In this document: in pieces, positions 1 through 49,593 of the stretch | Layout of the letters: every line of letters begins with the position of its first letter | Position numbering within the stretch: position 1 is the first letter of the stretch | Source: Candidatus Parcubacteria bacterium | Lineage (GTDB): Bacteria > Patescibacteriota > Patescibacteriia > Patescibacteriales > UBA12075 | Reading direction: 5' to 3' | DNA: 49,593 nucleotides | Assembly (NCBI GenBank): GCA_002869165.1 | Contig: PKTK01000011.1 | Location: 1 to 49,593 of the forward strand | Program-made: the position numbers and the translations under genes | The notes under the pieces: model-generated | Databases searched by the model: none | What the model was told of the DNA's origin: nothing | Seen by the model: only the letters and a program-made list of their open reading frames with translations

Positions 1-269
1 AGTGTTGTAACTATATTTTAACTAATTTCGTAAACTAGCTCTACTTATATATTATTTTTTTATATATTTAGTGGTGATAACGCTATTGTAATGTACATCA
101 GTGAGAGGGGATTAATGCGTAATATCTAAAAATACATTAATCAACTTGATTAACTGTGCTTGCAGATGTGCTTAGCCAGGTGTGTGTGTTGACGTAAATC
201 AATCTTAGAACGTCTTCACCCTCTCTCCCCGGTGACACCAGGGCACTCCCCTTCAAGGGGAAAAATTAT

Positions 270-303
270 CCCTCACCCCAGCCCTCTCCCAAAGGGAGAG
301 GGA
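270..303. repeat. REP-like palindromic repeat (CCCTCACCCCaGCCCTCTCCC...GGGAGAGGG); near-identical copy at 36994-37027
   Basis: Two near-identical intergenic copies forming short hairpins downstream of genes; related GC-rich hairpins at about 218-260, 23256-23430 and 25274-25412. Confidence 0.7.
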
Positions 304-342
304 GTATGTTCTCGATAATCCCAAGGGTCTCAAAAATCCTAA

Positions 343-1170
343 TCACTTATTCTTATGCTTCGACTTCAAAAAATCAATCACTCCAAGTGTTGACTTATTC
401 CCCTTCTCAGGCGGAAACCAAGTCTGGCCTTCAAGCAATGGATGGCCTTCGTATTTTTTAAATATTTTTTCCTCCGCCTTTTCCCAAACCGAAAATATTT
501 CCTCGGCTTTTTTTATATCTAAAGTTTGTTCATAATCAAGTAAAGCACGATTCAAATACAATATACCATCTGGGTGTTCGATGCTTATTCTTAATGTTAG
601 ATCCCAATCCTCCCAAAAATCTAAACTCTCATCCCAGCCACCTAAGTTAACAATCTCATCACGCTTGTGACACATAGTATTAGTATCTATCATAATGCGC
701 CTGTGCCAAAGTCGCTTTAAATCAAAATGTTTCTTGTGATTTGAAAACTCGTCCCGTAAATTTACCCTTTCACCCTTTTCGTCTATGATAGACAAACGAT
801 AATTCTTTTTACAAAAAAACAGCACCCGTTCAGGCTCTCTAGTCTTGGCATCATTCATAACTTCCAAAAATTCCCGATGCCAGGTATTGTCACTATCAAG
901 ATAGGCTATCCATTCACCCCTAGCTTTTTTCAGACCAATATTTCTAGCTCCAGCCGGACCTATATTATTTTTATTTTTAATATAAACTATCCGCGGATCA
1001 GAAAATTCCTTGATCAATTTTTCTGTATCATCACTAGAATTATCATCAACTATGATTAACTCAAAAAAAGGATAAGTTTGTTCAAGGACTGACTGGATTG
1101 CTTTCCAGAGCACATAAGACATATTAAAAGTCGCTGTAATTACACTAAATTTTGGTTGATAATTTTCCAT
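343..1170 (-). CDS. Glycosyltransferase family 2 (GT-A fold)
   Basis: FSVITATFN, ELIIVDDNSSD, GPAGARNIGL, IAYLDSD (DXD), FWEDWDLTLR motifs. Confidence 0.93.
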   Translation of the reverse strand: MENYQPKFSVITATFNMSYVLWKAIQSVLEQTYPFFELIIVDDNSSDDTEKLIKEFSDPRIVYIKNKNNIGPAGARNIGLKKARGEWIAYLDSDNTWHREFLEVMNDAKTREPERVLFFCKKNYRLSIIDEKGERVNLRDEFSNHKKHFDLKRLWHRRIMIDTNTMCHKRDEIVNLGGWDESLDFWEDWDLTLRISIEHPDGILYLNRALLDYEQTLDIKKAEEIFSVWEKAEEKIFKKYEGHPLLEGQTWFPPEKGNKSTLGVIDFLKSKHKNK

Positions 1171-1259
1171 TTATTATATTTGATTTTTCTTTGTTCTAGT
1201 GATAAAGTTAATATATAACAAAAAAATAATAATTTCAAATTAGGATTTTTGGAGGAAAA

Positions 1260-1562
1260 ATGGCTTTTTTTGAAGATGCTTTTTACGAACAAAGGATTGT
1301 AGCCATTACAAATATGCTTAAAAATCATGATTCTTTAAACGAAAGATTATTGATTTGGGGATGGAAAAAATTGACCAATGATTCTGGCCAGGACTTCTAT
1401 CTTCGACCTGCTTACATGGGAAAGGAACGAAAAATTCTTGATTGGTTAAAAGCAATCAATGAAACTGGTCTCTATGCTCACAAATTTAAAAATCCCGAGC
1501 AGTACAATGGCAATGCTCCAAAAAAAACAAACAACAAACAAACCTACATTAAACCACATTAA
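1260..1562 (+). CDS. Hypothetical protein (100 aa)
   Basis: ATG preceded by GGAGG RBS at about 1251; no recognisable motif. Confidence 0.5.
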   Translation: MAFFEDAFYEQRIVAITNMLKNHDSLNERLLIWGWKKLTNDSGQDFYLRPAYMGKERKILDWLKAINETGLYAHKFKNPEQYNGNAPKKTNNKQTYIKPH

Positions 1563-1878
1563 AAAAACAAAATAAATTTGGGAGAAAAAATGGGGCTCGA
1601 GGTGTGCAAAACAAAATTAAGCAATGATTATATCAACATAGATATAATTAGCGAGAAACAAAAAGAAACTACAAGTCAAATTGACTGAGAGTTAATAAGC
1701 AATCCTGCTCTTGCAGAAATCGATCATTTCAAAATCAAAGACTAACACCCAAATGCCACTATAAAAATAGTGGCATTTTAAATACTATTATCTGCTTCCT
1801 GTTTTCTATTTTCTAACAATCTGCTATAATAAAAAAACTTTTAAATTCAAACTTTATAAACTTTTAACTATTAAAAAT

Positions 1879-2280
1879 ATGCCTATTAAATGGGATGATT
1901 CCTATAGTGTTGGTATCGAAGAAATAGATAATCAGCACAAAAAAATAATCAAAATAATCAACCAGGTTTTAGAAATAATCGAGGAAGAGAGTCTTGATGA
2001 CAATCTCAAAACCATTATCAAAGAACTGATAGACTATAGCAATTATCATTTTAAATTTGAAGAAGATTATTTCGAAAAATTCAATTACGAAGACAAAGAT
2101 TCTCATCTGGAAAAACATGGTGAATTTAGGGCACAGCTTATGAAAATTTCTCAAGAATTTAAGGATGACAAGATGGAGGCAGCTTATCAAATCATAGACT
2201 TTCTGGAAAACTGGTTGATAGATCATATCAATGGCACCGACAAAAGATATATAGAATGTTTCCAAGAAAACGGATTATAA
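1879..2280 (+). CDS. Bacteriohemerythrin (non-heme di-iron protein)
   Basis: W..SYSVG..EID.QH, HFKFEE, HLEKH, WLIDHINGTD iron-ligand pattern. Confidence 0.93.
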   Translation: MPIKWDDSYSVGIEEIDNQHKKIIKIINQVLEIIEEESLDDNLKTIIKELIDYSNYHFKFEEDYFEKFNYEDKDSHLEKHGEFRAQLMKISQEFKDDKMEAAYQIIDFLENWLIDHINGTDKRYIECFQENGL

Positions 2281-2292
2281 AAATTTGGTATC

Positions 2293-2321
2293 AAAAAATC
2301 CCGAGTATCCCGGGATTTTTT
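2293..2321. terminator. Bidirectional intrinsic terminator
   Basis: AAAAAATCCCG..CGGGATTTTTT hairpin between convergent genes. Confidence 0.75.
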
Positions 2322-2389
2322 GTTTAAGCTTATTTTGTCCTTATCCTAATTCAAGGACACTGATATATAAAAATTTATATCATTCTATA

Positions 2390-5300
2390 TTATTCGTAGA
2401 AGGTCGGCACCAAAATATACAATATTTCTGTTTCATATTCTCCAGCTGCTTGCATTTCAGATGATTCAATCCTCAATATCAAGTCTACAGTTTCATTTTG
2501 AACAGGAATATTTGAATAAGAAACCTCTTGAAAAGTCTCATCAAAACCAGCATAGGTATTATCGGCCGAAAATCTAGAAGGTGAAGAACCTGACAAAGTA
2601 TCATCACCAGCATGATAACCAAAAGCAGATGGACTTGGATCGCTTGGCCAAGCATCAGGAAAAGCATTACTATATGGAACTGGTTCAAAAGTTGCTCCAT
2701 TGGCTGACTCTAGTCTTTGTCTTTGTAAAGCAAACAACTGATAACCTCCCCCGGCATTTGTATTAATCGTAAAACTGTAAGCTGCTACTTCATCATTGTC
2801 ATTATCTATTGTTCCAAAATCAACCTGACTCTGACTAGAGTCAACTGTTGTATAAACTCCTTCGACCAAGGTATTTAGAGAATAACCTCCGGTTGAAAAA
2901 CTTAAACCAGGAGATGAAGTAATCAAACTAGGAAATGTATAACCTCCGTTATGATCAATTGAAGACTCATTAGTGTCATCATATGCCCTAAAATAATAAG
3001 TAGTTGATTCTGGAGCACCGTTATTTCTCACAGTAAACTCCCACTCAGCAATAGTTGAGCCTAAATGATCATAGGTCGTAGTTGATATACCTGATTCATT
3101 GTGAGTAGCACGCAAGGAAACACCGCTGAGCAAATTCGTGCTCAATGTACTATTGTCATCGTCTACGCCATCATCATAGGTCCACAAAGAAGTACTAGAG
3201 CCACTTTCTCCAACAAAATTTACATCAGAAGAAAAATCTGCATAGGTTGAATATTGCAACCTGATCTTCACGTCCTCACCTAAAATATTTTCAATCTCTC
3301 TGAGAGCAAGTCTTAGTTTTATGGTTGCCCCTGCTGTCACATCGCTGGGTGACACATTTTCATCTGCCAAAGAATAACTAGGAGTCTCATTCTGCTGATC
3401 ACCATACCAATGCCAATTCTCAGATACTGAAACATATCTAATTGTTACAGATATTTCATTACTTGCTGCTACCTTATGTCCAAACCAATCATAAGCCCAA
3501 ATATTGAATACATATTGTTTGTTTACTTCAAGTCCGTATACAGTTGTTGTCGTTGCACCGTTAAAATCAGCAAACCCAAGATTTACATCCCCAGGATTTG
3601 GATTTGTTGAAGAAGAAAATGGTGTATCAGATTCTGTTACTCCACTTGCCCCTTCTTTGTAAAATATCTTATATTCTTTGAAATTTGTGTCACTAGAACT
3701 AGTACCAAGGGCAAAAGTGACACTATTACTTGTTATATCAATTTTCGTCAGATCACCAACTTGAGTTGGATAAATATGATCAACAACCACAGTTGTAGTA
3801 GCAGGAATACTTTGTTGATCAACTCCATCATTTGCCGTTAAACGCAGACAATAAGTATCGTCTCCATTGGAAATATCAGATAAAGTATCCCAGTCAAAAG
3901 CAACTGTATTGGTACCAAAACTCGTGGTGATCCAACCAGTACTTGAACCAATCTGATACTCTTGATTATTATCAATTACCGGGGTACCAAAATCAGCTGA
4001 AGCACTAGTCTCATCCAAGGTTAGATCAAGCGGAAAAGAAAAGTCACAACTAGCTCCCTGAACATACTCAACTTTTACAGAATTGTAGTCACTATTATAA
4101 TCTAAAACATCCATTTCTACCTGTACCTCTTCACTTCCGTCAGTCTTTTGACTAGCGCTGACAAAAGTAGCTCGAGGATTAGGCGCCAAAGTAAATTCTG
4201 GATAAATATCATAGTTATCCAAAATCTCACCATCATTAGTTGTTCTAAAGCAATAGGTCTGTCCAGCAATTGAATTATTGGTTGGTGTTAAATTAAATTC
4301 CAATTCAGTATACGAGCCTGTTGAAATACTTTGATAACCGGTAATATTGGATGGCGCCTCAATGATATATCCCGGTTCAAAAATATAACCTTCACTATTT
4401 ATAAATTGTGCTGTGGTTGATGCCTTATCATCAAAATAATCTGAACTTATCATTTTGAAATGCTCGGTACTTGCTGTCACTGGAACCGTAGTCCAGGTTG
4501 ACAACAAATCACAATCAGCTGTTTTTTCTGCATATTCAAGATCATATCTATAGCCACTAGCTCCGTAGTCTCCAGTATTAGCTATAGACAATCGCAAACG
4601 AATTGGATCAAGTCTGGCCAAGAAATTATTCTCAGATGGATCCGGTTGATCCTCTTCCTCACGCCAAGTAGCAGAAACAATGATCTCAGTGGTTGTAGAT
4701 ACTTCATTAGTTGCTGAAGCTATATTGCCATAAAGATCATATATCCATATATTGAATACATAATCGGTATTTTGAGTTAATCCAGATACCGTAACATTTG
4801 ATGCACCACCAAAATTCTCCAGACCCAAATTGGGGTCAAGTAACTGGTTAAACTCATTATCACCAGTATCTACGCCACTAGTTCCTAGTTTATAAAATAT
4901 CTTATATTCATCAAATTTTGGATCAGAACCAGGTAAACCGAAATTCAATCTTACGCTAACCCCATCAACATAATCAACGCTCAAATCACCAGGAGCAATA
5001 GGGTCCTCGTCATCATACAAAATAGTGCTAGAAGCTAACACGCTCTGATCATTTTGACCATCATTCACAGTAAGTCTCAAACAATAGTCACCATAAGATC
5101 CTGGGATATCATTTGAGGCTAACCAATCAAAATTAACAGTATTTGAGCCTGAGCTAGTTATAATTGGTGAACTAGTACCAACCTGATACTCACTAGAATT
5201 ATTTATAGTAACTGTTCCGTAATCCGAACTAATATTAGCTGGGGTAGTATCAAGAGTAGGTGTCAGCGCACCGCCAGAAAAATCACATTGTGCGTTATCT

Positions 5301-6181
5301 ACATATTCTAACTTAGCCCTACAATCATCAAGATTCACATCATACACTTCGATAGAAATATCAACTATACCCGATCCATTTACTTTTTGGGCTACAGAAT
5401 TAAACAATCCAGTTGGGGGTGCATTGGTTATGTAAGTTGTTTGACCAGAAGCAGACACATTTCCAAAGTCATCGTAGGCAAATATCTTAAAACTATATTG
5501 GGTGTTGTTTTCCAGACCACTTATTGTTGTTGTCGCTGTTCCATTAAATGAAACATCATTTAAATCATCATCAAAATGTGGCGTACTATTTTCAGTGACT
5601 GTTCCAGCTCCTGCTTTATAAAATATTTTATAATATGCAAAATTAGTATCACTTGATTCAGCTCCAAACTGCAAGGTAATTGAAGAAGAGTCAGATGAAT
5701 AAAGACTTAAATCTCCAGGGATACTTGGATCTAAATTATCAATTGTAATGGTTCGAGTATCTGAAATGGCATTGTTATCTACCCCGTCATTGGAAGTCAA
5801 ACGTAAACAATAAGTATTTTCTGCATCATCGATTTCAGTTTTACTTAACCAATCAATATACACTGTATTAACTCCTGAACTAGTTGTTATCGATGAAAGC
5901 TTATATTCATTTGAATTATTAACACTCGGGTCTCCATAAGTGCTAGTGGCATTTTCATTCGTGGTATCAATAGTCGGATCAAGTGGAGTAGAAAAATCAC
6001 AAGTAGCTCCTAGCACATATTCAAGCTTCACGCTCAAATCTTCATCGTTAATATCGTCAGCCGTAAAGGAAATATCAACTGCTCCTGTGCCGTTGGTTTT
6101 TTGAGAAAGTTCTTGAACAGTAGTTGTTGGCCTGGCATTAGTGAAATAAGATACTTCAGTCGCATTAGCAGATTTGCCCAC
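2390..6181 (-). CDS. C-terminal portion of a giant FN3-like repeat surface protein, in frame with 6221..12655
   Basis: Same FN3-like (PG.L...YKIFYK...Y.FNIWAYD.GN) and QKTDGSG.VDI repeats as the upstream ORF; continues in frame after the TAG at 6221-6223. Confidence 0.75.
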   Translation of the reverse strand: MGKSANATEVSYFTNARPTTTVQELSQKTNGTGAVDISFTADDINDEDLSVKLEYVLGATCDFSTPLDPTIDTTNENATSTYGDPSVNNSNEYKLSSITTSSGVNTVYIDWLSKTEIDDAENTYCLRLTSNDGVDNNAISDTRTITIDNLDPSIPGDLSLYSSDSSSITLQFGAESSDTNFAYYKIFYKAGAGTVTENSTPHFDDDLNDVSFNGTATTTISGLENNTQYSFKIFAYDDFGNVSASGQTTYITNAPPTGLFNSVAQKVNGSGIVDISIEVYDVNLDDCRAKLEYVDNAQCDFSGGALTPTLDTTPANISSDYGTVTINNSSEYQVGTSSPIITSSGSNTVNFDWLASNDIPGSYGDYCLRLTVNDGQNDQSVLASSTILYDDEDPIAPGDLSVDYVDGVSVRLNFGLPGSDPKFDEYKIFYKLGTSGVDTGDNEFNQLLDPNLGLENFGGASNVTVSGLTQNTDYVFNIWIYDLYGNIASATNEVSTTTEIIVSATWREEEDQPDPSENNFLARLDPIRLRLSIANTGDYGASGYRYDLEYAEKTADCDLLSTWTTVPVTASTEHFKMISSDYFDDKASTTAQFINSEGYIFEPGYIIEAPSNITGYQSISTGSYTELEFNLTPTNNSIAGQTYCFRTTNDGEILDNYDIYPEFTLAPNPRATFVSASQKTDGSEEVQVEMDVLDYNSDYNSVKVEYVQGASCDFSFPLDLTLDETSASADFGTPVIDNNQEYQIGSSTGWITTSFGTNTVAFDWDTLSDISNGDDTYCLRLTANDGVDQQSIPATTTVVVDHIYPTQVGDLTKIDITSNSVTFALGTSSSDTNFKEYKIFYKEGASGVTESDTPFSSSTNPNPGDVNLGFADFNGATTTTVYGLEVNKQYVFNIWAYDWFGHKVAASNEISVTIRYVSVSENWHWYGDQQNETPSYSLADENVSPSDVTAGATIKLRLALREIENILGEDVKIRLQYSTYADFSSDVNFVGESGSSTSLWTYDDGVDDDNSTLSTNLLSGVSLRATHNESGISTTTYDHLGSTIAEWEFTVRNNGAPESTTYYFRAYDDTNESSIDHNGGYTFPSLITSSPGLSFSTGGYSLNTLVEGVYTTVDSSQSQVDFGTIDNDNDEVAAYSFTINTNAGGGYQLFALQRQRLESANGATFEPVPYSNAFPDAWPSDPSPSAFGYHAGDDTLSGSSPSRFSADNTYAGFDETFQEVSYSNIPVQNETVDLILRIESSEMQAAGEYETEILYILVPTFYE

Positions 6182-6220
6182 TTCATCATAAGCATAAATA
6201 TTAAATACATACTGAGTATT

Positions 6221-9200
6221 CTACAAAAGATCAGAGATAGTGGTATTTTGGGCACCATTATAATATTTATTAAATAAATTAATATCAGTCGTAGAAGAAT
6301 GCATTGAATCGTTTTCGGTAACACCGCTCGCACCAGTTTTATAATAAATAATGTATTCTCTAAAATTATCTTCTGTTGTTGTGGCTCCGAAGTCAAGTGT
6401 GACTGAATTATAAGTTCTAGAATTAAAACTCAGATTACCTGGAGAACTTGGATCAACAGTATCAACTTTGAAATTTGGATCCACTCCAGCATCAACCCAG
6501 TCACTACATACGTTGTTGTCATCACAAGCTAAAACCTGCCACTTGAAACCTGTACTAGAATCTGGTAAAGCTGGAAGTGTCCCTGAGCCTATATATGGAC
6601 TCAAACTATAATCGCCATTACTAGATGTAATTGACCAAACCTTGGAAGAACAGGCTAGAAAATCATCACCTTCTCCACAAACATTTTCTGGTACTGTAGT
6701 AGCGGTCAAAAATGAATCGCCAACATATCGAATTTCATAATACAAACTTAAAACTTCACTAGGATCATCATCATTTACACTAGCGCTAAAAAACACATTA
6801 CTCTCATCAGTCCAAGCACCATTTTCGATAGGCGTTACTTGATCTGTTTTTCTCTGTAATAAACTGAAAGCAAGTCCTGGAATGTGATTGGTATTAACAC
6901 TTACTTCACTTGAGCTAGATTTATTACCATATAGATCATAGGCCCAAATATTAAATACATAATCCGTTCCTGCCTGAAGACTTGAAACACTGGTAGTGGC
7001 AATACTGTTATAATTCTGATTTAATAAATTCGTATCAATATGCTCGATATCATTTTCAGTTACCCCACTGGTTCCTTGCTTGTAAAATATCTTGTAAGTA
7101 TCAAAATTATTCTCTACACTAGCGCCCCCGAAATTAAGTACTAAATCATATGTGTTTTGAGTGTTCAAACTTAAGGCCCCTGGAGAACTTGGTTCAAGGT
7201 TATCAATATAAATAGTTGTTGTAGCTGAAACGAGCTGACTATAGGTACCATCATTGGCTGTTAAACGAAGACAATAAACTCCATCAGCATCAGGCTCGTC
7301 TATTGCACTCAACCAATCAAAATTTACCGTATTTGAACCAGGTGATGTCCAAACCCAATTACTAGTAGTACCAATTTGATAAGGGTAATTATTATCAAGG
7401 TCTGGATCACCATAATCTGCTGTGATATTTTCATCGCTTGAATCTATACTCGGATCAAGTGGTGAACTAAAATCACAACTTGCTCCAGCTACATATTCAA
7501 GCTTCAAACGAAGAGTATCATCATTATCAGGATCATCAATCTCTACTGAAATATCGATTACCCCGCTTCCATCTGTTTTTTGAGCAACCGAATTGAAATC
7601 ACCAGTAGGAGGATTGGCAGCTGAATCTGTGGTAACAGTAATTTCCGAAGCACTAGTAACATTAGCAGCCTCATCATAGGCATAAATATTAAAAACATAT
7701 TTAGTTCCTGCACTCAAATTATATATTATCGTTGAGGTAGCACTATTATAATCCTGATAAAAAAGATTGTTATCAGTAGTAGATGAATGTGATAAATCAT
7801 TTTCAGTTACACCAGAAGATCCAACCTTATAATAAATAATATATTCTCTAAAATTGTCTTCGCTACTACTAGCTCCAAAACTCAAAGTAACCGTAGTATT
7901 TGTTTTGGAATACTCTACTAGATTGCCTGGACTACTAGGAGGAGTGTTGTCAACTTTTACATTTGGAGTACTAGCATTGAATTTAACCCATTCCGAACAT
8001 GTTCCTTCATTATCACATGCTAAAACTTGCCATTTATATCCATTATAACTATCCGGAATATTGATGATATTTACTTCATCCGCACCACTACCTATAGTCC
8101 ACACATTACTAGAACATAATCCATATGCTGTAGCACTTGAACATGCGGAAACTGGAACACTGGTAGCAACCAAAGAAGAACTGGCAACTGGTAAAAATTC
8201 AAAATACAAATCCAAGTCCTCCCCTTCTGGGTCCGAACTAGTAGCCATAAGTCTAATTTGATTTTCATTTGTCCAAGCACCATTATTAATGATTGTAGTC
8301 CCATCTGATTTGTATTGATTGAGATTGGTAGCTTCAAGTGGTGCATAATTTGTGTTAGTTACCAATTCTGTAGTAGCACTAGCTTTATTCCCTGCTATAT
8401 CATAGGCCCAAATATTAAACACATACTGTGTTTGAGCTAAAAGATCTGAAATAGTTGTGGTAGCCGTAGAGTTAAATAATCTATCTGCTAAGTCAGCATC
8501 TTCAACTTGCGTCCAAGCACTATCATTTTCTGTAACACCACTAATGCCTACCTTATAAAATATTTTATATTCTAAAAAATTATCATCTGTACTTGGACTA
8601 CCAAACTGAATTGTAATTGTATGGTCCGAATGATCCACAAAAGTCAAATTTCCAGGAATACTTGGCGTATTAGCATCCACGCCTGGGCGATTGTCTGGGT
8701 CAGCGGTGGTGAATGAACTAGAGATATTTCCGGCTGAGTCTTGGATATTTAGGTTTACTGGTAGATCTTCGGTGTCTAGGATGTCAGCATTTCCTTCTTT
8801 GACTGTATAACTGACCGTGTAATTACCACCTCCAATATCTGTAAATGTTGAACTTACATCTATACTATTAATGGTCATGGTAGTGCCAGCCAGTAACCCT
8901 GCCTCTATAATTGATACCGCAATCGTGGCTGTAGCCGTGTCGCCTACTTTTAGAACACCTGAACTTGGAGTGAATGTTACTGTATTAATACTTGGCGTAT
9001 TAGCATCCACGCCTGGGCGATTGTCTGGGTCAGCTGAGGTGAATGCATTTGACTCATTACCGTTTATATCAAAAACTGTGAAACTTACTGGCAAATCATT
9101 TGCATCCAATATATCATTGTTTCCTTCTTGTACTTCATAATAAACCGTATATGTATTGTCTAAATTATTTACAAAAGTAGCACTTACATCGATACTATTT

Positions 9201-12200
9201 ATTGTAAGTGTTCCAGCGGTGTAATTAGAATTATCGCAAGTCAATGTAGCTGTTGCAATATCTCCCACCTTTAGAGTGCCTGAAGTGATATTTAAATTAA
9301 CACTTGAAATAACTGGCCTGGTAGCATCTACTCCTGGTCTAGTACTAGGACTTGCTGTAGTATAAGAACCTGAAATATTGCCCGCCACATCTTGAATGTT
9401 TAAATTAACAGGCAAGTCATCAGCATCTGTTCTATTTGTGTCACCTTCGACCACAGTATAGGCAACCGTGTAACTACCACCTCCAATGCCAGTAAATGTT
9501 GAGCTAACATCTTGTCCATTAATAATCATGACAGATCCAGCAAGTAGTCCAGTTTCGGATCCTGATACCGCAATAGTTGCTGTAGCAGTATCTCCGATCT
9601 TCAATATTCCTGAACTAGGATTAAAAGTAACTGTATTAATGCTTGGAGTATTAGCATCAATTGTGGCTGAATTTGCATCAATTAAAGTAAAAGCGGGAGT
9701 GCTAGGATTATCAGCTGAATCAATGAATACTGCGCTAATTGGAATTGCTCCGGGAGTTGATATATCATCATCTCCCTCCTGAACAGTGTAATCAAATGTA
9801 TATGTCAGATTGTTTATTTTCTGTATATTGGTCGCGCTCACATTATTTATTGTAGTTGCTCCTAAGCTATAAGTATCAGTATCAGAGCTAACTGTGGCCG
9901 TGGCTGTGATCGTATCTCCTACTTTATAAGCTAAACTTGGAATGGCCAAGGCTGTGATCACTGGTCTATGAGCATCAACCGAAGCTGTATTAGCAATCAA
10001 TGAAGTAAAAGCAGGGTTATTTTGATTACCCGCCTCATCAGTTACTACAATGCTGATTGGAATAGTACCAGCTGACCTATCAGTATTTCCTTCAACAACA
10101 ACATAATCAACATTGTAAGCGGTATCGCTTTGCTTAACTAAATTTTGTGCATTTACTCCATTGATAGTAGACGGTCCTAAAGTATAGACATCCGTATCAC
10201 TAGTAACTGTAAGCACTAAAGTAATAGTATCACCTATTCCATAAACATTATTAGTAATAGTAGCCTGAGAAATAGTCGGTCGATGGGAGTCAACCCCAGG
10301 TCTATTTCCTGCATCAGCTGTATTATAAGCGGGACTAGCATTATTACTAGCATCAAGCATAGAAAAACTAATTGGTAGATCATCTGAATCAAGTCTATCA
10401 GTGTTTCCTTCGACAACTGTATAACTCACTGTGTAAGTATTGTCATTATTGTCTATAAAAGTACCAGAGACATCAACACCATTAATAGTCATGGTACTAG
10501 CCGTGTAGCCAGTAGCATCAGATATAATAGTAGCGGTTGCAGTGTCCCCAATTTTCAAAACACCTGAACTTGGGCTAAAGGTAACATTGTTTATTGGTGG
10601 TGGATAATTATCAAGCGTTACGGTAGTGGTGGCAGTATTACCTACGCTAACCCCATCATAAGACGTCAAAGCAATACAGTAAGTACTAGAAGCATTGAGC
10701 TCATCAGTATCAGACAGCCAATCAAAATCAATAGTATTGATTCCTTCTGAAGTTATTACATAACCACTGGCATTACCTATCTGGTATGTGTTATCATTTT
10801 CTACTTTTGGATCTGTAGTTCTGTCTGAAGTAGTATTCAAATCTGTTTCATCAATTGTTGCTTTAGTCATATTAGAACAAGTAGTACCTTCCTGATACTG
10901 AACCAAGGTCATCACCTCATCATCATCATTGTTATCGTCCACTGTCATTTGTATATCAACTGCACCAGTGCCATCAGTTTTTTGAAATGCTGATACTATT
11001 GTCGTAGTTGGAGCATCATTAGGAGTATAGGTAACCCGCAAATAAATCTGATCGATATATAAAATTTTTGGCTGTGAATTACTAGTATTTAAACCATAAA
11101 TTCTGGTATCTAAGTCTTGTACATCTGACCAAGTCCAAGTACTAGGAGCATTGGCATCACTATATACACTTGTCCATTGGATTGCATCTAAGTCGGTAGT
11201 AGTAAAACCAGCTACTGGATAACCTGAACCATTAGTGGAGCCACCAAAACGAGGAATAATATACGGCGTTACTTCAACCCCTTCTACAAAACCTTCGATA
11301 CCGATTTCTACGTTAGAGATTACAAAAGGTAAGTTTGGAACAGTGGTAGAACTACCCTCTAAATAATTAGCTGAGTCATTTTCACTTCTTCTTGGAATAT
11401 CTCGTTCTGCATAGGTATTATCAGTATTGTCCCAAGCTTGAGTATCAGTAATCCAATTAATACTAGTACCGTCATTATATATATAAGTATTTACATCATC
11501 AGAAGCGATCTGCCACTCTCTCTTTTCTGTAAAATCTCCCAACTCAAGTGGTCCAATCACATAAAATTCTGGCGAAATATCTGGAGCATCAAAATTATAA
11601 TCAATAATTAGCTCATCACCAATATTTAAATCAACATTTTTAACTGTTAAATACTTCTCTTGCTCAAAATTTCCAATTTCCAATTTCCAGTTTTCAATTT
11701 CATTATTCACTTTTATTTCATAACTTCCAATATTAAAATTTACCGGTACTTTTTCAATCACATCCCCTCTAAAACCAACATTTGCCCTTACACGGATCTC
11801 CATATCATAATCATAGGTTGGGTTAATACGAGTTGGACCATACCTTTGTATATCAAAATTAGTACTTGAAACAACCGAAAAAGTATCGCTTATTTCAAAT
11901 TCTCCATTATCAGTCACGGCTTTTAATTTAACAACATAGTCACCAATCGCCCCCACACCATAATACGCATCATAATCAGGGCTCTCAATATAATTATCAG
12001 CTCCGCACTCTGAATTTCTGCCTATAAGTCCATTATCAGTATTTAAGTAAGCAACTCCTCCATCAGGTGAAGTAATTTCCAAGTACAACTGCGAATCACA
12101 AAGAGTGTGTCCCAGCTCATTAAGGACAGCCATTTGCAAATAGGCTTCTTCACCATTATAATATTCAGCCTTGTCAAAATTCAGAGCCAAGACTCCCCAG

Positions 12201-12655
12201 GAAAAATCCTGTTCATAATTAATTATGTGTTCACCATCAATTATCTCTAATTCAAGCTTGTATTCGCCTGCTCGCAATTCTTTACTACTCTTATCAATGG
12301 ATAAACTAAATTCTCCATCTCCCAAATACTTAACCTGTGGTTTTAAATTACTTTTAAGTCTTCCTTGAGCATCTCTTACTTCTGCTTTTATTTCAATATC
12401 CTCATACTGATCTACAAACAAACTCATCAAAAATTCCTTAAAAGAAGAATAAACATTCTGCTTCCTTTTATATTCAAAAACTAAATTCGCATCGTCTTTA
12501 AGGGAAAAGCTATTTCCCGTACCTAAATTTTTCAAAACAAAATTATCATTATCTACCCCCACTTCCTGAGCCAACACAAACAAAGGAACGAGCAACACAA
12601 AAACAAACATTGTTATGCTTTTTAGGAAAGTTCTTGTTGTTTGTTTTTTGTTCAT
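6221..12655 (-). CDS. Giant exported surface/adhesin-like protein with FN3-like and ~110-aa beta-rich repeats (N-terminal 2144 aa of a ~3421-codon frame)
   Basis: N-terminal signal/TM segment; tandem repeats (LKIGDTATATI...VVEG.TDR.D.DDLP); ends mid-repeat at ISDLL*. Confidence 0.85.
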   Translation of the reverse strand: MNKKQTTRTFLKSITMFVFVLLVPLFVLAQEVGVDNDNFVLKNLGTGNSFSLKDDANLVFEYKRKQNVYSSFKEFLMSLFVDQYEDIEIKAEVRDAQGRLKSNLKPQVKYLGDGEFSLSIDKSSKELRAGEYKLELEIIDGEHIINYEQDFSWGVLALNFDKAEYYNGEEAYLQMAVLNELGHTLCDSQLYLEITSPDGGVAYLNTDNGLIGRNSECGADNYIESPDYDAYYGVGAIGDYVVKLKAVTDNGEFEISDTFSVVSSTNFDIQRYGPTRINPTYDYDMEIRVRANVGFRGDVIEKVPVNFNIGSYEIKVNNEIENWKLEIGNFEQEKYLTVKNVDLNIGDELIIDYNFDAPDISPEFYVIGPLELGDFTEKREWQIASDDVNTYIYNDGTSINWITDTQAWDNTDNTYAERDIPRRSENDSANYLEGSSTTVPNLPFVISNVEIGIEGFVEGVEVTPYIIPRFGGSTNGSGYPVAGFTTTDLDAIQWTSVYSDANAPSTWTWSDVQDLDTRIYGLNTSNSQPKILYIDQIYLRVTYTPNDAPTTTIVSAFQKTDGTGAVDIQMTVDDNNDDDEVMTLVQYQEGTTCSNMTKATIDETDLNTTSDRTTDPKVENDNTYQIGNASGYVITSEGINTIDFDWLSDTDELNASSTYCIALTSYDGVSVGNTATTTVTLDNYPPPINNVTFSPSSGVLKIGDTATATIISDATGYTASTMTINGVDVSGTFIDNNDNTYTVSYTVVEGNTDRLDSDDLPISFSMLDASNNASPAYNTADAGNRPGVDSHRPTISQATITNNVYGIGDTITLVLTVTSDTDVYTLGPSTINGVNAQNLVKQSDTAYNVDYVVVEGNTDRSAGTIPISIVVTDEAGNQNNPAFTSLIANTASVDAHRPVITALAIPSLAYKVGDTITATATVSSDTDTYSLGATTINNVSATNIQKINNLTYTFDYTVQEGDDDISTPGAIPISAVFIDSADNPSTPAFTLIDANSATIDANTPSINTVTFNPSSGILKIGDTATATIAVSGSETGLLAGSVMIINGQDVSSTFTGIGGGSYTVAYTVVEGDTNRTDADDLPVNLNIQDVAGNISGSYTTASPSTRPGVDATRPVISSVNLNITSGTLKVGDIATATLTCDNSNYTAGTLTINSIDVSATFVNNLDNTYTVYYEVQEGNNDILDANDLPVSFTVFDINGNESNAFTSADPDNRPGVDANTPSINTVTFTPSSGVLKVGDTATATIAVSIIEAGLLAGTTMTINSIDVSSTFTDIGGGNYTVSYTVKEGNADILDTEDLPVNLNIQDSAGNISSSFTTADPDNRPGVDANTPSIPGNLTFVDHSDHTITIQFGSPSTDDNFLEYKIFYKVGISGVTENDSAWTQVEDADLADRLFNSTATTTISDLLAQTQYVFNIWAYDIAGNKASATTELVTNTNYAPLEATNLNQYKSDGTTIINNGAWTNENQIRLMATSSDPEGEDLDLYFEFLPVASSSLVATSVPVSACSSATAYGLCSSNVWTIGSGADEVNIINIPDSYNGYKWQVLACDNEGTCSEWVKFNASTPNVKVDNTPPSSPGNLVEYSKTNTTVTLSFGASSSEDNFREYIIYYKVGSSGVTENDLSHSSTTDNNLFYQDYNSATSTIIYNLSAGTKYVFNIYAYDEAANVTSASEITVTTDSAANPPTGDFNSVAQKTDGSGVIDISVEIDDPDNDDTLRLKLEYVAGASCDFSSPLDPSIDSSDENITADYGDPDLDNNYPYQIGTTSNWVWTSPGSNTVNFDWLSAIDEPDADGVYCLRLTANDGTYSQLVSATTTIYIDNLEPSSPGALSLNTQNTYDLVLNFGGASVENNFDTYKIFYKQGTSGVTENDIEHIDTNLLNQNYNSIATTSVSSLQAGTDYVFNIWAYDLYGNKSSSSEVSVNTNHIPGLAFSLLQRKTDQVTPIENGAWTDESNVFFSASVNDDDPSEVLSLYYEIRYVGDSFLTATTVPENVCGEGDDFLACSSKVWSITSSNGDYSLSPYIGSGTLPALPDSSTGFKWQVLACDDNNVCSDWVDAGVDPNFKVDTVDPSSPGNLSFNSRTYNSVTLDFGATTTEDNFREYIIYYKTGASGVTENDSMHSSTTDINLFNKYYNGAQNTTISDLL
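8657..9034. repeat. Identical 48-bp direct repeats (8657-8704 and 8987-9034), 330 bp apart, inside the giant gene
   Basis: AATACTTGGCGTATTAGCATCCACGCCTGGGCGATTGTCTGGGTCAGC present twice. Confidence 0.9.
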
Positions 12656-12663
12656 ATTATCAA

Positions 12664-12761
12664 TGTCATTGCGAACGTAGCGAAGCGAGGTGAAGCAATC
12701 TCAATTAAATGCACTCGACAGAGATTGCCACGTCGTCGCTTCTCTCCTCCTCGCAATGACA
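12664..12761. repeat. REP/MITE-like palindromic element (TGTCATTGCGA...GCAATCTC / GAGATTGC...TCGCAATGACA)
   Basis: Terminal and internal inverted repeats; related TGTCATT...AATGACA elements at about 20454-20480, 20595-20698 and 38524-38587. Confidence 0.75.
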
Positions 12762-12771
12762 AAGGTTTATA

Positions 12772-15700
12772 TTATTCTCCTCCGTCATCATTTCTCCATC
12801 TATAATGAATCTGTTCTACATAAACCAATTTAGTCTGGTAAAAATCTAGATACGTATCAAAGTCCTCAACTGCACTGTCATTCGTAGTATACAATTCTGC
12901 ATCATAATCAACACTAGTTGATGCAAAAGTATTAGCAAATATCAAATTAAAATTTAGTGTACAAGAATTGTCAGCACAAACTGATGAACTAGACGGACCA
13001 ACGCTCACAGCACTATTTATATCTGTACCAGTTTCAGTAAAAGTATCTTCTGATTGACTCCAAGTGAATTCCAGATCAGAAAATGGCGTATTGTAATCAT
13101 TGTCATCAGCAAGTCTAAGCACCACTTCATCAAGTACAGCATATCCATTTGCCTCACTTACAACTGCTTGAAAATTATATTCTGTTACTGCGTCCAGAAC
13201 CAACCAATTGCTAGTCACAGGATTAGTTAAGGTTAAAGAAACGTTGTTTACCGAACCATTGGTCTTGACTGTTATTTCCTGAGCGCTACTTGCATGGCCA
13301 AATAGATCATATGCCCAGATATTTATCACGTAATCAGTACTAGGAATAAGCCCTTCCAGAGTGGTTGACCCTGCGCCATTATAATCAATTAGCCCCAAAC
13401 TTGGATCACCTGGAATTGTTGATGAACTAAACTCTATATTTGCCTCTGTCACTCCACTTATTCCTTCTTTGTAATGAATATCGTAATGAGAAAAATTCGT
13501 ATCACTTGAAGCATTGCCAAATGCAAGCGTTATGGTAGAAGTACTTTTTGATTCCACTATTAGATTACCAGGTGCAGTTGGATCAACATTATCAAGCACC
13601 AATGTGGTAGTTGCTGGATTATTCTGATCATCGATCAAGTCATTGGCTGTAAGACGAAGGCAATAAGTATCATCAGCATTTGGCAGATCATTCACAGTAT
13701 CCCAATCAAAAGAAACAGTGTTTGTAGCTGGGGTCAATATATAACCATTTGCATTACCAATTTGATAATCATTATCATTTTCAATTGACACCACACCATA
13801 AGAGGTCCCGATATTTGCAGACGTCTCATCAAGCAAAGGATCAAGCCCGCCTGCCCCAAAGCTACAATCAGCGCCTTGCACATATTCAAGTTTGGCAATT
13901 GCGAAAGCGTTTGCAGTATCTAGATCATCAACATCAATTGAAATATCAACCACGCCCGAGCCATCTGTTTTTTGCGTAGCTGGACTAGCACTTGTAAAAA
14001 TAGCTGTAGGGGCTTTATTTGTTTTGTATGAAAAAACCGTAGAACTAGACACATGACCATATTCATCATAAGCAAACATTGAAAAATAATAAGTAACATT
14101 TTCTAAAAGACCTAAAATAGTAGTTGTTGCCTCGCTATTAAACAAAACATTATTCAAATTAATATCTGATTTTGAGGCATGCATATAGTCAAGCTCATCA
14201 ATATCTGAAGAAGTTGCGTAATATATCCTATATTCTAAGAAATGCATATCACTTGAGGTAGCACCATAATACAAAGTAACACTTTCCTTAGTAGAACTTG
14301 CTCCCACGAAAGTTCCTGGTGCGCTAGGAGCTTTATTGTCGATTGTTAAAGTGGTGGTGGCTGGGCTCGCATCAACATTATCTCCGTCAGTTGCTGTTAA
14401 CTGCAAACAATAATCACCTTCCGTGTCACTCGTATCAAGTGCGCTCAACCAGTCAAAATTAACTGTTGAAGTTCCTCCACTCATAGTAATATAACCTGTA
14501 GATGTTCCAATTTGATATATTTGATTATTATCAATATCAGCATCCCCTGGACTAGAAGTAGCATTAGCATCAGTCTCGTCTAAAGTCGGGTCAAGTGGGG
14601 TTGAAAAATCGCAAGTATTTCCTGGTACATAGTCAAGCCTTGCTCTTGAGTTATCATTGTCCTCATCATAAACCTTGACAGTAATATCAACCACGCCACT
14701 ATCGTCCTTTCTCTGCAAGACAGAGATAAATTCTGAATCTGGAGGATTGTTTGGAGTATAATCAACCCTTATATATATCTGATCAATATATAGATTATTA
14801 GGAGTAGAGTTTGATGAGTTTCCTCCAAATAAACGCACATCAAGATTGGCAACATCAGCCCAAGTCCAAGTTGTTGGAGCATTAGTACTATTTGTAATAT
14901 CAATATAAAATGGAATGCTGGTGTCTGTATTTTCCATTTCAGTTGCTGTTATTTGATACTGATCTCCAGCGCTTATTCCGCCAAAATAAGGAGTAACATA
15001 AGTTGTTATTGTTGTACCATCTACATAACCTTCAATTCCCACTTCAACCGTATTTATATCACCTCCCAAATTAACTGAGGAATTTATGTTTGATTGAATA
15101 TAATTAGCTGGCTCACCTCCCCCTGTCTTTTTAGGAATCTCTCTATATGCATATGTATCCACTCCATTGTCCCAGGCCCAGGTCGAAGATGCCCAACCCA
15201 CATGGACACCATTAGTAGAAGTGCTTACGATAATAACATCAGAAGCAATCTGCCATTCTCTGGCTTCATGCCACTCAGCAATTTCAAGTGGTCCTAATAA
15301 ATAAAACTCTGGAGAAATATCTGGAGCATCGAAGTTATATACTATTATCAATTCATCTGCAATTTCCAGATCAATATTGGTCCAAGAAATCTCTTTTTCA
15401 TATTCAAAGTCCATTTCTCTAAATTTTGACTTAGGACTAGTGCTTGCCAAAGTATCATTGTAGATTAAATACTCACTGCTAGAAGCTTCTTTTAAATACA
15501 CGGTCTGCGTAGCAATCTCAAAATCAATTGGCACGTAGTCGTAAATATTACCAGAAAAATTTTCATTTGCCTTAATAGTGATAGCCATATCATAATCAGC
15601 CAATGGATAAATTCTGGTTGGACCGACTCTCTCAACGTCATAAGCTACATATTTATCTTTTCTCAAGATGTCGTTTATTGTATAAGTTCCGTTGTCAGTC

Positions 15701-18129
15701 ACGGCTGTTAAGCTCAAGTTATATTCACCAAACTCATCCATGATATAAAAAGCATAATAATCAGGATCGTCCATAACCTTTTCAGGAACACATTCAGGAT
15801 TTCTGGCTAATAAACCATTATCAGTTGAAAGGACTGAAGTAATGCCAGTAGGAGAAGTTATCTCCAGGCTCAATTCAGCTTCGCACAAAGTATGTCCATA
15901 GTCATCAAGTACGGCCATTTGCAGATAAGCAGTATCATCATCAGGGCCATATATAGACTTATTGGCGTTGATCGCCAAAACTCCCCAAGAAAAATTCTGT
16001 CCAATATCAATAGTCTGCTCATCACCACTAGATAGATCTGAAATAGTAAAGACTAGTTTATATTTACCTGGTTTATAACCTCGAGGCATATATGGAAGAC
16101 GGATCTCAAAGTTACCATCCTCCTCAAAGATCATAGAAAGTGGTAAATCCAAAAAATTACCTTCCATATCTTGTAAACTCACGTTAATATCAATATCTTC
16201 CCAATAACTAGCTAGTCCAAACATCTCCCCCACACTATCAAGTAGAGCTTGTCTATTTTTTAAATAATGAAATTTAAGTACACCTTGTTCATTCATGGCA
16301 AAATCAAGCTTATTAGAAACCAAACTCAAAGCTTTTTCCCACTCTTTTCTCTCATTTATTTTCTTTACTGTATCACTGGGTTCATATTCAGCTTCTACCC
16401 AGACGCCATCAATGTAAGCGATGTATTCGTTTTGCGCATCAATTGCTTCCACTCTAAGTTGTAAATTCTCAATGTCTTCCCAATTACTTAAAAACGAAGC
16501 ATCAAAACTAAAATAGCCATCACTCAACGCATTCACTACTAAATCATCACTAAGAGTATCCAATTTATGCCACACCACGTCATCAGCCATACCAGTAGTA
16601 GAGGAAATACCATACCAAATTATTAATTTTGCTTCACCCAAAATACTACTCTGCGCTTGGGCTTTTTTTATAAATTGAAATAAACTTATTTCTTCGGTTT
16701 CTACACTTTCTTCACTAAAATTTTCCTCTATTTCAATAACTTCTTCTACCTCTTCCACAGTTTCAACAGAAGCTTCAATAATTTCATCTTCTTCTTCAAC
16801 AATAACCTCTGCTTCCTCTTCTGCTCCTTCAGTAATCTCTACACTAATTCCCTCCGTTTTTGCATCTGCCATTCCAGCCTCAAGTACTTCTAGATCATCT
16901 TCCTTTAATTTTAGTTCCAAATCATCTGTGTTTATAGAGTCTTCATCAAATACTAATTCAGTGTCCTTATTTTGAGAAATAATTTCTTCCTCTTCTTCTA
17001 TCACAATCTGTTCTTCTTGATTAATATCATCAACACTTGTAACTGTATTGCTTTCTGGTTCAGTTTCTACCCCTAAAACTTGCATTGCCATGGAAAGTTT
17101 GATGCTAGCACTCTTAAAAACGCCTAAATCACTTAAACTTATAGCTCCTTCACTTACCATTTCAATTGCTTTAGCTTCAGTTGTTCCCCAAATATTATCA
17201 AAAGTATCTAAAAATCCTAGATCCAAAATTTCCTCAGCTTCTGCTGGTGTTTCTTCTAGCTCCTCTAGACTAGCTTCATCTTCCTCAATTATTTCAATTT
17301 CTATATTATCTTGGGAATCAAATTCTTGTAAATTTTCATCACTTTCAATATTCAAAGGCTCCAAACCCTCATCTGTGTTTTCTTCAATAAAAATATCTTC
17401 TTCATTTATAAAATCATTAACAATATCTCCATCAGTTATAACTTCTATTTCATCACTAGATTCATTTTTTTCTAATACTTCAATCTCTTCGTCTGTAATT
17501 GTTTTGATGTCATTAGTACTAACCACTTCATCTTCAGTAATTGCGCTTGACTCAAATTCTTGGTTACCAGTATTTTCTACATCTGTAATCAACTCCACAC
17601 TAGCATCAATCGTAGCAGTTTCTTCTATAGTCTCCTCTTCTTCTCTTATCAATTCTTCATCTACCTCTTCTTCTGAAGAAAATACGCCTAAATCTTCTTC
17701 TAAAAATCTAAAACCAGAAAAACTAAGGCTAAAATTACCACCAGTATAAAAGGCTGAGTTACCATCATTAAAATCTACCAAATTACCATCCTCTGGAATC
17801 TGCGGAGCAAAAGTGGCGAAATCCATATTCCACCAACCTTCTTCAAAAGACTCAGCTTCCTTGTCTTGAATTGCAGAGCTGGCATAAAGTTTAATGGTTT
17901 CAGTTTTGGTGTAATTAGCTTTTAAGGTATTTATGATAATTTCTAGAGGAGAAAAACCAAAAAGCATCAAAAATACAAAAACCCCAACAAAAAGCAAAGA
18001 CCAGCTAAAAAATCTATTTTTCAGCTGGCTGTTTTTGCTCTCTGTTTTACCAAATTTTAAACCAAATTTAGTATTCTTTGAGCACAATATCTGGTTGTGC
18101 TTATTTAATTGCATGGGGATGCTATTCAA
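12772..18129 (-). CDS. Giant membrane-anchored surface protein (1785 aa) with acidic low-complexity region and FN3-like repeats; paralog of the downstream giant protein
   Basis: N-terminal TM helix, E/D-rich stretch, shared FSWGVLA.N..K...AYLQMAVL...GHTLC module and FN3-like repeats. Confidence 0.85.
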   Translation of the reverse strand: MNSIPMQLNKHNQILCSKNTKFGLKFGKTESKNSQLKNRFFSWSLLFVGVFVFLMLFGFSPLEIIINTLKANYTKTETIKLYASSAIQDKEAESFEEGWWNMDFATFAPQIPEDGNLVDFNDGNSAFYTGGNFSLSFSGFRFLEEDLGVFSSEEEVDEELIREEEETIEETATIDASVELITDVENTGNQEFESSAITEDEVVSTNDIKTITDEEIEVLEKNESSDEIEVITDGDIVNDFINEEDIFIEENTDEGLEPLNIESDENLQEFDSQDNIEIEIIEEDEASLEELEETPAEAEEILDLGFLDTFDNIWGTTEAKAIEMVSEGAISLSDLGVFKSASIKLSMAMQVLGVETEPESNTVTSVDDINQEEQIVIEEEEEIISQNKDTELVFDEDSINTDDLELKLKEDDLEVLEAGMADAKTEGISVEITEGAEEEAEVIVEEEDEIIEASVETVEEVEEVIEIEENFSEESVETEEISLFQFIKKAQAQSSILGEAKLIIWYGISSTTGMADDVVWHKLDTLSDDLVVNALSDGYFSFDASFLSNWEDIENLQLRVEAIDAQNEYIAYIDGVWVEAEYEPSDTVKKINERKEWEKALSLVSNKLDFAMNEQGVLKFHYLKNRQALLDSVGEMFGLASYWEDIDINVSLQDMEGNFLDLPLSMIFEEDGNFEIRLPYMPRGYKPGKYKLVFTISDLSSGDEQTIDIGQNFSWGVLAINANKSIYGPDDDTAYLQMAVLDDYGHTLCEAELSLEITSPTGITSVLSTDNGLLARNPECVPEKVMDDPDYYAFYIMDEFGEYNLSLTAVTDNGTYTINDILRKDKYVAYDVERVGPTRIYPLADYDMAITIKANENFSGNIYDYVPIDFEIATQTVYLKEASSSEYLIYNDTLASTSPKSKFREMDFEYEKEISWTNIDLEIADELIIVYNFDAPDISPEFYLLGPLEIAEWHEAREWQIASDVIIVSTSTNGVHVGWASSTWAWDNGVDTYAYREIPKKTGGGEPANYIQSNINSSVNLGGDINTVEVGIEGYVDGTTITTYVTPYFGGISAGDQYQITATEMENTDTSIPFYIDITNSTNAPTTWTWADVANLDVRLFGGNSSNSTPNNLYIDQIYIRVDYTPNNPPDSEFISVLQRKDDSGVVDITVKVYDEDNDNSRARLDYVPGNTCDFSTPLDPTLDETDANATSSPGDADIDNNQIYQIGTSTGYITMSGGTSTVNFDWLSALDTSDTEGDYCLQLTATDGDNVDASPATTTLTIDNKAPSAPGTFVGASSTKESVTLYYGATSSDMHFLEYRIYYATSSDIDELDYMHASKSDINLNNVLFNSEATTTILGLLENVTYYFSMFAYDEYGHVSSSTVFSYKTNKAPTAIFTSASPATQKTDGSGVVDISIDVDDLDTANAFAIAKLEYVQGADCSFGAGGLDPLLDETSANIGTSYGVVSIENDNDYQIGNANGYILTPATNTVSFDWDTVNDLPNADDTYCLRLTANDLIDDQNNPATTTLVLDNVDPTAPGNLIVESKSTSTITLAFGNASSDTNFSHYDIHYKEGISGVTEANIEFSSSTIPGDPSLGLIDYNGAGSTTLEGLIPSTDYVINIWAYDLFGHASSAQEITVKTNGSVNNVSLTLTNPVTSNWLVLDAVTEYNFQAVVSEANGYAVLDEVVLRLADDNDYNTPFSDLEFTWSQSEDTFTETGTDINSAVSVGPSSSSVCADNSCTLNFNLIFANTFASTSVDYDAELYTTNDSAVEDFDTYLDFYQTKLVYVEQIHYRWRNDDGGE

Positions 18130-18170
18130 TTTTTTGCCACCTTCCGGACAGTGGCAAATTAAGGCAAAGA

Positions 18171-18593
18171 TTAAAACTTAATAGTTTCTTGATTTTGTTC
18201 CTGTATATTTTTATTTCCAGGATTTACAGTATTATTAGTAAAATAAAATATTGAAAAAAGTAAGGCGCTAAATATTACTAAAAGTATAATTATCAAAGGA
18301 ATAGCTGATTTAAAGTTTTGTAATATTAGCTTAATAATACTAAGCTCCATTTCCAACTTTCTTTTAGCATTCAAGATTTTTTCAGTATAAGTAGGAGTTT
18401 TATCCTTATTTTTACTAGCATTTTTATAAGCTAATACAGCATCCGCGGTAGTCATCCAAGAAATGTTTGTATATACCTGTTTACCTGGAATTTTACCCGA
18501 TCTAATCAACTGACCAATATAGTCAGCACTGTAACCTGATACTTCTCCGGCTTCTTTTAGGGAAATTAGGTCTTTTTCTTTCAATTTTGTCAT
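18171..18593 (-). CDS. Helix-turn-helix (excisionase/MerR-like) protein with C-terminal transmembrane helix
   Basis: ISLKEAGEVSGYSADYIGQLIRSGKIPG HTH pattern; hydrophobic IPLIIILLVIFSALLFSIFYF. Confidence 0.8.
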   Translation of the reverse strand: MTKLKEKDLISLKEAGEVSGYSADYIGQLIRSGKIPGKQVYTNISWMTTADAVLAYKNASKNKDKTPTYTEKILNAKRKLEMELSIIKLILQNFKSAIPLIIILLVIFSALLFSIFYFTNNTVNPGNKNIQEQNQETIKF

Positions 18594-18611
18594 TTTGCTA
18601 ATTTTAGTACT

Positions 18612-18661
18612 TCTCGACCCCCGAGATTATTTCTAGATGGTCAATCTCGACCCCCGAGATT
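18612..18661. promoter_or_regulatory. Tandem palindromic operator-like sites TCTCG-ACCCC-CGAGATT (18612-18628, 18645-18661)
   Basis: Two identical 17-bp palindromic sites, 33 bp apart, directly upstream of the HTH gene. Confidence 0.65.
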
Positions 18662-19566
18662 CTCAATTTCTATCTATATTGTACCATTTTTTAATTATAT
18701 AAAGCAAGTCTTAAAAGGTAAATATTTTAGCTATTTTTACTTAAAAATATGCAATAAATCTCTAACTATTTACAATTTTAAAACATTTTTTATTTTTAAA
18801 ATATAAAATTTTTATTATCTGTGGAAAAAATAATCCAATTTATTGACAAATTAACTAAAAAATTCTAATATAATAAATCTTTAAAAACCTAATAATAAAA
18901 TTAAGGAGAAGACAATTGATAAAAAAATATCTACTAATCAACACTATCAACATTCTATTTATTTTACTTTTTTTTGTTTTGCTTGTTCATTTTAACTACA
19001 ACATCCAAAAAGTTCTAATTTTCTACTACTCTCCAATTTTAATAATTGGAATAATGCTTGTATTAATTAGAGCTTACAAGAAAAAAAGACGGTCTTTGAT
19101 ATGTATCTAATATACTTATAAATTGTGAAAAATTTCGTAAACATGGGCTTGTCTTATTAATAATTTTAAATATTTCATTTTTAGTTATTGCAAAGACATG
19201 TTTTCTAGCTATTATAAATATTTATTTTTCTTTATTTTTCTCATTTATAAAATTATTAAAAGCAACTCTAGACGAATATGCCTCGCAAATAGTCGATGAA
19301 CTTCTCGTTAAAGAACCAAAGCCATGTTTATTTGCCTTAACCCTATTCTACATTAGTCTTGTTTTTGCAAATTTGTATCTTGCAAGGCTTGATAACCTTT
19401 CACTCCTGGATGATATTTTCTTTTTTCTTTTTAACACATTTGTAGTGTTTAGTATTACAAGACTCTCAAATTATCTTGGATGCTTGCTACTGGAAAAAAA
19501 TACATATAAACACAAAATGAAGTTTCTTTTCGAAACTTCCTTTTTTATTTTATCTAAATTGTTTTT

Positions 19567-20064
19567 TTATCTTGCTGCTTCTATAGGTTGAATCTCTGAA
19601 CTTGAGCCAAGCTCTTCATGACATGAACCTACAGCCATTTGTCCACTGTCATATATGTAAACATAATAGCCAGTCATATCTGATGAAGCTCCTGAGGCAC
19701 TAGGATCTATCGGAATATCAGCAATATAACCCTCATCAATTAAATATAATAAATTAACGCATGATGACTGCAATGTCACTGAGGGAGTTGAGCAAGTAGT
19801 ATCGCAACCAGTAGTTGCCTCACCTATCTGATAATACCTATTAACAGTAAGCGCTGCTACATTTGCATGGTGTGTTCCACCATTATCTACTTGATCAAGT
19901 CTTAGGGCGTTTAATACAGCTGCTGAGTCAGTGCTTCTCTGGGCATTTCTAGAATCTTGAAAACGAGCTAATGGGTCCAAAGAAACAAAAGCCAGCGCAG
20001 CTAAAACAGCAATAATGCCAATTACTATTAATAATTCTACTAAAGTAAAGCCTCTCTTGTACAT
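19567..20064 (-). CDS. Type IV pilin/pseudopilin
   Basis: Prepilin cleavage/methylation motif RG|FTLVELLIVIGIIAVLA; Cys pairs in the globular domain. Confidence 0.92.
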   Translation of the reverse strand: MYKRGFTLVELLIVIGIIAVLAALAFVSLDPLARFQDSRNAQRSTDSAAVLNALRLDQVDNGGTHHANVAALTVNRYYQIGEATTGCDTTCSTPSVTLQSSCVNLLYLIDEGYIADIPIDPSASGASSDMTGYYVYIYDSGQMAVGSCHEELGSSSEIQPIEAAR

Positions 20065-20334
20065 ATTGTTAAAATTATTTTATATTAACATTATAACACA
20101 AATGTAAAATATCGTAAAAATTAAGCTTTGGATTAGAATTTAAGATGTCGGGATGCCCGCCCAAGGCGGATTAGCCTTTATAATTTTAATGTTGCTAAAA
20201 AGATCTGAAGAGGCGGAAGCCTCACGCCATCGACTAAAGTGTCTTTTTTTTTCTACTATAATTATCTATCTTTCATATTCTTGTTTCTTATTTTGACTAT
20301 CAACAATGTCGAATACTACTCATACCAAAGTATT

Positions 20335-20362
20335 TAAAAAACAGGTCATTGACCTGTTTTTT
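20335..20362 (-). terminator. Intrinsic terminator after the tRNA
   Basis: AAAAAACAGGTCA-T-TGACCTGTTTTTT palindrome. Confidence 0.75.
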
Positions 20363-20369
20363 AAATAAG

Positions 20370-20443
20370 TCGGGGTGAAAGGATTCGAACCTTCGACCTC
20401 ATGACCCCCAGCCATGCGCGCTAACCAACTACGCTACACCCCG
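20370..20443 (-). tRNA. tRNA-Pro (anticodon GGG); CCA not encoded
   Basis: CGGGGTG/CACCCCG acceptor, TAGCGTAGTTGGTTAGCGC D-arm, CATGG-CTGGGGG-TCATG anticodon arm, GGTTCGAATCC T-arm. Confidence 0.96.
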
Positions 20444-20843
20444 AATTCTCTTTGTCATTCCCGCCTCCACGGGAATGACAGAAAATAATATCTAATTATC
20501 AATTTATCAAACAAAGCAAAATATTGCAATTACTATTTTTATCATTTCCTAAGGAGCGGAAATCACAAAATCAATCTACAAAAAAACTCTTCTTTGTCAT
20601 TCTGGGGCTCCTGTAGCGGATGCGGAAGGAGAACCCGGAATCCAGAAAAAAACACGGTGGATCCCGGACTCCTCACTCCGCTCGGCCCCAGGATAACAAA
20701 AACAACAAAGACAGGATTATTGTTTCTGATAACGATTTATTACAGCAACCTATCAATTACCACGTCAAAGGAATTCTTCACTGACTATCAGAATGGCAAA
20801 AAGAAAAATAATCCTGATTACTGATTCTAAAATTTATTATTAA

Positions 20844-21133
20844 TTAGCGTATTCGCTTAGAGTACTAAAAAAGCTCCACCACTTTGGGCTAATCAAGAAT
20901 TGGCCTATATTTAATAGGATCTGTTAAATCACATAACAGTCGGTGTTTTTCTTTTCACTCGTAGACTTGTTTCAATAAAGTCCGCTAGTAAACAGAAATT
21001 CACTTATTTCACCTTTATTCCTACTTTAATTTCCAAGAGAAACCAAAGACACGGAAAAGCCAATAATATCTATTTGATCCAAATCTTGATAATAGCGTGA
21101 TGAAGCTTTCTTAGGCCACTAAGCTTCTGCTAA
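20844..21133 (-). ncRNA. Candidate ~290-nt structured ncRNA
   Basis: Nested long-range pairing on the minus strand with G-U pairs (AAAGCTTCATCAC/GTGGTGGAGCTTT, ATCAAGA/TCTTGAT, GCTTAG/CTAAGC); no ORF; extended -10 TGTTACAAT at 21210-21218. Confidence 0.4.
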
Positions 21134-21227
21134 TGGCCTAAATCTAATAAGTTTTAACTTAAAAAGAGCGAAATATTTTAAATAAAATTTATTTTTGTTT
21201 TCTAACTTAATTGTAACATATTGTAAG

Positions 21228-22688
21228 TTAAAAATAAATTAATATTTTTCCTTTTTTACTAGCCAATATGATCCAAGCCAAGAAAGAATAAAAAATAATT
21301 ATAAAAATTATATTAAATTTATACTCAATACTGGAAAATGGCAAAGTACCTACTATCTGACTCACTGTAATTATAAAATCGATCAGAACTTGCGCAACAA
21401 AGAAAAATATTTGACCAAAAAAAGGTACTAGCAAAGCTATTATCAATACACATAGCAAAAACGGCAACAACCAAATAACCAAAATATTTGCTACAACTGA
21501 AAAAACAGAAATTATTTCAAAATAGTACGATACAATTGGCAAACTCACAATCTGAGCCGACAAACTAACATTAAGCAAATCTCTTATTTTGAACTTATTG
21601 GTCACATCAAAATAAATCAACAATTTATTCACTAAAGGGTACAAGTAAATTATCCCAAGAACACAAACAAAAGACAATTGAAACCCGATATCATCTCGAA
21701 GTAATCTGGGGTTCACTAAAAGTAATACGCAAGCTGAGAAGATTAAAATTCTATCAACTTGTGAAAACCGCCCCAACTTGATAGCAAACACAAACAAACC
21801 CACCATGAGCCCTGCCCTCATGGCGCTTGCTGGCATGCCCACCAAAACAATATATACCCACAAAATAATCTGACTAAAATAGAATATTTTATTGCGAGAC
21901 AAGCCTATCTTAAAAAGTATCCATGCAATTATCCCAGCAATGATACCTATATGAAGTCCTGAAATAGCTACAATATGAGATAAACCAGTCCGTGAAAAAC
22001 TGTTTCTTAACTCTTCATTCATATTTTTGGACTCACCAAGCAACATTGCTCGTGCTAATTGAGAAGTATCAAAATCAAGACCTTTTTCAATTTTTTTTGC
22101 TAGACTATTCTTGTAAATAAAAATTTTAGTCAAAATAATGTTACCATTATCTTTTGACAGCAATTGTATACCATCTGGATAAAAACAAATAGAATAAATC
22201 TGTAACCTTGCTAAATATCTATCATAATTAAAGCCGTCAAACGGCTCAGGTTTTGCAAATTCACAACGAAAAGCAATTTCATCTCCATAGCTCAAGACTG
22301 GAAAAGCGTTTGCATAAACCATGATCTTACCATTATAATCCTTGAGTTCTAATTCAAAATTCTGGTGACTATCCTTGCTTACTACATCACTAACTATCAC
22401 ACCTTTTACTACAACATTCTGCCCATTTATACTCGCAATATGAGATTCGTCAATCAAGGGAAGCGAAAGACTATAACGCCACAATCCAAGAAACAAGAAA
22501 ACTAAAAACAAAAAATATATCTTTCTTTTACAGATAATTAGCAATACAACTGAAATTATCAAGACGGAAAAATAAATAAACTCGCTCACTCCGGCAATAA
22601 AAGGAAAAAAAGAAGCCAGACCAATGCTGACTACAAATGTTAAAGTTGATATGTAAAATATTTTGGTTTTAGAAAGAGAGGTTCTCAT
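21228..22688 (-). CDS. comEC: ComEC/Rec2 DNA-uptake channel, without a C-terminal metallo-beta-lactamase domain
   Basis: TGLSHIVAISGLHIG, SAMRAGLM, NPRLLRDDIGFQLSF motifs; multi-pass membrane protein. Confidence 0.93.
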   Translation of the reverse strand: MRTSLSKTKIFYISTLTFVVSIGLASFFPFIAGVSEFIYFSVLIISVVLLIICKRKIYFLFLVFLFLGLWRYSLSLPLIDESHIASINGQNVVVKGVIVSDVVSKDSHQNFELELKDYNGKIMVYANAFPVLSYGDEIAFRCEFAKPEPFDGFNYDRYLARLQIYSICFYPDGIQLLSKDNGNIILTKIFIYKNSLAKKIEKGLDFDTSQLARAMLLGESKNMNEELRNSFSRTGLSHIVAISGLHIGIIAGIIAWILFKIGLSRNKIFYFSQIILWVYIVLVGMPASAMRAGLMVGLFVFAIKLGRFSQVDRILIFSACVLLLVNPRLLRDDIGFQLSFVCVLGIIYLYPLVNKLLIYFDVTNKFKIRDLLNVSLSAQIVSLPIVSYYFEIISVFSVVANILVIWLLPFLLCVLIIALLVPFFGQIFFFVAQVLIDFIITVSQIVGTLPFSSIEYKFNIIFIIIFYSFLAWIILASKKGKILIYF

Positions 22689-22838
22689 TTGTTATTAAAG
22701 AAAATAAAAATGATGACGTGGCAATCTAAGCTTAATATCCTTTATCAAGCTTAAAATATTGCAACTCGTAATAAGCATTTTATAAAAAATTTTAAAATCA
22801 TTCTACTACTCAAATTTAAAGGAAATAATCTTATAAAA

Positions 22839-23063
22839 TTACATAAGAAGTGTTAACAAAATAAAACTAATAATAACTGGAGCGAATAATATTGTCGAAA
22901 CTGTTTTATTATACATATCACCAGTTTTAATATTTTTATTTACAATAAAAATATGTGCTGTTATTGTGAATGGCCAGGTCGGTATCATATATAAAACCAA
23001 ATATGATAAAACTACAGCTGCTTGTGCTTCGCCTTTTCCGATCAAAGGAATTGCTAAAACCAA
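22839..23063 (-). CDS. Small hypothetical membrane protein, possibly a remnant
   Basis: Hydrophobic ORF with a non-ATG start. Confidence 0.3.
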   Translation of the reverse strand: MVLAIPLIGKGEAQAAVVLSYLVLYMIPTWPFTITAHIFIVNKNIKTGDMYNKTVSTILFAPVIISFILLTLLM

Positions 23064-23477
23064 TGTTAAAATAATTACAAATAGAAGTAAATAATATTCA
23101 ATTTTTATTATAAAATTTAAAAAATTATTTTAAATTATTTTCTCGTGAAGTAAAAATTTTTTTAAATTCATATTTTAAATTTAATCTATTATAGTCTTTT
23201 TTTAATTAAAAATCATCTTGTCATTCCTATAGATTTCAACTTATTCACTGGTAATTATCCTCTTGAGAGGGCTTAACTACCTAAAAAAACAATTTTTATA
23301 TAAATCAACTTTGTAATAGTTGCTTTAGATAAACTTGCTAGAGGTGTGTTATATTTGACCTTAATTATCAAATTTTTTACGGTCTAACACCCCTCCTTCT
23401 CTTCGGGAGTACTCTCCTAGAAGAAGAGAATTTTATTTGTTAATGAATTGACTAATATCTTCTAAAAAATAAAAAAA

Positions 23478-24575
23478 TTAATTCTTCCGACTCCAACGCA
23501 AATACTCTTCCATAAACTCTTCTAAGTCTCCATCCAAAACATTATCGATCTCCTGGGTTTCATGACCTGTCCGATGATCTTTGACCATTTTGTATGGTTG
23601 CATCACATAGGAACGAATCTGCTTGCCCCATTCAGCAGTTTGGGCCTCCCCACGAAGTTTGCGCTCTTCTGCTTCTCGCTTTTCCTCTTCTATTTTAAAC
23701 AGTTTAGATTTAAGAATCTTCATGGCTGTTTCCTTGTTCTGAAGCTGACTACGTTCATTTTGACAGGTCACAATAATTCCGCTTGGCTTATGCTTCAAGC
23801 GTACAGCTGAGTCAGTTGTATTCACTCCTTGCCCACCAGGTCCTGATGACTTGAACACATCTATTTCAATATCTGAATCATTAACCTCTACTTCATGTGC
23901 TTCTGGTAGCTCAGGGATTACTTCCACTAGAGCAAAACTAGTGTGACGCATGGCTTCCGCATCAAAGGGTGAAATGCGCACCAAACGATGCACACCTGAC
24001 TCTGATTTCAGGTAGCCATAAGCATATCTACCCCGAATATGATAAGTCGCACTTTTAATCCCAGCCTCTGAACCAGTTCCTCGATCAATCAAATCAACCT
24101 TGAAATTCTTCTTTTCTGCAAAACGAAGAAACATCCGCTCAAGTATCTGTGCCCAATCCTGCGCATCAACGCCACCAGTGCCAGCGTGAATTGAGATTAT
24201 TGCATTGCCCACATCATACTTGGCCCCAAACAAAACATAAAACTCAAGTTTCTCATATTTCTTTTTAAGTTCATCAAATTGTTTATTGGCATCCTTCTCA
24301 ATCGATAAATCCCCTTCCTTGTTTCCCACTGCCACCAATTCTTCTAAGTCACGGATATCACCTGATATTTTATCCCACTCATCAACTTCCTTTTTCAGCT
24401 CTTCAACATTTTGCGACACCTCAACTGCTCTAGTCTGATTATCCCAAAACCCTGGCTTGTTCATCTCGATTTCCAATTCATGTGCCTCTTCACGCTTGCG
24501 ATCAATATCCAAAAGACGCATAGTCTCCAAAACCTGCTCACGCAAATCTTCTATATTTTTCAGTAAATTTTCCAT
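23478..24575 (-). CDS. prfB: Peptide chain release factor 2, uninterrupted ORF
   Basis: SPF stop-recognition tripeptide (RISPFD), GGQ motif, WGKQIRSYV. Confidence 0.97.
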   Translation of the reverse strand: MENLLKNIEDLREQVLETMRLLDIDRKREEAHELEIEMNKPGFWDNQTRAVEVSQNVEELKKEVDEWDKISGDIRDLEELVAVGNKEGDLSIEKDANKQFDELKKKYEKLEFYVLFGAKYDVGNAIISIHAGTGGVDAQDWAQILERMFLRFAEKKNFKVDLIDRGTGSEAGIKSATYHIRGRYAYGYLKSESGVHRLVRISPFDAEAMRHTSFALVEVIPELPEAHEVEVNDSDIEIDVFKSSGPGGQGVNTTDSAVRLKHKPSGIIVTCQNERSQLQNKETAMKILKSKLFKIEEEKREAEERKLRGEAQTAEWGKQIRSYVMQPYKMVKDHRTGHETQEIDNVLDGDLEEFMEEYLRWSRKN

Positions 24576-24602
24576 ACATTTTATCCTCAGGTGAGGTTAA
24601 TT

Positions 24603-24887
24603 TTATTTCTTAAGTAACAATAAAAGCAGTCCAATTATTTTCTCCTAAAAACTAAACTTTGCTTTATTCAAAAACCAAACAAAAATAAAAGCGCCACTTC
24701 TTTTGTTGCCATCTGCAAAGGGATGATTCTTCACAAGAAAATATAAAAGGTGCGCTGCTTTCTCTTAAATACTAAGATACAGATTTTGGCCACCAAACGA
24801 TTGATAAACATTCCCAAGCACTCCTTCCAGACTATTCTTTCCTCTTTCCTTGGCGAACAAATCAGTAGCTTCTTCTTTCTTTGGCAT
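24603..24887 (-). pseudogene. Truncated Fic/Doc-family gene with internal stop codons
   Basis: Manual translation: MPKKEEATDLFAKERG...YQSFGGQNLYLSI*EKAAHLLYFLVKNHPFADGNKRSGAF...FSF*; Fic motif HPFxDGNKR. Confidence 0.85.
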
Positions 24888-24925
24888 AGAACTATTATAG
24901 CAAAAATATAATTATAACAAAATTT

Positions 24926-25144
24926 CTAAGCAAACCGCTTGCCTTTTGTAATTTTTTTATGAATAAACTCTTCTTTTGAGCCTTGATTGTATTTTGCTAG
25001 CACATCAAATGGTAGACCCCTTTGAATTACTACTTGTTTCAAAAATAGCTTAATTGCCGAGCTCATATCTAAACCAAGACTCTCCAAAACCTTACGAGCC
25101 TCATCTTTATCTTTTTTGTCTATGCGTATTTGAATATGTGACAT
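24926..25144 (-). CDS. RelB/DinJ-family antitoxin (likely start at ATG 25144)
   Basis: MSHIQIRIDKKDKDEARKVLESLGLDMSSAIKLFLKQVVIQRGLPF is the RHH RelB/DinJ signature. Confidence 0.88.
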   Translation of the reverse strand: MSHIQIRIDKKDKDEARKVLESLGLDMSSAIKLFLKQVVIQRGLPFDVLAKYNQGSKEEFIHKKITKGKRFA

Positions 25145-25436
25145 TTTGTTTCTCGCTCCGCTCGACCCCACTATCACCGCCTTGGTCCCACAAGAAGACG
25201 GGACAGGCGGGATCCCGCATTTAATAAAAGTGTTGCGGGACAAATGAAGCACATGCGAATTTATATAATGATTCTCCCCTTTCCAGGGGGAGTACCCGAA
25301 CGGAGTGAGGGGGAGGGGTTTGATTTATACTATAATTTTAGCATATTGTAATGACATTGTCAATACATTATAATTATCCCCCTACTTTTCAAGGGAGGGG
25401 CAGGGGGGGTGGTTTATTGTTATTACTTAAGAAAAA

Positions 25437-26300
25437 TCATAACAAATCCTCTATTTCCTGCAAACTCTTACTTGCCACCTTAGTATAAACTTGAGTAGTT
25501 TCAAGTCTAGCGTGCCCAAGCAGAGATTGAATATATCTAAGATTTACGTTGTTCTCAAGCAAATGAGTAGCAAAAGTATGACGAAGAGTATGAGCTGAAA
25601 CATTTTTATTAATTCCCGCTCTACTAGAAGCTTCAGTAACTACTTTTTGAATAGATCTCACGCTCATCCTCTTACCAGCTGATAATGACTCAAATAAATA
25701 TTTCAAAGGTTTATATTCCAGTAAATATTTATGAACATTCTCTAAAACAATCTCTGAAATTATAGTATTTCTATCCTTCTTCCCCTTCCCTTGTTTAACT
25801 AATATCATTTTCCGATCAAAATCTACATGATCAATCCTTAAGTCTTTCAACTCAGAAACACGAAGCCCAGAACAATATAATATCTGAATCATAAGCTTAT
25901 GTTTAATATTTTCACAAACCTTTATCATTCTAACAATTTCTTGTTTATACAAAACAATTTGAAGTTTTTTGTCACTTTTTGGTCTTTTAATATCGGATGC
26001 ACCATTAAGTATTCTCCTTTTTAAAATTCCTTGATAATAATATTTTAAAGAATTAATAACCAAATTTATTGTCGCACTTGATTTTCCGCTGTCTACTAAA
26101 TATTCTAAATAGTCTTTTATATCAGAAGATGTTATTTCCTTTGGTGACTTATAATTTGCAAATCTTAGCATATCTTTGTTATAATAAAGATAAGATTTTA
26201 TTGTTTTGCTAGAGAATCTAGATATTTTCATGTTCTGCTCCAAATTCCGCATCGGATCACGATCATCAGTTGTAGTTCTAGAAAGATTAGATGTATTCAT
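25437..26300 (-). CDS. Tyrosine recombinase/integrase, integron-integrase-like but without the IntI-specific insertion
   Basis: N-terminal SAM-like domain; catalytic GLRVSE, KGKKDR, HTLRHTFATH, LLGH, TTQVY; KDR to YLFES spacing too short for the I2 insertion; diverges from the cassette array. Confidence 0.92.
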   Translation of the reverse strand: MNTSNLSRTTTDDRDPMRNLEQNMKISRFSSKTIKSYLYYNKDMLRFANYKSPKEITSSDIKDYLEYLVDSGKSSATINLVINSLKYYYQGILKRRILNGASDIKRPKSDKKLQIVLYKQEIVRMIKVCENIKHKLMIQILYCSGLRVSELKDLRIDHVDFDRKMILVKQGKGKKDRNTIISEIVLENVHKYLLEYKPLKYLFESLSAGKRMSVRSIQKVVTEASSRAGINKNVSAHTLRHTFATHLLENNVNLRYIQSLLGHARLETTQVYTKVASKSLQEIEDLL

Positions 26301-26355
26301 AACTCCTTGTGATTACATAATTATATAAATATTTTAACTAATTTTTAACAAAACA

Positions 26356-26384
26356 ACAACAAGTTCACATATAACTTGTTGTAC
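26356..26384 (+). other. Putative attI-like site
   Basis: Perfect 10-bp inverted repeat ACAACAAGTT-7nt-AACTTGTTGT containing the GTT (26378) that starts cassette 1; 55 bp upstream of the integrase start. Confidence 0.6.
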
Positions 26385-26526
26385 GAAATAAATTTTTTAT
26401 CTTATAAAGTATTGATGTTTAAGTATTTTGAACACGACGAAAATTTGATTTTTTTTATTAATTTAAAGAGGGGAAATATTGTGTATTCTCTGTTACGCAT
26501 TCGCGCCACTGCGAAAACGAATTATT

Positions 26527-27813
26527 ATGAAAAATAAAAACGAAAAAAATGAACCATTAGTTGAAACCTCTACATCTTCAGCCTTTTCCGTAAACGCCGA
26601 TAATGAAATCATTGATTATAGTCAATCACCCGAATTACAAGAAATGTTTAACTGCGACCAAGGTAAACTCAAAACAGCAGCAACTTCCGCTTTTGAAAAA
26701 ATATTATCCAGAGCCGAATCAAATAGCGATAAACAGCACTTGAAAAACTTAATTGCGGAAAGTGGAAAGTATATGTCTGAAAAATCCAAGTCCAGAGAAA
26801 ATGAATTTATTCACGGAACAGGTACTGATGCGCTTTTCGGCATAATTGAGCAAGGTAAAATTATTAGACGTGGTGCAGAATTTGGTGGTGCAGATGTTGA
26901 AATGGGTCACAAAATTGACAAAACAGAAAGTGGTGAAAGGGAAACTTATATTTCTGTTTCAGAAAATCAACCAATGGGCATGGGTTTGTCATATATTTAC
27001 GCCCGTGGTTTTGCGCGACCGGAAACAATCGACAAACTTAGCATTGACGCTAACCAAATCAATCAATCAAATTCAGCTTTGGAACAATGGGACGCTTTAC
27101 CAAAAGAAGAACAATTGCGACTACAAAAAGATTATGGTTTTTCAAGAGAACTAATAGAAGGGGTAAGCGAGCGACCGCATTATTTCGAACCTCCAATTGA
27201 AGAAAATAAAATTTTTGTATATCAATCTGTCTTAGACAATTTAAAAAATAAAAACATTCCAAAAGCACCAGATGAAATGACCAAAGTTAAAGAAGTACAT
27301 CACTTATATGGCAAGACAACAAACATTGAAATAATTGAAAAAATAATGACCAATATTGCTTCGGAATTCAAAAAATGGCCAAACACTGATATCAACGATT
27401 TGATAGCTACTTATGAAGACAAACTGAAACGAACGCAATCTAGACTACAGCAATATAACAACCTGACACCAGAAGAGCAAAAAAGAAAAACCCATCAACT
27501 ACCTGTCATCTTAACTATAAAAAAAGAAGGCATACAAAATGTTCGTGAAACAAAAAAAGTCCAAGGAAAAGAGTTGCCAATACACCCATCTGAACAAGAA
27601 AGAAGAATTTATGGAGACATTGATATAACCAATATTTCTGAGATTCAGGTGCCAGAAAATATCATTACTGAAGTTAAGGCAAAAATTGAAGAAAAAATTA
27701 AACAAACCAATGACCCAATGATAGTTGAACATTTGAAAAATATAAAATTGTTGCCTTTGGAATTTTATGAAATTGAAAGGGTTGTGCAAAAACAAGTCAA
27801 CGAATTACAATAA
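26527..27813 (+). CDS. Cassette 1: hypothetical protein, possible ADP-ribosyltransferase-like fold
   Basis: Likely ATG at 26527; FIHGT...L.GIIEQGKI, YISVS and EQERRI motifs. Confidence 0.6.
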   Translation: MKNKNEKNEPLVETSTSSAFSVNADNEIIDYSQSPELQEMFNCDQGKLKTAATSAFEKILSRAESNSDKQHLKNLIAESGKYMSEKSKSRENEFIHGTGTDALFGIIEQGKIIRRGAEFGGADVEMGHKIDKTESGERETYISVSENQPMGMGLSYIYARGFARPETIDKLSIDANQINQSNSALEQWDALPKEEQLRLQKDYGFSRELIEGVSERPHYFEPPIEENKIFVYQSVLDNLKNKNIPKAPDEMTKVKEVHHLYGKTTNIEIIEKIMTNIASEFKKWPNTDINDLIATYEDKLKRTQSRLQQYNNLTPEEQKRKTHQLPVILTIKKEGIQNVRETKKVQGKELPIHPSEQERRIYGDIDITNISEIQVPENIITEVKAKIEEKIKQTNDPMIVEHLKNIKLLPLEFYEIERVVQKQVNELQ

Positions 27814-27941
27814 GGTGTTTTAGACAAAGAGCATTCACCCCTTTAATTCCCCTCTGCCCTTTGCCCAAAACGAAAAAATCAATTTTTCTTTTCTAATTGA
27901 AAAGATTTAGTTCAATTAAAACGAGATAAAAAATTTACATC

Positions 27942-28086
27942 GTACAACAACGAATATGAGGTTCAAGAAATTTACGTTATAATGTTAATAAGGAATGTAA
28001 ATTTCTTTCACCCAAATTTTGACCTCTTTTATCTACTAATACACTAAGGAGTCGGTCAAAACTTCTCATATTCGTAAACGTTAGCT
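27942..28086 (+). repeat. attC-like site 1 (branched)
   Basis: GTACAAC-A-ACGAATATGAG...AGAAATTTAC/GTAAATTTCT...CCCAAA TTTTGACC/GGTCAAAA CTT CTCATATTCGT-AAAC-GTTAGCT. Confidence 0.85.
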
Positions 28087-28158
28087 GAAATAAATAAATT
28101 CTTTTCTGCTATCGCAGAAAAATTATTAAGGCAATTTTTATTCTTTATTTTTTTTACT

Positions 28159-28926
28159 ATGAAAAATGAACTTATCATTAAAAATCTTCGTTTAGTCGTT
28201 GCGGATACTTATGAAGAAATGAGCCAATATACCGCTGACCAAATCCACAATGACATTAAAAAGAAAAGTAACCTGCTTATCTGCACTGCCACCGGCTCCA
28301 CTCCAACAGAAGCCTATGATATGCTTGCCAAAAAATATGACGATGAGCCAGAAGTATTCAGTGGCGTCCGTTTTATTAAACTTGATGAGTGGGGCGGAAT
28401 TCCCATGGATGACCCGGCAACCTGTGAGGTTTATTTACAAGAACATTTGATTTCACCGCTCCAGATTGAAGCATCAAGGTTTGTTTCTTGGAATAGTATT
28501 CCCGAAGACCCAAATCAGGAAGTGAAACGGATATCTAATATGTTTGCCGACGAAGGTGATATTGACCTTTGTATACTTGGCATGGGTGTAAACGGTCATC
28601 TCGGTTTTAACGAACCAGCGGAATTCCTACGTCCCAGTGCACACGTAGCCGAACTCACTGAAACGACAAAAAAACACACAATGGCGCAAAAGGCAGAACA
28701 TGGCATTCAGTATGGATTAACCTTAGGAATGAACGACATTATGAGATCGAAAAAAATCTTGCTATTAGTGAACGGTTCCCACAAAGAAAAGCCTTTCAAG
28801 GAATTTCTTGCTGGTAAAATTACAACTAAATTCCCAACCACCATGCTCTGGATGCATCCGAACGTCACTGTGGTATGTGATAAAGAAGTAGTTCCAAATA
28901 TTGATAAAATTAACAGCCAAAAATAA
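28159..28926 (+). CDS. Cassette 2: glucosamine/galactosamine-6-phosphate isomerase (NagB/YieK-like) family protein
   Basis: ATGSTP, LDEW, LGMGVNGHLGFNEP, GLTLGM..IM, LWMHPNVTVVCD motifs. Confidence 0.9.
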   Translation: MKNELIIKNLRLVVADTYEEMSQYTADQIHNDIKKKSNLLICTATGSTPTEAYDMLAKKYDDEPEVFSGVRFIKLDEWGGIPMDDPATCEVYLQEHLISPLQIEASRFVSWNSIPEDPNQEVKRISNMFADEGDIDLCILGMGVNGHLGFNEPAEFLRPSAHVAELTETTKKHTMAQKAEHGIQYGLTLGMNDIMRSKKILLLVNGSHKEKPFKEFLAGKITTKFPTTMLWMHPNVTVVCDKEVVPNIDKINSQK

Positions 28927-28980
28927 AGAATAAAAATTGCCTTAATAATGCTCGCTATCGCTCGCGAATTTATTTACATC

Positions 28981-29071
28981 AGCTAACAGCGTGTATACGG
29001 TTCGCGCTTGCCTCCGGCAAATGCTCACCCAAATTTGCTTTGCAAACTTCGTATACACGCAAACGTTATGT
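28981..29071 (+). repeat. attC-like site 2 (shortest complete site)
   Basis: AGCTAAC-A-GCGTGTATACG-GTTC..TTGCC/GGCAA..CCCAAA TTTGC/GCAAA CTT CGTATACACGC-AAAC-GTTATGT. Confidence 0.87.
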
Positions 29072-29095
29072 GAAATTTTTAACCTTTTTAAATCT

Positions 29096-29875
29096 ATGAT
29101 CTATTGGAAACTATATTTTTGGTTCATATCACTTATTTCAGTGGTATCAATTTTTTCAAGCATTTCTAAGTTAGTGGGGAATCCCAAGCTTGGACTAATA
29201 GTAGCGTTTTTATTTTTCATGTTTTTTAACATACTTATAGTTTTAAATCTATACTCATTTGTTTACAAGAAAAAGATTGGTAATGACATTTTCCGTAAAA
29301 TAAGTTTCTACATTGTTTCTTTTGTTGTAATGACCATATCAATAGGTGCGCTTGGCAAAATTGGAGAAAAATTATTTTACGCTATTATATTTACTATATT
29401 ACCTTTAGTCCCAGCTGTATATGGTCTATATAAACACGCATTTAAAGACGCTGCTCTAAAAACAAAAGAAAAATCTAGTTCAAAGAAATCTACTATTTGG
29501 AAAATATATTTCTATTTTTTATTGGCGTCTTTAATCTTATCTTTACTGTCCCTGGTTAAAAACTTAGAAAAAGAGTTAGTTAGCTGGAACACAATCAATC
29601 TATTTATATCTAGTTTTTCTCTTTATGGTTTGTACTTATATGTCTTCGATAAACAGAAGTTTAGTAAACAACTTTGGAAAGTTTTTCTAGCAATGTTAAT
29701 AATCTGGGACGTCACCTATTATTTTGCCCTGTCTCCTAGTACTAATTCCGAAATGCTTGAAAAAATTCCCAAAGCCCCGTACTATGCGATGTTCATGATT
29801 ACTATACCTTTATATTATGCCCTATATTTATACAGCTTTAAGTCTGAACGAAAAAAGGTTAAAAACATCACATAA
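29096..29875 (+). CDS. Cassette 3: multi-pass membrane protein with an internal duplication
   Basis: Likely ATG at 29096; two similar halves (WK.YF.F...LY.FV..K); stop TAA lies within the CATAAC site, as is common in integron cassettes. Confidence 0.8.
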   Translation: MIYWKLYFWFISLISVVSIFSSISKLVGNPKLGLIVAFLFFMFFNILIVLNLYSFVYKKKIGNDIFRKISFYIVSFVVMTISIGALGKIGEKLFYAIIFTILPLVPAVYGLYKHAFKDAALKTKEKSSSKKSTIWKIYFYFLLASLILSLLSLVKNLEKELVSWNTINLFISSFSLYGLYLYVFDKQKFSKQLWKVFLAMLIIWDVTYYFALSPSTNSEMLEKIPKAPYYAMFMITIPLYYALYLYSFKSERKKVKNIT

Positions 29876-30040
29876 CAAGCTATATCTGGCTATAGAAAAT
29901 TATCTCAATCTAAACTTCCTCAACGCTACCGCTTTTGAGAAATAATAAGGAGTATAACTTTCTTCCGGCCCAAATTTGAGATATAATAATAAATACTTAA
30001 TAAGGTATATCTCAAACTTCAGATATAGCTATAGTTAAAT
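29870..30040 (+). repeat. attC-like site 3
   Basis: AGCTATATCTG/CAGATATAGCT outer stem, CCCAAA, TTTGAGATATA/TATATCTCAAA hairpin, GTT at 30034. Confidence 0.85.
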
Positions 30041-30113
30041 GAAATAATAAAAATCCTCCTTAATTAAAAACAAAAATATTTTTGGCAATTTATTTAAGGA
30101 TATCTAAAAAAAT

Positions 30114-30443
30114 ATGGAAAATTTAAACAAAGAAGTTTTTAAACCAAATACCCCAGAAGATATAAAAAACGACATAAACATGAAACTTCAGCATTGGGAT
30201 GGTTTATACGAAACTGTTTCTGGTTGGGTTAATTTCAAAGAAAATCTTCCCTTAACTATGGAAGATATCGCAAAGATCATGACTGAAAGTGAGATAGCAC
30301 ACAATAATGTTATCAAATATTTCAGTGAAGGTGGTGAAGGGTTTGAAAAGCAACCTGAATTTTCTAAAGACAAAGTGCTACAATTTTCAGAGCTTGTTAT
30401 TTTGGAACTAAGAGACAAAGTAAAAACCTTAGAAAACAAATAA
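30114..30443 (+). CDS. Cassette 4: hypothetical protein (109 aa)
   Basis: ORF fills the cassette; AAGGA upstream; flanks are inverted repeats. Confidence 0.75.
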   Translation: MENLNKEVFKPNTPEDIKNDINMKLQHWDGLYETVSGWVNFKENLPLTMEDIAKIMTESEIAHNNVIKYFSEGGEGFEKQPEFSKDKVLQFSELVILELRDKVKTLENK

Positions 30444-30494
30444 ATTACCAAAAATATTTTTTTAAAAAAAAGGAGTGAGGATTTTTATTACTTC

Positions 30495-30637
30495 ACTTAA
30501 CACCGCGATAAGCGGCTACAGAAAAATTCCTTCAATAGATTAAATAGGAGGAAATTTTTCTTCCGACCCAAATTTTGATTCCTTAATAATTATAATAAGG
30601 AAGAATCAAAACTTCGCTTCATCGGGAAACGTTATGT
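30495..30637 (+). repeat. attC-like site 4
   Basis: CGATAAGCG/CGCTTCATCG stem, CCCAAA, TTTTGATTC/GAATCAAAA, AAAC-GTT at 30631. Confidence 0.85.
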
Positions 30638-30659
30638 GAAATATTATTAAAACTTTTTT

Positions 30660-31013
30660 ATGAAACTATTAATAGCACTCTCAAAAACATTATTAATTCT
30701 AATATTTTTCTTCTCATTTTTAACTTTAATACACTTAATCAGTAGTTTAAAAGTTATTCCTTGTGAAATAAGTGACTGTAAAGGAGACAAATTAAATGAA
30801 TTAATGGGTGGCGATATTTCAGAAAGAAATCACTGTGCAATTTTTAACCCCATTGCAGATGGAATAGATTGCACAATTAATCCACCAATACTTAAAAGAG
30901 ACAATGGTTATTATTTAATAGGGTATGCTATGTTTTTATTTGTCTTGCATTTTTATATAACAAGAAAAATATTGCCACGATTATACGAAAAAATAACGAA
31001 AAAAAAGTTTTAA
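30660..31013 (+). CDS. Cassette 5: two-TM protein with a Cys-containing loop
   Basis: Hydrophobic N- and C-terminal segments, four Cys in the loop. Confidence 0.75.
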   Translation: MKLLIALSKTLLILIFFFSFLTLIHLISSLKVIPCEISDCKGDKLNELMGGDISERNHCAIFNPIADGIDCTINPPILKRDNGYYLIGYAMFLFVLHFYITRKILPRLYEKITKKKF

Positions 31014-31022
31014 TAATACTAC

Positions 31023-31237
31023 ACATAACACCGCGATAAGCGGCTACAGAAAAATATCTAATCAAAGCTCTCTCTTTGCTACCGCTTAAGAGAGATAATA
31101 ATCAGGAGTATAATTTTCTTTCGACCCAAATTGCGCTGACGATAATCATTGTTTAGTGCTATAATGACTGTAAGTAAATAATCAATATCTAATTTATATA
31201 TCCACGCGCAACTTCGCTTCATCGGTGAGAGTTAGAC
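31023..31237 (+). repeat. attC-like site 5
   Basis: Same ACCGCGATAAGCGGCTACAGAAAAAT start as site 4; CCCAAA TTGCGC...GCGCAA CTT CGCTTCATCGG; GTT at 31231. Confidence 0.82.
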
Positions 31238-31310
31238 GTAATTGTCCTTTTTATAATTATTTTTTAAAAAAAAGAAGCCGTCTGTTTCATTTCAAACGGC
31301 TCTGACATAG

Positions 31311-31637
31311 CTAATTTTTACTATGTTCAAATTTTTTGACAAATTTATGGATTGTTCTCAGCACTAACCAGATAAAAATGATTACCGCAACTACAACAAC
31401 AAATCCAACAAATCCATTTTTTAGAAAAGAACCGAACAATCCCGATTTATACAAGTCCCAAGCACCTATACACGGTAGACATATCATACCTAAAGATATG
31501 ACTGTCATAATTCCCCCGCCTATTGGTCCCCAGTTATTATCCAAGAATGCTCCCTTATAAAAAAGTCCATACAGCATTGCCCATCCACAGATAAAAAAGG
31601 CTACACCAAAGAATATTGCTACTATCTCTCCAGACAT
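31311..31637 (-). CDS. Cassette 6: three-TM membrane protein in reverse orientation
   Basis: GGAGGG RBS, TTGACT -35 at 31720-31725, hairpin downstream; cassette ends GTTAGACG/CGTCTAAC. Confidence 0.75.
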   Translation of the reverse strand: MSGEIVAIFFGVAFFICGWAMLYGLFYKGAFLDNNWGPIGGGIMTVISLGMICLPCIGAWDLYKSGLFGSFLKNGFVGFVVVVAVIIFIWLVLRTIHKFVKKFEHSKN

Positions 31638-31803
31638 GTTATACCCTCCATTTAAGAAAATAAATTTGTCAAAAAATTAGTTTCTACTGTTGGCCTAGTA
31701 TTACATATTATTTAACATCAGTCAACACTAACAAAAACATATTTTAACACGAAAAAATAATTATAAAAATGACAACTCTGCGCTATCGCTTGCCCTTCGG
31801 GAC

Positions 31804-31942
31804 GTCTAACACTCGATATCTGGTTACATATTTTTTCCAATTAATTAATAAGGAACAAAAAAATACTCCACCCAAATTTGTGATATAATTATTAAACTTA
31901 ATAAGGAATATCCCAAACTTCAGATATCGAGAAACGTTCAGC
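31804..31942 (+). repeat. attC-like site 6
   Basis: CTCGATATCTG/CAGATATCGAG stem, CCCAAA, AATAAGGA loops, AAAC-GTT at 31936. Confidence 0.85.
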
Positions 31943-32143
31943 GAAATCGTGCGCCCTCGCTATCGCTCAGTGCTCCGCTTCCGCTAAACGGCTGCGGTCC
32001 CCGAGTTCGGCATTATCGTTTCACTTGCCCTTCGGTCAAGCGCCTCGACAACGCCGAACTCGGCATATACGAAATGTCCAGCCTCAGTCTTCGCTCCGCT
32101 CAGCCTGCGTCTGGCCACTTCGCATATACCGCAGCCGTTGTAT
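31936..32143 (+). repeat. ORF-less cassette 7 plus a GC-rich second-type site; first 140 bp duplicated at 33286-33425
   Basis: GTTCAGCG..CGCTAAAC; AAC-GGCTGCGGT...ACCGCAGCC-GTT perfect stem; CCGAGTTCGGC/GCCGAACTCGG hairpin; copies differ at 4 of 140 positions. Confidence 0.85.
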
Positions 32144-32244
32144 GAAATAGTGACTCAATCAATCTATTTTAAGTACTTGCATATATAGGATTTTTGTGCT
32201 AATTTAACTTGAATTTCATTGATTTCGTCACTACAACACACAAC
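32137..32244 (+). promoter_or_regulatory. Cassette 8: ORF-less cassette with a putative sigma70 promoter
   Basis: TAGTGAC/GTCACTA terminal repeats; TTGCAT(32177)-17-TAATTT(32200) with extended TG. Confidence 0.5.
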
Positions 32245-32797
32245 ATGTGATATGAGACTACGAGTGATGATAAATTTGTTTTTGTTCTTAATATAAAAAT
32301 TAAAAAATCAGAGTTGTGTTAACCATTAATAACAAGGAGAATTATTATGAGTGTATTAGAGCTGAGTCTGGATTTCATGATAGCCGCTAACATCTTAGAT
32401 GAATTTGAGCTAATCATTGACAAAAATGTTGGTAAAAAATATGGAGAAATCTTAGTTTTCGAATATGAGGCTGGTAGATATGCACCTGAAAAATTTTGTC
32501 GCTATGCATTGATGGAGCAAAAAGCGGAAGGGAAAATCCCTCCTGATGTTAATGCATATCACATTGTCGAACTAACATGGATTAATGCAAAAACAAACAT
32601 GATAGCATTCCAACCACTAATTCTTTAAATGCTCACGGTGTAAACTAGTAACAAAGTTTACACCCAATTCTGATTTTTTAATTAACATCAAGGAAAAAAC
32701 AAAAAATAAATTCATCATCCCTCTCCGTCCAAATTTTACAGATAATAATAAAATTAATAAGTTATCTGTAAAACTTCTCATATCACTCTAGTTGTAC
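32238..32797 (+). repeat. attC-like site 8, expanded to ~560 bp with a gene inside hairpin A
   Basis: GTGATATGAG/CTCATATCAC outer stem; arms AATTAAAAAATCAGA/TCTGATTTTTTAATT flank ORF 32347..32628; TCCAAA TTTTACAGATAA/TTATCTGTAAAA CTT. Confidence 0.8.
32347..32628 (+). CDS. Hypothetical protein (93 aa) nested in attC-like site 8
   Basis: AAGGAG RBS; followed by hairpin GGTGTAAACT/AGTTTACACC. Confidence 0.75.
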   Translation: MSVLELSLDFMIAANILDEFELIIDKNVGKKYGEILVFEYEAGRYAPEKFCRYALMEQKAEGKIPPDVNAYHIVELTWINAKTNMIAFQPLIL

Positions 32798-32894
32798 GAA
32801 ATAGCCCTTCTCATTTCTACGAAAGCAATGTTCGTGGCAAAAAAAAGAAGCCCTTGCAAATCTAATAGAAATGCGAAGGGCTACATCGTACAAC
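32791..32894 (+). other. Cassette 9: ORF-less 104-bp cassette
   Basis: GTTGTACGAAATAGCCCTTCTCATTTCTA ... TAGAAATGCGAAGGGCTACATCGTACAAC. Confidence 0.75.
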
Positions 32895-32947
32895 ATGTGA
32901 TATCTGGTTCCAGAAGTGAAAAGTTTTATTTTATTCTTTTAAAGAAA

Positions 32948-32978
32948 AAAGTCATTACTATATTTCAGTAATGACTTT
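32948..32978 (-). terminator. Intrinsic terminator of the tRNA-like RNA
   Basis: 12-bp stem AAAGTCATTACT/AGTAATGACTTT followed by a T-run on the minus strand. Confidence 0.75.
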
Positions 32979-32987
32979 AACACGGGA

Positions 32988-33122
32988 CGCGCTGCATTGG
33001 ACTCGAACCAAAGGTTAAATATCCTAACACGTTATGCTTATGCAATATGTGTGCACCCACTTACACAGTTCACAACACGTATCATTGGTATTCGACCTGC
33101 TCCCTCACTAAGCTAACAGCAC
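32988..33122 (-). ncRNA. tRNA-like RNA (135 nt) with a long hairpin replacing the anticodon arm
   Basis: Acceptor GTGCTGT/GCAGCGC, TA-GCTT-AGTGAGG-GAGC D-arm, TTGG-TTCGAGT-CCAA T-arm; extended GGTCGAATA/TATTTAACC stem. Confidence 0.7.
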
Positions 33123-33155
33123 GTTATAATCTGAATGAACATTTTAATTGATAAA

Positions 33156-33183
33156 ATAGTAACATAAATTTCACACTTGTCAA
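33156..33183 (-). promoter_or_regulatory. Sigma70 promoter for the tRNA-like RNA
   Basis: TTGACA-16-TACTAT with extended TG. Confidence 0.65.
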
Positions 33184-33285
33184 TAACACCATGAAATAAA
33201 ATAAAACTTTTCACTTCTTACTCCCAAATTTTTGAAAAATAATTAATCTTAATAAGGAGTTTCAAAAACTTCAGATATCACCCTA

Positions 33286-33425
33286 GTTCAGCGAAATCGT
33301 GCGCCCTCGCTATCGCTCGATGCTCCGCTTCCGCTGAACGGCTGCGGTCCCCGAGTTCGGCATTATCGTGTCACTTGCCCTTCGGTCAAGCGCCTCGACA
33401 ACGCCGAACTCGGCATATACGAAAT
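33286..33425 (+). repeat. Cassette 10: second copy of the ORF-less GC-rich unit, truncated at CATATACGAAAT
   Basis: 136 of 140 bases identical to 31936-32075. Confidence 0.85.
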
Positions 33426-33516
33426 AATAAAAAACATTTTCCATTCGGAAAATAATTATTTTGTTAATTTATAAAAAAAGAGTTCCATGATTTTTCCTTC
33501 ATGAAACCCTATGGTG

Positions 33517-33753
33517 CTAACTTGTATAAAAGGGGCAGTCACCAAACTCCAAGATATCGTCCGATTTTTTATTGGACGCATTACAGACGTCGAGATTGGA
33601 TACTTTTTTAAAATGCCTACATAATGGTTTACTCAGACCAGATTTATAAATCTTCACGATAACGTTTTCTGCTTCTGGCAAAACTTTACCATTATTCTTG
33701 TCCACTCCTTTACAATTCACCTTATGCGTTCCTATGATTTCATCACGTACCAT
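33517..33753 (-). CDS. Cassette 11: small Cys-containing protein in reverse orientation with its own promoter
   Basis: AGGAGG RBS; TTGACA(33873)-17-TAGTAT(33850); four Cys. Confidence 0.75.
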   Translation of the reverse strand: MVRDEIIGTHKVNCKGVDKNNGKVLPEAENVIVKIYKSGLSKPLCRHFKKVSNLDVCNASNKKSDDILEFGDCPFYTS

Positions 33754-33901
33754 TCTTACAACCTCCTTTTTTTATAAATTAACAATATAATTTTGAAATT
33801 GCTATTACCTATTTAAACATTTATACTGAAAAGACCGATGTCATATACTACAATATTTAAATTAATCTGTCAAGGCGCAATTTCTAGTTTTTTACTACAT
33901 A

Positions 33902-34019
33902 ACATAACACCACGATATACGGTTCGGTCTCCTATCGGAAACCTCTCCCAAATTTATGATATAATTAATTATACTTAATAAGGTATATCATAAACTTCGT
34001 ATATCGGGAAACGTTATAC
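33902..34019 (+). repeat. attC-like site 11
   Basis: CGATATACG/CGTATATCG stem, CCCAAA TTTATGATATA/TATATCATAAA CTT, AAAC-GTT at 34013. Confidence 0.85.
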
Positions 34020-34161
34020 GCAATTCAAAAAATATTTTCTTTTAATTAGGTTTTTGATAGGCAATTAATGAGAATTTAAATTTGATTTTTTAATTAATTA
34101 TAAAGGGGGAAAGTTGAGTTCCTTCACTGGTGTTCAGGAGACAATTTAATTTTAAATATTT

Positions 34162-35112
34162 ATGAATTATAAAAAATATTTCTCTGATAATAATCTCATA
34201 GAAAATAAGAATATCCCTAATTCTGTGTGGCTAGATTACGTAAAAAATGGCATTTACCCAGTTAGAGGTTTGGTATTTTTCTATTTTTTTATACTCATTT
34301 TAATGCTGTCTTTTTTTATTATTCCGTCATTGAATATTTATCAAAAAATAAAAATTGAATTTCTTGGAGATGATTTCACTTTATTTGTTTACATTGCTAT
34401 TTCATCATTGTTATTCCTGATACTCTTTTTTAAATATTTTAATAAAAAAGGTGATTACTGGAGAAAGGTTCCTATTAATAATTGGTTTAGATCATGGAGA
34501 ATTTATAATTTTTTAGAATATTTAGAAAAAGAAAATATTTCAAATATTGGGCTATTTGATAAACAAAAAAACATTTTTCAAATAAATTCATTCAAAAATA
34601 CTGGAGTTATTACAATAGACTACATTATTGATTTAGGGCTACTTGCCACAGCAGACAGAAAATCGCCCATTAATTACACATTTCGGACTAATAAAGAAGT
34701 TGAAGCAGGTTATGAATATTCTCATTTTTTTAAACTATCTTTTGAAAGTTATATTTTTAGAAAACTAAAAAATACAATATATTTTTATGGCAATAATCGA
34801 AGTACTTTTAGTAGATATCTATTTTTAGAAACAATTAAAGACAAGGGTAATGTTTTTTTAAAAAATGATGATGAAAACACCGGGGTCAATAAATTGCTTT
34901 ACGATATTAAAAAATTAATACAAGATTACCCAAACTTAAAAGGAGAAATATTGATTGACAACACAAGTGTAGTGGTTAAATTTTATGACAACTATAGACA
35001 CTTCACTATGCTCAACACTGACGGGAAACAGTATTTTGATTTTTTGAAAAATAAAAATAATTTGTTTGAAAGTTTTGAAGGTTGTGAAAAATTATTAAAC
35101 ATTTTGAGCTAG
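34162..35112 (+). CDS. Cassette 12: membrane-anchored hypothetical protein (two TM helices)
   Basis: 316-aa ORF; flanking sequences resemble those of cassette 1. Confidence 0.75.
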   Translation: MNYKKYFSDNNLIENKNIPNSVWLDYVKNGIYPVRGLVFFYFFILILMLSFFIIPSLNIYQKIKIEFLGDDFTLFVYIAISSLLFLILFFKYFNKKGDYWRKVPINNWFRSWRIYNFLEYLEKENISNIGLFDKQKNIFQINSFKNTGVITIDYIIDLGLLATADRKSPINYTFRTNKEVEAGYEYSHFFKLSFESYIFRKLKNTIYFYGNNRSTFSRYLFLETIKDKGNVFLKNDDENTGVNKLLYDIKKLIQDYPNLKGEILIDNTSVVVKFYDNYRHFTMLNTDGKQYFDFLKNKNNLFESFEGCEKLLNILS

Positions 35113-35201
35113 CTATTATTTTTATTAAAACAAAAAATAAAACTTTCTCTACAATTATTTAACATTTAATATATTTAGCAACGCGATAAAAAACTTACAT
35201 C

Positions 35202-35343
35202 GCACAACAAACGATATACGGCTACAGAAAAATTCCTTTATTAATTAACACCAAGGAGTAAACTTTTCTTCCGACCCAAATTATAAAAATGAACATTAAT
35301 TTAATAAGGTATTTTTAGAACTTCGTATATCTACTTATTGTAT
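35202..35343 (+). repeat. attC-like site 12, degenerate end of the array
   Basis: GATATACG/CGTATATC stem and CCCAAA present, but terminal GTT is replaced by ATT (35337). Confidence 0.75.
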
Positions 35344-35392
35344 TAAATAATTAAATACCTTTTTTTAAAAATCACATTTTAAACAAATATTT

Positions 35393-36046
35393 ATGTCTAT
35401 GAAAAAATTTCATTACCAAGACGCTATCAAATTTTGTTGGGAACGCATGAAAGAAAACTTTTGGTTTTTCTTTGGCTCCTTAATGACAATTGGCTTGGTT
35501 AGTTGGATCTCTGAGGATGTTGACAAGCTTAGTGAAAACAACCCTTCTTTTGATTTGACCATCTTGAGTATCTTACTATTAATGTTGATGCTAATATTAG
35601 ATCTAGGCATGATGAATATTTCTCTAAAAATTCATGACAAAAAAGAGGTGACTTATACAGATCTATTCAATCTATACCCTAGAATATTAAAATACTTTTT
35701 AACCAATCTTCTATACTTTTTAATTGTATTCGGAGGTTTATTGCTTTTTATAGTTCCGGGAATAATTTGGGCCATCAAATTTCAATTTTGTAGTTATTTG
35801 ATTGCTGACAAAAACTTGGGGCCAATTGAAGCTCTGAAGGAAAGCTCTAGATTAACCAGAGACGCCAAAATGGATCTTTTCTTCTTTGGTTTTATTGTTT
35901 TTATTGTAGTCTTAGCTGGGGCTTTGTGTTTAGTAATTGGTTTGTTCTTTGCTATACCAACTGTCATGGTAGCTTATGCATATGTTTTTAGAAAATTACA
36001 AGAAAATAAAATAGAAATAATCAAAGAACCTGAATCAAAAAAATAA
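35393..36046 (+). CDS. Integral membrane protein, DUF975-like
   Basis: GLLLFIVPGIIWAIKF...EALKESSRLT...K.DLF pattern. Confidence 0.75.
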   Translation: MSMKKFHYQDAIKFCWERMKENFWFFFGSLMTIGLVSWISEDVDKLSENNPSFDLTILSILLLMLMLILDLGMMNISLKIHDKKEVTYTDLFNLYPRILKYFLTNLLYFLIVFGGLLLFIVPGIIWAIKFQFCSYLIADKNLGPIEALKESSRLTRDAKMDLFFFGFIVFIVVLAGALCLVIGLFFAIPTVMVAYAYVFRKLQENKIEIIKEPESKK

Positions 36047-36346
36047 ATGAAGAAAGAATATATTTATATCAGTATTATTATTTTAGCTTTCATTGCTTTA
36101 ATGGCTATTAGCATAAAAAATCTAAAAACTTCTACCCAAAGTCATAACCAAAATATTTCAAGTGAAGAAATATTTTTAGACAAAGAACAAGAGCTTATTG
36201 ATAGTAACTGTGACTTTTCAATTGATAAAATATGGCAAGGAAAAACAAACAATGCAAAAATTTGCAAAAATTTAATTCCCAAATGTACACAAGAAGAATT
36301 TTTTTATAATAATATTTGCGGTTGCGGTTGTATAAATATTGAATAA
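36047..36346 (+). CDS. Small membrane-anchored protein with a Cys-rich C-terminus (CGCGC)
   Basis: N-terminal TM helix; start abuts the upstream stop. Confidence 0.65.
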   Translation: MKKEYIYISIIILAFIALMAISIKNLKTSTQSHNQNISSEEIFLDKEQELIDSNCDFSIDKIWQGKTNNAKICKNLIPKCTQEEFFYNNICGCGCINIE

Positions 36347-36575
36347 AGGAGGAAGGATGGATTATAAAATAAATATTTTTATAATCAAAAAAATTCTAGC
36401 CACTAAACTCTTTAAAGTAAGCGACAATAACAGAAATGTAAAAAGAATAGAAACGCTTCTAAACACTCGTCCTAGATTAAAGCCAAGTTCCAAAGACCAG
36501 AGACTTGGAATCAATGATGCTCTACTTGATGAAATTGACAGTGTCTATTGCGCTAATTTCAAAAACCGACGATAA
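36339..36575 (+). CDS. Hypothetical protein
   Basis: AGGAGG RBS before the internal ATG; terminator hairpin at 36561-36590. Confidence 0.4.
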   Translation: MNKGGRMDYKINIFIIKKILATKLFKVSDNNRNVKRIETLLNTRPRLKPSSKDQRLGINDALLDEIDSVYCANFKNRR

Positions 36576-36631
36576 ACAGTCGGTTTTTTTATATTGACAT
36601 TTTAAGAAAAATAAGCTAATATTAAAATAAT

Positions 36632-36780
36632 AAACCCAGGCAATAATAGATTACCAGAACGAAAAACCCCAATGATATTGTTAGAGAAAAGGTCGCCAGA
36701 CCAGCTAGTCTTTGTCAAAAAGACACCTTTCTCTTTCAGAAGCGAATTCTAGTGTACATCTATTCCCTTGCCTGGTTTTT
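36632..36780 (+). ncRNA. Candidate rod-like (6S-like) ncRNA 1
   Basis: TTGACA-17-TAATAT promoter at 36594-36622; CCAGGCAA/TTGCCTGG, AATAGAT/ATCTATT and AGAGAAAAGGT/ACCTTTCTCT stems around a bubble. Confidence 0.45.
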
Positions 36781-36818
36781 CTATTCCAAAAAAATATGCT
36801 ATAATATACTTATAACAT

Positions 36819-36947
36819 AAACCGGATATAAACACGATACTCACTAAGACGATTTTCCATTAGTTGAAGGGACAGCCCCAGTCCAGTCTTTAAATAGACC
36901 ACTTCTTCGCTAGCGAATCTTCAGTGTATAGTTTATTATCCGGTTTT
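36819..36947 (+). ncRNA. Candidate rod-like ncRNA 2
   Basis: TGCTATAAT extended -10 at 36797-36805; AAACCGGATA/TATCCGGTTT closing stem and nested pairing; T-rich end. Confidence 0.4.
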
Positions 36948-37106
36948 TCTTTTACTTAATATTATTTTTTTCATCTATAAAATTTTGAAATAACCCTCAC
37001 CCCAACCCTCTCCCAAAGGAAGAGGGAGAAATAAAAAAAAGTGGGTGCTTCTTTTCTTTGTTATATGATATGTTTTACGTGATATGTGTTATGTGTTATG
37101 TGAATT

Positions 37107-38387
37107 TTATATGTCATCCATTTCATCAAGACTTAGCTTAATAGTCTTTTCTCCATCCTTGTGAAATATTTTTAGTTCTATTTCTTCTCCTGGGCTATAT
37201 TTTCCAATTACTTGAGCCAAAGGATTGCTTTCATTTATTTTCTCACCATTTACTTCTAAGATTATATCATTCTCAACCAAACCTGCTTTATCAGCTGGAC
37301 TACCTGGCACAACAGCCAAATCACTTCTTTCTTCTCCGCGAACTATCAAGGCACCATAATCATAATCTAAATTATTCTCACTGGCTATTTCTTCGTTAAG
37401 CATCACATATCTCACCCCAAGCCAAGGTCTAACTATTTTCCCATGAGTTTTTACACTTTCTAGAATATTATTAACTGAATTTACAGGCAAGGCAAAACCA
37501 ATATTTTCAGCATCAGCTGCAATTGCCGTATTTATGCCTATCACTTGCCCACTGAGATTGAGTAAGGGCCCTCCTGAGTTACCTGGATTGATAGACGCAT
37601 CTGTTTGAATCACATCTACTAACTCCTCGCTCATCCTTCCTATACCTCCAGCTGTAACGTTCCTAGCTAAACCAGAAACTATCCCAGTTGAAACAGTATT
37701 GGAAAATTCTCCCAAAGAATTTCCGATTGCAACTACACTTTTACCAACCTTCAAATTGTCACTATCCCCAAGTTCAATAAAAGGAAAACTATCACCTTCA
37801 ATCTTTAAAATTGCCAAATCATTATAATAATCTCGAGCCAAAACATTGGCTTCATGTTTGTCTTGATTATTCATCAGTACTGTATAGTCAGCATCTCTAT
37901 CGCTAACTACATGTTTATTGGTTATAATATAACCATCTTCTGACACTAAAAAACCTGTTCCACCACCAACCTCTTGAGTTTCTGTTCCGTTTTGCCTGTA
38001 GCTTGGAGTACGGAAAAAATCTCCAAAACCGCTTCCAAAGAATTCTTCAAACAAACTATCTCCAAAATCCGAATCATCATAATATCTTTCTATTACCGGC
38101 AAATCTTTGGTAACTATTATGCTAACAACAGCTGGACTGGCTTTTTCTACAACTGAAATTGTGGCTGACTCCTCATCAACTACGCGAGTAATACTTTCTG
38201 AATTATTTATTTTGTTTGCCAAATGAATATCTGCATTTGGAATAATCTTATTTACAATTTTCTCAAACTTAGAATTATCTTGCATAAAAACAACGCTGGC
38301 TGCAAATCCCATAAGACCGCCCATCATAGAACTAATTAAAAAAGTAAGAATAAAAAAGAAGATTAAAATTTTGTGATTTTTGCTCAT
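37107..38387 (-). CDS. htrA: HtrA/DegP-family serine protease with one PDZ domain
   Basis: TM anchor, TNKHVV, DLAILK, QTDASINPGNSGGPL, PDZ (RPWLGV...GSPADKAGL). Confidence 0.95.
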   Translation of the reverse strand: MSKNHKILIFFFILTFLISSMMGGLMGFAASVVFMQDNSKFEKIVNKIIPNADIHLANKINNSESITRVVDEESATISVVEKASPAVVSIIVTKDLPVIERYYDDSDFGDSLFEEFFGSGFGDFFRTPSYRQNGTETQEVGGGTGFLVSEDGYIITNKHVVSDRDADYTVLMNNQDKHEANVLARDYYNDLAILKIEGDSFPFIELGDSDNLKVGKSVVAIGNSLGEFSNTVSTGIVSGLARNVTAGGIGRMSEELVDVIQTDASINPGNSGGPLLNLSGQVIGINTAIAADAENIGFALPVNSVNNILESVKTHGKIVRPWLGVRYVMLNEEIASENNLDYDYGALIVRGEERSDLAVVPGSPADKAGLVENDIILEVNGEKINESNPLAQVIGKYSPGEEIELKIFHKDGEKTIKLSLDEMDDI

Positions 38388-38643
38388 ATATTTTTCTTAA
38401 TTTTTATCTTTCTTTTATTATTACGTATTAATTTGAGATTTATTTCATTTCCTCATCTTTATCGTTCCTACCTGTCCCATATTATTGCGCAGGCTAAGGT
38501 AGGGGTCGAATTTTAGTATTCACGAGATTCCCTTCCCCTACGCTTCGCTTCGGCCCCCGCAATAAGACGGGGCAGACGGGAATGACAGAAAATTTTAGAG
38601 GATAATAAAAACAGTGTTACTAAACACTGTTTTTTTATATTTT

Positions 38644-38943
38644 TTAAAATCTATATAATTTCTTTTCAAAATCAACAATCTTTTTATTTTTAATTCTAAG
38701 CCCTTCACCTTCAAGCATTTTTATCTTCTTTTTTGAGCCTTCTGCAAAGCCTCCAATACTACCATCACTTTTTACTACTCGATGACATGGAACTTTTGGA
38801 GCATAGGGATTTTTATTCAGTGCGTTTCCAACTGCTCGACTTGCCTTGGGATTGCCAATGGCTTTGGCTAATTCTTGATAGCTAGTAACTCTACCTTTAG
38901 GAACACCTCTTAACTTTTCATAAACCAAATTGCTAAAAGACAT
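38644..38943 (-). CDS. Methylated-DNA-protein-cysteine methyltransferase (MGMT) family, C-terminal domain only
   Basis: VPKGRVTSYQELA, RAVGNAL, active-site PCHRV. Confidence 0.9.
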   Translation of the reverse strand: MSFSNLVYEKLRGVPKGRVTSYQELAKAIGNPKASRAVGNALNKNPYAPKVPCHRVVKSDGSIGGFAEGSKKKIKMLEGEGLRIKNKKIVDFEKKLYRF

Positions 38944-38945
38944 TT

Positions 38946-39260
38946 TTACTTGGTTAATTTTTTTAAAATATCTGGACTTAAATTATCAAAATCAATTGAA
39001 TCCAAATTTAAATTTGGGCCACTAACACCAATACTTAAAATTTCCTGATATTTTTCAAATAGTTTTTCCAACATTGGCGGTAGATAAATATAAGCTATTA
39101 TCAAAGGTATCAAGATAATCAAAATTTTCAAGTAACCTAAAATACGCTGATAATTCAATATACTATGATTCTTTTTTACCAGCTTTAAAATCTCTTCATT
39201 TTGTTTTTTTGTTTCTTCTATTAGTTGTTTGATTTCTTCGTAAGAATTATTGTTTTCCAT
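38946..39260 (-). CDS. Hypothetical single-TM protein
   Basis: In an operon; one hydrophobic segment. Confidence 0.65.
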   Translation of the reverse strand: MENNNSYEEIKQLIEETKKQNEEILKLVKKNHSILNYQRILGYLKILIILIPLIIAYIYLPPMLEKLFEKYQEILSIGVSGPNLNLDSIDFDNLSPDILKKLTK

Positions 39261-39265
39261 ATTTT

Positions 39266-39994
39266 TTATCTAAGCCTGCAATACCTAGTATAATTAGAAG
39301 CAGTTTCAAGCATTTTTTTCATCATATCATCAGAAAAAGGCTGAACATTTTTAAAATTTTTATTGACTAGGTCTTTACTGGCTTGAAATTGTTGAAGATA
39401 CCACTTGTCTGCTTTATTTATAAGTTCACCCATTTCATTAATATCTTCAAGTTTGTGAATTCCAGGCACAATTGTTGATCTAAACTCATGAGGTATTTCT
39501 GAGCTTTTCAAAATATCAATACTTGTCTTAATATTATTCATATTTGGTTGAGTACCTGTTGCCAGATCATATTTCTTTTCATTGGCTTTTATGTCCATAG
39601 CAACATAATCAAGTAAACCTCTTTCCAGAAGTCCTCTGATAATCTCTGGCCTGGTGCCATTGGTATCTAGCTTTACTTTGAAGCCCATATCTTTGATCTT
39701 TTTTACAAATTCAGGTAAGTCATCATGAAGAGTTGGTTCACCTCCAGAAATTACTACTGCATCAAGCTTGCGAATCCTTGTTTCCAAAAATAGAAAAAGG
39801 CTATCCTCAGCTATTGTCTGAGGATGGCCTTTATCTCGATTTGTATCATTAAGCTTATCTTGCTCAAAGGGCACGACAAGCATGGGATTGTAACAAAAGT
39901 GGCATCGAAAATTGCATCCTTGAGTAAACACAATTGCTGCTAAATGATCTGGATAATCTATCAGTGAAAATTTATCTAAGCCACCTATCATCAT
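39266..39994 (-). CDS. nrdG: Anaerobic ribonucleotide reductase activating enzyme (radical SAM)
   Basis: SLIDYP, GCNFRCHFCYN (CxxxCxxC), SGGEPT, KLDTNG; downstream of nrdD. Confidence 0.93.
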   Translation of the reverse strand: MMIGGLDKFSLIDYPDHLAAIVFTQGCNFRCHFCYNPMLVVPFEQDKLNDTNRDKGHPQTIAEDSLFLFLETRIRKLDAVVISGGEPTLHDDLPEFVKKIKDMGFKVKLDTNGTRPEIIRGLLERGLLDYVAMDIKANEKKYDLATGTQPNMNNIKTSIDILKSSEIPHEFRSTIVPGIHKLEDINEMGELINKADKWYLQQFQASKDLVNKNFKNVQPFSDDMMKKMLETASNYTRYCRLR

Positions 39995-40007
39995 ATAATA
40001 AAAACTA

Positions 40008-40145
40008 TTATTTACTTATACTGTAAGTTTTTCTGTCTGCGTATTCTGATTGCTTGCCCTTATTCCAGCATTTTGTTGGTGTGTACCAGCCATTAACACG
40101 TGAATAAACTTGGCATTCTTGTCTTTTGTTTTTGATTGGACTCAT
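40008..40145 (-). CDS. Stand-alone NrdD glycyl-radical domain peptide (45 aa; not in the ORF track)
   Basis: Manual translation MSPIKNKRQECQVYSRVNGWYTPTKCWNKGKQSEYADRKTYSISK matches the NrdD C-terminal YSRxxG...WN.GK..E..DR motif. Confidence 0.88.
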   Translation of the reverse strand: MSPIKNKRQECQVYSRVNGWYTPTKCWNKGKQSEYADRKTYSISK

Positions 40146-40300
40146 ATTGTTTTTTATTTAGAGCTCATTACTCCTTGTAATAACCGCTAAATTTTTTATT
40201 AATTTTTATTTAAAAAATTTGATAGTTTTTTATTTTCATCCTTAACTGAGTGAATAATCCCGAGATTCTTTGGTGAAACCTCAGAATAACACCAATATTT

Positions 40301-42427
40301 TTAAGCCATTGCTTGAATAAGTTCTCTTTCTATATTTTCCGCTAATCCCTCCTCAATCACTTGTTCTTTGATAGTTTTGATCTCTAATTCCTTTTTTTCT
40401 CCTTCTTCACTAAAACCATTCTCTTGATCACACTTAGGACAGTATTTATGTTCACCTGGTAGATAGCCATGCTTAGGGCAAATAGAAAATGTTGGTGTAA
40501 TAGTAAAATATGGCAAGTGATAACTCTCACAGATTGTTTTGACTAATTTTTTACAAGATTCTGTGTCTTTAATTCTTTCACCAATAAATCCGTGCAAAAC
40601 TGTACCTCCTGTATATTTAGTCTGTAAATTATCCTGAAGCTCCAAAGCTTCAAAGATATCATCAGTAAAACCAACCGGCAAATGAGTTGAATTGGTATAA
40701 TATGGATCAACTCCTTGCTCTTCAACTAGATCATTGTTAGCTACAATTATATCTGGGTATAATTCCTTGTCCTTTTTGGCAAATCTATAAGTTGCTCCTT
40801 CGGCTGGACTAGCTTCTAAATTGTAAAGATTGTTTGTTTCGTTTTGGTAATCCATGAGTCTTTCTCTCATAAAATCCAACACCTCTTCGGCAAACTCTTT
40901 GCCTTCCTGACTAGAAATATCTTTACCCAAGAAATTCTTTACTCCCTCATTCACACCATTCAAACCAATTGTATTGAAATGGTTCTGCCAGTATGTGCCG
41001 AATCTCTCGTAAATATCTGATAAATAATATTTTGAATATGGATAAAGTCCGTCTTCAGAATATTTTTCAATAATTTTTCTCTTGATCTCTAGACTCTCTT
41101 TAGCTAGGTCCATTAATTTAATAATCCTTTCTTTAAATTCTTCTTTACTCTTTGCTAAATAACCGATTCGAGATATATTCAGAGTTACTACTCCTAGACT
41201 TCCAGTTAAAGGATTGGCGCCGAATAGACCACCGCCTCTTTTTCTAAGTTCCCTATTATCAAGTCTAAGTCGACAACACATAGATCTAGCATCATCTCTG
41301 TCCATGTCAGAATTAATGAAATTTGAAAAATATGGAATGCCGTATTTAGCGGTCATCTCCCAAACGGGCTTTAGTGCTTCTCTGTCCCAATCAAAATCCT
41401 TGTCAATTGAATAAGTGGGAATTGGAAAAGAAAATATTCTACCAGTTGAATCGCCTTCGATCATAACCTCGGCAAAAGCCTTATTAAACATGTCCATTTC
41501 ATTTTGAAAGTCCTTGTACCTTTCCTTCATTGGCTGACCACCAATGATCACACTCTCTTCGCCAATCATTTTTGATGGTGTAACATCCAAAGAGATGTTG
41601 GTAAATGGTGTTTGAAAACCGACTCTGGTAGGAACATTTACATTAAACACAAATTCTTGAATTGCTTGTTTTACTTCCTTGTAGCTTAAGTTGTCGTATT
41701 TAATAAATGGTGCTAGATATGTATCAAAATTGGCAAATGCTTGCGCACCAGCTGCTTCGCCTTGTAGTGTATAAAGAAAATTTACCACCTGCCCAAGAGC
41801 AGATCTAAAATGCTTAGGTGGTTTTGACTGGGTCTTTTCACCTACTCCCCCAAAACCTTTCATAAGTAAGGCCTTCAAATCCCAGCCACAACAATATGGT
41901 GCCAACATTCCTAGGTCATGTAAATGAAAATCGCCATTTACATGAGCATTTCTAATTTCTTGAGGGTACAGCTTGTTTAACCAATACTTAGCTGATACAG
42001 CTGAAGCAATGTAATTATTTAAACCTTGTACAGAAAAACTCATATTGGAATTCTCCTTGAGTCGCCAATCAGCCCTACCAAGATAATCAAGCATGAGCTT
42101 CTCTTCCATGTTTTCATCATTTAGCTCTCTTAATTGTCTATGTTGATCTCTGTATAATATGTATGCTTTTGCTATTTTTGTGTGTTTACTTTCAATTAAT
42201 ACCTTTTCTACAATGTCTTGTACTTCTTCAACTGCTGGAATACTCCTACGATGAAATTTTTCATTAAGTCTTTTTTCAATTTCGTCGGTAAGCTTTTCAG
42301 CTAAAGGCATGTTTTTTCTGTCAACTGCTTTGGTTGTTTTGTAAATAGCATCTACAATTTTGTTTTTATCAAAATCTACTATTTCTCCTGATCTTTTTAT
42401 TATTTTTTTTACTGTTTCTTTTGGCAT
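40301..42427 (-). CDS. nrdD: Class III anaerobic ribonucleoside-triphosphate reductase with ATP cone, lacking the C-terminal glycyl-radical motif
   Basis: ATP cone IIKRSG...FDK.KI, HLHDL..YCCGW, SMCCRL, YYTNST, YTGGTVLH, CPKHG...CPKC. Confidence 0.95.
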   Translation of the reverse strand: MPKETVKKIIKRSGEIVDFDKNKIVDAIYKTTKAVDRKNMPLAEKLTDEIEKRLNEKFHRRSIPAVEEVQDIVEKVLIESKHTKIAKAYILYRDQHRQLRELNDENMEEKLMLDYLGRADWRLKENSNMSFSVQGLNNYIASAVSAKYWLNKLYPQEIRNAHVNGDFHLHDLGMLAPYCCGWDLKALLMKGFGGVGEKTQSKPPKHFRSALGQVVNFLYTLQGEAAGAQAFANFDTYLAPFIKYDNLSYKEVKQAIQEFVFNVNVPTRVGFQTPFTNISLDVTPSKMIGEESVIIGGQPMKERYKDFQNEMDMFNKAFAEVMIEGDSTGRIFSFPIPTYSIDKDFDWDREALKPVWEMTAKYGIPYFSNFINSDMDRDDARSMCCRLRLDNRELRKRGGGLFGANPLTGSLGVVTLNISRIGYLAKSKEEFKERIIKLMDLAKESLEIKRKIIEKYSEDGLYPYSKYYLSDIYERFGTYWQNHFNTIGLNGVNEGVKNFLGKDISSQEGKEFAEEVLDFMRERLMDYQNETNNLYNLEASPAEGATYRFAKKDKELYPDIIVANNDLVEEQGVDPYYTNSTHLPVGFTDDIFEALELQDNLQTKYTGGTVLHGFIGERIKDTESCKKLVKTICESYHLPYFTITPTFSICPKHGYLPGEHKYCPKCDQENGFSEEGEKKELEIKTIKEQVIEEGLAENIERELIQAMA

Positions 42428-42456
42428 GGGGATATATGAGATAAAAAATTATTAAA

Positions 42457-42933
42457 TTATTTTTTTCCTTGTTTATTCTTTCTTTTGCGAACTAATTTTT
42501 CAAGTTCTTCTTGAAAGGTTTGCACATCTTCAAATGATTCATAAACACTGGCAAATCTAATATATGCAACTTTATCGACTTTTTTAAGCTCTTTCATGAT
42601 GATTTTACCAATTTTTTCGCTCCCCACCTCTGTTTCTCTAAGAGCCTGGATATTTCTTTCTATACCATGAATAAGTTTTTTGAATCCGTCATCAGTAATT
42701 GGTCTTTTTTCTAGAGATTTTTTAACCCCCCTGACAATTTTCTCTCTATCATAGGCTTGCTTTGTTCCATCACTCTTAATAACTGTAAGCTCCATTATTT
42801 CAACTTCTTCATTAGTTGAAAATCGAAAATTACATTTTAAGCACTCTCTTCGCCTACGTATAGAAAAACCATCACTAGAGGCTCTTGAGTCAACCACCTT
42901 TGTATCTTCATTTAAACAGACTGGACACTTCAT
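42457..42933 (-). CDS. nrdR: Transcriptional repressor NrdR
   Basis: MKCPVC...TKVVDSR...IRRRRECLKC.FRFST, ATP cone, VAYIRFASVY. Confidence 0.97.
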   Translation of the reverse strand: MKCPVCLNEDTKVVDSRASSDGFSIRRRRECLKCNFRFSTNEEVEIMELTVIKSDGTKQAYDREKIVRGVKKSLEKRPITDDGFKKLIHGIERNIQALRETEVGSEKIGKIIMKELKKVDKVAYIRFASVYESFEDVQTFQEELEKLVRKRKNKQGKK

Positions 42934-43069
42934 TTTTTATAATTTTGATGATTAAATAGTAGTAGCTGAGTTTTAAATAAAAAAACACCCGTATTGCTTG
43001 CGTTTACTTGTAAAGGAGGCAAGAAAAGGTGTTTAGGTAAAATTCGCTATTTCTGATATTTTTATTAAA

Positions 43070-43124
43070 CCACTATATTTTGTGTTACCTATTATCATTA
43101 TACCACAACATGTAGTAAAGTCAA
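43070..43124 (-). promoter_or_regulatory. nrdR-nrdD promoter with two NrdR boxes
   Basis: TTGACT(43124)-16-TATAAT(43102); boxes CCACTATATTTTGTGT (43070-43085) and CCACAACATGTAGTAA (43103-43118) resemble acaCwAtATaTwGtgt. Confidence 0.75.
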
Positions 43125-43415
43125 TGGGTTCTAATGTGGCTTATATTAGTGTAGCGGATTTTTTTCATCCTCTATAGTTTAAAAATAACACAATAAATAA
43201 TTAATGCAATAGCAATTTGCATGTGGAAAAGTGGATAGCGGTGGATAACTTGTTTCACGTTTCTTGGATCTACAAATTTCTTTATTTTTTATACTTTAAA
43301 TGTTATATTTGAATGGTAAACATGCTTCAGTTTTTAATTTTTAATTTGTAATTTATAATTAAAAATTAAATATTAAAAATTGTTTACAAATAATAAATTA
43401 CAAATTATAAATTCA

Positions 43416-44693
43416 ATGAAAATTGTCGCTGATTTCCACATACATTCAAAATATTCTCGAGCTTGTTCAAAAATTCTTGAACTTAATAATATTGAGACTA
43501 CCTGCAGACAAAAAGGCATCCAACTCATTGGAACTGGAGATTTTACCTACCCTGCTTGGCAAAAATCTATTGAAAACGAACTAGAAGAAATAGCCAATAC
43601 AGGACTTTTTAAACTAAAAGAAGCACTAGATGATCAAGTGAGGTTTATTTTAACTACTGAAGTATCCCTGGTTTACAAAAAAAATGATAAATGTAGACGT
43701 ATTCATATAGTAATTCATGCACCAAACCTAGAAAGTATCCAAGAACTCAATAAACAGCTTGATAAGGACTATAATATTCGCTCTGATGGCCGGCCAATCC
43801 TCGGTATGAGCACAGAAAAACTCATGAAACTGCTTTTTTCTATTAGTCCTGACTTCTTAGTATATCCAGCACACATCTGGACTCCCTGGTATGCTGTTTT
43901 TGGCTCAAAATCAGGCTTTGATTCTATGAAAGAATGCTTTGGTGACTGGACTGATCATGTTTTTGCCTACGAAACAGGCCTTTCTAGTGATCCTGAGATG
44001 AATTGGCGCTTGTCTGGGCTTGATAAACTAACAATGTTGTCTAATTCTGATGCTCACAGCTTACCCAATCTTGCTCGTGAAGCAAATGTTTTCGAGCTAA
44101 AAGAAGCGAGCTATCAAGAAATAAATCAGGTTATCAAAAATAACGCTAATTCTAGCAATGCTAAAGATAATCAATCTTACCTAGACTACACCATTGAATT
44201 CTACCCTGAAGAAGGTATGTATCATTATGACGGACATCGTTCTTGCGATATTAGCTTGCATCCAGACGAAACTAACAAAAACAAAAAAATTTGTCCCAAA
44301 TGTGGCAAGCCATTAATAATTGGCGTAATGAACAGAGTGGATGAACTAGCTGATAGAAAAGAGGGCTACAAATCTGAGAATAAACCAGGTTTCAAAAAAC
44401 TAGTAGAACTAGACAAAATAATAGCAGAAAGTATAGGAGTAAAATCAAGAAACTCCAAAAAGGTCCAAGAAATCTATCAAAACACCCTAGAAATGCTTAA
44501 TTCCACTGAACTAGATATATTATTAAACGTAAATACTGATGATATAGCTAAAATTAGTGGAAAAACCCTGGCAGAGGGTATAAAAAGAGTCAGAAATGGC
44601 CAGCTACACATAAAACCAGGCTATGATGGGGTTTATGGAGAAGTAAAGATATTTAATGCAGAAGAAATAAAAAACCAAAAACAATTATTTTAG
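43416..44693 (+). CDS. PHP-domain endonuclease Q-like protein
   Basis: ADFHIHSKYSRA, GTGDFT, PAHIWTPW, ETGLSSD, NSDAHS, YHYDGHRSC...CPKCG, PGYDGVYG; likely ATG at 43416. Confidence 0.88.
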   Translation: MKIVADFHIHSKYSRACSKILELNNIETTCRQKGIQLIGTGDFTYPAWQKSIENELEEIANTGLFKLKEALDDQVRFILTTEVSLVYKKNDKCRRIHIVIHAPNLESIQELNKQLDKDYNIRSDGRPILGMSTEKLMKLLFSISPDFLVYPAHIWTPWYAVFGSKSGFDSMKECFGDWTDHVFAYETGLSSDPEMNWRLSGLDKLTMLSNSDAHSLPNLAREANVFELKEASYQEINQVIKNNANSSNAKDNQSYLDYTIEFYPEEGMYHYDGHRSCDISLHPDETNKNKKICPKCGKPLIIGVMNRVDELADRKEGYKSENKPGFKKLVELDKIIAESIGVKSRNSKKVQEIYQNTLEMLNSTELDILLNVNTDDIAKISGKTLAEGIKRVRNGQLHIKPGYDGVYGEVKIFNAEEIKNQKQLF

Positions 44694-44894
44694 CTTATTT
44701 TAAGTAAATAATATAAATATAAAAATTTATTTTTTACTAATATTAGCAAAAAAGAATGATTTTCAACTTGACAAATTTTTTAAATATGATATAATTTAGA
44801 TATAAGAAGTAGCAAATATGCTACTTTTTTGAACAAAAATAAAAATAAATATAAAAATAACATAAAATGAGGGATTTGTGTTATAAACAAACTT

Positions 44895-45197
44895 ATGCCA
44901 AATGAAGCACAATTCATGTCTGCCATAAATAAACCAACTGTTCATGGAAAATATGAAAATCAAGACACCAAAGAAAAAGGAAGTCTTGAAAAAAGAATTG
45001 AAGATAACATGAATAATTTTAGAGAACAATTCGCTACATTTAATGAAGATGAGCCAATTTTAATAAAAGCACAAGAACTTCTAGATGAATTTGGTAGCAG
45101 TAGCAATATTCCAGAATCAGAACTAGATTTTGATAAATCAAATTTTGATGAAGCAAGACTTCTAGGAATGGCAAAAATATTAGAAAATAATCAATAG
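44895..45197 (+). CDS. Hypothetical protein (100 aa)
   Basis: ORF downstream of a TTGACA...TATAAT promoter at about 44768-44795. Confidence 0.6.
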   Translation: MPNEAQFMSAINKPTVHGKYENQDTKEKGSLEKRIEDNMNNFREQFATFNEDEPILIKAQELLDEFGSSSNIPESELDFDKSNFDEARLLGMAKILENNQ

Positions 45198-45219
45198 TCA
45201 TATAATAAGGAGGTAAACA

Positions 45220-45435
45220 GTGACTGATAACAATCTTTCTAATAGATTCGAATCATACAAAGAAAACATTACCCTGTTCCAATTAGCCATTAGACTAATA
45301 AAAGAATATGGGAAAACGGACAAAATCCCGCTTGGAGAGATTAAGCAATCAAATACGGGGTTTTCTGAAGAAGATCTTATTGCCTGTTGTAAACTTGCTG
45401 AAGAAGAAATAATTAAAGAAAAGCTAGTACATTGA
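45220..45435 (+). CDS. Hypothetical protein (71 aa)
   Basis: AAGGAGG RBS before GTG. Confidence 0.6.
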   Translation: MTDNNLSNRFESYKENITLFQLAIRLIKEYGKTDKIPLGEIKQSNTGFSEEDLIACCKLAEEEIIKEKLVH

Positions 45436-45678
45436 TTTATATTGAGCATATTCAAGAAACATGTGAATATGCTCTTTTTTATTAAAAAAATAAAGACCGG
45501 AATTATTGTATCCGGTCTTTTTGAGATTTTGCTTACTCCGTTTTCGAGAGTAAAGTTTTTTGCCTTTTTTATGGCCATGACTCCCGCCTCTTTTATGAAG
45601 GGTTTCCAGAGCTACATTTGGCAGTTTGATCTTTGGGATCTCCTTGTTTTTGCTCCTAATCCTCTTTCTTTTTTTCAT
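45424..45678 (-). CDS. Small basic protein, candidate ArfA/BrfA-like ribosome rescue factor
   Basis: NVALETLH...HKKGKKLYSRKRSK resembles the ArfA KKGKGSYxRK region; intrinsic terminator inside the frame. Confidence 0.5.
   Translation of the reverse strand: MKKRKRIRSKNKEIPKIKLPNVALETLHKRGGSHGHKKGKKLYSRKRSKQNLKKTGYNNSGLYFFNKKEHIHMFLEYAQYKSMY
45484..45522. terminator. Bidirectional intrinsic terminator inside ORF 45424..45678
   Basis: AAAGACCGGA-9nt-TCCGGTCTTT with A/T tracts on both sides. Confidence 0.8.
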
Positions 45679-45687
45679 TTCATCATC

Positions 45688-45906
45688 CTATATTTTACAA
45701 TTTTCACAAAGGTCTCCTTTTGAAGGAGATCCGCATTGACTACAGCCTAACATAATATGACCATATATTCCACTATACTGGCCAATACGTTTTTGAATGA
45801 TGGTACTACGACGAACTTTTCTTTGTTTGTCCTGATAGTGGTAAGACCCTTTAGAACCGCTACATTCCTCTCTACAATACACTCTTGTACATTCTTGGCA
45901 AGCCAT
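45688..45906 (-). CDS. Small Cys-rich (zinc-binding-like) protein
   Basis: CQEC...C...C, CSQC, CENC; GGAGG RBS. Confidence 0.7.
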   Translation of the reverse strand: MACQECTRVYCREECSGSKGSYHYQDKQRKVRRSTIIQKRIGQYSGIYGHIMLGCSQCGSPSKGDLCENCKI

Positions 45907-45999
45907 AGGCTAAATCCTCCAAATTTTATTTTATTTATTTTTCCTTTAATATTTCACTTTTATCAAATGAAATATTAGAGAAAAGCGAAGTTTTCTCAT

Positions 46000-46278
46000 T
46001 TATTCCTCCAAAAAATAAAATTTATCATCTACTTTCAAACAATCCCTCATTCCTTCTATCCAAATAAAAGCTTCTGCGTTCTCATAATAATAATTATCCT
46101 CCTCGACAGTTTCTAGTTTTTTAACGCTTTCTTCTTTAACTACGCAGACTCCACAACAAACTTTTCCCATAAAACTCAATTCTCCTTTTTCCCAAGCATT
46201 AATCAGATCTTTCTTATTTCCCTTGAATTCTACTCCATAACTTGCAAACCCAAATTCTTCATCGATGTAAATTTTCAT
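46000..46278 (-). CDS. Hypothetical acidic protein (92 aa)
   Basis: AAGGAGG RBS; bounded by repeats. Confidence 0.75.
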   Translation of the reverse strand: MKIYIDEEFGFASYGVEFKGNKKDLINAWEKGELSFMGKVCCGVCVVKEESVKKLETVEEDNYYYENAEAFIWIEGMRDCLKVDDKFYFLEE

Positions 46279-46470
46279 AATAGCCTCCTTGGCTTTTGTT
46301 TTTTTGTCTTTAATATTCCCTCTAACATTGCACTTAGTATAAATGAAATATTAGAGAAAAGCGAAGTTTTCTCGTTTTGCTTTTGCTTGATCTTCTCATC
46401 CGGTAACGCTCAAGCAAGCATTACTCTGACCACCCAAGAAGTAGGTGCCTAAAAAGGTAAAGTCAAGCTC

Positions 46471-46764
46471 CTAGACCCTGGTGATCAGAAAAGGAGTAAC
46501 ACCGATCTCGAGAATCTCCTCGATGGTGTACTCTTTTCCGAACTCGAGTCGGCCCTTGGGCTTCAAGGCAAGTGCCTCATCATAGCCCTGGCAGACTCCT
46601 CGAGTCTCGGTCGGATCGACACCGATCGCCTTTACGGTCTGGTGACCGCAAAAGTTCTCAGCGTCTACCGCCCAAGCCCGAGCTTCGTCGAGAGAAATCA
46701 CCTTGGCGGTGAAATTTCCCTCTTCGAGGAGCATAGGAGCAGAAAGAATTGCTTTTCTCGTCAT
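46471..46764 (-). CDS. DUF1874/STIV B116-family protein (AcrIII-1-like cA4 ring nuclease)
   Basis: ISLDEARAW...ENFCGHQT (conserved GH), TR, KGRLEFGKEYTIEEI match the family pattern; GGGAGG RBS; visibly GC-richer than its surroundings. Confidence 0.75.
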   Translation of the reverse strand: MTRKAILSAPMLLEEGNFTAKVISLDEARAWAVDAENFCGHQTVKAIGVDPTETRGVCQGYDEALALKPKGRLEFGKEYTIEEILEIGVTPFLITRV

Positions 46765-46923
46765 AGAGCAAGCCTCCCTTCCTTAATTAATTGTCAAATG
46801 TTTATCAAGGAGTGACAATATCTCCTTCCCTCTAGCATCTCACTACTTATAATGAGATATTAGAGAAAAGCGAAGTTTTTTTAATTTTTTTCTTACTGAA
46901 ATTGTAACAATTTAAAGTGTTTT

Positions 46924-47231
46924 GCTCAGGCCGATTGATAAAGTCGGTTTTTCCATATCGCTATCGAGGCACACTTTAGCCCCGCAATCATTCCGCTCCA
47001 ATGCGAGAGCGAACACGGAGATTTGATTGAACTCCCCAATTACCTCAGAATTTTATTCTTTGGTTTTTGGTCAAGACCGTGGATAAATATATGTTATCAA
47101 TTCATATACCATCCCACACCTAGTTTACAATATCTTTAAAACAATACATTGTTTTAAAGTATTGCTGCTACTACAATGGTACTTAACTGTCACCATTTAT
47201 AGCAGTGCTAGGATTTTCACTATTACAACCC
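46924..47231 (-). ncRNA. Candidate structured ncRNA, copy B
   Basis: No ORF of 60 aa or more on the sense strand; shares ordered sequence blocks with copy A. Confidence 0.6.
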
Positions 47232-47320
47232 AATAGCATTTCACAAATAATTTATGAAATATTATCGAGGGGAGACTTTTTCGATTGTCGAAAAAATCTC
47301 CCTAAAATGTGTTTGAAATA

Positions 47321-47640
47321 GCGGGTCCGATTGATGGTCGGTTTGTGCTTGCCTATTTCTTTTTCTTAACGAGGTCACTTTTTTATCCCCGCAATATCCT
47401 TCCTTTGCTTTATTTAATGGCGCAAAGGATTACAGATGGTTAGTCTGCTTGTTGGTTTGGATCGTGGATGCTCGGATCAAGCACCCCCTTGCTTTTTACA
47501 ATATCCCTTGAGGAAAGGAAATATCGCTTCGGGCTCTACGTGGCCCCTTGGAGGAGATCACTACCCCCAACCCATGGCGAGTTACCAACTCACCCCGAAT
47601 CGCTTACGCGACACTTCCGGACAGTCAGAAGATTTTTGGA
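47321..47640 (-). ncRNA. Candidate structured ncRNA, copy A
   Basis: GC-rich hairpins with minus-strand G-U pairs (GGTGAGT/ACTCGCC, GGGTGCTT/GAGCATCC); homologous to copy B. Confidence 0.6.
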
Positions 47641-47726
47641 TTTCTCCTCTAGCATCTCACTACTTATAATGAGATATTAGAGAAAAGCGAAGTTTTCTCT
47701 CTCTACAAAAGCAAAATCTTGCGGAC

Positions 47727-48086
47727 TTATTCATAGCCTGCTAAACATGATGAACATGCTAAATTCAGCTGGCGATGATTAAGATCACGAAGAAAAACAA
47801 TGTCGATTTTATTTAAAATCGCCTTGTCTTTCACTGTGTACCCATAAGATTTTACTTTGACAATCTTTACACGCTTATACAACATGATATATCTTCTTGC
47901 TTTGCAACAATAGAATTTTTTTTCTACTGGTCCAGAAACTGCAAGCGCAATAAAATAAACTGTGTAAAGCTTGTCTTCAAAACGCATAAAATGATCTTTT
48001 ATCCGTTTTGACTTACCAGGATTTTTTAAGATCCTGGCTTCTGCAACATAAAATGGGATACTTCCTATCTTTTTTGCTTTTTCCAT
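47727..48086 (-). CDS. Hypothetical basic protein (about 119 aa; likely start ATG 48086)
   Basis: AAGGGGGA RBS; the longer upstream start would run through a repeat. Confidence 0.7.
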   Translation of the reverse strand: MEKAKKIGSIPFYVAEARILKNPGKSKRIKDHFMRFEDKLYTVYFIALAVSGPVEKKFYCCKARRYIMLYKRVKIVKVKSYGYTVKDKAILNKIDIVFLRDLNHRQLNLACSSCLAGYE

Positions 48087-48228
48087 TTTTGTCCCCCCTT
48101 TTTTCCTGAACATTCCACTTAGAAAAAGCCTGTTTGAGAAAAGCGAAGTTTTCTCGTATTGCATTGATAGTGTCCGCTTATCAGGCGCCCAGGTGCTTCC
48201 CCTGAGTATTACAGGTCAGTTTATATCC

Positions 48229-48423
48229 TCATGACATAGAGGGTTGTTTTTTAAACAGCTTACGAACCCCCAGACCGAGAAACACATACTTTAGTACAAA
48301 GACTAAAACGAATGTGCTGGCTACGATGTTCGGATCGTAACCTACGAACAGAGCACTATTGCTCATATACGTACCGATCCATTGAACAAGGCCAAGCAGC
48401 AGAAAAATTGCAAAGTATAGCAT
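48229..48423 (-). CDS. Small two-TM membrane protein
   Basis: AGGAG RBS; hydrophobic. Confidence 0.65.
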   Translation of the reverse strand: MLYFAIFLLLGLVQWIGTYMSNSALFVGYDPNIVASTFVLVFVLKYVFLGLGVRKLFKKQPSMS

Positions 48424-48455
48424 TTTAGTCTCCTGTAATATGACATTTATTTGTT

Positions 48456-48622
48456 AATTTCCCAAAACTTCGCAAAGGCTTGTTTTATAAATTGCGCACA
48501 ATAAAACTTCGCGGAAAAATTGTGCTAGATATTGTTTATAGAATCTGGAATGCTAAATTTTTATAATTCATTCCTTGTTTCATACAAGCATATCTTGACC
48601 CTTTGCGAAGTTTTGGGAAATT
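48456..48622. repeat. 167-bp element with perfect 23-bp terminal inverted repeats
   Basis: AATTTCCCAAAACTTCGCAAAGG / CCTTTGCGAAGTTTTGGGAAATT; internal AAAACTTCGC at about 48503. Confidence 0.8.
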
Positions 48623-48977
48623 CCACCCTCACCCCTTGGAAGAATTCTTTTTTAATTCTCACCACCCCTCCATCTCCATTCTTCAAACAAGAAGGAATAG
48701 GAAAGGATGATACTCTTAACAAATAATTCTTCAAAAAGGTGAGGGTATTTAATTGTCAATGAACTTTCCGTTCTGCACGACAAGCATGTTTTCAGGATTA
48801 ATTGTTTTAGAATTTAAACTACTTTTGATAATCTTTTTCTATTGACCTTTCCCTTGATTTAATTATTTAGTAGAAAGAATATCTAGAAAATGTTATATAT
48901 TTGTAGTTTTTGTTACCGCAGAGACTTGTGGTCAAAATCCGTAGTTTTTTGCATCAGGCTGTTTAGCTTGATATGTC

Positions 48978-49006
48978 AGTATAGCATACATTTTGAATCT
49001 TGTCAA
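48978..49006 (-). promoter_or_regulatory. Strong sigma70 promoter facing the second array
   Basis: TTGACA-17-TATACT with extended TG. Confidence 0.7.
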
Positions 49007-49139
49007 GACTTTCTAACACATTTTTCTATATAATGGCACTATTTATTTAATATTAGATAAATATTTATGTTATTATATGTTAATGAAATATTACATAATC
49101 AATAAAAACAAAAAAATACCTACTTTTTGTTGGCAGGTA

Positions 49140-49168
49140 TTGACAAATAATTAAATATATGATATAAT
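49140..49168 (+). promoter_or_regulatory. Consensus sigma70 promoter
   Basis: TTGACA-17-TATAAT with extended TG. Confidence 0.75.
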
Positions 49169-49220
49169 GATATATCGAACCTTAAAAAGCAATTTTACAT
49201 TAATTTCCACAGGAGATATC

Positions 49221-49436
49221 ATGAGCAAATGTATCAAATTTTTCATTGGAACCCCGAAGAGAGCACTAGTTTCAATTATATTTGTAGCAGCAATCATCCT
49301 GCTTGACAAAGCGGGGTTAGCAGCGCCGATGATTGATCGGCTTATGCAAGAAACCATCGGTCGTTTCATGGGACCTGTGGTTACAATCGTAGTTCTGATT
49401 GTAATTTTCAGAACAATTCTTGGTGGAAGAAAATAA
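49221..49436 (+). CDS. Small two-TM membrane protein (71 aa)
   Basis: AGGAG RBS before ATG 49221; downstream of the consensus promoter. Confidence 0.65.
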   Translation: MSKCIKFFIGTPKRALVSIIFVAAIILLDKAGLAAPMIDRLMQETIGRFMGPVVTIVVLIVIFRTILGGRK

Positions 49437-49593
49437 CACAGTTAAACCTATAACCAGGAGGTGAGCCATGGGTGGCTAACTAACACCGAAAGGTAAACCA
49501 GTCCCAGAAGTCTTGGGACTGGAACCTAGTAGGAGTTAGAACATCTCATAACATAAGAAGGAGAGACAACAGTGAACGGCTAGAATGTCAAAC

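What the first reader, a model, noticed from the sequence alone, without database searches (positions are those of the whole stretch)
25437..35343. Non-canonical integron-like system: tyrosine recombinase without the I2 insertion, plus about 12 cassettes
Seen: a 287-aa tyrosine recombinase with complete R-K-H-R-H-Y catalytic residues diverges from a 9-kb array of unrelated genes. Each unit starts GTTnnnnG and most end with the reverse complement of their own start (GTTGTACG/CGTACAAC, GTTAGCTG/CAGCTAAC, GTTATGTG/CACATAAC, GTTAGACG/CGTCTAAC). Known: this is the integron G|TT crossover signature, and classical IntI needs the I2 insertion to act on folded attC sites. Seen: this enzyme lacks that insertion. 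Inference: a distinct cassette-shuffling system that standard IntI/attC models may miss, in a probable CPR genome.
Basis: partly seen in the sequence, partly recalled or inferred. Interest (0 to 1): 0.95.

Follow-up and report, generated by a model that had tools for sequence, protein, structure and literature searches.

The report
Integron-like cassette array without canonical integrase
A small, probably CPR bacterial genome carries a real integron-style array of about twelve gene cassettes next to a recombinase that lacks the protein insertion thought to be indispensable for integrons, and sister genomes carry the same system with different cassettes.

Summary
Window 25437-26300(-) encodes a 287-aa tyrosine recombinase with invariant R147-K172-H237-R240-H263-Y272. 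It lacks the roughly 41-aa IntI-specific insertion: 59 aa between the Lys box and HxLRH, against 100-106 in canonical IntI.

It diverges from a conserved attI and a 9-kb array (26378-35343) of 12 units. Each unit starts GTTnnnnG and most end with the matching reverse complement. They are separated by 92-217-nt attC-like imperfect palindromes, two of them longer.

A covariance model of these sites found 81 copies beside orthologous recombinases, none at E<=0.01 in 1.23 Mb of control loci, and hits in 30 of 41 genomes of the order. No canonical IntI was found in any of the 41.

Cassette ORFs are not shared between genomes. Congeners that are about 99% identical up to attI carry different first cassettes.

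New features are cassette ends complementary for 21-91 nt beyond the R box, a conserved three-way junction, ORFs inside attC loops, and a repeated GC-rich ORF-less cassette.

Most likely this is an active or recently active integron variant run by an I2-less IntI/XerA-like enzyme on folded sites. Recombination itself was not shown. I found no description in print.

The parts
25437..26300 (-). 287-aa tyrosine recombinase, IntI/XerA-like, without the IntI-specific (I2) insertion
26320..26348 (-). promoter-like site (10 of 12 consensus positions) upstream of the recombinase gene, inside a block conserved in 16 loci
   Evidence: consensus match only
26313..26380 (+). attI-like region. The conserved block ends at the invariant GTT (26378-26380). 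It includes an 8-7-8 inverted repeat at 26356-26382.
   Evidence: alignment of 16 loci: conserved up to GTT, then 4 variable bases, then GAAAT, then no similarity
26379..28080 (+). cassette 1: ORF 26527-27813 (no Pfam family); attC 27941-28087; ends complementary over about 77 nt
28081..29065 (+). cassette 2: ORF 28159-28926 (Glucosamine_iso/6-phosphogluconolactonase family); attC 28980-29072; ends complementary over about 73 nt
29066..30034 (+). cassette 3: ORF 29096-29875 (no family); attC 29869-30041
30035..30631 (+). cassette 4: ORF 30114-30443; attC 30494-30638
30632..31231 (+). cassette 5: ORF 30660-31013; attC 31022-31238
31232..31936 (+). cassette 6: ORF 31311-31637 on the minus strand; attC 31803-31943
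31937..32137 (+). cassette 7: ORF-less, GC-rich; 54-nt hairpin body plus GC-rich attC 31982-32144 (bottom strand -56 against top -39 kcal/mol)
32138..32791 (+). cassette 8: about 100-nt body. Its attC (32237-32798) carries ORF 32347-32628 inside its terminal loop, directly after an SD-like motif.
32792..33286 (+). cassette 9: about 100-nt body. Its attC (32887-33293) holds a roughly 260-nt insert flanked by a perfect 24-nt inverted repeat. The insert has a weak tRNA-like fold and a terminator-like hairpin on the minus strand.
33287..33425 (+). cassette 10: second copy (97% over 140 nt) of the GC-rich ORF-less cassette, its attC cut short
33426..34013 (+). cassette 11: ORF 33517-33753 on the minus strand; original start lost; attC 33898-34020
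34014..35343 (+). cassette 12: ORF 34162-35112 (24.5% GC); last attC 35201-35344 with a degenerate R' (array end)

Best explanation
This is a chromosomal integron-like gene-capture platform of a probable CPR bacterium.

Proposed working: the adjacent 287-aa recombinase, which lacks the I2 insertion, inserts and excises cassettes by site-specific recombination at the GTT of attI and of the attC-like sites.

The attC sites most likely act as folded single strands or cruciforms. An 8-bp R box and an 11-12-bp L stem are separated by an asymmetric 1 x 3-4-nt loop. They are capped by a three-way junction with conserved CCCAAATT / AACTTC flanks.

In a circular cassette the stem continues 21-91 bp outside the R box. 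I infer that this long duplex R arm, plus conserved mismatches, lets a Xer-like enzyme recognise the folded site without I2 and extrahelical-base docking. This would resemble XerC acting on the folded CTX-phage attP. One strand would be exchanged and replication would resolve the junction.

Shown: the anatomy, its conservation, the coupling to the recombinase, and cassette turnover.

Inferred: the acting enzyme, the folded substrate, and single-strand exchange.
For: 1. Junctions.
- In 16 loci the attI region is conserved up to an invariant GTT, then diverges.
- Three congeners are about 99% identical up to roughly 24 nt before GTT and then carry different first cassettes.

2. Cognate ends.
- R'(k) matches R''(k+1) 4 of 4 in 28 of 47 scored neighbouring site pairs. 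Non-cognate pairs match in 6.2%.
- Ends are complementary with score >=15 in 29 of 54 intervals, against 3% of controls, with a median extent of 60 nt.
- Such complementarity is needed only if the site folds.

3. Structure.
- 8 of 11 L-stem pairs show compensatory changes.
- The second internal hairpin has 61 of 61 distinct inner sequences, and 45 of 61 have z<-2.
- The bottom strand is more stable in 73 of 81 sites.

4. Coupling to the recombinase.
- There are 81 model hits in 318 kb around orthologues, all on the expected side and strand.
- There are 0 hits at E<=0.01 in 1.23 Mb of control loci.
- 22 of 25 genomes with the recombinase have sites, against 8 of 16 without (my tally).

5. No alternative enzyme. 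No match over the IntI cut-off in 41 of 41 genomes. G000 has a separate XerC/D-like gene.

6. Mobility.
- The same GC-rich cassette sits at two places in the window (97% identical) and at four or more places in G030, each time starting at GTT.
- None of the 9 window cassette ORFs has a homologue in the other arrays.

7. Precedent. Xer recombinases lacking I2 integrate a folded single-stranded phage (passage in PMC7790495).
Against: - No recombination product was observed.
- The literature holds that I2 is necessary for cassette capture (PMC7790495).
- 8 of 16 genomes without a strong recombinase match still have sites, and 3 of 25 with the recombinase have none. Most are incomplete MAGs.
- In congeners the divergence starts about 24 nt before GTT, not at it. 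A pure G|TT single-strand exchange does not predict this.
- One invariant G-T pair at the junction end of the L stem favours the top strand, so the strand signal is mixed.
- The model seeds were picked with motif rules, so part of the motif invariance is by construction.
- Sites and genomes are related, so the statistics overstate independence.
Confidence: 0.68

Rival explanations
1. It is the same cassette platform and the same enzyme, but it works on double-stranded DNA by ordinary two-strand exchange, like Xer at dif or the pdif modules of Acinetobacter plasmids. The hairpin potential would serve something else, such as termination or insulation between cassettes.
For: - The enzyme is Xer/XerA-like and lacks I2.
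- attI contains an 8-7-8 inverted repeat like a small core site.
- The sequence just left of GTT differs between congeners, as an overlap region might.
Against: - The sequences flanking GTT in attC are not inverted repeats of each other.
- Cassette-specific R''/R' complementarity and its 21-91-nt extension have no role in a double-strand mechanism.
- The stems covary, and the bottom strand is favoured in 73 of 81 sites.
Confidence: 0.14
2. The arrays are relics, or are served by another enzyme not identified here. The neighbouring recombinase has a different job, for example dimer resolution or moving another element, and is only linked by position.
For: - 8 of 16 genomes without a strong match to the recombinase still hold sites.
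- G000 has a second small array on contig C6 with an attI-like core but no recombinase beside it.
- The last attC of the window array is degenerate.
Against: - The gene, the promoter block, attI and the array orientation are conserved in 16 loci of many genera.
- First cassettes differ between near-identical congeners.
- No IntI was found in 41 genomes.
- The recombinase is absent from 16 of 41 genomes, so it is not the general resolvase, and G000 has a separate XerC/D-like gene.
Confidence: 0.1
3. There is no site-specific recombination. The region is an accessory gene island whose intergenic palindromes are RNA-level elements (terminators, processing sites). The matching ends arise from repeated palindromic units.
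For: - The hairpins sit between genes.
- An SD-like motif recurs in the loops.
- No Rfam family or circles are known.
Against: - Complementarity spans the ORF and is not confined within the spacer.
- Identity between copies and between loci begins or ends exactly at GTT.
- There is complete ORF turnover with conserved sites.
- Most sites lack a T-run.
Confidence: 0.03

Closest known systems
Classical integrons (IntI + attI + attC cassette arrays; sedentary chromosomal integrons such as those of Vibrio)
   Same: - A divergent recombinase gene, an attI at the junction and an array of mostly promoterless-looking, mostly unknown-function cassettes.
- R'' ...AAC / R' GTT... boundaries with cassette-specific complementarity.
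- An R''-L''...L'-R' palindrome, a more stable bottom strand, and high similarity of attC sites within a lineage.

   Different: - The recombinase lacks the family-defining I2 insertion and scores under the IntI cut-off.
- It lies outside the canonical IntI clade.
- attC sites are longer (78-216 nt, median 131), with a conserved three-way junction.
- The stem continues 21-91 nt beyond the R box.
- ORFs can sit inside the attC loop.
That classical cassettes lack such extended ends is my recollection, not a test.
Archaeal integrons (Ghaly et al. 2022, PMC9668308; passages read)
   Same: Cassette arrays outside the usual bacterial phyla. That paper reports 539 attC sites but only 6 IntI in 75 genomes, so most arrays there also lack a detectable IntI.
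   Different: Their IntIs are stated to carry the additional domain. Three DPANN loci with XerA-like relatives of P0001 showed no array here.
XerA / Xer chromosome-dimer resolvases (NF040815; PDB 4a8e, 5hxy)
   Same: Best NCBIfam match (231 bits, cut-off 220). Same length and fold. No insertion.
   Different: - Present in only 24-25 of 41 genomes of the order.
- Sits beside a variable array.
- A separate XerC/D-like gene exists in G000.
Xer-dependent integration of folded single-stranded phage DNA (CTX-phi type IMEX; passage in PMC7790495)
   Same: An I2-less tyrosine recombinase acting on a hairpin that mimics a duplex core site. This is the mechanistic precedent for what I propose.
   Different: That is a phage hijacking host XerCD at dif. 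Here there is a dedicated recombinase with its own attI and arrays of cassettes.
'Cand' and 'integron-like' subgroups of simple tyrosine recombinases (Smyshlyaev et al. 2021, PMC8138268; passages read)
   Same: That paper already groups Xer-related recombinases of candidate phyla. [quoted passage not shown]
   Different: In the passages I read, no cassette arrays or attC sites are tied to those insertion-less proteins. I did not place P0001 in their scheme.
pdif modules of Acinetobacter plasmids and Rci shufflons (both recalled, not read here)
   Same: Gene modules bounded by inverted recombinase sites and moved by insertion-less tyrosine recombinases.
   Different: Those use short double-stranded sites, in alternating or inverted orientation. 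Here all 81 sites have one orientation and are long covarying hairpins.

Membership tests
Integron integrase (IntI; TIGR02249) | Tyrosine-recombinase fold with catalytic R-K-H-R-H-Y | tested here: met
   Pfam PF00589 140 bits. All six residues are invariant in 18 orthologues.
Integron integrase (IntI; TIGR02249) | IntI-specific additional domain (I2 helix) in the catalytic domain | tested here: not met
   Profile positions about 178-236 are skipped. There is a gap against 2a3v. The spacing is 59 aa against 100-106. The model has no helix there.
Integron integrase (IntI; TIGR02249) | Score at or above the curated family cut-off | tested here: not met
   196.1 bits against a cut-off of 265. The IntI1 control scores 508.6. 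0 of 41 genomes of the order are over the cut-off.
Integron integrase (IntI; TIGR02249) | Placement inside the canonical IntI clade | tested here: not met
   The IntI clade (16 rows, SH-aLRT 100) excludes the CPR clade (28 rows, 99). A sister position is neither shown nor rejected.
Integron (whole system) | Recombinase gene next to attI, followed by an array of cassettes | tested here: met
Integron (whole system) | Cassette boundaries at GTT, with R''/R' complementary within a cassette | tested here: met
   8 exact pairs against 0.94 expected. 28 of 47 against 6.2% across loci.
Integron (whole system) | attC = imperfect palindrome R''-L''...L'-R' that folds better as the bottom strand | tested here: met
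   (73 of 81)
Integron (whole system) | Extrahelical bases docked by I2 that set strand choice | tested here: inconclusive
   A conserved asymmetric loop and conserved mismatches exist. Whether they play that role cannot be told from sequence.
Integron (whole system) | Sites recognised by the standard attC covariance model (IntegronFinder) | not testable with these tools
   The model is not in Rfam or in this tool set. Rfam gave no hit.
Integron (whole system) | Cassette content varies between relatives while the platform is kept | tested here: met
Integron (whole system) | Observed excision or integration (circles, empty sites) | not testable with these tools
XerA/Xer dimer resolvase | Family model over the cut-off | tested here: met
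   NF040815 231.4 bits against 220
XerA/Xer dimer resolvase | Near-universal housekeeping gene of the lineage | tested here: not met
   Strong matches in 24 of 41 genomes, plus one fragment. There is a separate XerC/D-like gene in G000.
pdif-type Xer modules | Short (about 28-bp) double-stranded sites in alternating orientation around modules | tested here: not met
   The sites are 78-216 nt and all have one orientation. The family's definition is recalled.

The most novel reading that the evidence does not exclude
This is a lineage of true integrons whose integrase never had the I2 domain. Folded-attC cassette capture would then be possible without I2, because a long duplex R arm and a conserved three-way junction replace extrahelical-base docking. 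The cassette/attC system would be older than, or independent of, the I2 innovation. The system is common across at least one order of CPR bacteria and is invisible to IntI-based searches.
Probability: 0.45. Interest if true: 0.9.

Novelty: new variant of a known kind. Interest (0 to 1): 0.82.

Why it matters
- The field treats the I2 helix as what makes an integron integrase. PMC7790495 states that I2 is necessary for cassette capture and regrets the lack of evolutionary intermediates. A natural, conserved cassette platform run by an insertion-less relative would give that question a testable object.
- It would explain why arrays are often found without IntI.
- It would show that integron surveys keyed on the IntI domain under-count.
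- It would reveal a gene-capture device in the very small genomes of CPR bacteria.
- The extended cassette ends and the ORFs placed in hairpin loops also bear on the unsolved question of how cassettes are made.

Tried and rejected
- Read evidence for circles or variants.
- A generic AAC...GTT hairpin detector was too noisy in AT-rich DNA. Its flagged distant loci were not arrays: L119, and L068 and L069.
- Three DPANN loci with XerA-like relatives showed no repeat arrays.
- Rfam found nothing in 26000-36000 at E<=1.
- The RelB-like ORF next to the recombinase is not conserved beside orthologues, so it is not an accessory factor. I found no conserved partner gene, but I tested only this one.
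- Sister-group tests. Holding IntI with the CPR clade gave lnL +36 over the quick free tree (p-AU 0.77). The control grouping of IntI with the 40-row short clade gave +65 (p-AU 0.91). The free search was therefore poor and the order of clades is unresolved.
- The genome-contig scan returned only distant relatives (43% at best, 46% on a shorter match) and no name for this lineage. The taxon is inferred from missing L30 and L9 and from named Patescibacteria next to the G029/G030 recombinases in the tree.
- Many orthologues lie within 400 nt of a contig end on the attI side. Those contigs are mostly short, so I give this no weight.
- Literature. Searches found no paper linking integrons or attC sites to CPR taxa or to insertion-less integrases with arrays. 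Subscription journals and supplements were not searchable.

Full report
**Setting.**
- The window is the whole contig C11 of a 1.43-Mb, 15-contig genome (95.75% complete, 33% G+C).
- No ribosomal protein L30 or L9 was found. CPR bacteria often lack these proteins (abstract of PMC9297842 in listing 81).
- In the recombinase tree, the proteins of two genomes of the same order (G029, G030) group with named Patescibacteria, Saccharibacteria and Peribacteraceae records.
- 'Probable CPR' is therefore reasonable but not proven.
- The array lies among housekeeping genes: release factor, ComEC, an HtrA-like protease and anaerobic ribonucleotide reductase.

**The recombinase.**
- ORF 25437-26300(-) gives 287 aa, with the Phage_integrase and SAM_4 domains.
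- Its best curated family is NF040815, 'XerA / integron integrase' (231 bits, cut-off 220).
- The IntI model TIGR02249 gives 196 bits, under its cut-off of 265, in two stretches that leave out the middle of the profile. IntI1 as control gives 508.6 bits in one stretch.
- Against the IntI4 structure sequence (2a3v), residues 22-184 and 212-278 align to 11-172 and 242-308. That puts 27 residues opposite 69.
- Across 121 relatives, the distance from the beta-hairpin lysine box to HxLRH falls in two groups. It is 58-69 aa in Xer-like proteins, including P0001 and all its orthologues (58-59). It is 100-106 aa in canonical IntI, including IntI1.
- An AlphaFold model (pLDDT 82) has 17 residues and no helix at that place. 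Its best structural matches are IntI4 and XerA, nearly tied.
- The six catalytic residues are invariant in 18 orthologues.
- The N-terminal half is specifically IntI-like. Profile positions 3-180 match at E<=1e-30 in 23 of 41 genomes of the order and in none of 14 control genomes.

**The array.**
- From attI (GTT at 26378) to a degenerate last site near 35338 there are 12 units.
- Seven have an exact 8-mer start/end complement, four have 1-2 mismatches, and one has lost its start.
- Exact pairs number 8 in the 9.1-kb array, one of which spans two units. Random sequence of the same composition gives 0.94.
- Between units lie palindromes with the canonical order R''(nnnnAAC)-L''...L'-R'(GTTnnnn). 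Eight of them are 92-217 nt long.
- They fold as an L stem plus two internal hairpins.
- Nine units hold an ORF. Only one ORF has a Pfam family.

**The same system elsewhere.**
- Orthologues of 56-67% identity occur in 15 genomes of the same family or order and in metagenome contigs.
- Reading the G014 locus showed the same plan with other genes.
- A covariance model built from 33 sites of 13 loci found 81 sites in 37 sources (318 kb). In each locus all sites were on one strand and on the attI side.
- The model found none at E<=0.01 in 93 loci (1.23 Mb) around distant homologues.
- In whole genomes, 30 of 41 have sites. By my tally, that is 22 of 25 genomes with the recombinase and 8 of 16 without.
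- No genome of the 41 has a match over the IntI cut-off.
- G000 has a separate XerC/D-like gene, so P0001 is not the only candidate resolvase.

**Evidence for site-specific turnover.**
- In 16 loci the recombinase-proximal block is conserved up to an invariant GTT. Four variable bases follow, then a conserved GAAAT, then unrelated sequence.
- Three species of one genus are about 99% identical over roughly 125 nt and then carry different first cassettes. Their divergence begins about 24 nt before GTT, which a simple G|TT exchange does not explain.
- None of the nine window cassette proteins has a homologue in the other arrays or elsewhere in the genome.
- DNA similarity between arrays is confined to the attI block, the attC sites and the non-coding 'frames' of cassettes.
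- A GC-rich ORF-less cassette occurs twice in the window (97% identical). In G030 it occurs after each of several attC sites, always starting at GTT. Diverged versions occur in G009 and G019.

**Features that differ from classical cassettes.**
- Extended ends. The start and end of a cassette are complementary well beyond the R box: 25-77 nt in seven window cassettes. Across loci this holds for 29 of 54 intervals, with a median of 60 nt, against 3% of non-cognate controls. In a circular cassette the crossover therefore lies in the middle of a long stem, not at its base.
- Conserved junction. The flanks CCCAAATT and AACTTC enclose a hairpin whose arms covary. All 61 inner sequences are distinct, and 45 of 61 have z<-2. 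One position is always A-C on the top strand and G-T on the bottom strand.
- Conserved loop. The asymmetric loop has one base opposite three or four.
- ORFs in hairpin tips. An ORF can lie inside the attC loop (32347-32628). The same frame holds a different ORF in a second small array on contig C6.
- Strand bias. The bottom strand is the more stable in 73 of 81 sites, although one invariant G-T pair in the L stem favours the top strand.

**Mechanism.**
- Complementarity between R'' and R', and its long extension, is useful only in a folded molecule. Together with the covariation, this makes a folded single strand or cruciform the likely substrate.
- The enzyme lacks I2. By the alignment it also has Lys where IntI4 has a Trp in the beta-hairpin. 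That this Trp contacts an extrahelical base is my recollection.
- I therefore propose that the long duplex R arm and the L stem imitate a complete two-arm core site, as in Xer-mediated integration of folded CTX-phage DNA (passage in PMC7790495).
- This step is inference.

**Phylogeny.**
- A 96-row clade (SH-aLRT 100), separate from XerC/D, holds five groups: the canonical IntI clade (16 rows, 100), the CPR-array clade (28 rows, 99), a second CPR clade, DPANN XerA-like proteins, and a 40-row Bacteroidota/Proteobacteria clade.
- Their order is unresolved.
- Only the IntI clade carries the insertion, so one gain there is the most economical reading. Loss in the CPR lineage is not excluded.

**Novelty.**
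- The passages I read state the following:
  - I2 is necessary for cassette capture and intermediates are lacking (PMC7790495).
  - Archaeal IntIs keep the domain, while most archaeal arrays lack an IntI (PMC9668308).
  - IntegronFinder 2.0 lists no CPR integrons in the passages found.
- Seven searches found no description of this system.
- I rate it a new variant of a known kind, of high interest, with activity still to be shown.

Noticed in passing
G000 contig C6, about 46,900-48,640 (minus strand): A second small array of 3-4 units. It begins with an attI-like core that shares about 20 bases, up to the GTT, with the window's attI. No recombinase gene lies beside it. One unit uses the same 'ORF inside the attC loop' frame as window 32237-32798, with a different ORF.
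   Followed up: partly
window 32940-33130 (minus strand), inside the attC of cassette 9: A weak tRNA-like fold: good acceptor and T arms but a poor anticodon stem. ARAGORN finds it only at a relaxed threshold. A strong terminator-like hairpin with a T-run follows it. No Rfam match. It may be a small RNA carried as cargo.
   Followed up: partly
window 33415-33430: The second copy of the GC-rich attC breaks off right after an internal ATACGAAAT that resembles an R' box without its GTT. This looks like a secondary-site or homology-driven deletion joining it to cassette 11.
   Followed up: no
L049 (G024) about 2520-2600: In this congener the left half of attI is joined directly to the interior (second hairpin) of an attC at a shared CAAAT, instead of to a GTT junction.
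   Followed up: no
G001:C2:1253244-1261540: A second recombinase paralogue (37% identity to P0001) has its own run of attC-type sites about 30 kb from the first locus in a nearly closed genome.
   Followed up: no
window attC loops, e.g. 29941-29950, 31894-31906, 32325-32346: A recurring TAATAAGG(A/G) motif (stop codons plus an SD-like core) sits in attC loops. In cassette 8 an ORF starts directly after it, as if the loop offered a ready translation start.
   Followed up: no
window 26378-26484 and 27803-27950: The non-coding 5' and 3' 'frame' of cassette 1 recurs (76-87% identity) around different ORFs in G014, G006, G022, G016 and G009.
   Followed up: partly
window 24926-25252 (-) and 25300-25420: A RelB-antitoxin-like ORF with no obvious partner lies just downstream of the recombinase gene. 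It is not conserved beside orthologues. A G-run / C-run palindromic spacer lies between the two genes.
   Followed up: partly
window 2390-18129 (-): Three very long consecutive ORFs (1263, 2144 and 1785 aa) on the minus strand. Not examined.
   Followed up: no
L041 (G009) about 11,470-11,500 and 12,290-12,300: Runs of N (masked or withheld) interrupt two copies of the GC-rich element in this locus.
   Followed up: no

Follow-up and report, generated by a model that had tools for sequence, protein, structure and literature searches.

Paired cassette ends as the likely outer part of recombination hairpins in an integron-like array of an uncultured Patescibacteria bacterium

Cassettes of an integron-like array in an uncultured Patescibacteria bacterium have ends that pair with each other over 20 to about 75 bases (20–29 nt without gaps, up to about 75 nt with interruptions), and this end pairing most likely lengthens a DNA hairpin cut by a Xer-like recombinase. 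We infer that, in the hairpin at which a cassette recombines, the paired flanks probably form the outer stretch of the R-arm helix. The array lies in a stretch of 49,593 nt, termed the window, which holds an integron-like platform: at least ten cassettes, separated by compound hairpin sites, together with an attI-like site and the gene of a Xer-like tyrosine recombinase. Coordinates below refer to the plus strand unless stated otherwise.

Recombinase gene, attI-like site and attC-like sites

The recombinase gene (25437–26300, minus strand, 287 aa) adjoins the array and is transcribed away from it. Its product matches Pfam PF00589 (6.8e-41) without an insertion, and NCBIfam NF040815 (XerA) with 231 bits, above the cut-off of 220. 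The match to the integron integrase family TIGR02249 reaches 196 bits in two stretches, below the cut-off of 265. In an alignment to VchIntIA (2a3v), query residues 184–212 lie opposite chain residues 172–242. Judged by these alignments, the recombinase is Xer-like and has no integron-integrase insertion. The region has a G+C content of 27–35%, and most cassette genes lie on the top strand of the array, with those of cassettes 6 and 9 on the opposite strand.

The attI-like site (26360–26389) reads CAAGTTCACATATAACTTG|TT, with the R arm of cassette 1, GTTGTACGAAAT, coming next, and the crossover would lie between 26378 and 26379. A second array, on contig C6, begins with the same 21 nt, and related loci carry AAGTTCG(C/T)ATATAAC..|GTTnnnnGAAAT at the attI position. 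An attC-like site begins with the R'' arm (ACATCnnnnAAC), a 1-nt spacer, L'' (11 nt) and hairpin A; then come CCCAAATT, hairpin B, AACTTC, L' (11 nt), 3–5 nt and the R' arm (G|TTnnnnGAAAT). These hairpin sites are 67–723 nt long. L'' and L' are parts of a single site. From the R' arm rightward, the sequence is part of the next cassette and matches the R'' arm of that cassette, and the crossover is therefore placed at G|TT, as in integrons.

The 12-nt R arm, GTTnnnnGAAAT, holds a conserved 2 × 2 internal loop at positions 10–11 (GAAAT opposite ACATC); this conserved segment is the outer half of the arm and is ordinary duplex at attI. A preliminary description of this DNA had noticed GAAAT recurring opposite ACATC or ACTTC, as is indeed the case, and had proposed that the folded flanks supply a second recombinase-binding arm. 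In that form the latter proposal finds no support: the GAAAT/ACATC segment is part of the same R arm, the L''/L' stem within the site constitutes the second arm, and the pairing particular to each cassette starts outside the R arm. The conserved ATA of the L arm and GTT are 6 nt apart on the R''–L'' strand in 55 of 64 sites (6–7 nt at attI) and mostly 9 nt apart on the L'–R' strand (39 sites). This difference is a 3-nt bulge on one strand, and the folded site appears to reproduce the attI spacing. With an unrestricted finder, the arm spacers are 1 nt on the R''–L'' side and 3–5 nt on the L'–R' side in every bona fide site. GAAAT always lies to the left and ACATC to the right, regardless of gene orientation.

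Site 1 (27937–28091) comprises the R'' arm, 1 nt, L'', hairpin A, CCCAAATT, hairpin B, AACTTC, L', AAAC and the R' arm; its L'' (ACGAATATGAG) and L' (CTCATATTCGT), of 11 nt each, pair without mismatches, with spacers of 1 and 4 nt. Mismatch-free L stems also occur in site 2 (28976–29076; GCGTGTATACG and CGTATACACGC, spacers of 1 and 4 nt), site 3 (29865–30045; AGCTATATCTG and CAGATATAGCT) and site 6 (31799–31947; CTCGATATCTG and CAGATATCGAG). Site 4 (30490–30642, with an indel in the L stem) and site 5 (31018–31242) were missed by the automatic finder and placed by eye. The site finder located site 9 (33897–34024) and, together with the repeat finder, sites 7 (32233–32802) and 8 (32883–33297). 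Hairpin A of site 7 holds an ORF (32347–32628, 93 aa) inside a site-specific inverted repeat (32298–32319/32662–32683), and that of site 8 has a perfect 24-nt stem (32912–32935/33195–33218) surrounding 259 nt.

Complementary ends of the cassettes in the window

The 5' end of each window cassette was locally aligned with the reverse complement of its 3' end. Cassette 7 of the preliminary description was split into c7a and c7b, and cassette 10, outside the range of that description, was added. Ends are complementary beyond the core in 8 of 11 window cassettes, the exceptions being c7a, c9 and c10. Cassette-specific complementary flanks had been claimed for cassettes 1–6, 8 and 9. This is borne out for cassettes 1–6 and 8 but not for cassette 9, in which even the core matches at only 4 of 7 positions. 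The three repeat pairs quoted in support (28122–28146/28925–28949, 29076–29089/29852–29865 and 30045–30058/30477–30490) are exact, each occurs once at the place given, and an independent repeat finder returns the same pairs.

In cassette 1, the 5' half of the end stem (26378–26454, the 12-nt R' arm plus extension) and the 3' half (27873–27948, extension plus the R'' arm ACATCGTACAAC) align with 58 matches, 14 mismatches and 9 gap columns. The halves of cassette 2 (28080–28152, with a small hairpin TTTTCTGCTATCGCAGAAAA, and 28919–28987) share 60 matches; the repeat finder returns a perfect segment of 31 nt at 28122–28152 (100%), and the predicted fold contains a four-way junction. Cassette 3 is complementary at 23 of 25 positions (29065–29089/29852–29876). 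Its 3' half lies inside the end of the ORF 28991–29875, as had been described for the repeat at 29852–29865, and the stop codon TAA of this ORF, at 29873–29875, falls within the R'' arm. Cassette 4 has 53 matches (30034–30095/30438–30501), found as two repeats by the repeat finder. In cassette 5, 27 of 29 positions are paired (30631–30659/31001–31029), with the 3' half overlapping the end of the ORF 30660–31013. The R' arm and 5' extension of cassette 6 occupy 31231–31265; its 3' half (31752–31810) consists of the extension (31752–31775, paired at 23 of 24 positions), a 24-nt GC-rich insert, ACTCTGCGCTATCGCTTGCCCTTC, which displaces it, and then the R'' arm. The repeat finder agrees for cassettes 1 and 3–6.

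Two small cassettes devoid of ORFs also have paired ends: mini-cassette c7b (32137–32244) is paired at 28 of 38 positions without gaps, and the 104-nt c8 (32791–32894) has 29-nt arms, paired at 26 of 29 positions, around a 46-nt loop. Since the pairing is present in these cassettes and in cassette 6, whose gene (31311–31637) is on the minus strand, it tracks the arms and not the gene. Mini-cassette c7a (31936–32059), which with a short GC-rich site makes up an ORF-less GC-rich stretch (31936–32136), pairs in the core only. A partial copy of this stretch lies at 33286–33420, at the start of cassette 9 (33286–33908). For cassette 9, local alignment finds no complementarity of the ends, and the repeat finder returns a 27-nt, 96% inverted repeat (33454–33480/33766–33792) around the minus-strand ORF 33517–33753. 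In cassette 10 (34013–35208, ORF 34162–35112), local alignment finds no extension pairing, and the cores differ at two A/G positions.

Specificity, co-variation and predicted folding

The comparison was widened to a set of 50 cassettes, drawn from the window and from 18 related Patescibacteria loci (the genomes are related, so that the samples are not independent) with our own site finder, which uses GAAAT/ACATC-like arms and restricted spacers; 8 matches were removed by eye. The control consisted of 2438 non-cognate flank pairs from the same arrays, with the 12-nt arm excluded. Cognate flanks have a mean score of 35.6 compared to 17.2 for non-cognate ones (n = 2438), and 37 of 50 cassettes exceed the 95th percentile of non-cognate pairs, 32 of them also the 99th. 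Most of the 13 cassettes below the 95th percentile by local alignment have short anchored runs. In 34 of 49 cassettes, the 12-nt arm is immediately followed by an uninterrupted paired run of 6 nt or more, compared to 0.3% of 2352 non-cognate pairs. Among the 15 cassettes without such a run, 8 have a GC-rich insert of 24–66 nt beyond which the complement resumes, and in 5 a single early mismatch or indel is followed by continued pairing. The pairing is thus specific to cognate ends.

It has further been found that the two halves change together. For a set of 10 cassettes drawn from 10 genomes and sharing related flanks, stem S1 has a cognate 5'/3' identity of 0.92 (non-cognate 0.61) and stem S2 one of 0.79 (non-cognate 0.60); in the unpaired middle, the cognate and non-cognate values are 0.28 and 0.27. 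Two or more different matched states are seen in 9 of 14 columns of S1 and in 17 of 28 columns of S2. The preliminary description had suggested that the pairing may preserve a record of how cassettes arise; at about 40% divergence between cassettes, such co-variation points to active upkeep of the pairing rather than a decaying relic, although concerted evolution, for example by repair within the hairpin, could produce it with no selected role needed.

Folding with DNA parameters, using 8 window cassettes and 30 shuffles of each cassette's own 5' extension, gave a circular junction more stable than both the in-array junction and the shuffles in all eight, and the minimum-energy structures contain the proposed continuous stem. 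Shuffling costs 5 to 35 kcal/mol of predicted fold energy: cassette 2 folds at −70.4 compared to −35.0 ± 1.8 for its shuffles and cassette 4 at −53.0 compared to −29.4 ± 1.9, and the gain is weakest for cassette 9 (−37.7 compared to −32.3 ± 2.6). The earlier suggestion that cassette ends can form a stem holding the gene as a loop thus has computational support: the stem is continuous with the recombination site, recurs in about 20 related genomes and co-varies in its halves. In all 8 junctions, the bottom strand folds more stably than the top. Several top-strand mismatches had been described as A-C, that is, G-T on the bottom strand. An excess of this kind is confined to the 7-nt core, with 13 mismatches of the bottom-strand G.T type and 1 of the top-strand type, several of which share genomes and are not independent. 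The long extensions have no such bias (11 compared to 12); the argument for the bottom strand thus reaches no further than the core and arm, and the extension itself is silent on which strand folds.

Proposed hairpin, alternatives and related systems

In an excised, circular single-stranded cassette, the repeats would become adjacent and zip into one long stem running through the extension, the R arm, the 3-nt bulge and the L stem to a three-way junction. Integration would cut this stem at G|TT and leave its halves at opposite ends of the cassette, which accounts for inverted repeats around the gene in the array. The same would hold for ends meeting across the gene in single-stranded array DNA. 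The 2 × 2 internal loop requires base pairs beyond it; by closing this conserved loop, the extension would keep the R arm double-stranded, and the folded site would copy the duplex geometry of attI, as hairpin B may on the L side. That single strands fold in the cell, that this recombinase cleaves at G|TT and that the extension has a stabilising role are inferred.

The repeats might instead be a by-product of cassette formation or copying (for instance, if the loop of an empty hairpin cassette like c8 took up a gene), or of repair or gene conversion in a hairpin, with no selected role. This is unlikely but has some points in its favor: nearly stem-only, ORF-less cassettes exist (c8, c7b), flank families are common to cassettes of different genomes, pairing length is very variable, with pairing absent in 3 of 11 window cassettes, and extension mismatches lack a strand bias. 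However, a passive relic would decay, while the flanks match at 0.92 and 0.79 with the unpaired middle at 0.28, and nearly all cassettes have the run next to the arm; concerted evolution, for its part, still needs the hairpin to form. Chance complementarity in AT-rich, low-complexity DNA, conceivable at the low G+C content of the region and with non-cognate scores of up to 39, is refuted by the controls, namely the excess of cognate pairs above the 99th percentile, the anchored runs and the energy lost by shuffled extensions.

It is improbable that the recombinase uses the repeats as double-stranded sites, flipping genes as in shufflons and invertons or moving modules as has been proposed for pdif systems. 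A tyrosine recombinase does lie beside genes each bounded by inverted repeats, two window genes (c6, c9) are on the opposite strand, and two-arm sites alternate in orientation along the array, but the partner duplexes are not equivalent (spacers of 1 nt vs 3–5 nt), GAAAT and ACATC keep their sides whatever the gene orientation, and the repeated unit at locus L005 is a direct-repeat cassette bounded at GTT. A role in RNA, in which pairing of the 5' and 3' untranslated regions of a transcript would insulate cistrons, shield the message or cover the ribosome-binding site, is marginally less probable again. It would fit one cassette family, whose 3' CCCCTCT is complementary to the ribosome-binding region AGAGGGG of the 5' flank, and the prevalence of top-strand genes. 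Yet the recombination arms anchor the pairing, which also occurs in ORF-less cassettes and in cassette 6 with its reversed gene, top-strand G.T (G-U) mismatches are not in excess (12 vs 11), and the bottom strand is the more stable in all 8 junctions folded. No Rfam family matches positions 26000–36000 at E ≤ 0.1.

The recombination hairpin has its closest counterparts in integrons. There too, the integrase gene diverges from attI and the cassettes, the sites are imperfect palindromes that have R''/L''...L'/R' boxes, a variable loop and conserved AAC...GTT, the first bases past G|TT are those of the next cassette and agree with its own R'', and the helix is asymmetric with unpaired features. 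According to a passage in PMC2727003, most integron cassettes self-pair beyond the 7-nt R boxes, to 9–11 nt. Among 10 class 1 cassettes from 3 plasmids, 6 have 9–15 anchored matches and none exceeds 16 nt, the comparison with classical cassettes that the preliminary description had proposed. End pairing is far longer here, as well as cassette-specific and co-varying. The present system also differs from integrons in its recombinase, in its arms of 11–12 nt with the R-arm internal loop, in a 3-nt bulge in place of the classical extrahelical bases, and in sites with two conserved inner hairpins (CCCAAATT...AACTTC). In addition, 22 of 84 sites have an AAC-to-GTT span of at least 300 nt; 21 of these 22 contain an ATG-initiated ORF of 57–189 aa, and the remaining one an ORF of 34 aa only.

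In CTX-phi type elements, a folded single-stranded attP(+) hairpin is recombined with dif by XerCD. Common to both systems are a Xer-type recombinase without an I2-like domain and a long stem of single-stranded DNA that imitates a duplex two-arm site, a contrast described in the discussion of PMC4792948, which also puts forward a Xer-like ancestor for integron integrases. Here, however, there is no phage but many small tandem cassettes beside their own recombinase gene, and the stem is split by integration and specific to each cassette. Like the window array, pdif modules, shufflons and invertons have serial genes bounded by inversely oriented two-arm tyrosine-recombinase sites. In the pdif modules of Acinetobacter plasmids, the pdif sites likewise alternate in orientation. 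The inverse partners in the present array differ in their spacers, and its repeated units are direct, cassette-like and GTT-bounded.

At L005, three copies of one cassette stand behind three different sites and are identical from GTT until after ...GAAC GTTAT, which sets the boundaries of the cassette unit at G|TT. Two of the three copies have the core GTTAGGC opposite their own R'' GTTATGT, a mismatch that strict crossover at G|TT leaves unexplained. The integron-like system appears to be general in the class, as judged from genome sequences: a recombinase homologue at E ≤ 1e-40 is present in 152 of 401 genomes, the R-arm motif lies at the attI position in 26 of 34 retrieved loci with enough upstream DNA, and at least one attC-like site is found in 22 of 31 loci of at least 3 kb.

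The recombinase, its attI-like site and the array

The window is AT-rich (27–39% G+C) and is contig 11 of a 15-contig genome of 1.43 Mb in all. It encodes a tyrosine recombinase of 287 amino acids (25437..26300, minus strand), which scores 231.4 bits against the XerA model NF040815 (cut-off 220). Against the integron-integrase model TIGR02249 the protein reaches 196.1 bits, in two stretches, which is below the cut-off of 265, and nothing anywhere in the genome scores above that cut-off. Its best relatives of solved structure are the archaeal P. abyssi XerA 4a8e (8.8e-43) and VchIntIA (8.9e-41). In the alignment with VchIntIA, residues 184–212 of the query stand opposite residues 172–242, which means that about 42 residues are missing. 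The place of these residues is presumably the site of the IntI-specific (I2) helix, and the IntI-specific domain is accordingly not found in this protein. Moreover, PF00589 aligns residues 116–277 to model positions 2–170 without insertion. Further tyrosine recombinase genes are present in the genome.

An attI-like sequence, CAAGTTCACATATAACTTG|TT, lies at 26360, 60–80 nt upstream of the recombinase gene start, and the cassettes follow to its right. As in integrons, attI therefore adjoins the recombinase gene and an array, here of at least 10 sites, runs away from that gene. The last recognisable site, site 10 (35320–35345), has a degenerate R′ arm, TTGTATTAAAT, in place of GTTnnnnGAAAT, and the array thus probably ends or decays there, to judge from this motif.

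Of 401 sampled genomes of the class, 152 encode homologues of the recombinase (E ≤ 1e-40), and the system appears to be widespread there. For 40 homologues the surrounding region was fetched, and 38 of these regions were analysed. The R-arm motif was found at the attI position in 26 of the 34 related loci with enough upstream DNA. Related loci read AAGTTCG(C/T)ATATAAC, 1–3 nt and then GTTnnnnGAAAT there, and the arm at attI is ordinary duplex. At least one site is present in 22 of the 31 related loci of at least 3 kb, so that a single duplex dif with no cassette array, as in Xer/dif, does not describe these loci; the same enzyme may nevertheless have a dif role alongside the array. The system would probably escape standard integron finders, for which the IntI domain is a requirement. 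In many related genomes the recombinase gene has at most a few hundred bases of upstream sequence before its contig stops (e.g. L069–L072 and L083), as would be the case if assemblies break at repeated or strain-variable arrays.

The sites between cassettes are compound, imperfect palindromes of the order R″ (..AAC), L″, L′, R′ (GTT..), as in integrons. The first half consists of the R″ arm ACATCnnnnAAC, 1 nt, an 11-nt L″, an inner hairpin (hairpin A) and CCCAAATT. The second half consists of another inner hairpin (hairpin B), whose stem sequence varies between sites, AACTTC, an 11-nt L′ complementary to L″, 3–5 nt (usually AAAC) and the R′ arm GTTnnnnGAAAT. L″ and L′ are matched within one site, but in its four variable bases the R′ arm agrees with the next downstream R″ and not with that of the same site. 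The pairing partner thus changes at GTT, lying across the site before it and across the gene after it, which is the geometry of integron cassettes with crossover at G|TT. In 28 loci 84 such sites were counted, each with an L stem of 11 nt and at most 2 mismatches, by a finder that demanded arm-like flanks and so biased the count. The stricter finder misses window sites 4, 5 and 10, which were placed by eye, and a looser first version gave many false AT-rich hits.

Pairing of the cassette ends

The three inverted-repeat pairs that the preliminary description gave for cassettes 2, 3 and 4 are exact and each unique, and they are recovered by an independent repeat finder as well. The wider proposal, that cassette ends are generally complementary beyond the 7-nt core, stands for 8 of the 11 window cassettes (c1, c2, c3, c4, c5, c6, c7b and c8). 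It does not extend to c9, whose ends are unpaired and whose ORF is enclosed by a 27-nt repeat farther in. The ends of c7a show no pairing past the core, and none was found for those of c10, which lies beyond the range first described. The former cassette 7 is here divided into c7a and c7b, both of which are ORF-less mini-cassettes. In c3 and c5 the 3′ stem half reaches into the coding end, and the c3 stop codon falls within the R″ arm. If gaps are allowed, stems in the window reach 60–77 nt.

The cassettes assessed for pairing belong to the window, to a second array on another contig of the same genome and to 18 related loci. Core matches are 7/7 or 6/7 in 50 of 64 candidate cassettes, as expected of crossover at G|TT; these 50 were kept and 14 were dropped (core at most 5/7 or length below 90 nt). 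The cassettes come from our own site finder, which is biased toward arm-like flanks and from which 8 hits were removed as false, and their genomes are mutually related. Non-cognate flanks drawn from the same arrays served as controls, with the first 12 nt left out of the test. The mean flank score is 35.6 for cognate pairs versus 17.2 for 2438 non-cognate pairs, and 37 of 50 cognate pairs lie above the non-cognate 95th percentile (32 of 50 above the 99th). Immediately beyond the arm, 34 of 49 cassettes show a run of 6 or more matches without a break, compared to 0.3% of 2352 non-cognate pairs, and the median run at this position is 9. Among the 15 cassettes lacking such a run, 8 have a GC-rich insert of 24–66 nt (ACTC...GCGCTGCGCTC...) between the R″ arm and the complementary flank sequence, and 5 have a single early mismatch or indel. 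Chance and low complexity are ruled out as sources of the end pairing by the non-cognate and shuffle controls.

Co-variation was examined in 10 cassettes from 10 genomes that share a common flank architecture: the arm, a first paired segment (S1), a variable middle often with a small hairpin on each side, a second paired segment (S2) and the ribosome-binding region. Nine additional cassettes entered the family alignment only and are outside the pairing counts. Identity between the cognate 5′ and 3′ flanks is 0.92 in S1 and 0.79 in S2, compared to about 0.60 for non-cognate flanks and between cassettes. In the variable middle, cognate and non-cognate identity are both about 0.28. Columns with at least 2 different matched states number 9 of 14 in S1 and 17 of 28 in S2, which indicates that the two ends of one cassette change together. 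By 8-mer counts the extensions, that is, the flank pairing beyond the 12-nt arm, share no general sequence motif: apart from A/T-rich words, the counts brought out just GGGGTGAA and GCGCAGCG, in 3′ flanks, and GGCAATTT recurs in few cassettes only.

Classical cassettes offer a comparison. Their self-pairing usually goes beyond the 7-nt boxes, to 9–11 nt (PMC2727003). An anchored scan with at most 2 mismatches and no gaps was applied to 10 class 1 cassettes from three plasmids and gave 9–15 matches in 6 of them, the other 4 having no match of at least 9. The same scan gives 18–27 matches in six window cassettes, with both mismatches spent on the conserved loop. Apparent 60-nt matches in L089, a class 1 integron plasmid, are two inverted intI1/attI1 copies rather than cassette ends and were disregarded. 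In the full-text literature searched, outside which subscription journals lie, neither integrons of this kind in Patescibacteria nor extended attC stems are described.

Several local features accompany the flanks. GC-rich modules of 24–66 nt (ACTC...GCGCTGCGCTC...GTCGGCTC) separate the R″ arm from the complementary flank sequence. Both flanks bear small hairpins with GC-TATC-GC loops, placed at corresponding positions, and in these cassettes GGGTC or CCCTC stands in place of ACATC. Modules or hairpins of this type are at 28102–28121, 28950–28975 and 31776–31799 of the window and in the loci L004, L005, L041, L044, L054, L080, L081 and L085. One cassette family conserves a C-rich 3′ flank (..TTCCCCTCTGCCCTTTGCCCAAAACG..), seen at window 27830–27880 and in L041, L046, L049, L054, L057, L073 and L077, which complements the AGAGGGG ribosome-binding region in the 5′ flank. 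In addition, a GC-rich ORF-less element is present in two copies (31936–32136 and 33286–33420), each directly after an R′ GTT, and holds an inner palindrome, CCGAGTTCGGC...GCCGAACTCGG. The first copy also has a short GC-rich attC-like site without CCCAAATT or AACTTC.

Predicted folds and readings of the long stem

All results are computational, and recombination of single strands is a prediction of the models described here. Folds were computed with DNA parameters, the circular junction being represented by the 3′ flank, the site and the cassette's own 5′ flank. In 8 cassettes this junction is predicted to be more stable than the in-array junction and than shuffles of its own extension, by 5–35 kcal/mol, in line with the single-stranded stem first proposed; c9 has the weakest gain, about 2 sd. 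The bottom strand is more stable than the top in 8 of 8 predicted junctions. In the minimum-energy structures a continuous stem comprises the extension, the R arm with its internal loop, a bulge, the L stem and a three-way junction, to which two small hairpins in c2 add a predicted four-way junction.

The R arm is 12 nt long, not 7, and within it GAAAT stands opposite ACATC, so that a G-C and an A-T pair are followed by two non-pairs and a T-A pair; the non-pairs read as one T.T and one G.T on the bottom strand. A tendency of mismatches to be G.T on the bottom strand had been suggested, and it is borne out in the core, at 13 to 1, but not in the extensions, at 11 versus 12. An internal loop two positions from a helix end would need further pairs, which the extension would supply. 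On the R″-L″ strand, ATA in the L arm is 6 nt away from GTT in 55 of 64 sites, as at attI, and on the L′-R′ strand it is mostly 9 nt away, so that the folded site would resemble the attI duplex except for a bulge of 3 nt in one strand. The L-side helix would be continued by AACTT/AAATT pairing and hairpin B, and continuation of the R-side helix would be possible only through the cassette's own flank.

Paired flanks could have other roles. Inversion between duplex repeats would also involve inverted sequences around a gene, but it is unlikely here: invertons and shufflons have a segment in both orientations between equivalent inverted duplex sites, whereas the partner sites in these arrays have unequal spacers (differing by about 3 nt), GAAAT and ACATC keep a constant left/right polarity, and cassette copies are direct. 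It is likewise improbable that the flanks pair as RNA, since some cassettes are ORF-less, the c6 gene is reversed and the top strand has no G.T excess. A third explanation is possible and would fit the same structure: the pairing may have arisen incidentally as cassettes formed or as hairpins were repaired.

It has been proposed that integron integrases descend from a Xer-like ancestor; Xer recombinases lack I2-like domains, and the CTX-phi hairpin mimics duplex DNA (PMC4792948). With this background, we tentatively consider a reading that we regard as possible but doubtful, in which a large lineage of Patescibacteria has integrons run by a Xer-like recombinase that was never given I2 and recombines folded single strands thanks to long, duplex-mimicking cassette hairpins, whose ends would pair over tens of base pairs. 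The recombinase would then lack the domain thought to fit IntI to single strands, and the sites would compensate by imitating duplex, with a long, cassette-specific closing helix. If true, the system would represent a surviving form of the Xer-to-integron intermediate put forward in PMC4792948. It bears on two integron questions, the evolution of IntI from Xer and the making of cassettes and attC sites. The flank pairing leads to a testable prediction, namely the effect of breaking and then restoring it. Across 1–48000, all but two of 24 2-kb windows have negative GC skew (22 of 24), and if skew marks the replication strand here, which is a weak inference, the bottom array strand might be the lagging-strand template.

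Cassette copies and cargo inside sites

The boundaries of the unit can be read from the related locus L005, in which one 0.5-kb cassette occurs three times behind three different sites (minus strand, oriented starts 11508, 14407 and 15774). Identity starts at GTT and stops after ...GAAC GTTAT, in agreement with crossover at G|TT. Over the 599 nt compared, two core positions (GTTAGGC versus GTTATGT) are the only differences between copies 2 and 3. Copies 1 and 2 have 22 aligned differences, 20 in or near the coding part and 0 in the flank stems. Two of the copies have the non-cognate core GTTAGGC, although GTTATGT would be expected from their own R″.

Pfam names only the recombinase and an isomerase-like protein (glucosamine-6-phosphate, c2) among 10 proteins searched; 7 of the 10 have no Pfam family, and one has a weak sub-threshold match. 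No known RNA family was found within window 26000–36000 at E ≤ 0.1. A tRNA suspected in site 8 from a 3′-end look near 32980–33010 was rejected, as ARAGORN gives only tRNA-Pro at 20369–20443.

The span from AAC to GTT is at least 300 nt in 22 of 84 sites. In 21 of these 22 an ATG-ORF of 57–189 aa lies between L″ and L′, and almost all of these ORFs are on the top strand. The remaining site, window site 8, has an ORF of 34 aa only. A site-specific inverted repeat of its own (hairpin A) surrounds the L″-L′ stretch in 19 of the 22. Long-span sites are found at 32233–32802 and 32883–33297 in the window and in L041, L048, L052, L053, L057, L058, L073 and L076. Cargo would therefore be held in loops on both sides of the recombination arms. 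The ORF-less, stem-only cassettes, together with genes in R-side and L-side loops, hint at cassette birth by entry of a gene into an empty hairpin.

The second array of the same genome (contig C6, 47100–48600, minus strand) begins with the same 21-nt attI-like sequence, CAAGTTCACATATAACTTGTT, but lacks an adjacent recombinase gene. The first of its long sites is a homologue of window site 7 and has a small ORF inside the site as well.

What the first reader, a model, noticed from the sequence alone, without database searches (positions are those of the whole stretch)
27942..35343. Conserved branched (three-way junction) recombination sites instead of single-hairpin attC
Ten sites share the layout AAC-(1-3 nt)-outer stem-RYT(C/A)-hairpin A-(C/T)CCAAA-hairpin B-CTT-outer stem'-(3-4 nt)-GTT; the last copy ends in ATT. 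The outer stems covary (ACGAATATGAG/CTCATATTCGT, GCGTGTATACG/CGTATACACGC, AGCTATATCTG/CAGATATAGCT, CTCGATATCTG/CAGATATCGAG), and an AATAAGG(A) motif recurs in the hairpin loops. Length runs from about 90 to 560 bp. Canonical attC is one imperfect hairpin with extrahelical bases, so conserved junction bases and loop motifs suggest a different recognition mode or an added RNA-level role.
Basis: seen in the sequence. Interest (0 to 1): 0.88.

Follow-up and report, generated by a model that had tools for sequence, protein, structure and literature searches.

The report
Integron-like cassette array with branched sites
A small candidate-phyla bacterium carries a gene-cassette array like an integron, but its recombinase lacks the domain that defines integron integrases and its recombination sites fold into a conserved three-way junction, which bears on how integrons arose.

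Summary
All ten sites are present at 27937-35348. They belong to a larger platform. It has a divergent 287-aa tyrosine recombinase (25437-26300, minus strand), an attI-like site at 26356-26389, and about 11 cassettes.

- **Cassette signature:** each cassette's end box matches the start box of the same cassette at 3.99 of 5 variable bases, against 2.51 for the same site.
- **Distribution:** a covariance model found the site in 32 of 151 sampled Patescibacteria genomes.
- **Linkage:** in 20 of 20 loci holding both elements, the sites lie upstream of the recombinase gene and on the opposite strand.
- **Covariation:** 90.5% of cells pair, against 64.4% in shuffles.
- **Mobility:** two related genomes differ by a 1785-bp two-cassette indel that breaks exactly at [G/A]|TT.
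- **Recombinase:** it keeps the catalytic residues but lacks the IntI-specific insertion.

Branched attC tips are already known from VCR sites. What is new is the invariant junction: a CC linker, an A.C mismatch and a 1-versus-4-nt spacer. The AATAAGG loop motif is lineage-limited (17 of 118 sites). No recombination was demonstrated, and no RNA-level role was tested.

The parts
25437..26300 (-). Tyrosine recombinase gene (287 aa, P0001). Xer/IntI-like, without the IntI-specific insertion. Divergent from the cassette array.
   Evidence: Pfam PF00589 (6.8e-41) and PF13495 (1.5e-15). NCBIfam NF040815 scores 231.4 bits (cut-off 220); TIGR02249 scores 196.1 (cut-off 265) in two stretches. Model positions 178-236 are unmatched. 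The gap against VchIntIA and IntI1 is shown. R147, K172, H237, R240, H263 and Y272 are kept. The predicted structure has only a short hairpin at 197-213.
26356..26389 (+). attI-like site. Palindrome ACAACAAGTT-CACATAT-AACTTGTTGT, followed by ACGAAAT. The first GTT of the array starts at 26378.
   Evidence: Sequence; inverted repeat listed. The same core precedes the first GTT in L009, L011 and own contig C6. A related motif precedes it in 20+ loci next to the recombinase gene. Its function is inferred.
26379..28080 (+). Cassette 1, with a 444-aa ORF of unknown family (26479-27813). It starts TTGTACGAAAT and ends ACATCGTACAAC plus site s1.
   Evidence: The 25-nt terminal inverted repeat with a 2-nt mismatch is read.
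27937..28091 (+). Site s1, including the R'' and R' boxes.
   Evidence: CM hit of 74.0 bits.
28976..29076 (+). Site s2, which closes the cassette carrying the galactosamine/glucosamine-6-phosphate isomerase-like ORF 28159-28926.
   Evidence: CM hit of 88.8 bits.
29865..30045 (+). Site s3.
   Evidence: CM hit of 54.7 bits.
30490..30642 (+). Site s4. Its outer stem has one bulged base on each arm.
   Evidence: CM hit of 53.2 bits.
31018..31242 (+). Site s5. Same outer stem as s4, with a long hairpin B.
   Evidence: Weak CM hit of 28.5 bits, E 0.0026.
31799..31947 (+). Site s6.
   Evidence: CM hit of 57.1 bits.
31937..32148 (+). GC-rich (58%) variant site or empty cassette, bounded by GTTCAGCGAAAT and GTTGTATGAAAT. 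It is also a three-way junction.
   Evidence: The bottom strand folds at -50.3 kcal/mol against -32.6 for the top. Not hit by the CM.
32233..32802 (+). Site s7. A 93-aa ORF (32347-32628) lies inside the loop of hairpin A.
   Evidence: A similar site lies on own contig C6. Too long for the CM.
32883..33297 (+). Site s8. About 300 nt lie inside hairpin A.
   Evidence: Not hit by the CM.
33287..33425 (+). Partial second copy (97% identity) of the GC-rich element.
33897..34024 (+). Site s9.
   Evidence: CM hit of 85.1 bits.
35197..35348 (+). Site s10, the last and degenerate site. It ends ATTGTATTAAAT.
   Evidence: CM hit of 26.0 bits, E 0.0099.

Best explanation
**What it is.** A sedentary, integron-type gene-cassette platform of a Patescibacteria (candidate phyla radiation) bacterium.

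**How it most likely works (inferred).** The recombinase at 25437-26300 recombines an attI-like site beside its own gene with attC-like sites that close each cassette. The crossover falls after the first base of the conserved [G/A]TT triplet. Cassettes are inserted and excised as units.

**The folded site.** Each site probably acts as a folded single strand, more likely the bottom strand. The fold contains:
- an R box, where ...ACATCRNNNAAC pairs with GTTNNNYGAAAT;
- an asymmetric spacer, with A opposite RRAC;
- an 11-bp L stem with a conserved ATAT centre;
- a three-way junction, in which hairpin A abuts the L stem, a CC linker follows, and hairpin B stacks back on the L stem. Hairpin B's base is A-T, N-N, then an invariant A.C mismatch, which is G.T on the bottom strand.

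In effect the fold imitates the double-stranded L'-R' half-site, and the attI, but carries fixed defects.

**Proposed role of the defects (inferred).** The recombinase has no IntI-specific I2 region and most sites have no extrahelical bases. I therefore propose that the defects do the job that extrahelical bases do in canonical attC. The defects are the 3-nt spacer bulge, the CC (GG) linker with its branch, and the wobble pair. Together they would mark the strand and the orientation, and limit the reaction to one strand exchange.

**Shown:** the anatomy, the covariation, the linkage to the recombinase, the cassette signature, and one natural indel at the crossover point.
**Inferred:** that the site acts as single-stranded DNA, which strand is used, and the role of the junction bases.
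For: **Platform**
- The divergent recombinase carries PF00589 and PF13495.
- The attI-like site and the GTTNNNYGAAAT / ACATCRNNNAAC boxes sit at every cassette border.
- The genome holds a separate XerD-like gene on contig C14, so P0001 is not its only Xer-type enzyme.

**Cassette signature**
- R''(n) equals the reverse complement of R'(n-1) at a mean of 3.99 of 5 variable bases. 39 of 81 pairs are perfect. The value is 2.51 against R'(n) and 2.54 against R'(n+1).
- The longest ORF lies on the array strand in 68 of 78 inter-site intervals. The median interval is 776 bp.

**Structure**
- RNAalifold on 14 compact sites predicts the three-way junction. 18 of 27 pairs show compensatory changes.
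- On 118 model-aligned sites, 90.5% of cells pair. Shuffles give 64.4% (0 of 500 reach the observed value). Slid controls give 26-50%.
- Junction pairs covary: 26-302 GC 107 / AT 3; 27-142 GC 90 / AT 12; 28-140 TA 44 / CG 31; 146-300 AT 66 / TA 39 / CG 5.
- The A.C mismatch at 147/299 is present in 115 of 118 sites.
- The linker is CC in 101 of 118. The 5' spacer is A in 116 of 118. The 3' spacer is 4 nt in 97 of 118.

**Strand**
- The bottom-strand DNA fold is more stable in 9 of 10 window sites.
- It is more stable in 100 of 118 family sites, by 1.84 kcal/mol on average.

**Linkage**
- The model hits 32 of 151 sampled phylum genomes.
- Taking those genomes as G000-G150, which I inferred from the family tallies, and combining: recombinase and sites 16, recombinase only 6, sites only 16, neither 113.
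- In 20 of 20 loci with both, all sites lie on the strand opposite the recombinase gene and on its 5' side.

**Mobility**
- G036 and G008 are in the same genus. Their shared flanks are 92-96% identical.
- They differ by 1785 bp holding two sites. The breakpoints are ...G|TT in one genome, and ...G|TT ... A|TT in the other.

**Recombinase**
- The catalytic residues R, K, H, R, H and Y are kept.
- The 31 + 10 residues of the IntI1 insertion are absent.
- IntI model positions 178-236 are unmatched.
- The AlphaFold model shows no helix at 197-213.
- The nearest folds are XerA and VchIntIA.
- No genome of 401 reaches the IntI cut-off.
Against: - No recombination product was seen. No excised circle or junction read is in hand.
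- Covariation was counted on an alignment fitted to the model, and many sites within one array are kin. Both inflate the shuffle control.
- 16 of 32 genomes with sites have no recombinase at E <= 1e-45, and 6 of 22 genomes with the recombinase have no model hit. Eight fetched arrays have no recombinase in the flank examined.
- Eight recombinase loci gave no model hit. Four of them had under 1 kb of array-side flank (L009, L010, L013, L065). L059 had 4.4 kb and L064 had 3.2 kb.
- The branch may not be needed:
  - one site has no hairpin A;
  - hairpin A tolerates inserts of 300-470 nt, including an ORF;
  - a branched tip is already known from VCR sites.
- One clade member (G334) carries a 31-aa insertion at the IntI position next to the same sites. 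The site type is therefore not tied strictly to loss of the insertion.
- The L'-R' half is by itself a dif-like double-stranded inverted repeat. A double-stranded reaction is not excluded.
Confidence: 0.7

Rival explanations
1. It is an ordinary integron in function. The recombinase reads only the R and L boxes and the spacer. The three-way junction is just this lineage's variable terminal structure, like the branched tip of VCR sites, kept by descent and by the need for a stable fold. On this view the conserved junction bases are part of the L-arm binding sequence and are not a strand marker.
For: - A branched terminal structure is known in VCR sites (passages).
- One site lacks hairpin A.
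- Hairpin A carries inserts of 300-470 nt and even an ORF.
- The AACTTC motif at the junction also occurs in the attI-like sites as (A/C)TTC-RYATA..., so it may simply be the L-arm sequence.
- The AATAAGG motif is lineage-limited.
Against: - The CC linker (101 of 118), the A.C mismatch (115 of 118) and the zero-nucleotide joins are kept across recombinases that are only 37-66% identical.
- Both hairpins keep pairing through compensatory changes.
- The enzyme lacks the region that canonical IntI uses, as stated in the abstract listing of PMC7790495 and the passages of 10.1101/2022.02.06.479319.
- 98 of 118 sites have no bulged base in the L stem.
Confidence: 0.2
2. The cassettes move by classical double-stranded, Xer/dif-like recombination at the L'-R' half-site, as proposed for pdif modules. 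The folds serve another purpose, for example as RNA structures between cassettes.
For: - L' plus spacer plus R' reads as an inverted repeat, AYTTCR...|GTT...YGAAAT.
- The recombinase scores above the cut-off of the XerA family model.
- The attI-like site is a plain palindrome.
Against: - A double-stranded reaction gives no reason to keep L'' complementary to L', or to keep either hairpin paired.
- All sites of an array point the same way.
- The genome has a separate XerD-like gene.
- Rfam gives no match at E <= 1.
- No terminator-like site on the array strand falls in the sites.
Confidence: 0.07
3. The elements are structured non-coding RNAs or a palindromic repeat family, unrelated to the neighbouring recombinase.
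For: - The folds have strong z-scores, -4.4 for the top strand and -5.3 for the bottom.
- The loop motif AATAAGG is strand-specific.
Against: - The 7 hits in the own genome fall in two arrays only.
- 20 of 20 loci share one geometry with the recombinase.
- The box complementarity follows cassette borders.
- An indel falls exactly at [G/A]|TT.
- Rfam gives no match.
Confidence: 0.03

Closest known systems
Integrons (IntI integrase, attI, attC cassette arrays), especially sedentary chromosomal integrons
   Same: - Divergent tyrosine recombinase gene, then an attI, then same-direction cassettes, mostly with one ORF each.
- Four-box site R''-L''...L'-R' with AAC and GTT triplets.
- R'' of a cassette matches the R' at its own start.
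- Crossover within GTT.
- Arrays without an integrase also occur, like CALIN.

   Different: - The recombinase lacks the IntI-specific insertion and scores below the IntI cut-off.
- The R-L spacer is 1 versus 4 nt, with the extra bases on the R'-L' arm.
- The L stem is 11 bp, and 98 of 118 sites have no bulge in it.
- The junction is conserved in sequence.
- Cassette ends carry inverted repeats of 22-28 nt beyond the R box.
VCR and other large attC sites with a branched variable terminal structure (Bouvier et al. 2009, PMC2727003; passages read)
   Same: The tip of the folded site is branched, and the site is long (60-207 nt among the model-aligned sites).
   Different: Here the branch point itself is conserved across genomes: a CC linker, an A.C mismatch and zero-nucleotide joins. 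It sits directly on the L stem. VCR sites carry three extrahelical bases, which most of these sites lack.
Archaeal XerA / Xer recombinases (NF040815; PDB 4a8e, 5hxy), and the 'Cand' subgroup of simple tyrosine recombinases (Smyshlyaev et al. preprint 10.1101/542381; passages read)
   Same: Same length and fold, and no insertion. P0001 scores above the XerA family cut-off. The preprint reports a Xer-like subgroup found only in candidate phyla.
   Different: Xer enzymes resolve chromosome dimers at one dif site. This enzyme sits beside cassette arrays in 20 of 20 loci, and the genome has another XerD-like gene. I did not test whether P0001 belongs to 'Cand'; the member lists are in supplements I could not see.
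Integration of the folded single-stranded CTX phage genome by XerCD (recalled, not read here)
   Same: It would be a precedent for a Xer-type enzyme without an I2 helix that recombines a folded single-stranded hairpin imitating its double-stranded site.
   Different: That system integrates a phage into dif. It is not a cassette array, and it has no three-way junction of this kind.

Membership tests
Integron | Tyrosine recombinase gene next to the cassette array and divergent from it | tested here: met
   20 of 20 loci with both elements share this geometry.
Integron | IntI-specific additional domain (I2 region around patch III) in the integrase | tested here: not met
   TIGR02249 model positions 178-236 are unmatched. 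27 residues stand where VchIntIA has 69. The 31 + 10 residues of IntI1 are absent. The predicted structure has no helix at 197-213.
Integron | Integrase reaches the curated cut-off of the integron-integrase family model (TIGR02249, 265 bits) | tested here: not met
   196.1 bits. 0 of 401 phylum genomes are over the cut-off; the best is G334 at 235-240 bits.
Integron | attC-type site: inverted R''/R' boxes ending in AAC and starting with GTT, with inner L''/L' boxes, able to fold | tested here: met
Integron | Extrahelical bases on the R''-L'' arm of the folded site | tested here: not met
   98 of 118 sites have no bulge in the L stem. The extra spacer bases lie on the R'-L' arm. Hairpin A does branch off the R''-L'' arm.
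Integron | Cassette borders at G|TT, so that R'' of a cassette matches the R' at its start | tested here: met
   3.99 of 5 bases match, against 2.51. An indel falls at [G/A]|TT.
Integron | attI site beside the integrase gene where cassettes enter | tested here: inconclusive
   A conserved motif ends at the first GTT next to the gene in the window and in 20+ loci. No activity data.
Integron | Recombination of the folded bottom strand by one strand exchange | not testable with these tools
   Indirect evidence only. The bottom strand is more stable in 100 of 118 sites, and the invariant A.C on the top strand equals G.T on the bottom strand.
Xer/dif chromosome dimer resolution (XerA type) | Sequence above the family cut-off (NF040815, 220 bits) | tested here: met
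   231.4 bits.
Xer/dif chromosome dimer resolution (XerA type) | Acts at a single dif site as the cell's dimer resolvase | not tested
   No dif search was made. A separate XerD-like gene lies on contig C14.
pdif-type Xer modules | Modules flanked by double-stranded Xer sites in alternating orientation | tested here: not met
   In 29 of 30 sources with model hits, all hits lie on one strand. L088 has one hit on the other strand.
Any Rfam RNA family | Match to a curated covariance model | tested here: not met
   The only match at gathering score in the window is a tRNA-Pro elsewhere. There are 0 matches at E <= 1 in 26300-35500.

The most novel reading that the evidence does not exclude
Patescibacteria hold a second kind of integron. 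Its integrase is a Xer-like enzyme without the I2 region. It recognises folded single-stranded sites through a sequence-conserved three-way junction: a GG linker and a G.T wobble on the bottom strand, plus a 3-nt spacer bulge. These take the place of extrahelical bases. If so, the I2 helix is not required for cassette recombination on folded DNA, and this clade is either a surviving pre-IntI stage or an independent solution.
Probability: 0.4. Interest if true: 0.9.

Novelty: new variant of a known kind. Interest (0 to 1): 0.8.

Why it matters
**Current view.** The field defines integron integrases by the additional domain. It treats gain of the I2 helix as the step that opened single-stranded recombination. 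I take this from the abstract listing of PMC7790495 and passages of 10.1101/2022.02.06.479319.

**What this adds.** A widespread natural platform with every architectural mark of an integron, but an insertion-less enzyme and a different site geometry, makes the origin question directly testable. It offers a compact recombinase-site pair for engineering. It also shows that surveys keyed to the IntI domain would score these loci as arrays without an integrase, or miss them.

**Scale.**
- The sites occur in about one fifth of the sampled Patescibacteria genomes (32 of 151).
- The recombinase occurs in about one tenth (42 of 401).

This suggests cassette exchange is a common source of gene-content variation in these reduced genomes.

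**Literature.** Five full-text searches and a term search of the IntegronFinder 2.0 paper found no description of it. Subscription journals are not covered by that library.

Tried and rejected
- **Simple site finders.** Perfect-stem and regular-expression finders missed sites with bulged stems and gave a few AT-rich false hits. I replaced them with the covariance model.
- **Strict pattern.** It matched 26 of 401 genomes, against one match for its reversed control. By eye, about seven of the matching genomes show no hairpin B. I used it only as a first look.
- **First MAFFT alignment.** A1 misplaced the CCCAAA block by one column in 6 of 14 rows and was not used for the model.
- **Promoters in the hairpin loops.** The idea is not supported: 49 promoter-like sites against 41.9 +/- 6.1 in shuffles.
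- **Defence genes.** PADLOC found none among nine cassette ORFs plus one ORF of the C6 locus. Pfam named only the isomerase-like cassette.
- **Persicobacter homologue.** The nearest homologue in a cultured organism, on a Persicobacter plasmid (40% identity), has no model hit and no repeat array within 8 kb.
- **Tree.** It did not resolve where IntI1, the Persicobacter protein and the XerD-like protein join the clade. They form an open fork with long branches. I therefore claim no ancestry.
- **G016 array.** The GTT/ATT pattern there does not discriminate between crossover positions.
- **Sequencing runs.** One holder was listed, kept as contigs. No RNA holder was listed.
- **Supplements.** None were asked for. 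The member tables of the 'Cand' subgroup (10.1101/542381) and the attC tables of the integron surveys may bear on the novelty claim.

Full report
**1. What is in the window**

The contig is 49.6 kb with about 34% G+C. It belongs to a 1.43-Mb genome of 15 contigs. Relatives of its recombinase come from records titled Patescibacteria, Parcubacteria or Falkowbacteria.

Each has the same layout:
- AAC, one A, and an 11-nt stem;
- a first hairpin (A);
- (C/T)CC, then AAA;
- a second hairpin (B);
- CTT, the complementary stem, 3-4 nt, and GTT (ATT in the last site).

Folded as DNA, s1, s2, s3, s6 and s9 give an outer stem enclosing two hairpins on both strands. s4 and s5 (bulged stems) and s10 (degenerate) fold less cleanly. 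The bottom strand is the more stable in 9 of 10, with one tie.

**2. The sites are the ends of cassettes**

Every site is preceded by a box ACATCRNNNAAC and followed by GTTNNNYGAAAT.

The variable letters of the box before a site match the box that follows the previous site, not the box that follows the same site. Over all arrays collected, the match is 3.99 of 5 letters (39 of 81 perfect). It is 2.51 for the same site and 2.54 for the next one. This is the signature left by a crossover inside the conserved triplet, as in integron cassettes.

Upstream of s1 there is one more cassette, 26379-28080, with a 444-aa ORF. Before it lies an attI-like palindrome at 26356-26389 that ends at the first GTT. 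Immediately beyond, on the other strand, lies a 287-aa tyrosine recombinase gene.

ORFs between sites lie on the array strand in 68 of 78 intervals. The median interval is 776 bp.

Within the window, cassette ends also carry inverted repeats of 22-28 nt, with a conserved 2-nt mismatch where ACATC meets GAAAT (read).

**3. The recombinase**

- It carries PF00589 and PF13495.
- Its best curated family is NF040815, 'site-specific tyrosine recombinase/integron integrase': 231.4 bits against a cut-off of 220.
- The integron-integrase model TIGR02249 gives 196.1 bits against a cut-off of 265, in two stretches. Model positions 178-236 are left unmatched.
- Against VchIntIA (2a3v), 27 residues stand where the integrase has 69.
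- Against IntI1, it lacks 31 + 10 residues. R147, K172, H237, R240, H263 and Y272 are kept.
- An AlphaFold model (mean pLDDT 79) shows only a short hairpin at 197-213.
- The nearest solved folds are XerA and VchIntIA, with similar scores.
- The genome also holds a separate XerD-like gene on contig C14.
- More than 120 clusters at 57% identity or more exist in public data. All are 276-295 aa.

**4. The site family and its structure**

A MAFFT alignment of 14 compact sites from six sources gave an RNAalifold consensus with the three-way junction. 18 of 27 pairs show compensatory changes.

A covariance model built from it finds 7 places in the own genome. Six are in this array and one is in a second small array on contig C6. 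It finds 118 places in 39 fetched sources.

On those 118:
- 90.5% of cells form standard pairs, against 64.4% in shuffles. None of 500 shuffles reaches the observed value.
- Slid controls give 26-50%.

Two cautions apply. The alignment is fitted to the model, and sites within one array are kin.

Column counts refine the junction:
- The outer stem closes with G-C (pair 26-302: GC 107, AT 3).
- Hairpin A starts at once (27-142: GC 90, AT 12; 28-140: TA 44, CG 31).
- Two unpaired C follow (CC in 101 of 118).
- Hairpin B begins A-T, then N-N (146-300: AT 66, TA 39, CG 5), then an A.C mismatch in 115 of 118. It runs back into the outer stem with no spacer.
- The 5' spacer is a single A in 116 of 118. 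The 3' spacer has 4 nt in 97 of 118.
- 98 of 118 sites have no bulge in the L stem.

The top-strand A.C is a G.T wobble on the bottom strand. The bottom strand folds better in 100 of 118 sites, by 1.84 kcal/mol on average.

**5. Linkage to the recombinase**

In an even sample of the phylum:
- the recombinase (E <= 1e-45) occurs in 42 of 401 genomes;
- the model hits 32 of 151 genomes.

Taking the 151 as G000-G150, which I inferred from the family tallies, the table is: both 16, recombinase only 6, sites only 16, neither 113.

In the 20 fetched loci that hold both, all sites lie upstream of the recombinase gene and on the opposite strand. One example is a run of 17 sites over 28 kb in G016.

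The misses were:
- Eight recombinase loci had no model hit. Four of them had under 1 kb of flank on the array side.
- Eight arrays, including the one on own contig C6, have no recombinase in the flank examined. These resemble the integrase-less arrays known for integrons (passages).

The attI-like motif next to the gene is shared across loci. It resembles the L'-R' half of the sites: roughly TTC-RYATA-AAC-NA|GTT.

**6. Evidence of movement**

G036 and G008 are in one genus, and their shared flanks are 92-96% identical. G036 has 1785 bp with two further sites that G008 lacks.
- In G008 the junction reads ...CAAACG|TTGAATAAAAT.
- In G036 it reads ...CAAACG|TTAGGC..., and further on ...GGATATA|TTGAATAAAAT.

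The breakpoints fall exactly after the first base of the triplet. The changed first base stays with the left partner. This is one case, not a survey.

**7. How it compares with what is known**

The architecture is that of an integron. Two defining features fail, however: the IntI-specific domain, and extrahelical bases on the R''-L'' arm.

Branching alone is not new. Bouvier et al. describe a large branched terminal structure in VCR sites, and place the extrahelical bases on the R''-L'' arm (passages). Here the extra spacer bases lie on the other arm, and the branch point is conserved in sequence.

Smyshlyaev et al. report a Xer-like 'Cand' subgroup restricted to candidate phyla. They list it among putative dimer-resolution proteins (passages). 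I could not check membership.

No canonical integrase was found in the phylum sample: 0 of 401 genomes are over the cut-off. One clade member, G334, has a 31-aa insertion at the IntI position and scores 239.7 bits. It lies next to the same kind of site. In the tree it is nested inside the clade, as sister to G223 with support 99/98. The position of IntI1 is unresolved.

**8. Reading**

The best explanation is a cassette platform that works like an integron, with a Xer-like enzyme and a folded site of fixed geometry.

- **Shown here:** the anatomy, the covariation, the linkage, the cassette signature and one natural indel.
- **Inferred:** use of the folded bottom strand, and a role of the junction defects in strand choice.

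The loop motif AATAAGG is real in this genome but optional in the family. It occurs in 17 of 118 sites and never on the other strand. No RNA-level role was tested.

Noticed in passing
window 31937-32148 and 33287-33425: A 58% G+C element in a 33% G+C genome. There is one full copy and one partial copy (97% identity), both directly after a site's GTT. It folds as its own three-way junction. The bottom strand is far more stable than the top (-50.3 against -32.6 kcal/mol). It occurs nowhere else in the genome or in the fetched loci.
   Followed up: partly
window 32945-33155, minus strand, inside hairpin A of site s8: A promoter-like site (33183-33156) and a terminator-like hairpin (32978-32948) bracket about 200 nt. 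That stretch folds like a tRNA with a long insert in the anticodon arm; it has a GGUUCGAGUCC T-arm and a z-score of -2.61. ARAGORN and Rfam do not call it.
   Followed up: partly
window 32347-32628, inside site s7: A 93-aa ORF with its own ribosome-binding-like sequence and a terminator-like hairpin sits in the loop of hairpin A instead of between the R boxes. A similar site is on contig C6. Sites in L041/L065 and L026/L057 also carry inserts of 390-420 nt there.
   Followed up: partly
own genome, contig C6, about 47576-48600 (locus L089 7577-8600), minus strand: A second attI-like site has the same core as the window's. It is followed by at least two sites and by small cassettes, including a glyoxalase-like ORF and a DUF7768 ORF. 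It lies next to DAGK-like and bactofilin genes, with no recombinase within the 16 kb fetched.
   Followed up: partly
locus L092 (G334:C5) 2393-3307, with sites at 52-188 and 1133-1238: A 304-aa clade member has a 31-aa insertion at the place of the IntI additional domain. TIGR02249 gives 239.7 bits in one stretch, just under the cut-off. It lies next to the same three-way-junction sites.
   Followed up: partly
window cassette ends, for example 26378-26402 with 27924-27948, and 28080-28101 with 28966-28987: Each cassette carries terminal inverted repeats of 22-28 nt that extend well beyond the 7-bp R box of canonical attC. A conserved 2-nt mismatch falls where ACATC meets GAAAT (read). I did not count this across the family.
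   Followed up: no
loci L016 3676-3773 and L011: A good site lies on a contig whose record title says Halobacteria archaeon. A full platform lies on a contig titled Gammaproteobacteria. These may be binning errors or transfers.
   Followed up: no
window 24926-25252 and 25270-25415: A RelB-antitoxin-like ORF lies just beyond the 3' end of the recombinase gene. Between them are two short G-rich/C-rich blocks that stand out from the AT-rich surroundings.
   Followed up: no
recombinase tree: Genomes of one taxonomic family (f7: G223 and G308) fall in different recombinase subclades. This hints that the platform moves between lineages.
   Followed up: no

Follow-up and report, generated by a model that had tools for sequence, protein, structure and literature searches.

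Integron-like cassettes of a Candidatus Parcubacteria genome with a gene inside the hairpin of the recombination site

The array and its recombinase

The window, meaning the whole 49,593-nt stretch of DNA analysed, is contig C11 of a Candidatus Parcubacteria genome of 1.43 Mb with 33% G+C. It carries a gene for a Xer-like tyrosine recombinase next to a plus-strand array of 11 sites, which extends to approximately 35330 (Table 1). Gene and array diverge, and a divergent, co-oriented array starting from attI is the layout by which integrons are recognised. A near-copy of the attI-like start heads both a second array in the same genome (contig C6, locus L001, minus strand) and the array in locus L046, and no recombinase was found in the approximately 4 kb upstream of the start on C6. 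For the array in the window, classification as a CALIN, a group of attC sites without an integrase, was rejected, as a recombinase is present. Rfam searched at gathering thresholds returned only tRNA-Pro, and over 31900-33450 at E values up to 1 it gave a single chance-level miRNA match.

The recombinase scores 231 bits against the NCBIfam model XerA_Arch (cut-off 220) and 196 bits, in two stretches, against the integron-integrase model TIGR02249, under the cut-off of 265. Its closest solved structure is an archaeal XerC-like protein (4a8e), and its relatives are mostly from Patescibacteria group bacterium. Alignment to VchIntIA (2a3v) matches residues 22-184 of the recombinase with chain residues 11-172 and residues 212-278 with chain residues 242-308; approximately 42 residues are missing at the place of the IntI extra domain, and intI_Cterm, a criterion for IntI, was not found. 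Cury et al. (2016; PMC4889954) define IntI by an extra domain close to patch III, which the same text describes as necessary for IntI activity (citing Messier and Roy, 2001). Because the recombinase is without this IntI-specific domain, the system is integron-like with a Xer-like recombinase and not a classical integron, and its chemistry and the strand that it uses may differ from those of integrons.

Ordinary sites run in the order left core (...NNNNAAC), outer-left strand, hairpin A, CCCAAA, hairpin B, outer-right strand, unpaired AAAC and GTT, and their right ends are 12-nt cores of the form GTTNNNNGAAAT. In the ordinary sites of this array hairpin A measures 25-80 nt, the junction CCCAAA is invariant, the loop of hairpin B is often TTAATAAGG, and the AAC/GTT core pair carries a GAAAT/ATTTC extension. 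In attC sites, extrahelical bases on the R''-L'' arm select the bottom strand; here the AAAC spacer, read by eye, lies on the R' side of the stem, as does one extra base in some sites. As is required of integron cassettes, each cassette ends in an imperfect palindrome whose left, inverse core is the complement of its own cassette's first bases (e.g. AGCTAAC with GTTAGCT); such complementarity is the signature expected of integron cassettes that have passed through a circle with crossover at G/TT. The array also contains a truncated copy of a site, which stops after GAAAT, and the outer strands of site 2 in the C6 array match poorly.

Table 1. Positions of the array features discussed in the text.
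Feature	Positions	Strand	Basis
Tyrosine recombinase of the array, 287 aa, Xer-like	25437-26300	minus	Pfam Phage_integrase, 6.8e-41
attI-like array start: AAGTTCACATATAACTT then core GTTGTACGAAAT	26355-26389, core at 26378	plus	read from sequence
Core GTTGTATGAAAT; G closes cassette 7, TTGTATGAAAT opens cassette 8	32137-32148	plus	sequence
ORF-less body of cassette 8, imperfect hairpin with promoter-like pair in its loop	32149-32230	plus	inverted repeat
Left core (R''-like), twice in tandem: CTACAAC then ACACAAC	32231-32244	plus	read from sequence
Outer stem, left strand GTGATATGAGA	32247-32257	plus	11/11 complementary to 32776-32786
Left arm of expanded hairpin A	32258-32320	plus	inverted repeats, folds, compensatory columns
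Cargo: leader, RBS, 93-aa ORF, 10-bp hairpin	32321-32661, hairpin reaching 32664	plus	sequence, inverted repeat
10-bp hairpin 3' of the ORF	32637-32646 / 32655-32664	plus	inverted repeat
Right arm of expanded hairpin A	~32662-32728	plus	inverted repeats, folds
Conserved junction CCAAAT and hairpin B	CCAAAT 32729-32734, hairpin B 32731-32776	plus	15-nt arms, 93% complementary
Outer stem, right strand TCTCATATCAC	32776-32786	plus	11/11 with left strand
Core GTTGTACGAAAT; G at 32791 closes cassette 8	32791-32802	plus	sequence
Cassette 9, short ORF-less body; hairpin A encloses a minus-strand unit	32792-33297	plus	arms near 32901-32925 / 33196-33220
Truncated site copy	33287-33425

Cassette 8 and its site

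Cassette 8 spans 32138-32791 (654 nt) between two cores of the common form. The initial annotation described it as an ORF-less body followed by a site whose hairpin A is expanded around a 93-aa ORF, and all elements of that hairpin were confirmed in place: the RBS AAGGAG (32334-32339) is followed after 7 nt by the ATG at 32347, and the ORF occupies 32347-32628. From 32149 to 32244 the body holds no ORF of at least 40 aa, the longest being 25 aa, and its inverted repeat has arms at 32137-32174 and 32207-32244 that are 74% complementary. A hairpin described as terminator-like does stand 3' of the ORF, but the T-run begins 10 nt past its stem and the terminator scan does not list it. The same annotation held that a hidden GTT/AAC pair would make the ORF an ordinary cassette. 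None was found; the ORF is not an ordinary cassette because no left core with an outer-left strand lies between it and CCAAAT, and in the paralogue on C6 there is no GTT at the inner edge of the left arm.

Site 8 covers approximately 32238-32802, or about 565 nt. Integron attC sites are about 57-141 nt long with a short variable end, and site 8 falls outside that range. Its outer strands are separated by 518 nt and pair without a mismatch, and the arms of hairpin A, approximately 60 nt each, form 53 Watson-Crick pairs in the arm alignment. As single-stranded DNA, 32228-32802 folds at -72.2 kcal/mol on the top strand (z=-6.0) and -75.1 kcal/mol on the bottom strand (z=-6.4), with 0 of 100 shuffles as good in either case, and the architecture of the site is recovered in the minimum-energy and centroid structures of both strands. 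The tandem left core agrees with the start core at 32137-32148 in three of four variable positions, the complement expected from the cassette's own start being ATACAAC.

The 93-aa protein returned only itself in a word-indexed search, and a full phmmer search gave three weak matches (E=1.7e-5, 1.3e-4 and 5.9e-4). It matched no family in Pfam or NCBIfam and had no informative Atlas match; its own structure model has a pLDDT of 0.39. Hairpin A of the neighbouring cassette 9 is 317 nt long with 24 Watson-Crick pairs, and its loop contains, on the minus strand, a predicted promoter (TTGACA, 16 nt, TACTAT; 33183-33156) and a predicted terminator (32978-32948), together with a tRNA-like fold. The left core of cassette 9 (GTACAAC) agrees with the core at 32791-32802 in four of four variable positions. 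No further copies of the cargo, the site 9 loop or the GC-rich cassette were found elsewhere in the source genome.

Gene-bearing hairpins in related genomes

The 3' half-site pattern was found in 65 of 316 genomes of the same order, and the reversed pattern gave single matches in 18 genomes (our own count) and none in the source genome. Sites were surveyed in the arrays of nine pattern-bearing genomes, in 30 automatically picked loci and in the loci of recombinase relatives, and three loci selected partly for 3' halves like that of site 8 (G121:C73, G125:C101 and G125:C102) were counted separately. For each of 139 3' half-sites, an upstream complement of the outer-right strand preceded by AAC was sought, with a score of at least 17 taken as a pass; 78 of 139 passed, against 0 of 139 for the reversed-query control. 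The distance from the outer-left strand to CCAAAT in these 78 sites is bimodal, with 49 sites at no more than 100 nt and 26 at 201-800 nt; the three sites above 800 nt are probably false. Long hairpins A make up 21 of 73 sites when the three loci chosen for likeness are left out and 2 of 15 in the automatically picked loci, a lower share than in the chosen arrays and one obtained with flanks of only 1.5 kb.

Eleven genomes of three families contribute the 26 long sites, which represent at least eight outer-stem types. All 26 have complementary arms (18-61 Watson-Crick pairs) and all hold an ORF (39-177 aa), the longest of which points in the array orientation in 19 sites and in the opposite one in seven. 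The cargo ORFs are mutually unrelated except for one pair, and the ten largest include three NUDIX proteins, one GrpB, one GNAT and five with no Pfam family. Hairpin B is conserved in shape more than in sequence, with 101 distinct stem starts among the 139 sites and a mean of 8.0 of 10 basal positions paired. ORFs between the outer stem and CCCAAA, which the initial annotation proposed to look for in homologous arrays, are thus present in 26 of the 78 well-defined sites, and the tolerance of hairpin A for gene-sized loops that it had suggested is recurrent, each such loop having its ORF between complementary arms. This supports the gene inside the site hairpin as a regular second cargo place in related genomes. 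A second cargo place of this sort is not known from the sites of classical integrons. A literature search, mostly of open-access journals, returned no description of a gene inside an attC site, and for Patescibacteria and the candidate phyla radiation it returned none of arrays like this one.

The outer stem GTGATATGAG / CTCATATCAC was found in seven cassettes from five genomes: site 8 of the window, L001, L046 (G134), L050 (G124), L052 and L053 (both G125), and L056 (G121). Full-length arms are common to six of these seven carriers, those of L052 being shorter. A short leader and an AGGAGG-type RBS open the cargo, immediately after ...CAGAATTGGGC, and a GC-rich hairpin that differs in each cassette closes it, immediately ahead of CCAATTCTGATTTTTT. 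The first cassette of the C6 array (L001) is a paralogue of cassette 8, with the same outer stem, arms and hairpin B around a different 57-aa ORF and a different 3' hairpin. Median pairwise identity among the carriers is 90% in the left arm, 82% in the right arm and rest of the site, 68% in the body, 59% in the cargo, and 50% and 41% in the flanks beyond the cores, against a baseline of 45% for random 150-mers of the window; with the cargo and flanks near random, homology extends outwards no further than the cores and inwards no further than the inner ends of the arms. Among six carriers, columns 10, 22, 52 and 68 of the arm alignment show compensatory double changes, columns 44 and 69 do so in part, and the arms contain a conserved region of internal mismatch. 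A search of 25 genomes of the family for an empty carrier, with the same arms around a 2-32-nt loop, found none. The arm motif in the source genome is restricted to the two arrays, save for two 14-mers with one mismatch each, on C8 and C10. The exact right-arm 19-mer hit 52 stretches in metagenome contigs, most of them unrelated chance matches; by our own reading, related stretches are L070 and L081, where the arm lies at hairpin A, L086, which repeats the sequence of L046, L093, where the arm lies in the ordinary slot, and possibly L090.

The gene is framed by long inverted arms in ordinary cassettes too (cassette 2 of the window, L006); the first arm follows the start core directly, and the second stops directly ahead of a conserved TACATC and the left core. 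The arm family of the carriers, found in the hairpin A position in five genomes, occupies this ordinary slot in L054 (G125), L040 (G113) and metagenome contig L093, with the same cargo borders and with a short hairpin A in the site behind. In five cassettes the body and hairpin A each hold an ORF. In one of these, which starts at 8914 in L042, an ORF of 197 aa lies between the cores and one of 177 aa in hairpin A; the left core, GCCTAAC, agrees with the cassette start, GTTAGGC. The proposal of two cargo slots per unit is upheld both by the five cassettes that fill the two and by the occurrence of the same arm family in either.

The left cores of 25 cassettes with a long hairpin A match their own cassette start at a mean of 3.24 of four variable positions and their own end at 1.96, compared with a mean of 1.64 for random cores (largest of 200 draws, 2.32); 11 of the 25 match their start at all four positions. 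The corresponding value for 36 cassettes with a short hairpin A is 2.56, with random cores at 1.5-1.6. This comparison is the evolutionary equivalent of the excision test proposed in the initial annotation, and it indicates that body, site and enclosed gene have descended together as a single recombining unit.

Probable mobility of the cassette and comparison with integrons

Cassette 8 is likely to be a true mobile cassette belonging to an integron-like system for gene capture in Patescibacteria, with its gene placed in the variable branch of the site. The recombinase would need only a small part of such a site, namely the AAC/GTT core pair, the GAAAT/ATTTC extension and the 11-bp outer stem, and the end beyond the outer stem (hairpin A, CCCAAA and hairpin B) would correspond to the variable terminal structure (VTS) of attC. 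Genes would travel as cargo hairpins, in which long inverted arms surround an ORF together with its RBS-bearing leader and 3' hairpin, and which may sit either between the start core and left core, as is usual, or at hairpin A. In single-stranded DNA the approximately 60-nt arms would zip up and so place the outer-left strand beside CCCAAA and hairpin B; the outer stem and the core pair would then form as they do in a short site, and strand exchange at G/TT would move the whole 654-nt unit together. We infer that this folded form would be the substrate on which the recombinase acts, folded single-stranded DNA being also the form in which an integrase recombines attC. A module may have reached its slot by exchange through the arms, by rearrangement of neighbouring cassettes or by a dedicated step.

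For attC sites delivered as single strands, similar recombination rates are described whatever the length of the VTS (PMC8946536), and recombination of a Vibrio cholerae repeat (VCR) without its 65-nt VTS is described as little changed (PMC2727003), so a dispensable and expandable end would be expected for a site of this type. Under replicative conditions a long VTS is reported to cut attC recombination by up to 4 logs (PMC8946536), a cost at which the approximately 470-nt loop may make the site nearly inert. The unit would move mainly when its DNA is single-stranded, and a long-loop cassette in the chromosome would be more stable than a short-site cassette.

That the arms instead act in mRNA, the 5' leader and 3' tail pairing to stabilise or regulate the transcript and the place in the site being incidental, is unlikely. 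Such a role would be compatible with the DNA-site explanation, and a promoter-like body upstream of a cargo composed of leader, RBS, ORF and hairpin agrees with it. However, G.U pairs are not enriched among the 102 arm mismatches of the 26 sites: top-strand G.T accounts for 15 and bottom-strand G.T for 13, both at the random share, and the other 74 are of different kinds. The longest ORF is reversed in seven of the 26, and in the ordinary slot the same arms abut recombination cores. In L040 and site 9, moreover, the arms are kept around a reverse-pointing cargo with its own promoter inside the loop, and are therefore not the ends of that transcript. As G.T pairs are in excess on neither strand, an arm structure acting in DNA rather than RNA fits better.

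We regard as highly improbable a fused cassette, made from an ORF-less cassette that lost its right half-site and a following one that lost its left, with a chimeric and probably inactive site. Cassettes fused through attC truncation are known in integrons (PMC8876359), and both the truncated site in the array and the poorly matching outer strands of site 2 on C6 would suit such an origin. Chance fusion of two cassettes is nevertheless unlikely because two precise deletions would have to be repeated over at least eight outer-stem types and 11 genomes, while the outer stem of site 8 is perfect and the arms covary. The base of the carrier hairpin A, by our own reading, resembles that of an ordinary short hairpin A and not a core, and left cores match their starts better in long-hairpin-A than in ordinary cassettes. 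Insertion of an independent MITE-like or hairpin-targeting element into the loop of hairpin A, which may have inactivated the site, is also decidedly unlikely. IS1111-attC elements insert into attC sites. Group IIC-attC introns are likewise known to do so (PMC8876359), and the long terminal inverted arms around variable cargo, found at two kinds of position in several genomes and metagenome contigs, are what such an element would produce. Against it, there is no transposase, no target duplication was seen, copies occur only in cassette arrays, the cargo has no other copy in the genome, and no empty arms were found in the 25 genomes. Insertion of an intron or IS was rejected on the same absence of transposase and target duplication, together with the lack of an Rfam match.

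A mobile cassette with its gene in the variable branch of the site, the reading preferred here, shares with attC and VCR sites an imperfect palindrome with AAC...GTT cores, a boundary at GTT and an unpaired spacer by the core, and also a far stem end that is variable and branchable, dispensability of this end being an attC feature (PMC2727003; PMC8946536). Shape is conserved more than sequence in both. The VTS of attC is given as 3 to approximately 65 nt (PMC2727003), whereas here a gene-bearing branch of 200-800 nt occurs in 26 of 78 sites; further differences from attC are the 12-nt extended core, the conserved CCCAAA junction and a recombinase without the IntI domain. Fused cassettes and attC-inserting elements similarly yield more than a single gene with a short site, or foreign DNA in attC, but cassette 8 has no truncated second site, intron RNA match or transposase, and the interrupting DNA is one small gene framed by the cassette system's own arms.

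Integron-type sites are usually treated as short hairpins after the gene, and here approximately one third of the well-defined sampled sites enclose a gene, while some cassettes have two genes, each in a hairpin of its own. Should these sites be active, a structure-specific recombination site would accommodate at least 0.8 kb in its variable end, programs that search for short sites would miss or mis-split such cassettes, and cassette stability could be tuned by gene position, because a long loop should fold only in single-stranded DNA, e.g. after DNA uptake. Conserved arms, unrelated genes and two slots would also offer a handle on how genes and sites come to be joined. A more speculative and rather doubtful proposal is that the arm-framed cargo hairpin is itself the gene-loading unit, the ready-made site scaffold providing docking positions at the core end and at hairpin A into and out of which genes with the standard arms are exchanged; if true, the carrier family would give a natural view of the birth and re-use of integron-type cassettes.

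The short body probably supplies the promoter for plus-oriented cargo, for which there is promoter room only in the body or the left arm. ORF-less promoter cassettes are described in integrons (PMC8876359, citing Tansirichaiya 2019) and resemble the body of cassette 8 in being an ORF-less part that is a candidate promoter supply; an integron promoter cassette is separate and has its own attC, whereas cassette 8 comprises both the ORF-less body and the site with the gene. The promoter initially proposed for this body is present as a pair of hexamers, TTGCAT (32177-32182) and TAATTT (32200-32205) with 17 nt between them, but only six of their 12 positions agree with the sigma-70 consensus, and the promoter scan, with six sites in total against 4.9 expected, did not list the pair. 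By our own reading, a -35/-10-like pair with the same 17-nt spacing recurs in six of seven related bodies, where TTGACT, TTGACA or TTGATT precedes TAAKTT and the -10 hexamers are weak throughout.

Variation in site anatomy and gene-framing arms

The 93-aa gene of cassette 8 lies in an expanded hairpin A, the branch of the site that precedes the CCCAAA junction, and size is variable in both branches, since hairpin B is expanded in site 5 (a loop of ~80 nt closed by the stem TTGCGC...GCGCAA) and in the sites of the related locus L006, where its loops reach ~100 nt. In a subset of sites, including those at 30568-30642 and 31126-31242 and many further ones, the outer-right strand is one base longer than the outer-left (CGCTTCATCGG against CGATAAGCG is an example), and the unpaired AAAC falls on this same right side of the site. 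In classical attC sites the extrahelical bases are, by our reading, on the opposite arm. Site 8 has a left core duplicated in tandem, CTACAAC ACACAAC (32231-32244). The first copy is the closer fit to the start of cassette 8 itself, and the second adjoins the outer stem, which is the arrangement in other sites.

Ordinary cassettes, in which the gene lies outside hairpin A, also carry long inverted arms around that gene (Table), and the genes of the L006 cassettes are framed likewise. These arms begin directly 3' of the start core and stop before the conserved TACATC and left core; once the cassette is circular, they would give a longer core stem.

Table. Location of cassette-array features in the window and on contig C6.
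Feature	Location	Strand	Remarks
Long inverted arms framing the gene of an ordinary cassette	Window 28092-28153 with 28921-28982		
Site 5 with expanded hairpin B	Window 31126-31242		Hairpin A not expanded
G+C-rich ORF-less cassette	Window 31937-32137		200 nt; own GC-rich site type
Self-contained unit in the loop of site 9 hairpin A	Window 32940-33183	minus	Promoter and terminator (predicted)
Second copy of the G+C-rich cassette	Window 33287-33425		97% identical to 31937-32137
Second cassette array	L001 (G000:C6:38000-57000), ~10600 to 8650	minus	Same genome as the window

The unit enclosed by site 9

The predicted promoter of the site 9 unit is TTGACA, 16 nt and TACTAT, with a TG, and its predicted terminator is 13 bp. 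Folding of the ~200-nt RNA predicts a tRNA-like form in which acceptor, D and T arms (GGTTCGAGTCC) are present but the anticodon arm is very long. ARAGORN called no tRNA in the unit, Rfam made no call, and no further copies were found in the genome.

A truncated cassette copy, the second array and other repeats

The G+C-rich cassette stands out against a genome average of 33% G+C. Its second copy stops directly 3' of an internal ...TACGAAAT, and the body of the following cassette is fused on at that point; the left core of this following cassette, ACATAAC, predicts a different original start.

The C6 array holds three cassettes and is headed by another copy of the attI-like sequence; a recombinase gene is absent from the ~4 kb read upstream. 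Its second site has poor pairing between the outer strands, and the third cassette has a 133-aa ORF flanked by CCTTCAAACACAAA and TTTTTGTTTGAAGG, and a site whose 3' half is degenerate.

A separate repeat at 45924-48165 of the window, unrelated to the cassette sites, consists of five copies of TTAGAGAAAAGCGAAGTTTTCTC plus ~30 nt 5' of it, spaced 376-817 nt. On the minus strand at 2390-18129, three giant ORFs (1263, 2144 and 1785 aa) are composed of internal repeats of ~720-750 nt each.

What the first reader, a model, noticed from the sequence alone, without database searches (positions are those of the whole stretch)
32888..33292. tRNA-like RNA gene with its own promoter and terminator nested inside a recombination site
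Between perfect 24-bp arms (32912-32935/33195-33218) the minus strand reads: TTGACA-16-TACTAT promoter, a 135-nt RNA, then a terminator. The RNA has a 7-bp acceptor stem, a D-arm (TAGCTTAGTGAGGGAGCA) and a T-arm (GGTTCGAGTCC). A hairpin of about 85 nt replaces the anticodon and variable arms, and no CCA is encoded. The insert also holds a 15-codon frame (MIRVVNCVSGCTHIA*), loosely like a miniature tmRNA layout, but the G3-U70 alanine identity pair is absent. Inference: a mobile tRNA mimic (decoy, intron-containing tRNA or processing scaffold).
Basis: partly seen in the sequence, partly recalled or inferred. Interest (0 to 1): 0.88.

Follow-up and report, generated by a model that had tools for sequence, protein, structure and literature searches.

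The report
Orphan tRNA-like gene inside integron site
A small gene with its own promoter and terminator, encoding an RNA that copies the upper half of a tRNA but carries a long hairpin where the anticodon should be, sits inside the loop of a recombination site in an integron-like gene-cassette array of a tiny-genome bacterium; no relative and no expression data were found, so its function is still a guess.

Summary
The 24-bp perfect arms, the TTGACA-16-TACTAT promoter with an extended -10, the 13-bp terminator and a 135-nt cloverleaf-like RNA (7-bp acceptor, D arm, T arm, 87-nt hairpin) are all at the stated coordinates. An independent contig spans the unit without differences.

The setting is an integron-like array. 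A Xer-type tyrosine recombinase (25437-26300) lies beside an attI-like core. Ten successive cassettes follow, each starting with the reverse complement of its own attC core. The RNA unit sits at the tip of one hairpin of attC-like site 32887-33297.

The RNA is tRNA-like only in its upper half. The Rfam tRNA model does not reach E 10, default ARAGORN finds nothing, and no tmRNA features are present. ARAGORN's intron-mode call, Leu-UAG with a 60-nt intron, is uninformative: 125 of 300 hairpin shuffles also give a call.

No homologue was found in the genome itself, 40 relatives, 150 order and 150 phylum genomes, 86 integrase-linked loci, or the phage, plasmid, viral and metagenome scans. No RNA run was available.

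Best reading: a cassette-borne, non-decoding tRNA mimic. This is unproven. Interest is moderate.

The parts
25437..26300 (-). Xer-type tyrosine recombinase (287 aa), divergent from the cassette array; the putative integrase of the array
   Evidence: PF00589 141.5 bits. NF040815 'site-specific tyrosine recombinase/integron integrase' 231.4 bits against a cut-off of 220; TIGR02249 integron integrase 196 bits, below its cut-off of 265. Relatives at 45-66% identity lie in Patescibacteria MAGs.
26378..26389 (+). attI-like core GTTGTACGAAAT, the start of cassette 1
   Evidence: Its first 8 nt are the exact reverse complement of the R'' box at 27941. Nearly the same surrounding sequence occurs at a second locus, C6 about 48.57 kb.
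32791..32894 (+). ORF-less 104-nt cassette body in front of site F. Its ends pair with each other (GTTGTACG...CGTACAAC). On the minus strand it carries a G+C-rich hairpin followed by a T run.
   Evidence: Inverted repeat I6, 29 nt, 90% complementary. R' at 32791 pairs with R'' at 32887 with 0 mismatches. Sequence read. In run X2 a 92%-alike copy is joined to a different site.
32887..33297 (+). attC-like recombination site F: R''-L'' at 32887-32911, hairpin 2 with cargo at 32912-33218, the CCCAAATT motif, hairpin 1, then L'-R' up to 33297
   Evidence: nhmmer with a profile of six sites of the window hits 33215-33299 (E 9.4e-8) and weakly 32883-32915. The ssDNA fold pairs GTGATATCTG with CAGATATCAC around the two inner hairpins, z -6.4. 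Other sites fold the same way.
32912..32935 (.). left arm of the perfect 24-bp inverted repeat (stem of hairpin 2 of site F)
   Evidence: pair I7, 100% complementary
33195..33218 (.). right arm of the perfect 24-bp inverted repeat
   Evidence: pair I7
33156..33183 (-). sigma-70-type promoter: TTGACA, 16 nt, TACTAT, with TG before the -10
   Evidence: 10 of 12 matches, TG present. A start site near 33149 is inferred, not shown.
32988..33122 (-). 135-nt tRNA-like RNA. Acceptor 33122-33116 pairs with 32995-32989; discriminator G at 32988; D arm 33113-33099; T arm 33011-32997.
   Evidence: Model R1 built from it scores ordinary tRNAs at 25-32 bits through these three arms.
33012..33098 (-). 87-nt irregular hairpin in place of the anticodon arm and variable region. 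It contains the 15-codon frame at 33085-33038.
   Evidence: -25.1 kcal/mol, z -3.3; for the frame
32948..32978 (-). intrinsic terminator: 13-bp stem, 5-nt loop, T run
32231..32802 (+). neighbouring attC-like site E, which carries a 93-aa ORF (32347-32628) at the same hairpin-2 position. This is a second example of cargo inside a site.
   Evidence: (I19). A homologous site frame with a different ORF lies at C6 48.0-48.5 kb.

Best explanation
A complete small transcription unit lies at the tip of one hairpin of an attC-like site, in an integron-like cassette array of a small-genome bacterium that is probably a member of Patescibacteria. The unit reads: strong sigma-70 promoter, leader of about 26 nt, 135-nt RNA, intrinsic terminator. 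The RNA keeps the upper half of a tRNA. That means the acceptor/T minihelix, U8, A14, G18-G19, the G53-C61 pair and the T loop UUCGAGU. These are the parts read by RNase P, 3'-end trimming enzymes and the CCA-adding enzyme. The anticodon arm and variable region are replaced by an 87-nt irregular hairpin.

Inferred mechanism: the RNA is transcribed on its own. RNase P cuts it at G33122 (the genome has RNase P RNA). It is then trimmed and CCA-tailed like the host tRNAs, most of which also lack an encoded CCA. It accumulates as a stable RNA that cannot decode and is probably not charged, because no known anticodon-independent identity set is present. It would then act as a tRNA mimic: either a decoy or binding partner for a tRNA-directed protein, or a tRNA scaffold that stabilises and presents the hairpin. 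Because it lies inside the attC-like site, it would move with the cassette.

Shown: the anatomy, the position within the site, and the three-arm likeness to tRNA. Inferred: transcription, processing and function.
For: Anatomy: the promoter and terminator are in the right order and spacing around the cloverleaf. The cloverleaf persists in the fold of the 209-nt predicted transcript.

tRNA likeness of the arms: across the whole 1.43-Mb genome, ARAGORN in intron mode makes only 2 intron-type calls. One is this RNA and the other is a tRNA-Thr with an insert of about 200 nt. It makes none in 3 shuffled genomes. Model R1, built from this RNA, aligns ordinary tRNAs through acceptor, D and T arms at 25-32 bits while skipping the hairpin.

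Not a decoding tRNA: default ARAGORN finds nothing. The Rfam tRNA model does not reach E 10 even on 221 nt. The same model scores 38-56 bits on 115-139-nt phage tRNAs that carry an insert in the anticodon arm, 66 nt in the two aligned. The genome already has tRNA-Leu(UAG) and a tmRNA.

Processing machinery: RNase P RNA is present at 157 bits.

Position in the site: the 24-bp arms stand where the other sites have their variable hairpin. Site E and a C6 locus hold protein genes at the same position.

Integron-like context: a recombinase lies beside the array. Ten successive R'/R'' reverse-complement pairs were found, 7 exact and 3 with one mismatch. The same site family lies upstream of related integrases in 8 of 86 loci.

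Physical reality: a Logan contig spans the unit with 0 differences.
Against: No homologue was found anywhere, so there is no covariation support for any helix. The searches were: own genome, 1 hit which is the RNA itself; blastn of 40 relatives, giving only AT-rich promoter-like chance hits in 4; model R1 on 24 family genomes, 150 order genomes and 150 phylum genomes, with 0 hits; 0 full-length matches in 6 + 80 integrase-linked loci and in 80 viral loci; 0 in phages and plasmids; 0 for the D-arm/T-arm pattern in metagenome contigs and 0 for the D-arm pattern in viral contigs.

The whole-RNA folding z-score is only -2.35. The cloverleaf is imperfect: the T stem has a U-U mismatch, the D loop lacks positions 20-21, and there is no variable loop. 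The Rfam tRNA score is very low, so even the three arms are weak by that model. Promoter-like hexamers are common in this AT-rich DNA, with 12 found against 7.4 expected in 1.7 kb. No function can be derived from the neighbouring cassettes, whose proteins match no family.
Confidence: 0.45

Rival explanations
1. It is an interrupted tRNA gene: a cassette-borne tRNA with an insert of about 60 nt just 5' of the anticodon. This would resemble the 'enigmatic' short introns of phage tRNAs. It would either be matured by an unknown splicing route or be inactivated by the insert.
For: ARAGORN in intron mode calls tRNA-Leu(UAG) with a 60-nt intron. The resulting loop CUUAGGA is the same as that of the host tRNA-Leu(UAG). 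Many phage contigs carry 115-140-nt tRNAs, and by ARAGORN's intron-mode calls their inserts mostly lie 5' of the anticodon. Lak megaphage tRNAs with unexplained introns are in print (PMC6784885, passages read). The same genome has a tRNA-Thr(GGU) with an insert of about 200 nt.
Against: With the three arms kept and the 87 nt shuffled, ARAGORN still calls an intron-bearing tRNA in 125 of 300 cases. The anticodon and intron assignment therefore carries no weight. The Rfam tRNA model scores the phage cases at 38-56 bits but does not reach E 10 here. A Leu tRNA without a long variable arm would be abnormal in bacteria (textbook knowledge, not tested). The insert is too short for a group I intron. 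No EndA and no RtcB were found in the genome. The fold has one continuous hairpin and no bulge-helix-bulge motif.
Confidence: 0.2
2. It is a decaying relic: a former tRNA gene, or a fragment of one, that was captured in the cassette. Its anticodon region has been scrambled and it has no present function.
For: It is single-copy with no homologues in any search. The cloverleaf is imperfect, with a U-U in the T stem, a short D loop and no variable loop. The Rfam tRNA score is below E 10.
Against: The promoter (perfect -35, TG-extended -10) and the 13-bp terminator are intact. The acceptor is perfect at 7-9 bp. The flanking 24-bp arms are perfect. The replaced region is not scrambled but forms a stable 87-nt hairpin with z -3.3. 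A decaying gene would not be expected to keep all of these.
Confidence: 0.15
3. The element works at the DNA level. The cloverleaf and hairpins matter as single-stranded DNA that compacts an otherwise 259-nt loop, so that the attC-like site can still fold and recombine. On this reading the RNA-gene look is secondary or accidental.
For: The whole site folds as ssDNA with z -6.4, with the cargo as self-contained substructures inside the 24-bp stem. Cargo in site E is likewise bracketed by long inverted repeats.
Against: DNA compaction does not need a T loop UUCGAGU, a G18-G19 D loop, a consensus promoter or a T-run terminator in the correct order on one strand. Site E shows that an ordinary protein gene is tolerated at the same position.
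Confidence: 0.1
4. It is a miniature tmRNA-like or otherwise chargeable RNA that uses the 15-codon frame.
For: The frame MIRVVNCVSGCTHIA* lies in the hairpin. A tRNA-like acceptor/T domain is present.
Against: There is no G3:U70; the pairs are U2-G71 and G3-C70. ARAGORN's tmRNA mode finds nothing. No tmRNA family reaches E 10 in Rfam. There is no Shine-Dalgarno sequence or resume-codon context, and the frame is base-paired within the hairpin. A normal tmRNA is present at C1:40124-40512.
Confidence: 0.02

Closest known systems
Canonical bacterial tRNA (Rfam RF00005)
   Same: A 7-bp acceptor stem with an unpaired discriminator. U8, A14, G18-G19. A 4-bp D stem. T loop UUCGAGU closed by G53-C61. 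Gene layout of promoter, short leader and terminator. No encoded CCA, like most host tRNAs.
   Different: There is no 5-bp/7-nt anticodon stem-loop and no variable region; an 87-nt hairpin takes their place. The T stem has a U-U mismatch. RF00005 does not reach E 10, and default ARAGORN finds nothing.
Phage tRNAs with short unexplained inserts in the anticodon arm (Lak megaphage 'enigmatic introns', PMC6784885; 115-140-nt tRNAs in IMG/VR contigs seen here)
   Same: Overall length of 115-140 nt. The extra sequence sits inside the anticodon arm, mostly 5' of the anticodon by ARAGORN's intron-mode calls. The gene is carried by a mobile genome.
   Different: The phage genes are otherwise canonical. 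They score 38-56 bits on RF00005, have a normal variable loop and, in the one gene I parsed by eye (L112 9679-9805), a readable anticodon loop. This RNA fails the model, and its 'anticodon' is no better than chance. Model R1 finds no hairpin similarity to them.
tRNA-like domain of tmRNA and other tRNA mimics (YrlA/Y-RNA-like RNAs, viral tRNA-like structures, mascRNA; recalled from the literature, not from a call)
   Same: The principle is the same: the acceptor/T-arm 'top half' of tRNA is kept so that tRNA enzymes are recruited, and the anticodon domain is replaced by another helix.
   Different: tmRNA has G3:U70, no D stem, pseudoknots and a tag frame, and none of these fits here. YrlA is circularly permuted relative to this RNA and works with Ro/Rsr, which is absent from this genome. 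No Rfam family of these kinds matches.
Integron attC sites and gene cassettes
   Same: A tyrosine recombinase lies beside an attI-like core. The array is one-directional. Each cassette begins with GTT... that is the reverse complement of the ...AAC core of its own site. The L boxes are imperfectly paired with extrahelical bases (my reading of the sequence). The distal structure is variable. ORF-less cassettes are present.
   Different: The recombinase is Xer-like at 287 aa. It is below the NCBIfam integron-integrase cut-off, and its match to the IntI profiles is split at the region where IntI is longer. The sites are 93-230 nt, branched, with conserved inner motifs (CCCAAATT, TAATAAGG, AAACTTC). 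Three sites carry a whole gene inside the variable hairpin. I found this in no paper in the searches.

Membership tests
tRNA (RF00005) | Score at or above the family's gathering threshold (29 bits), or detection by a standard tRNA finder | tested here: not met
   No hit at gathering threshold. No hit at E<=10 on 5.8 kb or on 221 nt. Default ARAGORN finds nothing here. Control: the same model scores 38-56 bits on phage tRNAs of 115-139 nt.
tRNA (RF00005) | Acceptor stem of 7 bp, D arm with G18-G19, and T arm with the T-psi-C loop | tested here: met
   Fold. ARAGORN intron mode draws all three arms. R1 aligns these arms to real tRNAs at 25-32 bits. The T stem has one U-U mismatch.
tRNA (RF00005) | Anticodon stem of 5 bp with a 7-nt loop, and a variable region of at least 4 nt | tested here: not met
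   The MFE and centroid structures show one continuous 87-nt hairpin that abuts the D and T arms directly.
Intron-containing tRNA (group I, or archaeal-type bulge-helix-bulge) | Either a group I core (about 200 nt or more, with a Rfam Intron_gpI match), or a bulge-helix-bulge motif together with EndA endonuclease and RtcB ligase in the genome | tested here: not met
   The insert is 60-87 nt with no Rfam match. PF01974 and PF01139 are absent from the 95.75%-complete genome while the controls ring. No bulge-helix-bulge appears in the fold.
Intron-containing tRNA (any kind) | A proper anticodon stem-loop is restored after removal of the insert | tested here: inconclusive
   ARAGORN -i gives Leu(UAG) with loop CUUAGGA. 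However, 125 of 300 shuffles of the 87 nt also give a call.
tmRNA | G3:U70 alanine identity pair, detection by the tmRNA models, and a tag frame with pseudoknots | tested here: not met
   The pairs are U2-G71 and G3-C70. ARAGORN -m finds nothing. No tmRNA family reaches E<=10. The genome has a standard tmRNA elsewhere.
YrlA / Y-RNA-like tRNA mimic | A Ro60/Rsr (TROVE) partner in the genome, with the RNA ends at the far end of the long stem | tested here: not met
   PF05731 is absent. The promoter and terminator place the ends at the acceptor stem. There is no Rfam match.
Integron (context of the finding) | A tyrosine recombinase next to an attI site and a one-directional cassette array | tested here: met
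   Related integrases have the same site family upstream in 8 of 86 loci, although many contigs are too short to show it.
Integron (context of the finding) | An IntI-type integrase: a score above the integron-integrase model cut-off, and the IntI-specific extra segment | tested here: not met
   TIGR02249 scores 196 bits against a cut-off of 265. PRK15417 scores 138.5 against 435. Both matches are split in two after about profile position 180. The protein is 287 aa against profile lengths of 315-337. It passes NF040815 (Xer-type/'integron integrase') at 231 against 220.
Integron (context of the finding) | attC sites: inverse core sites RYYYAAC...GTTRRRY, where the cassette's first bases complement its own R'' | tested here: met
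   Ten successive pairs, 7 exact and 3 with one mismatch. ssDNA folds have z -3.5 to -5.0 for 4 of 5 sites and -0.86 for the fifth. IntegronFinder's own attC model could not be run.
Integron (context of the finding) | Recombination of these sites by the neighbouring enzyme | not testable with these tools
   This needs an in vivo or in vitro recombination assay.

The most novel reading that the evidence does not exclude
Patescibacteria carry an undescribed integron-like system, with a Xer-type integrase and long branched attC sites, in which the tip of one attC hairpin serves as a second cargo slot. In this array that slot carries a mobile, self-expressed tRNA mimic. The mimic would be matured by RNase P and the CCA-adding enzyme, and would serve as a decoy or partner for a tRNA-directed protein in a conflict system, for example a tRNA-cleaving toxin or defence nuclease. 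That would make it the first RNA-only cassette cargo of its kind.
Probability: 0.12. Interest if true: 0.85.

Novelty: new variant of a known kind. Interest (0 to 1): 0.52.

Why it matters
If the RNA is made and processed, it would be a natural 'tRNA scaffold' RNA carried as integron-type cargo. It would show that cassette arrays can move self-expressed structured RNAs as well as promoterless protein genes, and that a gene can ride inside the recombination site itself. It would also give a handle on an integron-like system of the candidate phyla radiation whose integrase lacks the usual IntI hallmark. If the RNA is not made, the locus still documents cargo tolerated inside an attC-like hairpin. 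That bears on how such sites fold.

Tried and rejected
Homologue searches that found nothing:
- own genome;
- blastn of 40 relatives, where 4 short hits were AT-rich promoter-like matches followed by unrelated sequence;
- model R1 on 24 family genomes, 150 order genomes and 150 phylum genomes, the last two run with stricter filters;
- 6 + 80 integrase-linked loci;
- 80 viral loci;
- the phage and plasmid collections by blastn;
- a strict D-arm/T-arm pattern in metagenome contigs and the D-arm pattern in viral contigs.

A looser pattern in viral contigs gave 120 or more stretches, of which 80 loci were held. Of those, 35 matches were two adjacent tRNAs. The other 45 were long phage tRNAs or a tRNA next to another feature, and none resembled this hairpin.

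Expression: no RNA holder was listed. Only one DNA run, X1 from a bioreactor metagenome, holds the stretch. Parts without cover in X2 and X3 say nothing.

tmRNA, Y-RNA and intron readings were rejected as set out under rivals and membership. ARAGORN's Leu(UAG) assignment was rejected after the shuffle control. The neighbouring cassette proteins gave no family match that could hint at a partner.

Literature: three searches found nothing on tRNA-like integron cassettes or on integrons of Patescibacteria/CPR of this type. Two searches on phage tRNA introns gave only the Lak megaphage paper as relevant. I read its passages, not its supplements. Supplementary Table 6 of that paper, on intron positions, may bear on the comparison and could not be seen.

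No protein structure, complex or homology job was run because none bears on the RNA.
Full report
**What is there.** On the minus strand between 33183 and 32948 the window reads as follows. TTGACA, 16 nt, then TACTAT preceded by TG. About 33 nt of AT-rich sequence follow. Then comes a 135-nt stretch (33122-32988), then 9 nt, then a 13-bp hairpin followed by a T run. The 135 nt fold into a four-way junction:
- an acceptor stem of 7 bp, extendable to 9;
- a D arm GCUU/GAGC with loop AGUGAGG;
- an 87-nt irregular hairpin;
- a T arm with loop UUCGAGU.

The MFE is -43.9 kcal/mol with z -2.35. The same structure is predicted inside the 209-nt putative primary transcript, with pair probabilities near 1 for the acceptor, 0.75 for D, 0.54-0.75 for T and 0.8-1.0 for the long arm. 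The hairpin alone has z -3.3. The unit is bracketed by a perfect 24-bp inverted repeat at 32912-32935 and 33195-33218. A Logan contig of run X1 covers 32764-33315 without a difference, at the same depth as its neighbours.

**The setting.** The window is contig C11 of a 1.43-Mb, 34% G+C genome that is 95.75% complete. A 287-aa tyrosine recombinase at 25437-26300 on the minus strand passes the NCBIfam model 'site-specific tyrosine recombinase/integron integrase'. It stays below the integron-integrase cut-offs, and its match to both IntI profiles is split at the region where IntI proteins are longer. Its closest relatives, at 45-66% identity, are in MAGs titled Patescibacteria group bacterium.

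An array runs from an attI-like core GTTGTACGAAAT at 26378 to about 35350. In ten successive cassettes the first 8 nt (GTTNNNNN) are the reverse complement of the ...AAC core in front of the next repeat. Seven of these pairs are exact and three have one mismatch. This is the signature of integron-type cassettes.

The repeats are 93-230 nt long. They share inner motifs (CCCAAATT, TAATAAGG, AAACTTC) and fold as single-stranded DNA into an outer stem with two inner hairpins. The same repeat family lies upstream of related integrases in 8 of 86 loci fetched from genomes and metagenomes; most of the other contigs are too short to tell.

**Nested in the site.** Site F (32887-33297) has the usual outer boxes, GTGATATCTG paired with CAGATATCAC, and the usual hairpin 1. 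The 24-bp arms stand exactly where the other sites have their short, variable hairpin 2. The 259-nt RNA unit is the loop of that hairpin.

The cassette body in front of it (32791-32894) has no ORF. Site E next door (32231-32802) carries a 93-aa ORF at the same position. A homologous site frame at C6 48.0-48.5 kb, next to a second attI-like sequence, carries a different ORF. Cargo inside the site therefore occurs three times in this genome. I did not find it in the one relative array I read through (L011).

**How tRNA-like is it?** The three arms are tRNA-like. Across the whole genome, ARAGORN with introns allowed makes only two intron-type calls. One is this RNA and the other is a tRNA-Thr(GGU) with an insert of about 200 nt. 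It makes none in three shuffled genomes. A covariance model built from this RNA (R1) aligns ordinary tRNAs through acceptor, D and T arms at 25-32 bits.

It is nevertheless not a member of the tRNA family. Default ARAGORN finds nothing. The Rfam tRNA model does not reach E 10 even when only 221 nt are searched. The same model scores 38-56 bits on 115-139-nt phage tRNAs with an insert in the anticodon arm, 66 nt in the two aligned. The RNA lacks a variable region and an anticodon stem-loop.

ARAGORN's assignment, Leu-UAG with a 60-nt intron, is not evidence. When the 87 nt are shuffled and the arms kept, 125 of 300 sequences still get an intron-bearing tRNA call. The genome has its own tRNA-Leu(UAG) and a normal tmRNA. 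It lacks EndA, RtcB and Ro. It has RNase P RNA.

**Relatives.** None were found, in any of these searches: own genome, 40 relatives, 24 family, 150 order and 150 phylum genomes, 86 integrase-linked loci, 80 viral loci, the phage and plasmid collections, or pattern scans of metagenome and viral contigs. No helix therefore has covariation support. Only one DNA run holds the stretch and no RNA run was listed. Expression is untested.

**Reading.** The intact promoter and terminator, the perfect acceptor stem, the canonical T loop, the stable replacement hairpin and the perfect flanking arms argue for a working, or very recently working, RNA gene rather than a relic. The retained parts are those that RNase P, the 3'-end enzymes and the CCA-adding enzyme read. 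This rests on established knowledge of tRNA processing and was not tested here. The missing parts are those needed for decoding and for most synthetases.

My best reading, at 0.45, is a non-decoding tRNA mimic that travels as cassette cargo, acting as a decoy, binding partner or scaffold for its hairpin. The rivals are:
- an interrupted tRNA like the phage 'enigmatic intron' genes (0.2; PMC6784885, passages read);
- a decaying relic (0.15);
- a DNA-level folding aid for the site (0.1);
- a tmRNA-like RNA (0.02).

**Verdict.** 'Nested in a recombination site' is correct. The tmRNA analogy is wrong and the intron reading is weak. The function is open. It counts as a new variant of known kinds (tRNA mimics, integron cargo), resting on a single copy. 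The integron-like system around it, with a Xer-type integrase, long branched sites and cargo inside a site hairpin, is at least as noteworthy as the RNA. I found it in no paper in three searches.

Noticed in passing
G000:C5:31098-31377 (minus strand; L017): tRNA-Thr(GGU), which is missing from the default tRNA set, is called only with an insert of about 200 nt after the anticodon. A U precedes the 5' junction and a G is the last insert base, as in group I introns, but no Rfam family matches at E<=0.1. Two partial copies of the tRNA's 5' half lie just upstream, and several integrase genes are on the same contig.
   Followed up: partly
window 25437-35350; G000:C6:47575-48600: An integron-like system with a 287-aa Xer-type recombinase and 93-230-nt branched attC-like sites sharing the motifs CCCAAATT, TAATAAGG and AAACTTC. 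A second locus on C6 has a near-identical attI-like sequence. The same site family lies upstream of related integrases in Patescibacteria MAGs and metagenome contigs.
   Followed up: partly
window 32231-32802 and G000:C6:48000-48520: Two homologous attC-like site frames hold different small ORFs (93 aa, and about 57 aa by my reading) inside the same hairpin. Each is preceded by an ORF-less body of about 100 nt with a promoter-like TTGCAT/TTGCTT...TAATTT/TAAGTT facing the ORF.
   Followed up: partly
window 31936-32075 and 33286-33425: A 140-nt G+C-rich repeat, 97% identical between copies, follows sites D and F in this AT-rich array. It starts with a mini-cassette (GTTCAGCG...CGCTGAAC) and looks like a different, G+C-rich class of site. 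The first copy is closed by CCGCAGCC-GTTGTATG at 32130-32144. The second is interrupted by the cassette with the 78-aa minus-strand ORF.
   Followed up: no
viral loci L101-L176 (for example L112 9495-9620 and 9679-9805, L110 8908-9026, L133 7156-7284): Many IMG/VR phage contigs carry several 115-140-nt tRNAs each. They are canonical except for an insert of about 30-80 nt in the anticodon arm, mostly 5' of the anticodon. RF00005 scores them at 38-56 bits. A motif like GGTTATC or GAGTTACTT recurs near the 3' end of several inserts.
   Followed up: partly
G000 whole genome: ARAGORN finds 39 tRNAs and no tRNA-Phe. The genome is 95.75% complete, so this may be an assembly gap.
   Followed up: no
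G000:C14:502541-503073: The RNase P RNA match spans 533 nt against a 367-position model, which suggests a large insertion.
   Followed up: no
window 32777-32895 (run X2): In a second sample of the same study, a 92%-alike copy of the ORF-less cassette body is followed by a different site beginning CTCGATATCAGG. That body therefore occurs with another partner in a related population.
   Followed up: no
L133 6462-7036: A ROOL RNA at 290 bits sits within a large phage tRNA array, directly before one of the long insert-bearing tRNAs.
   Followed up: no
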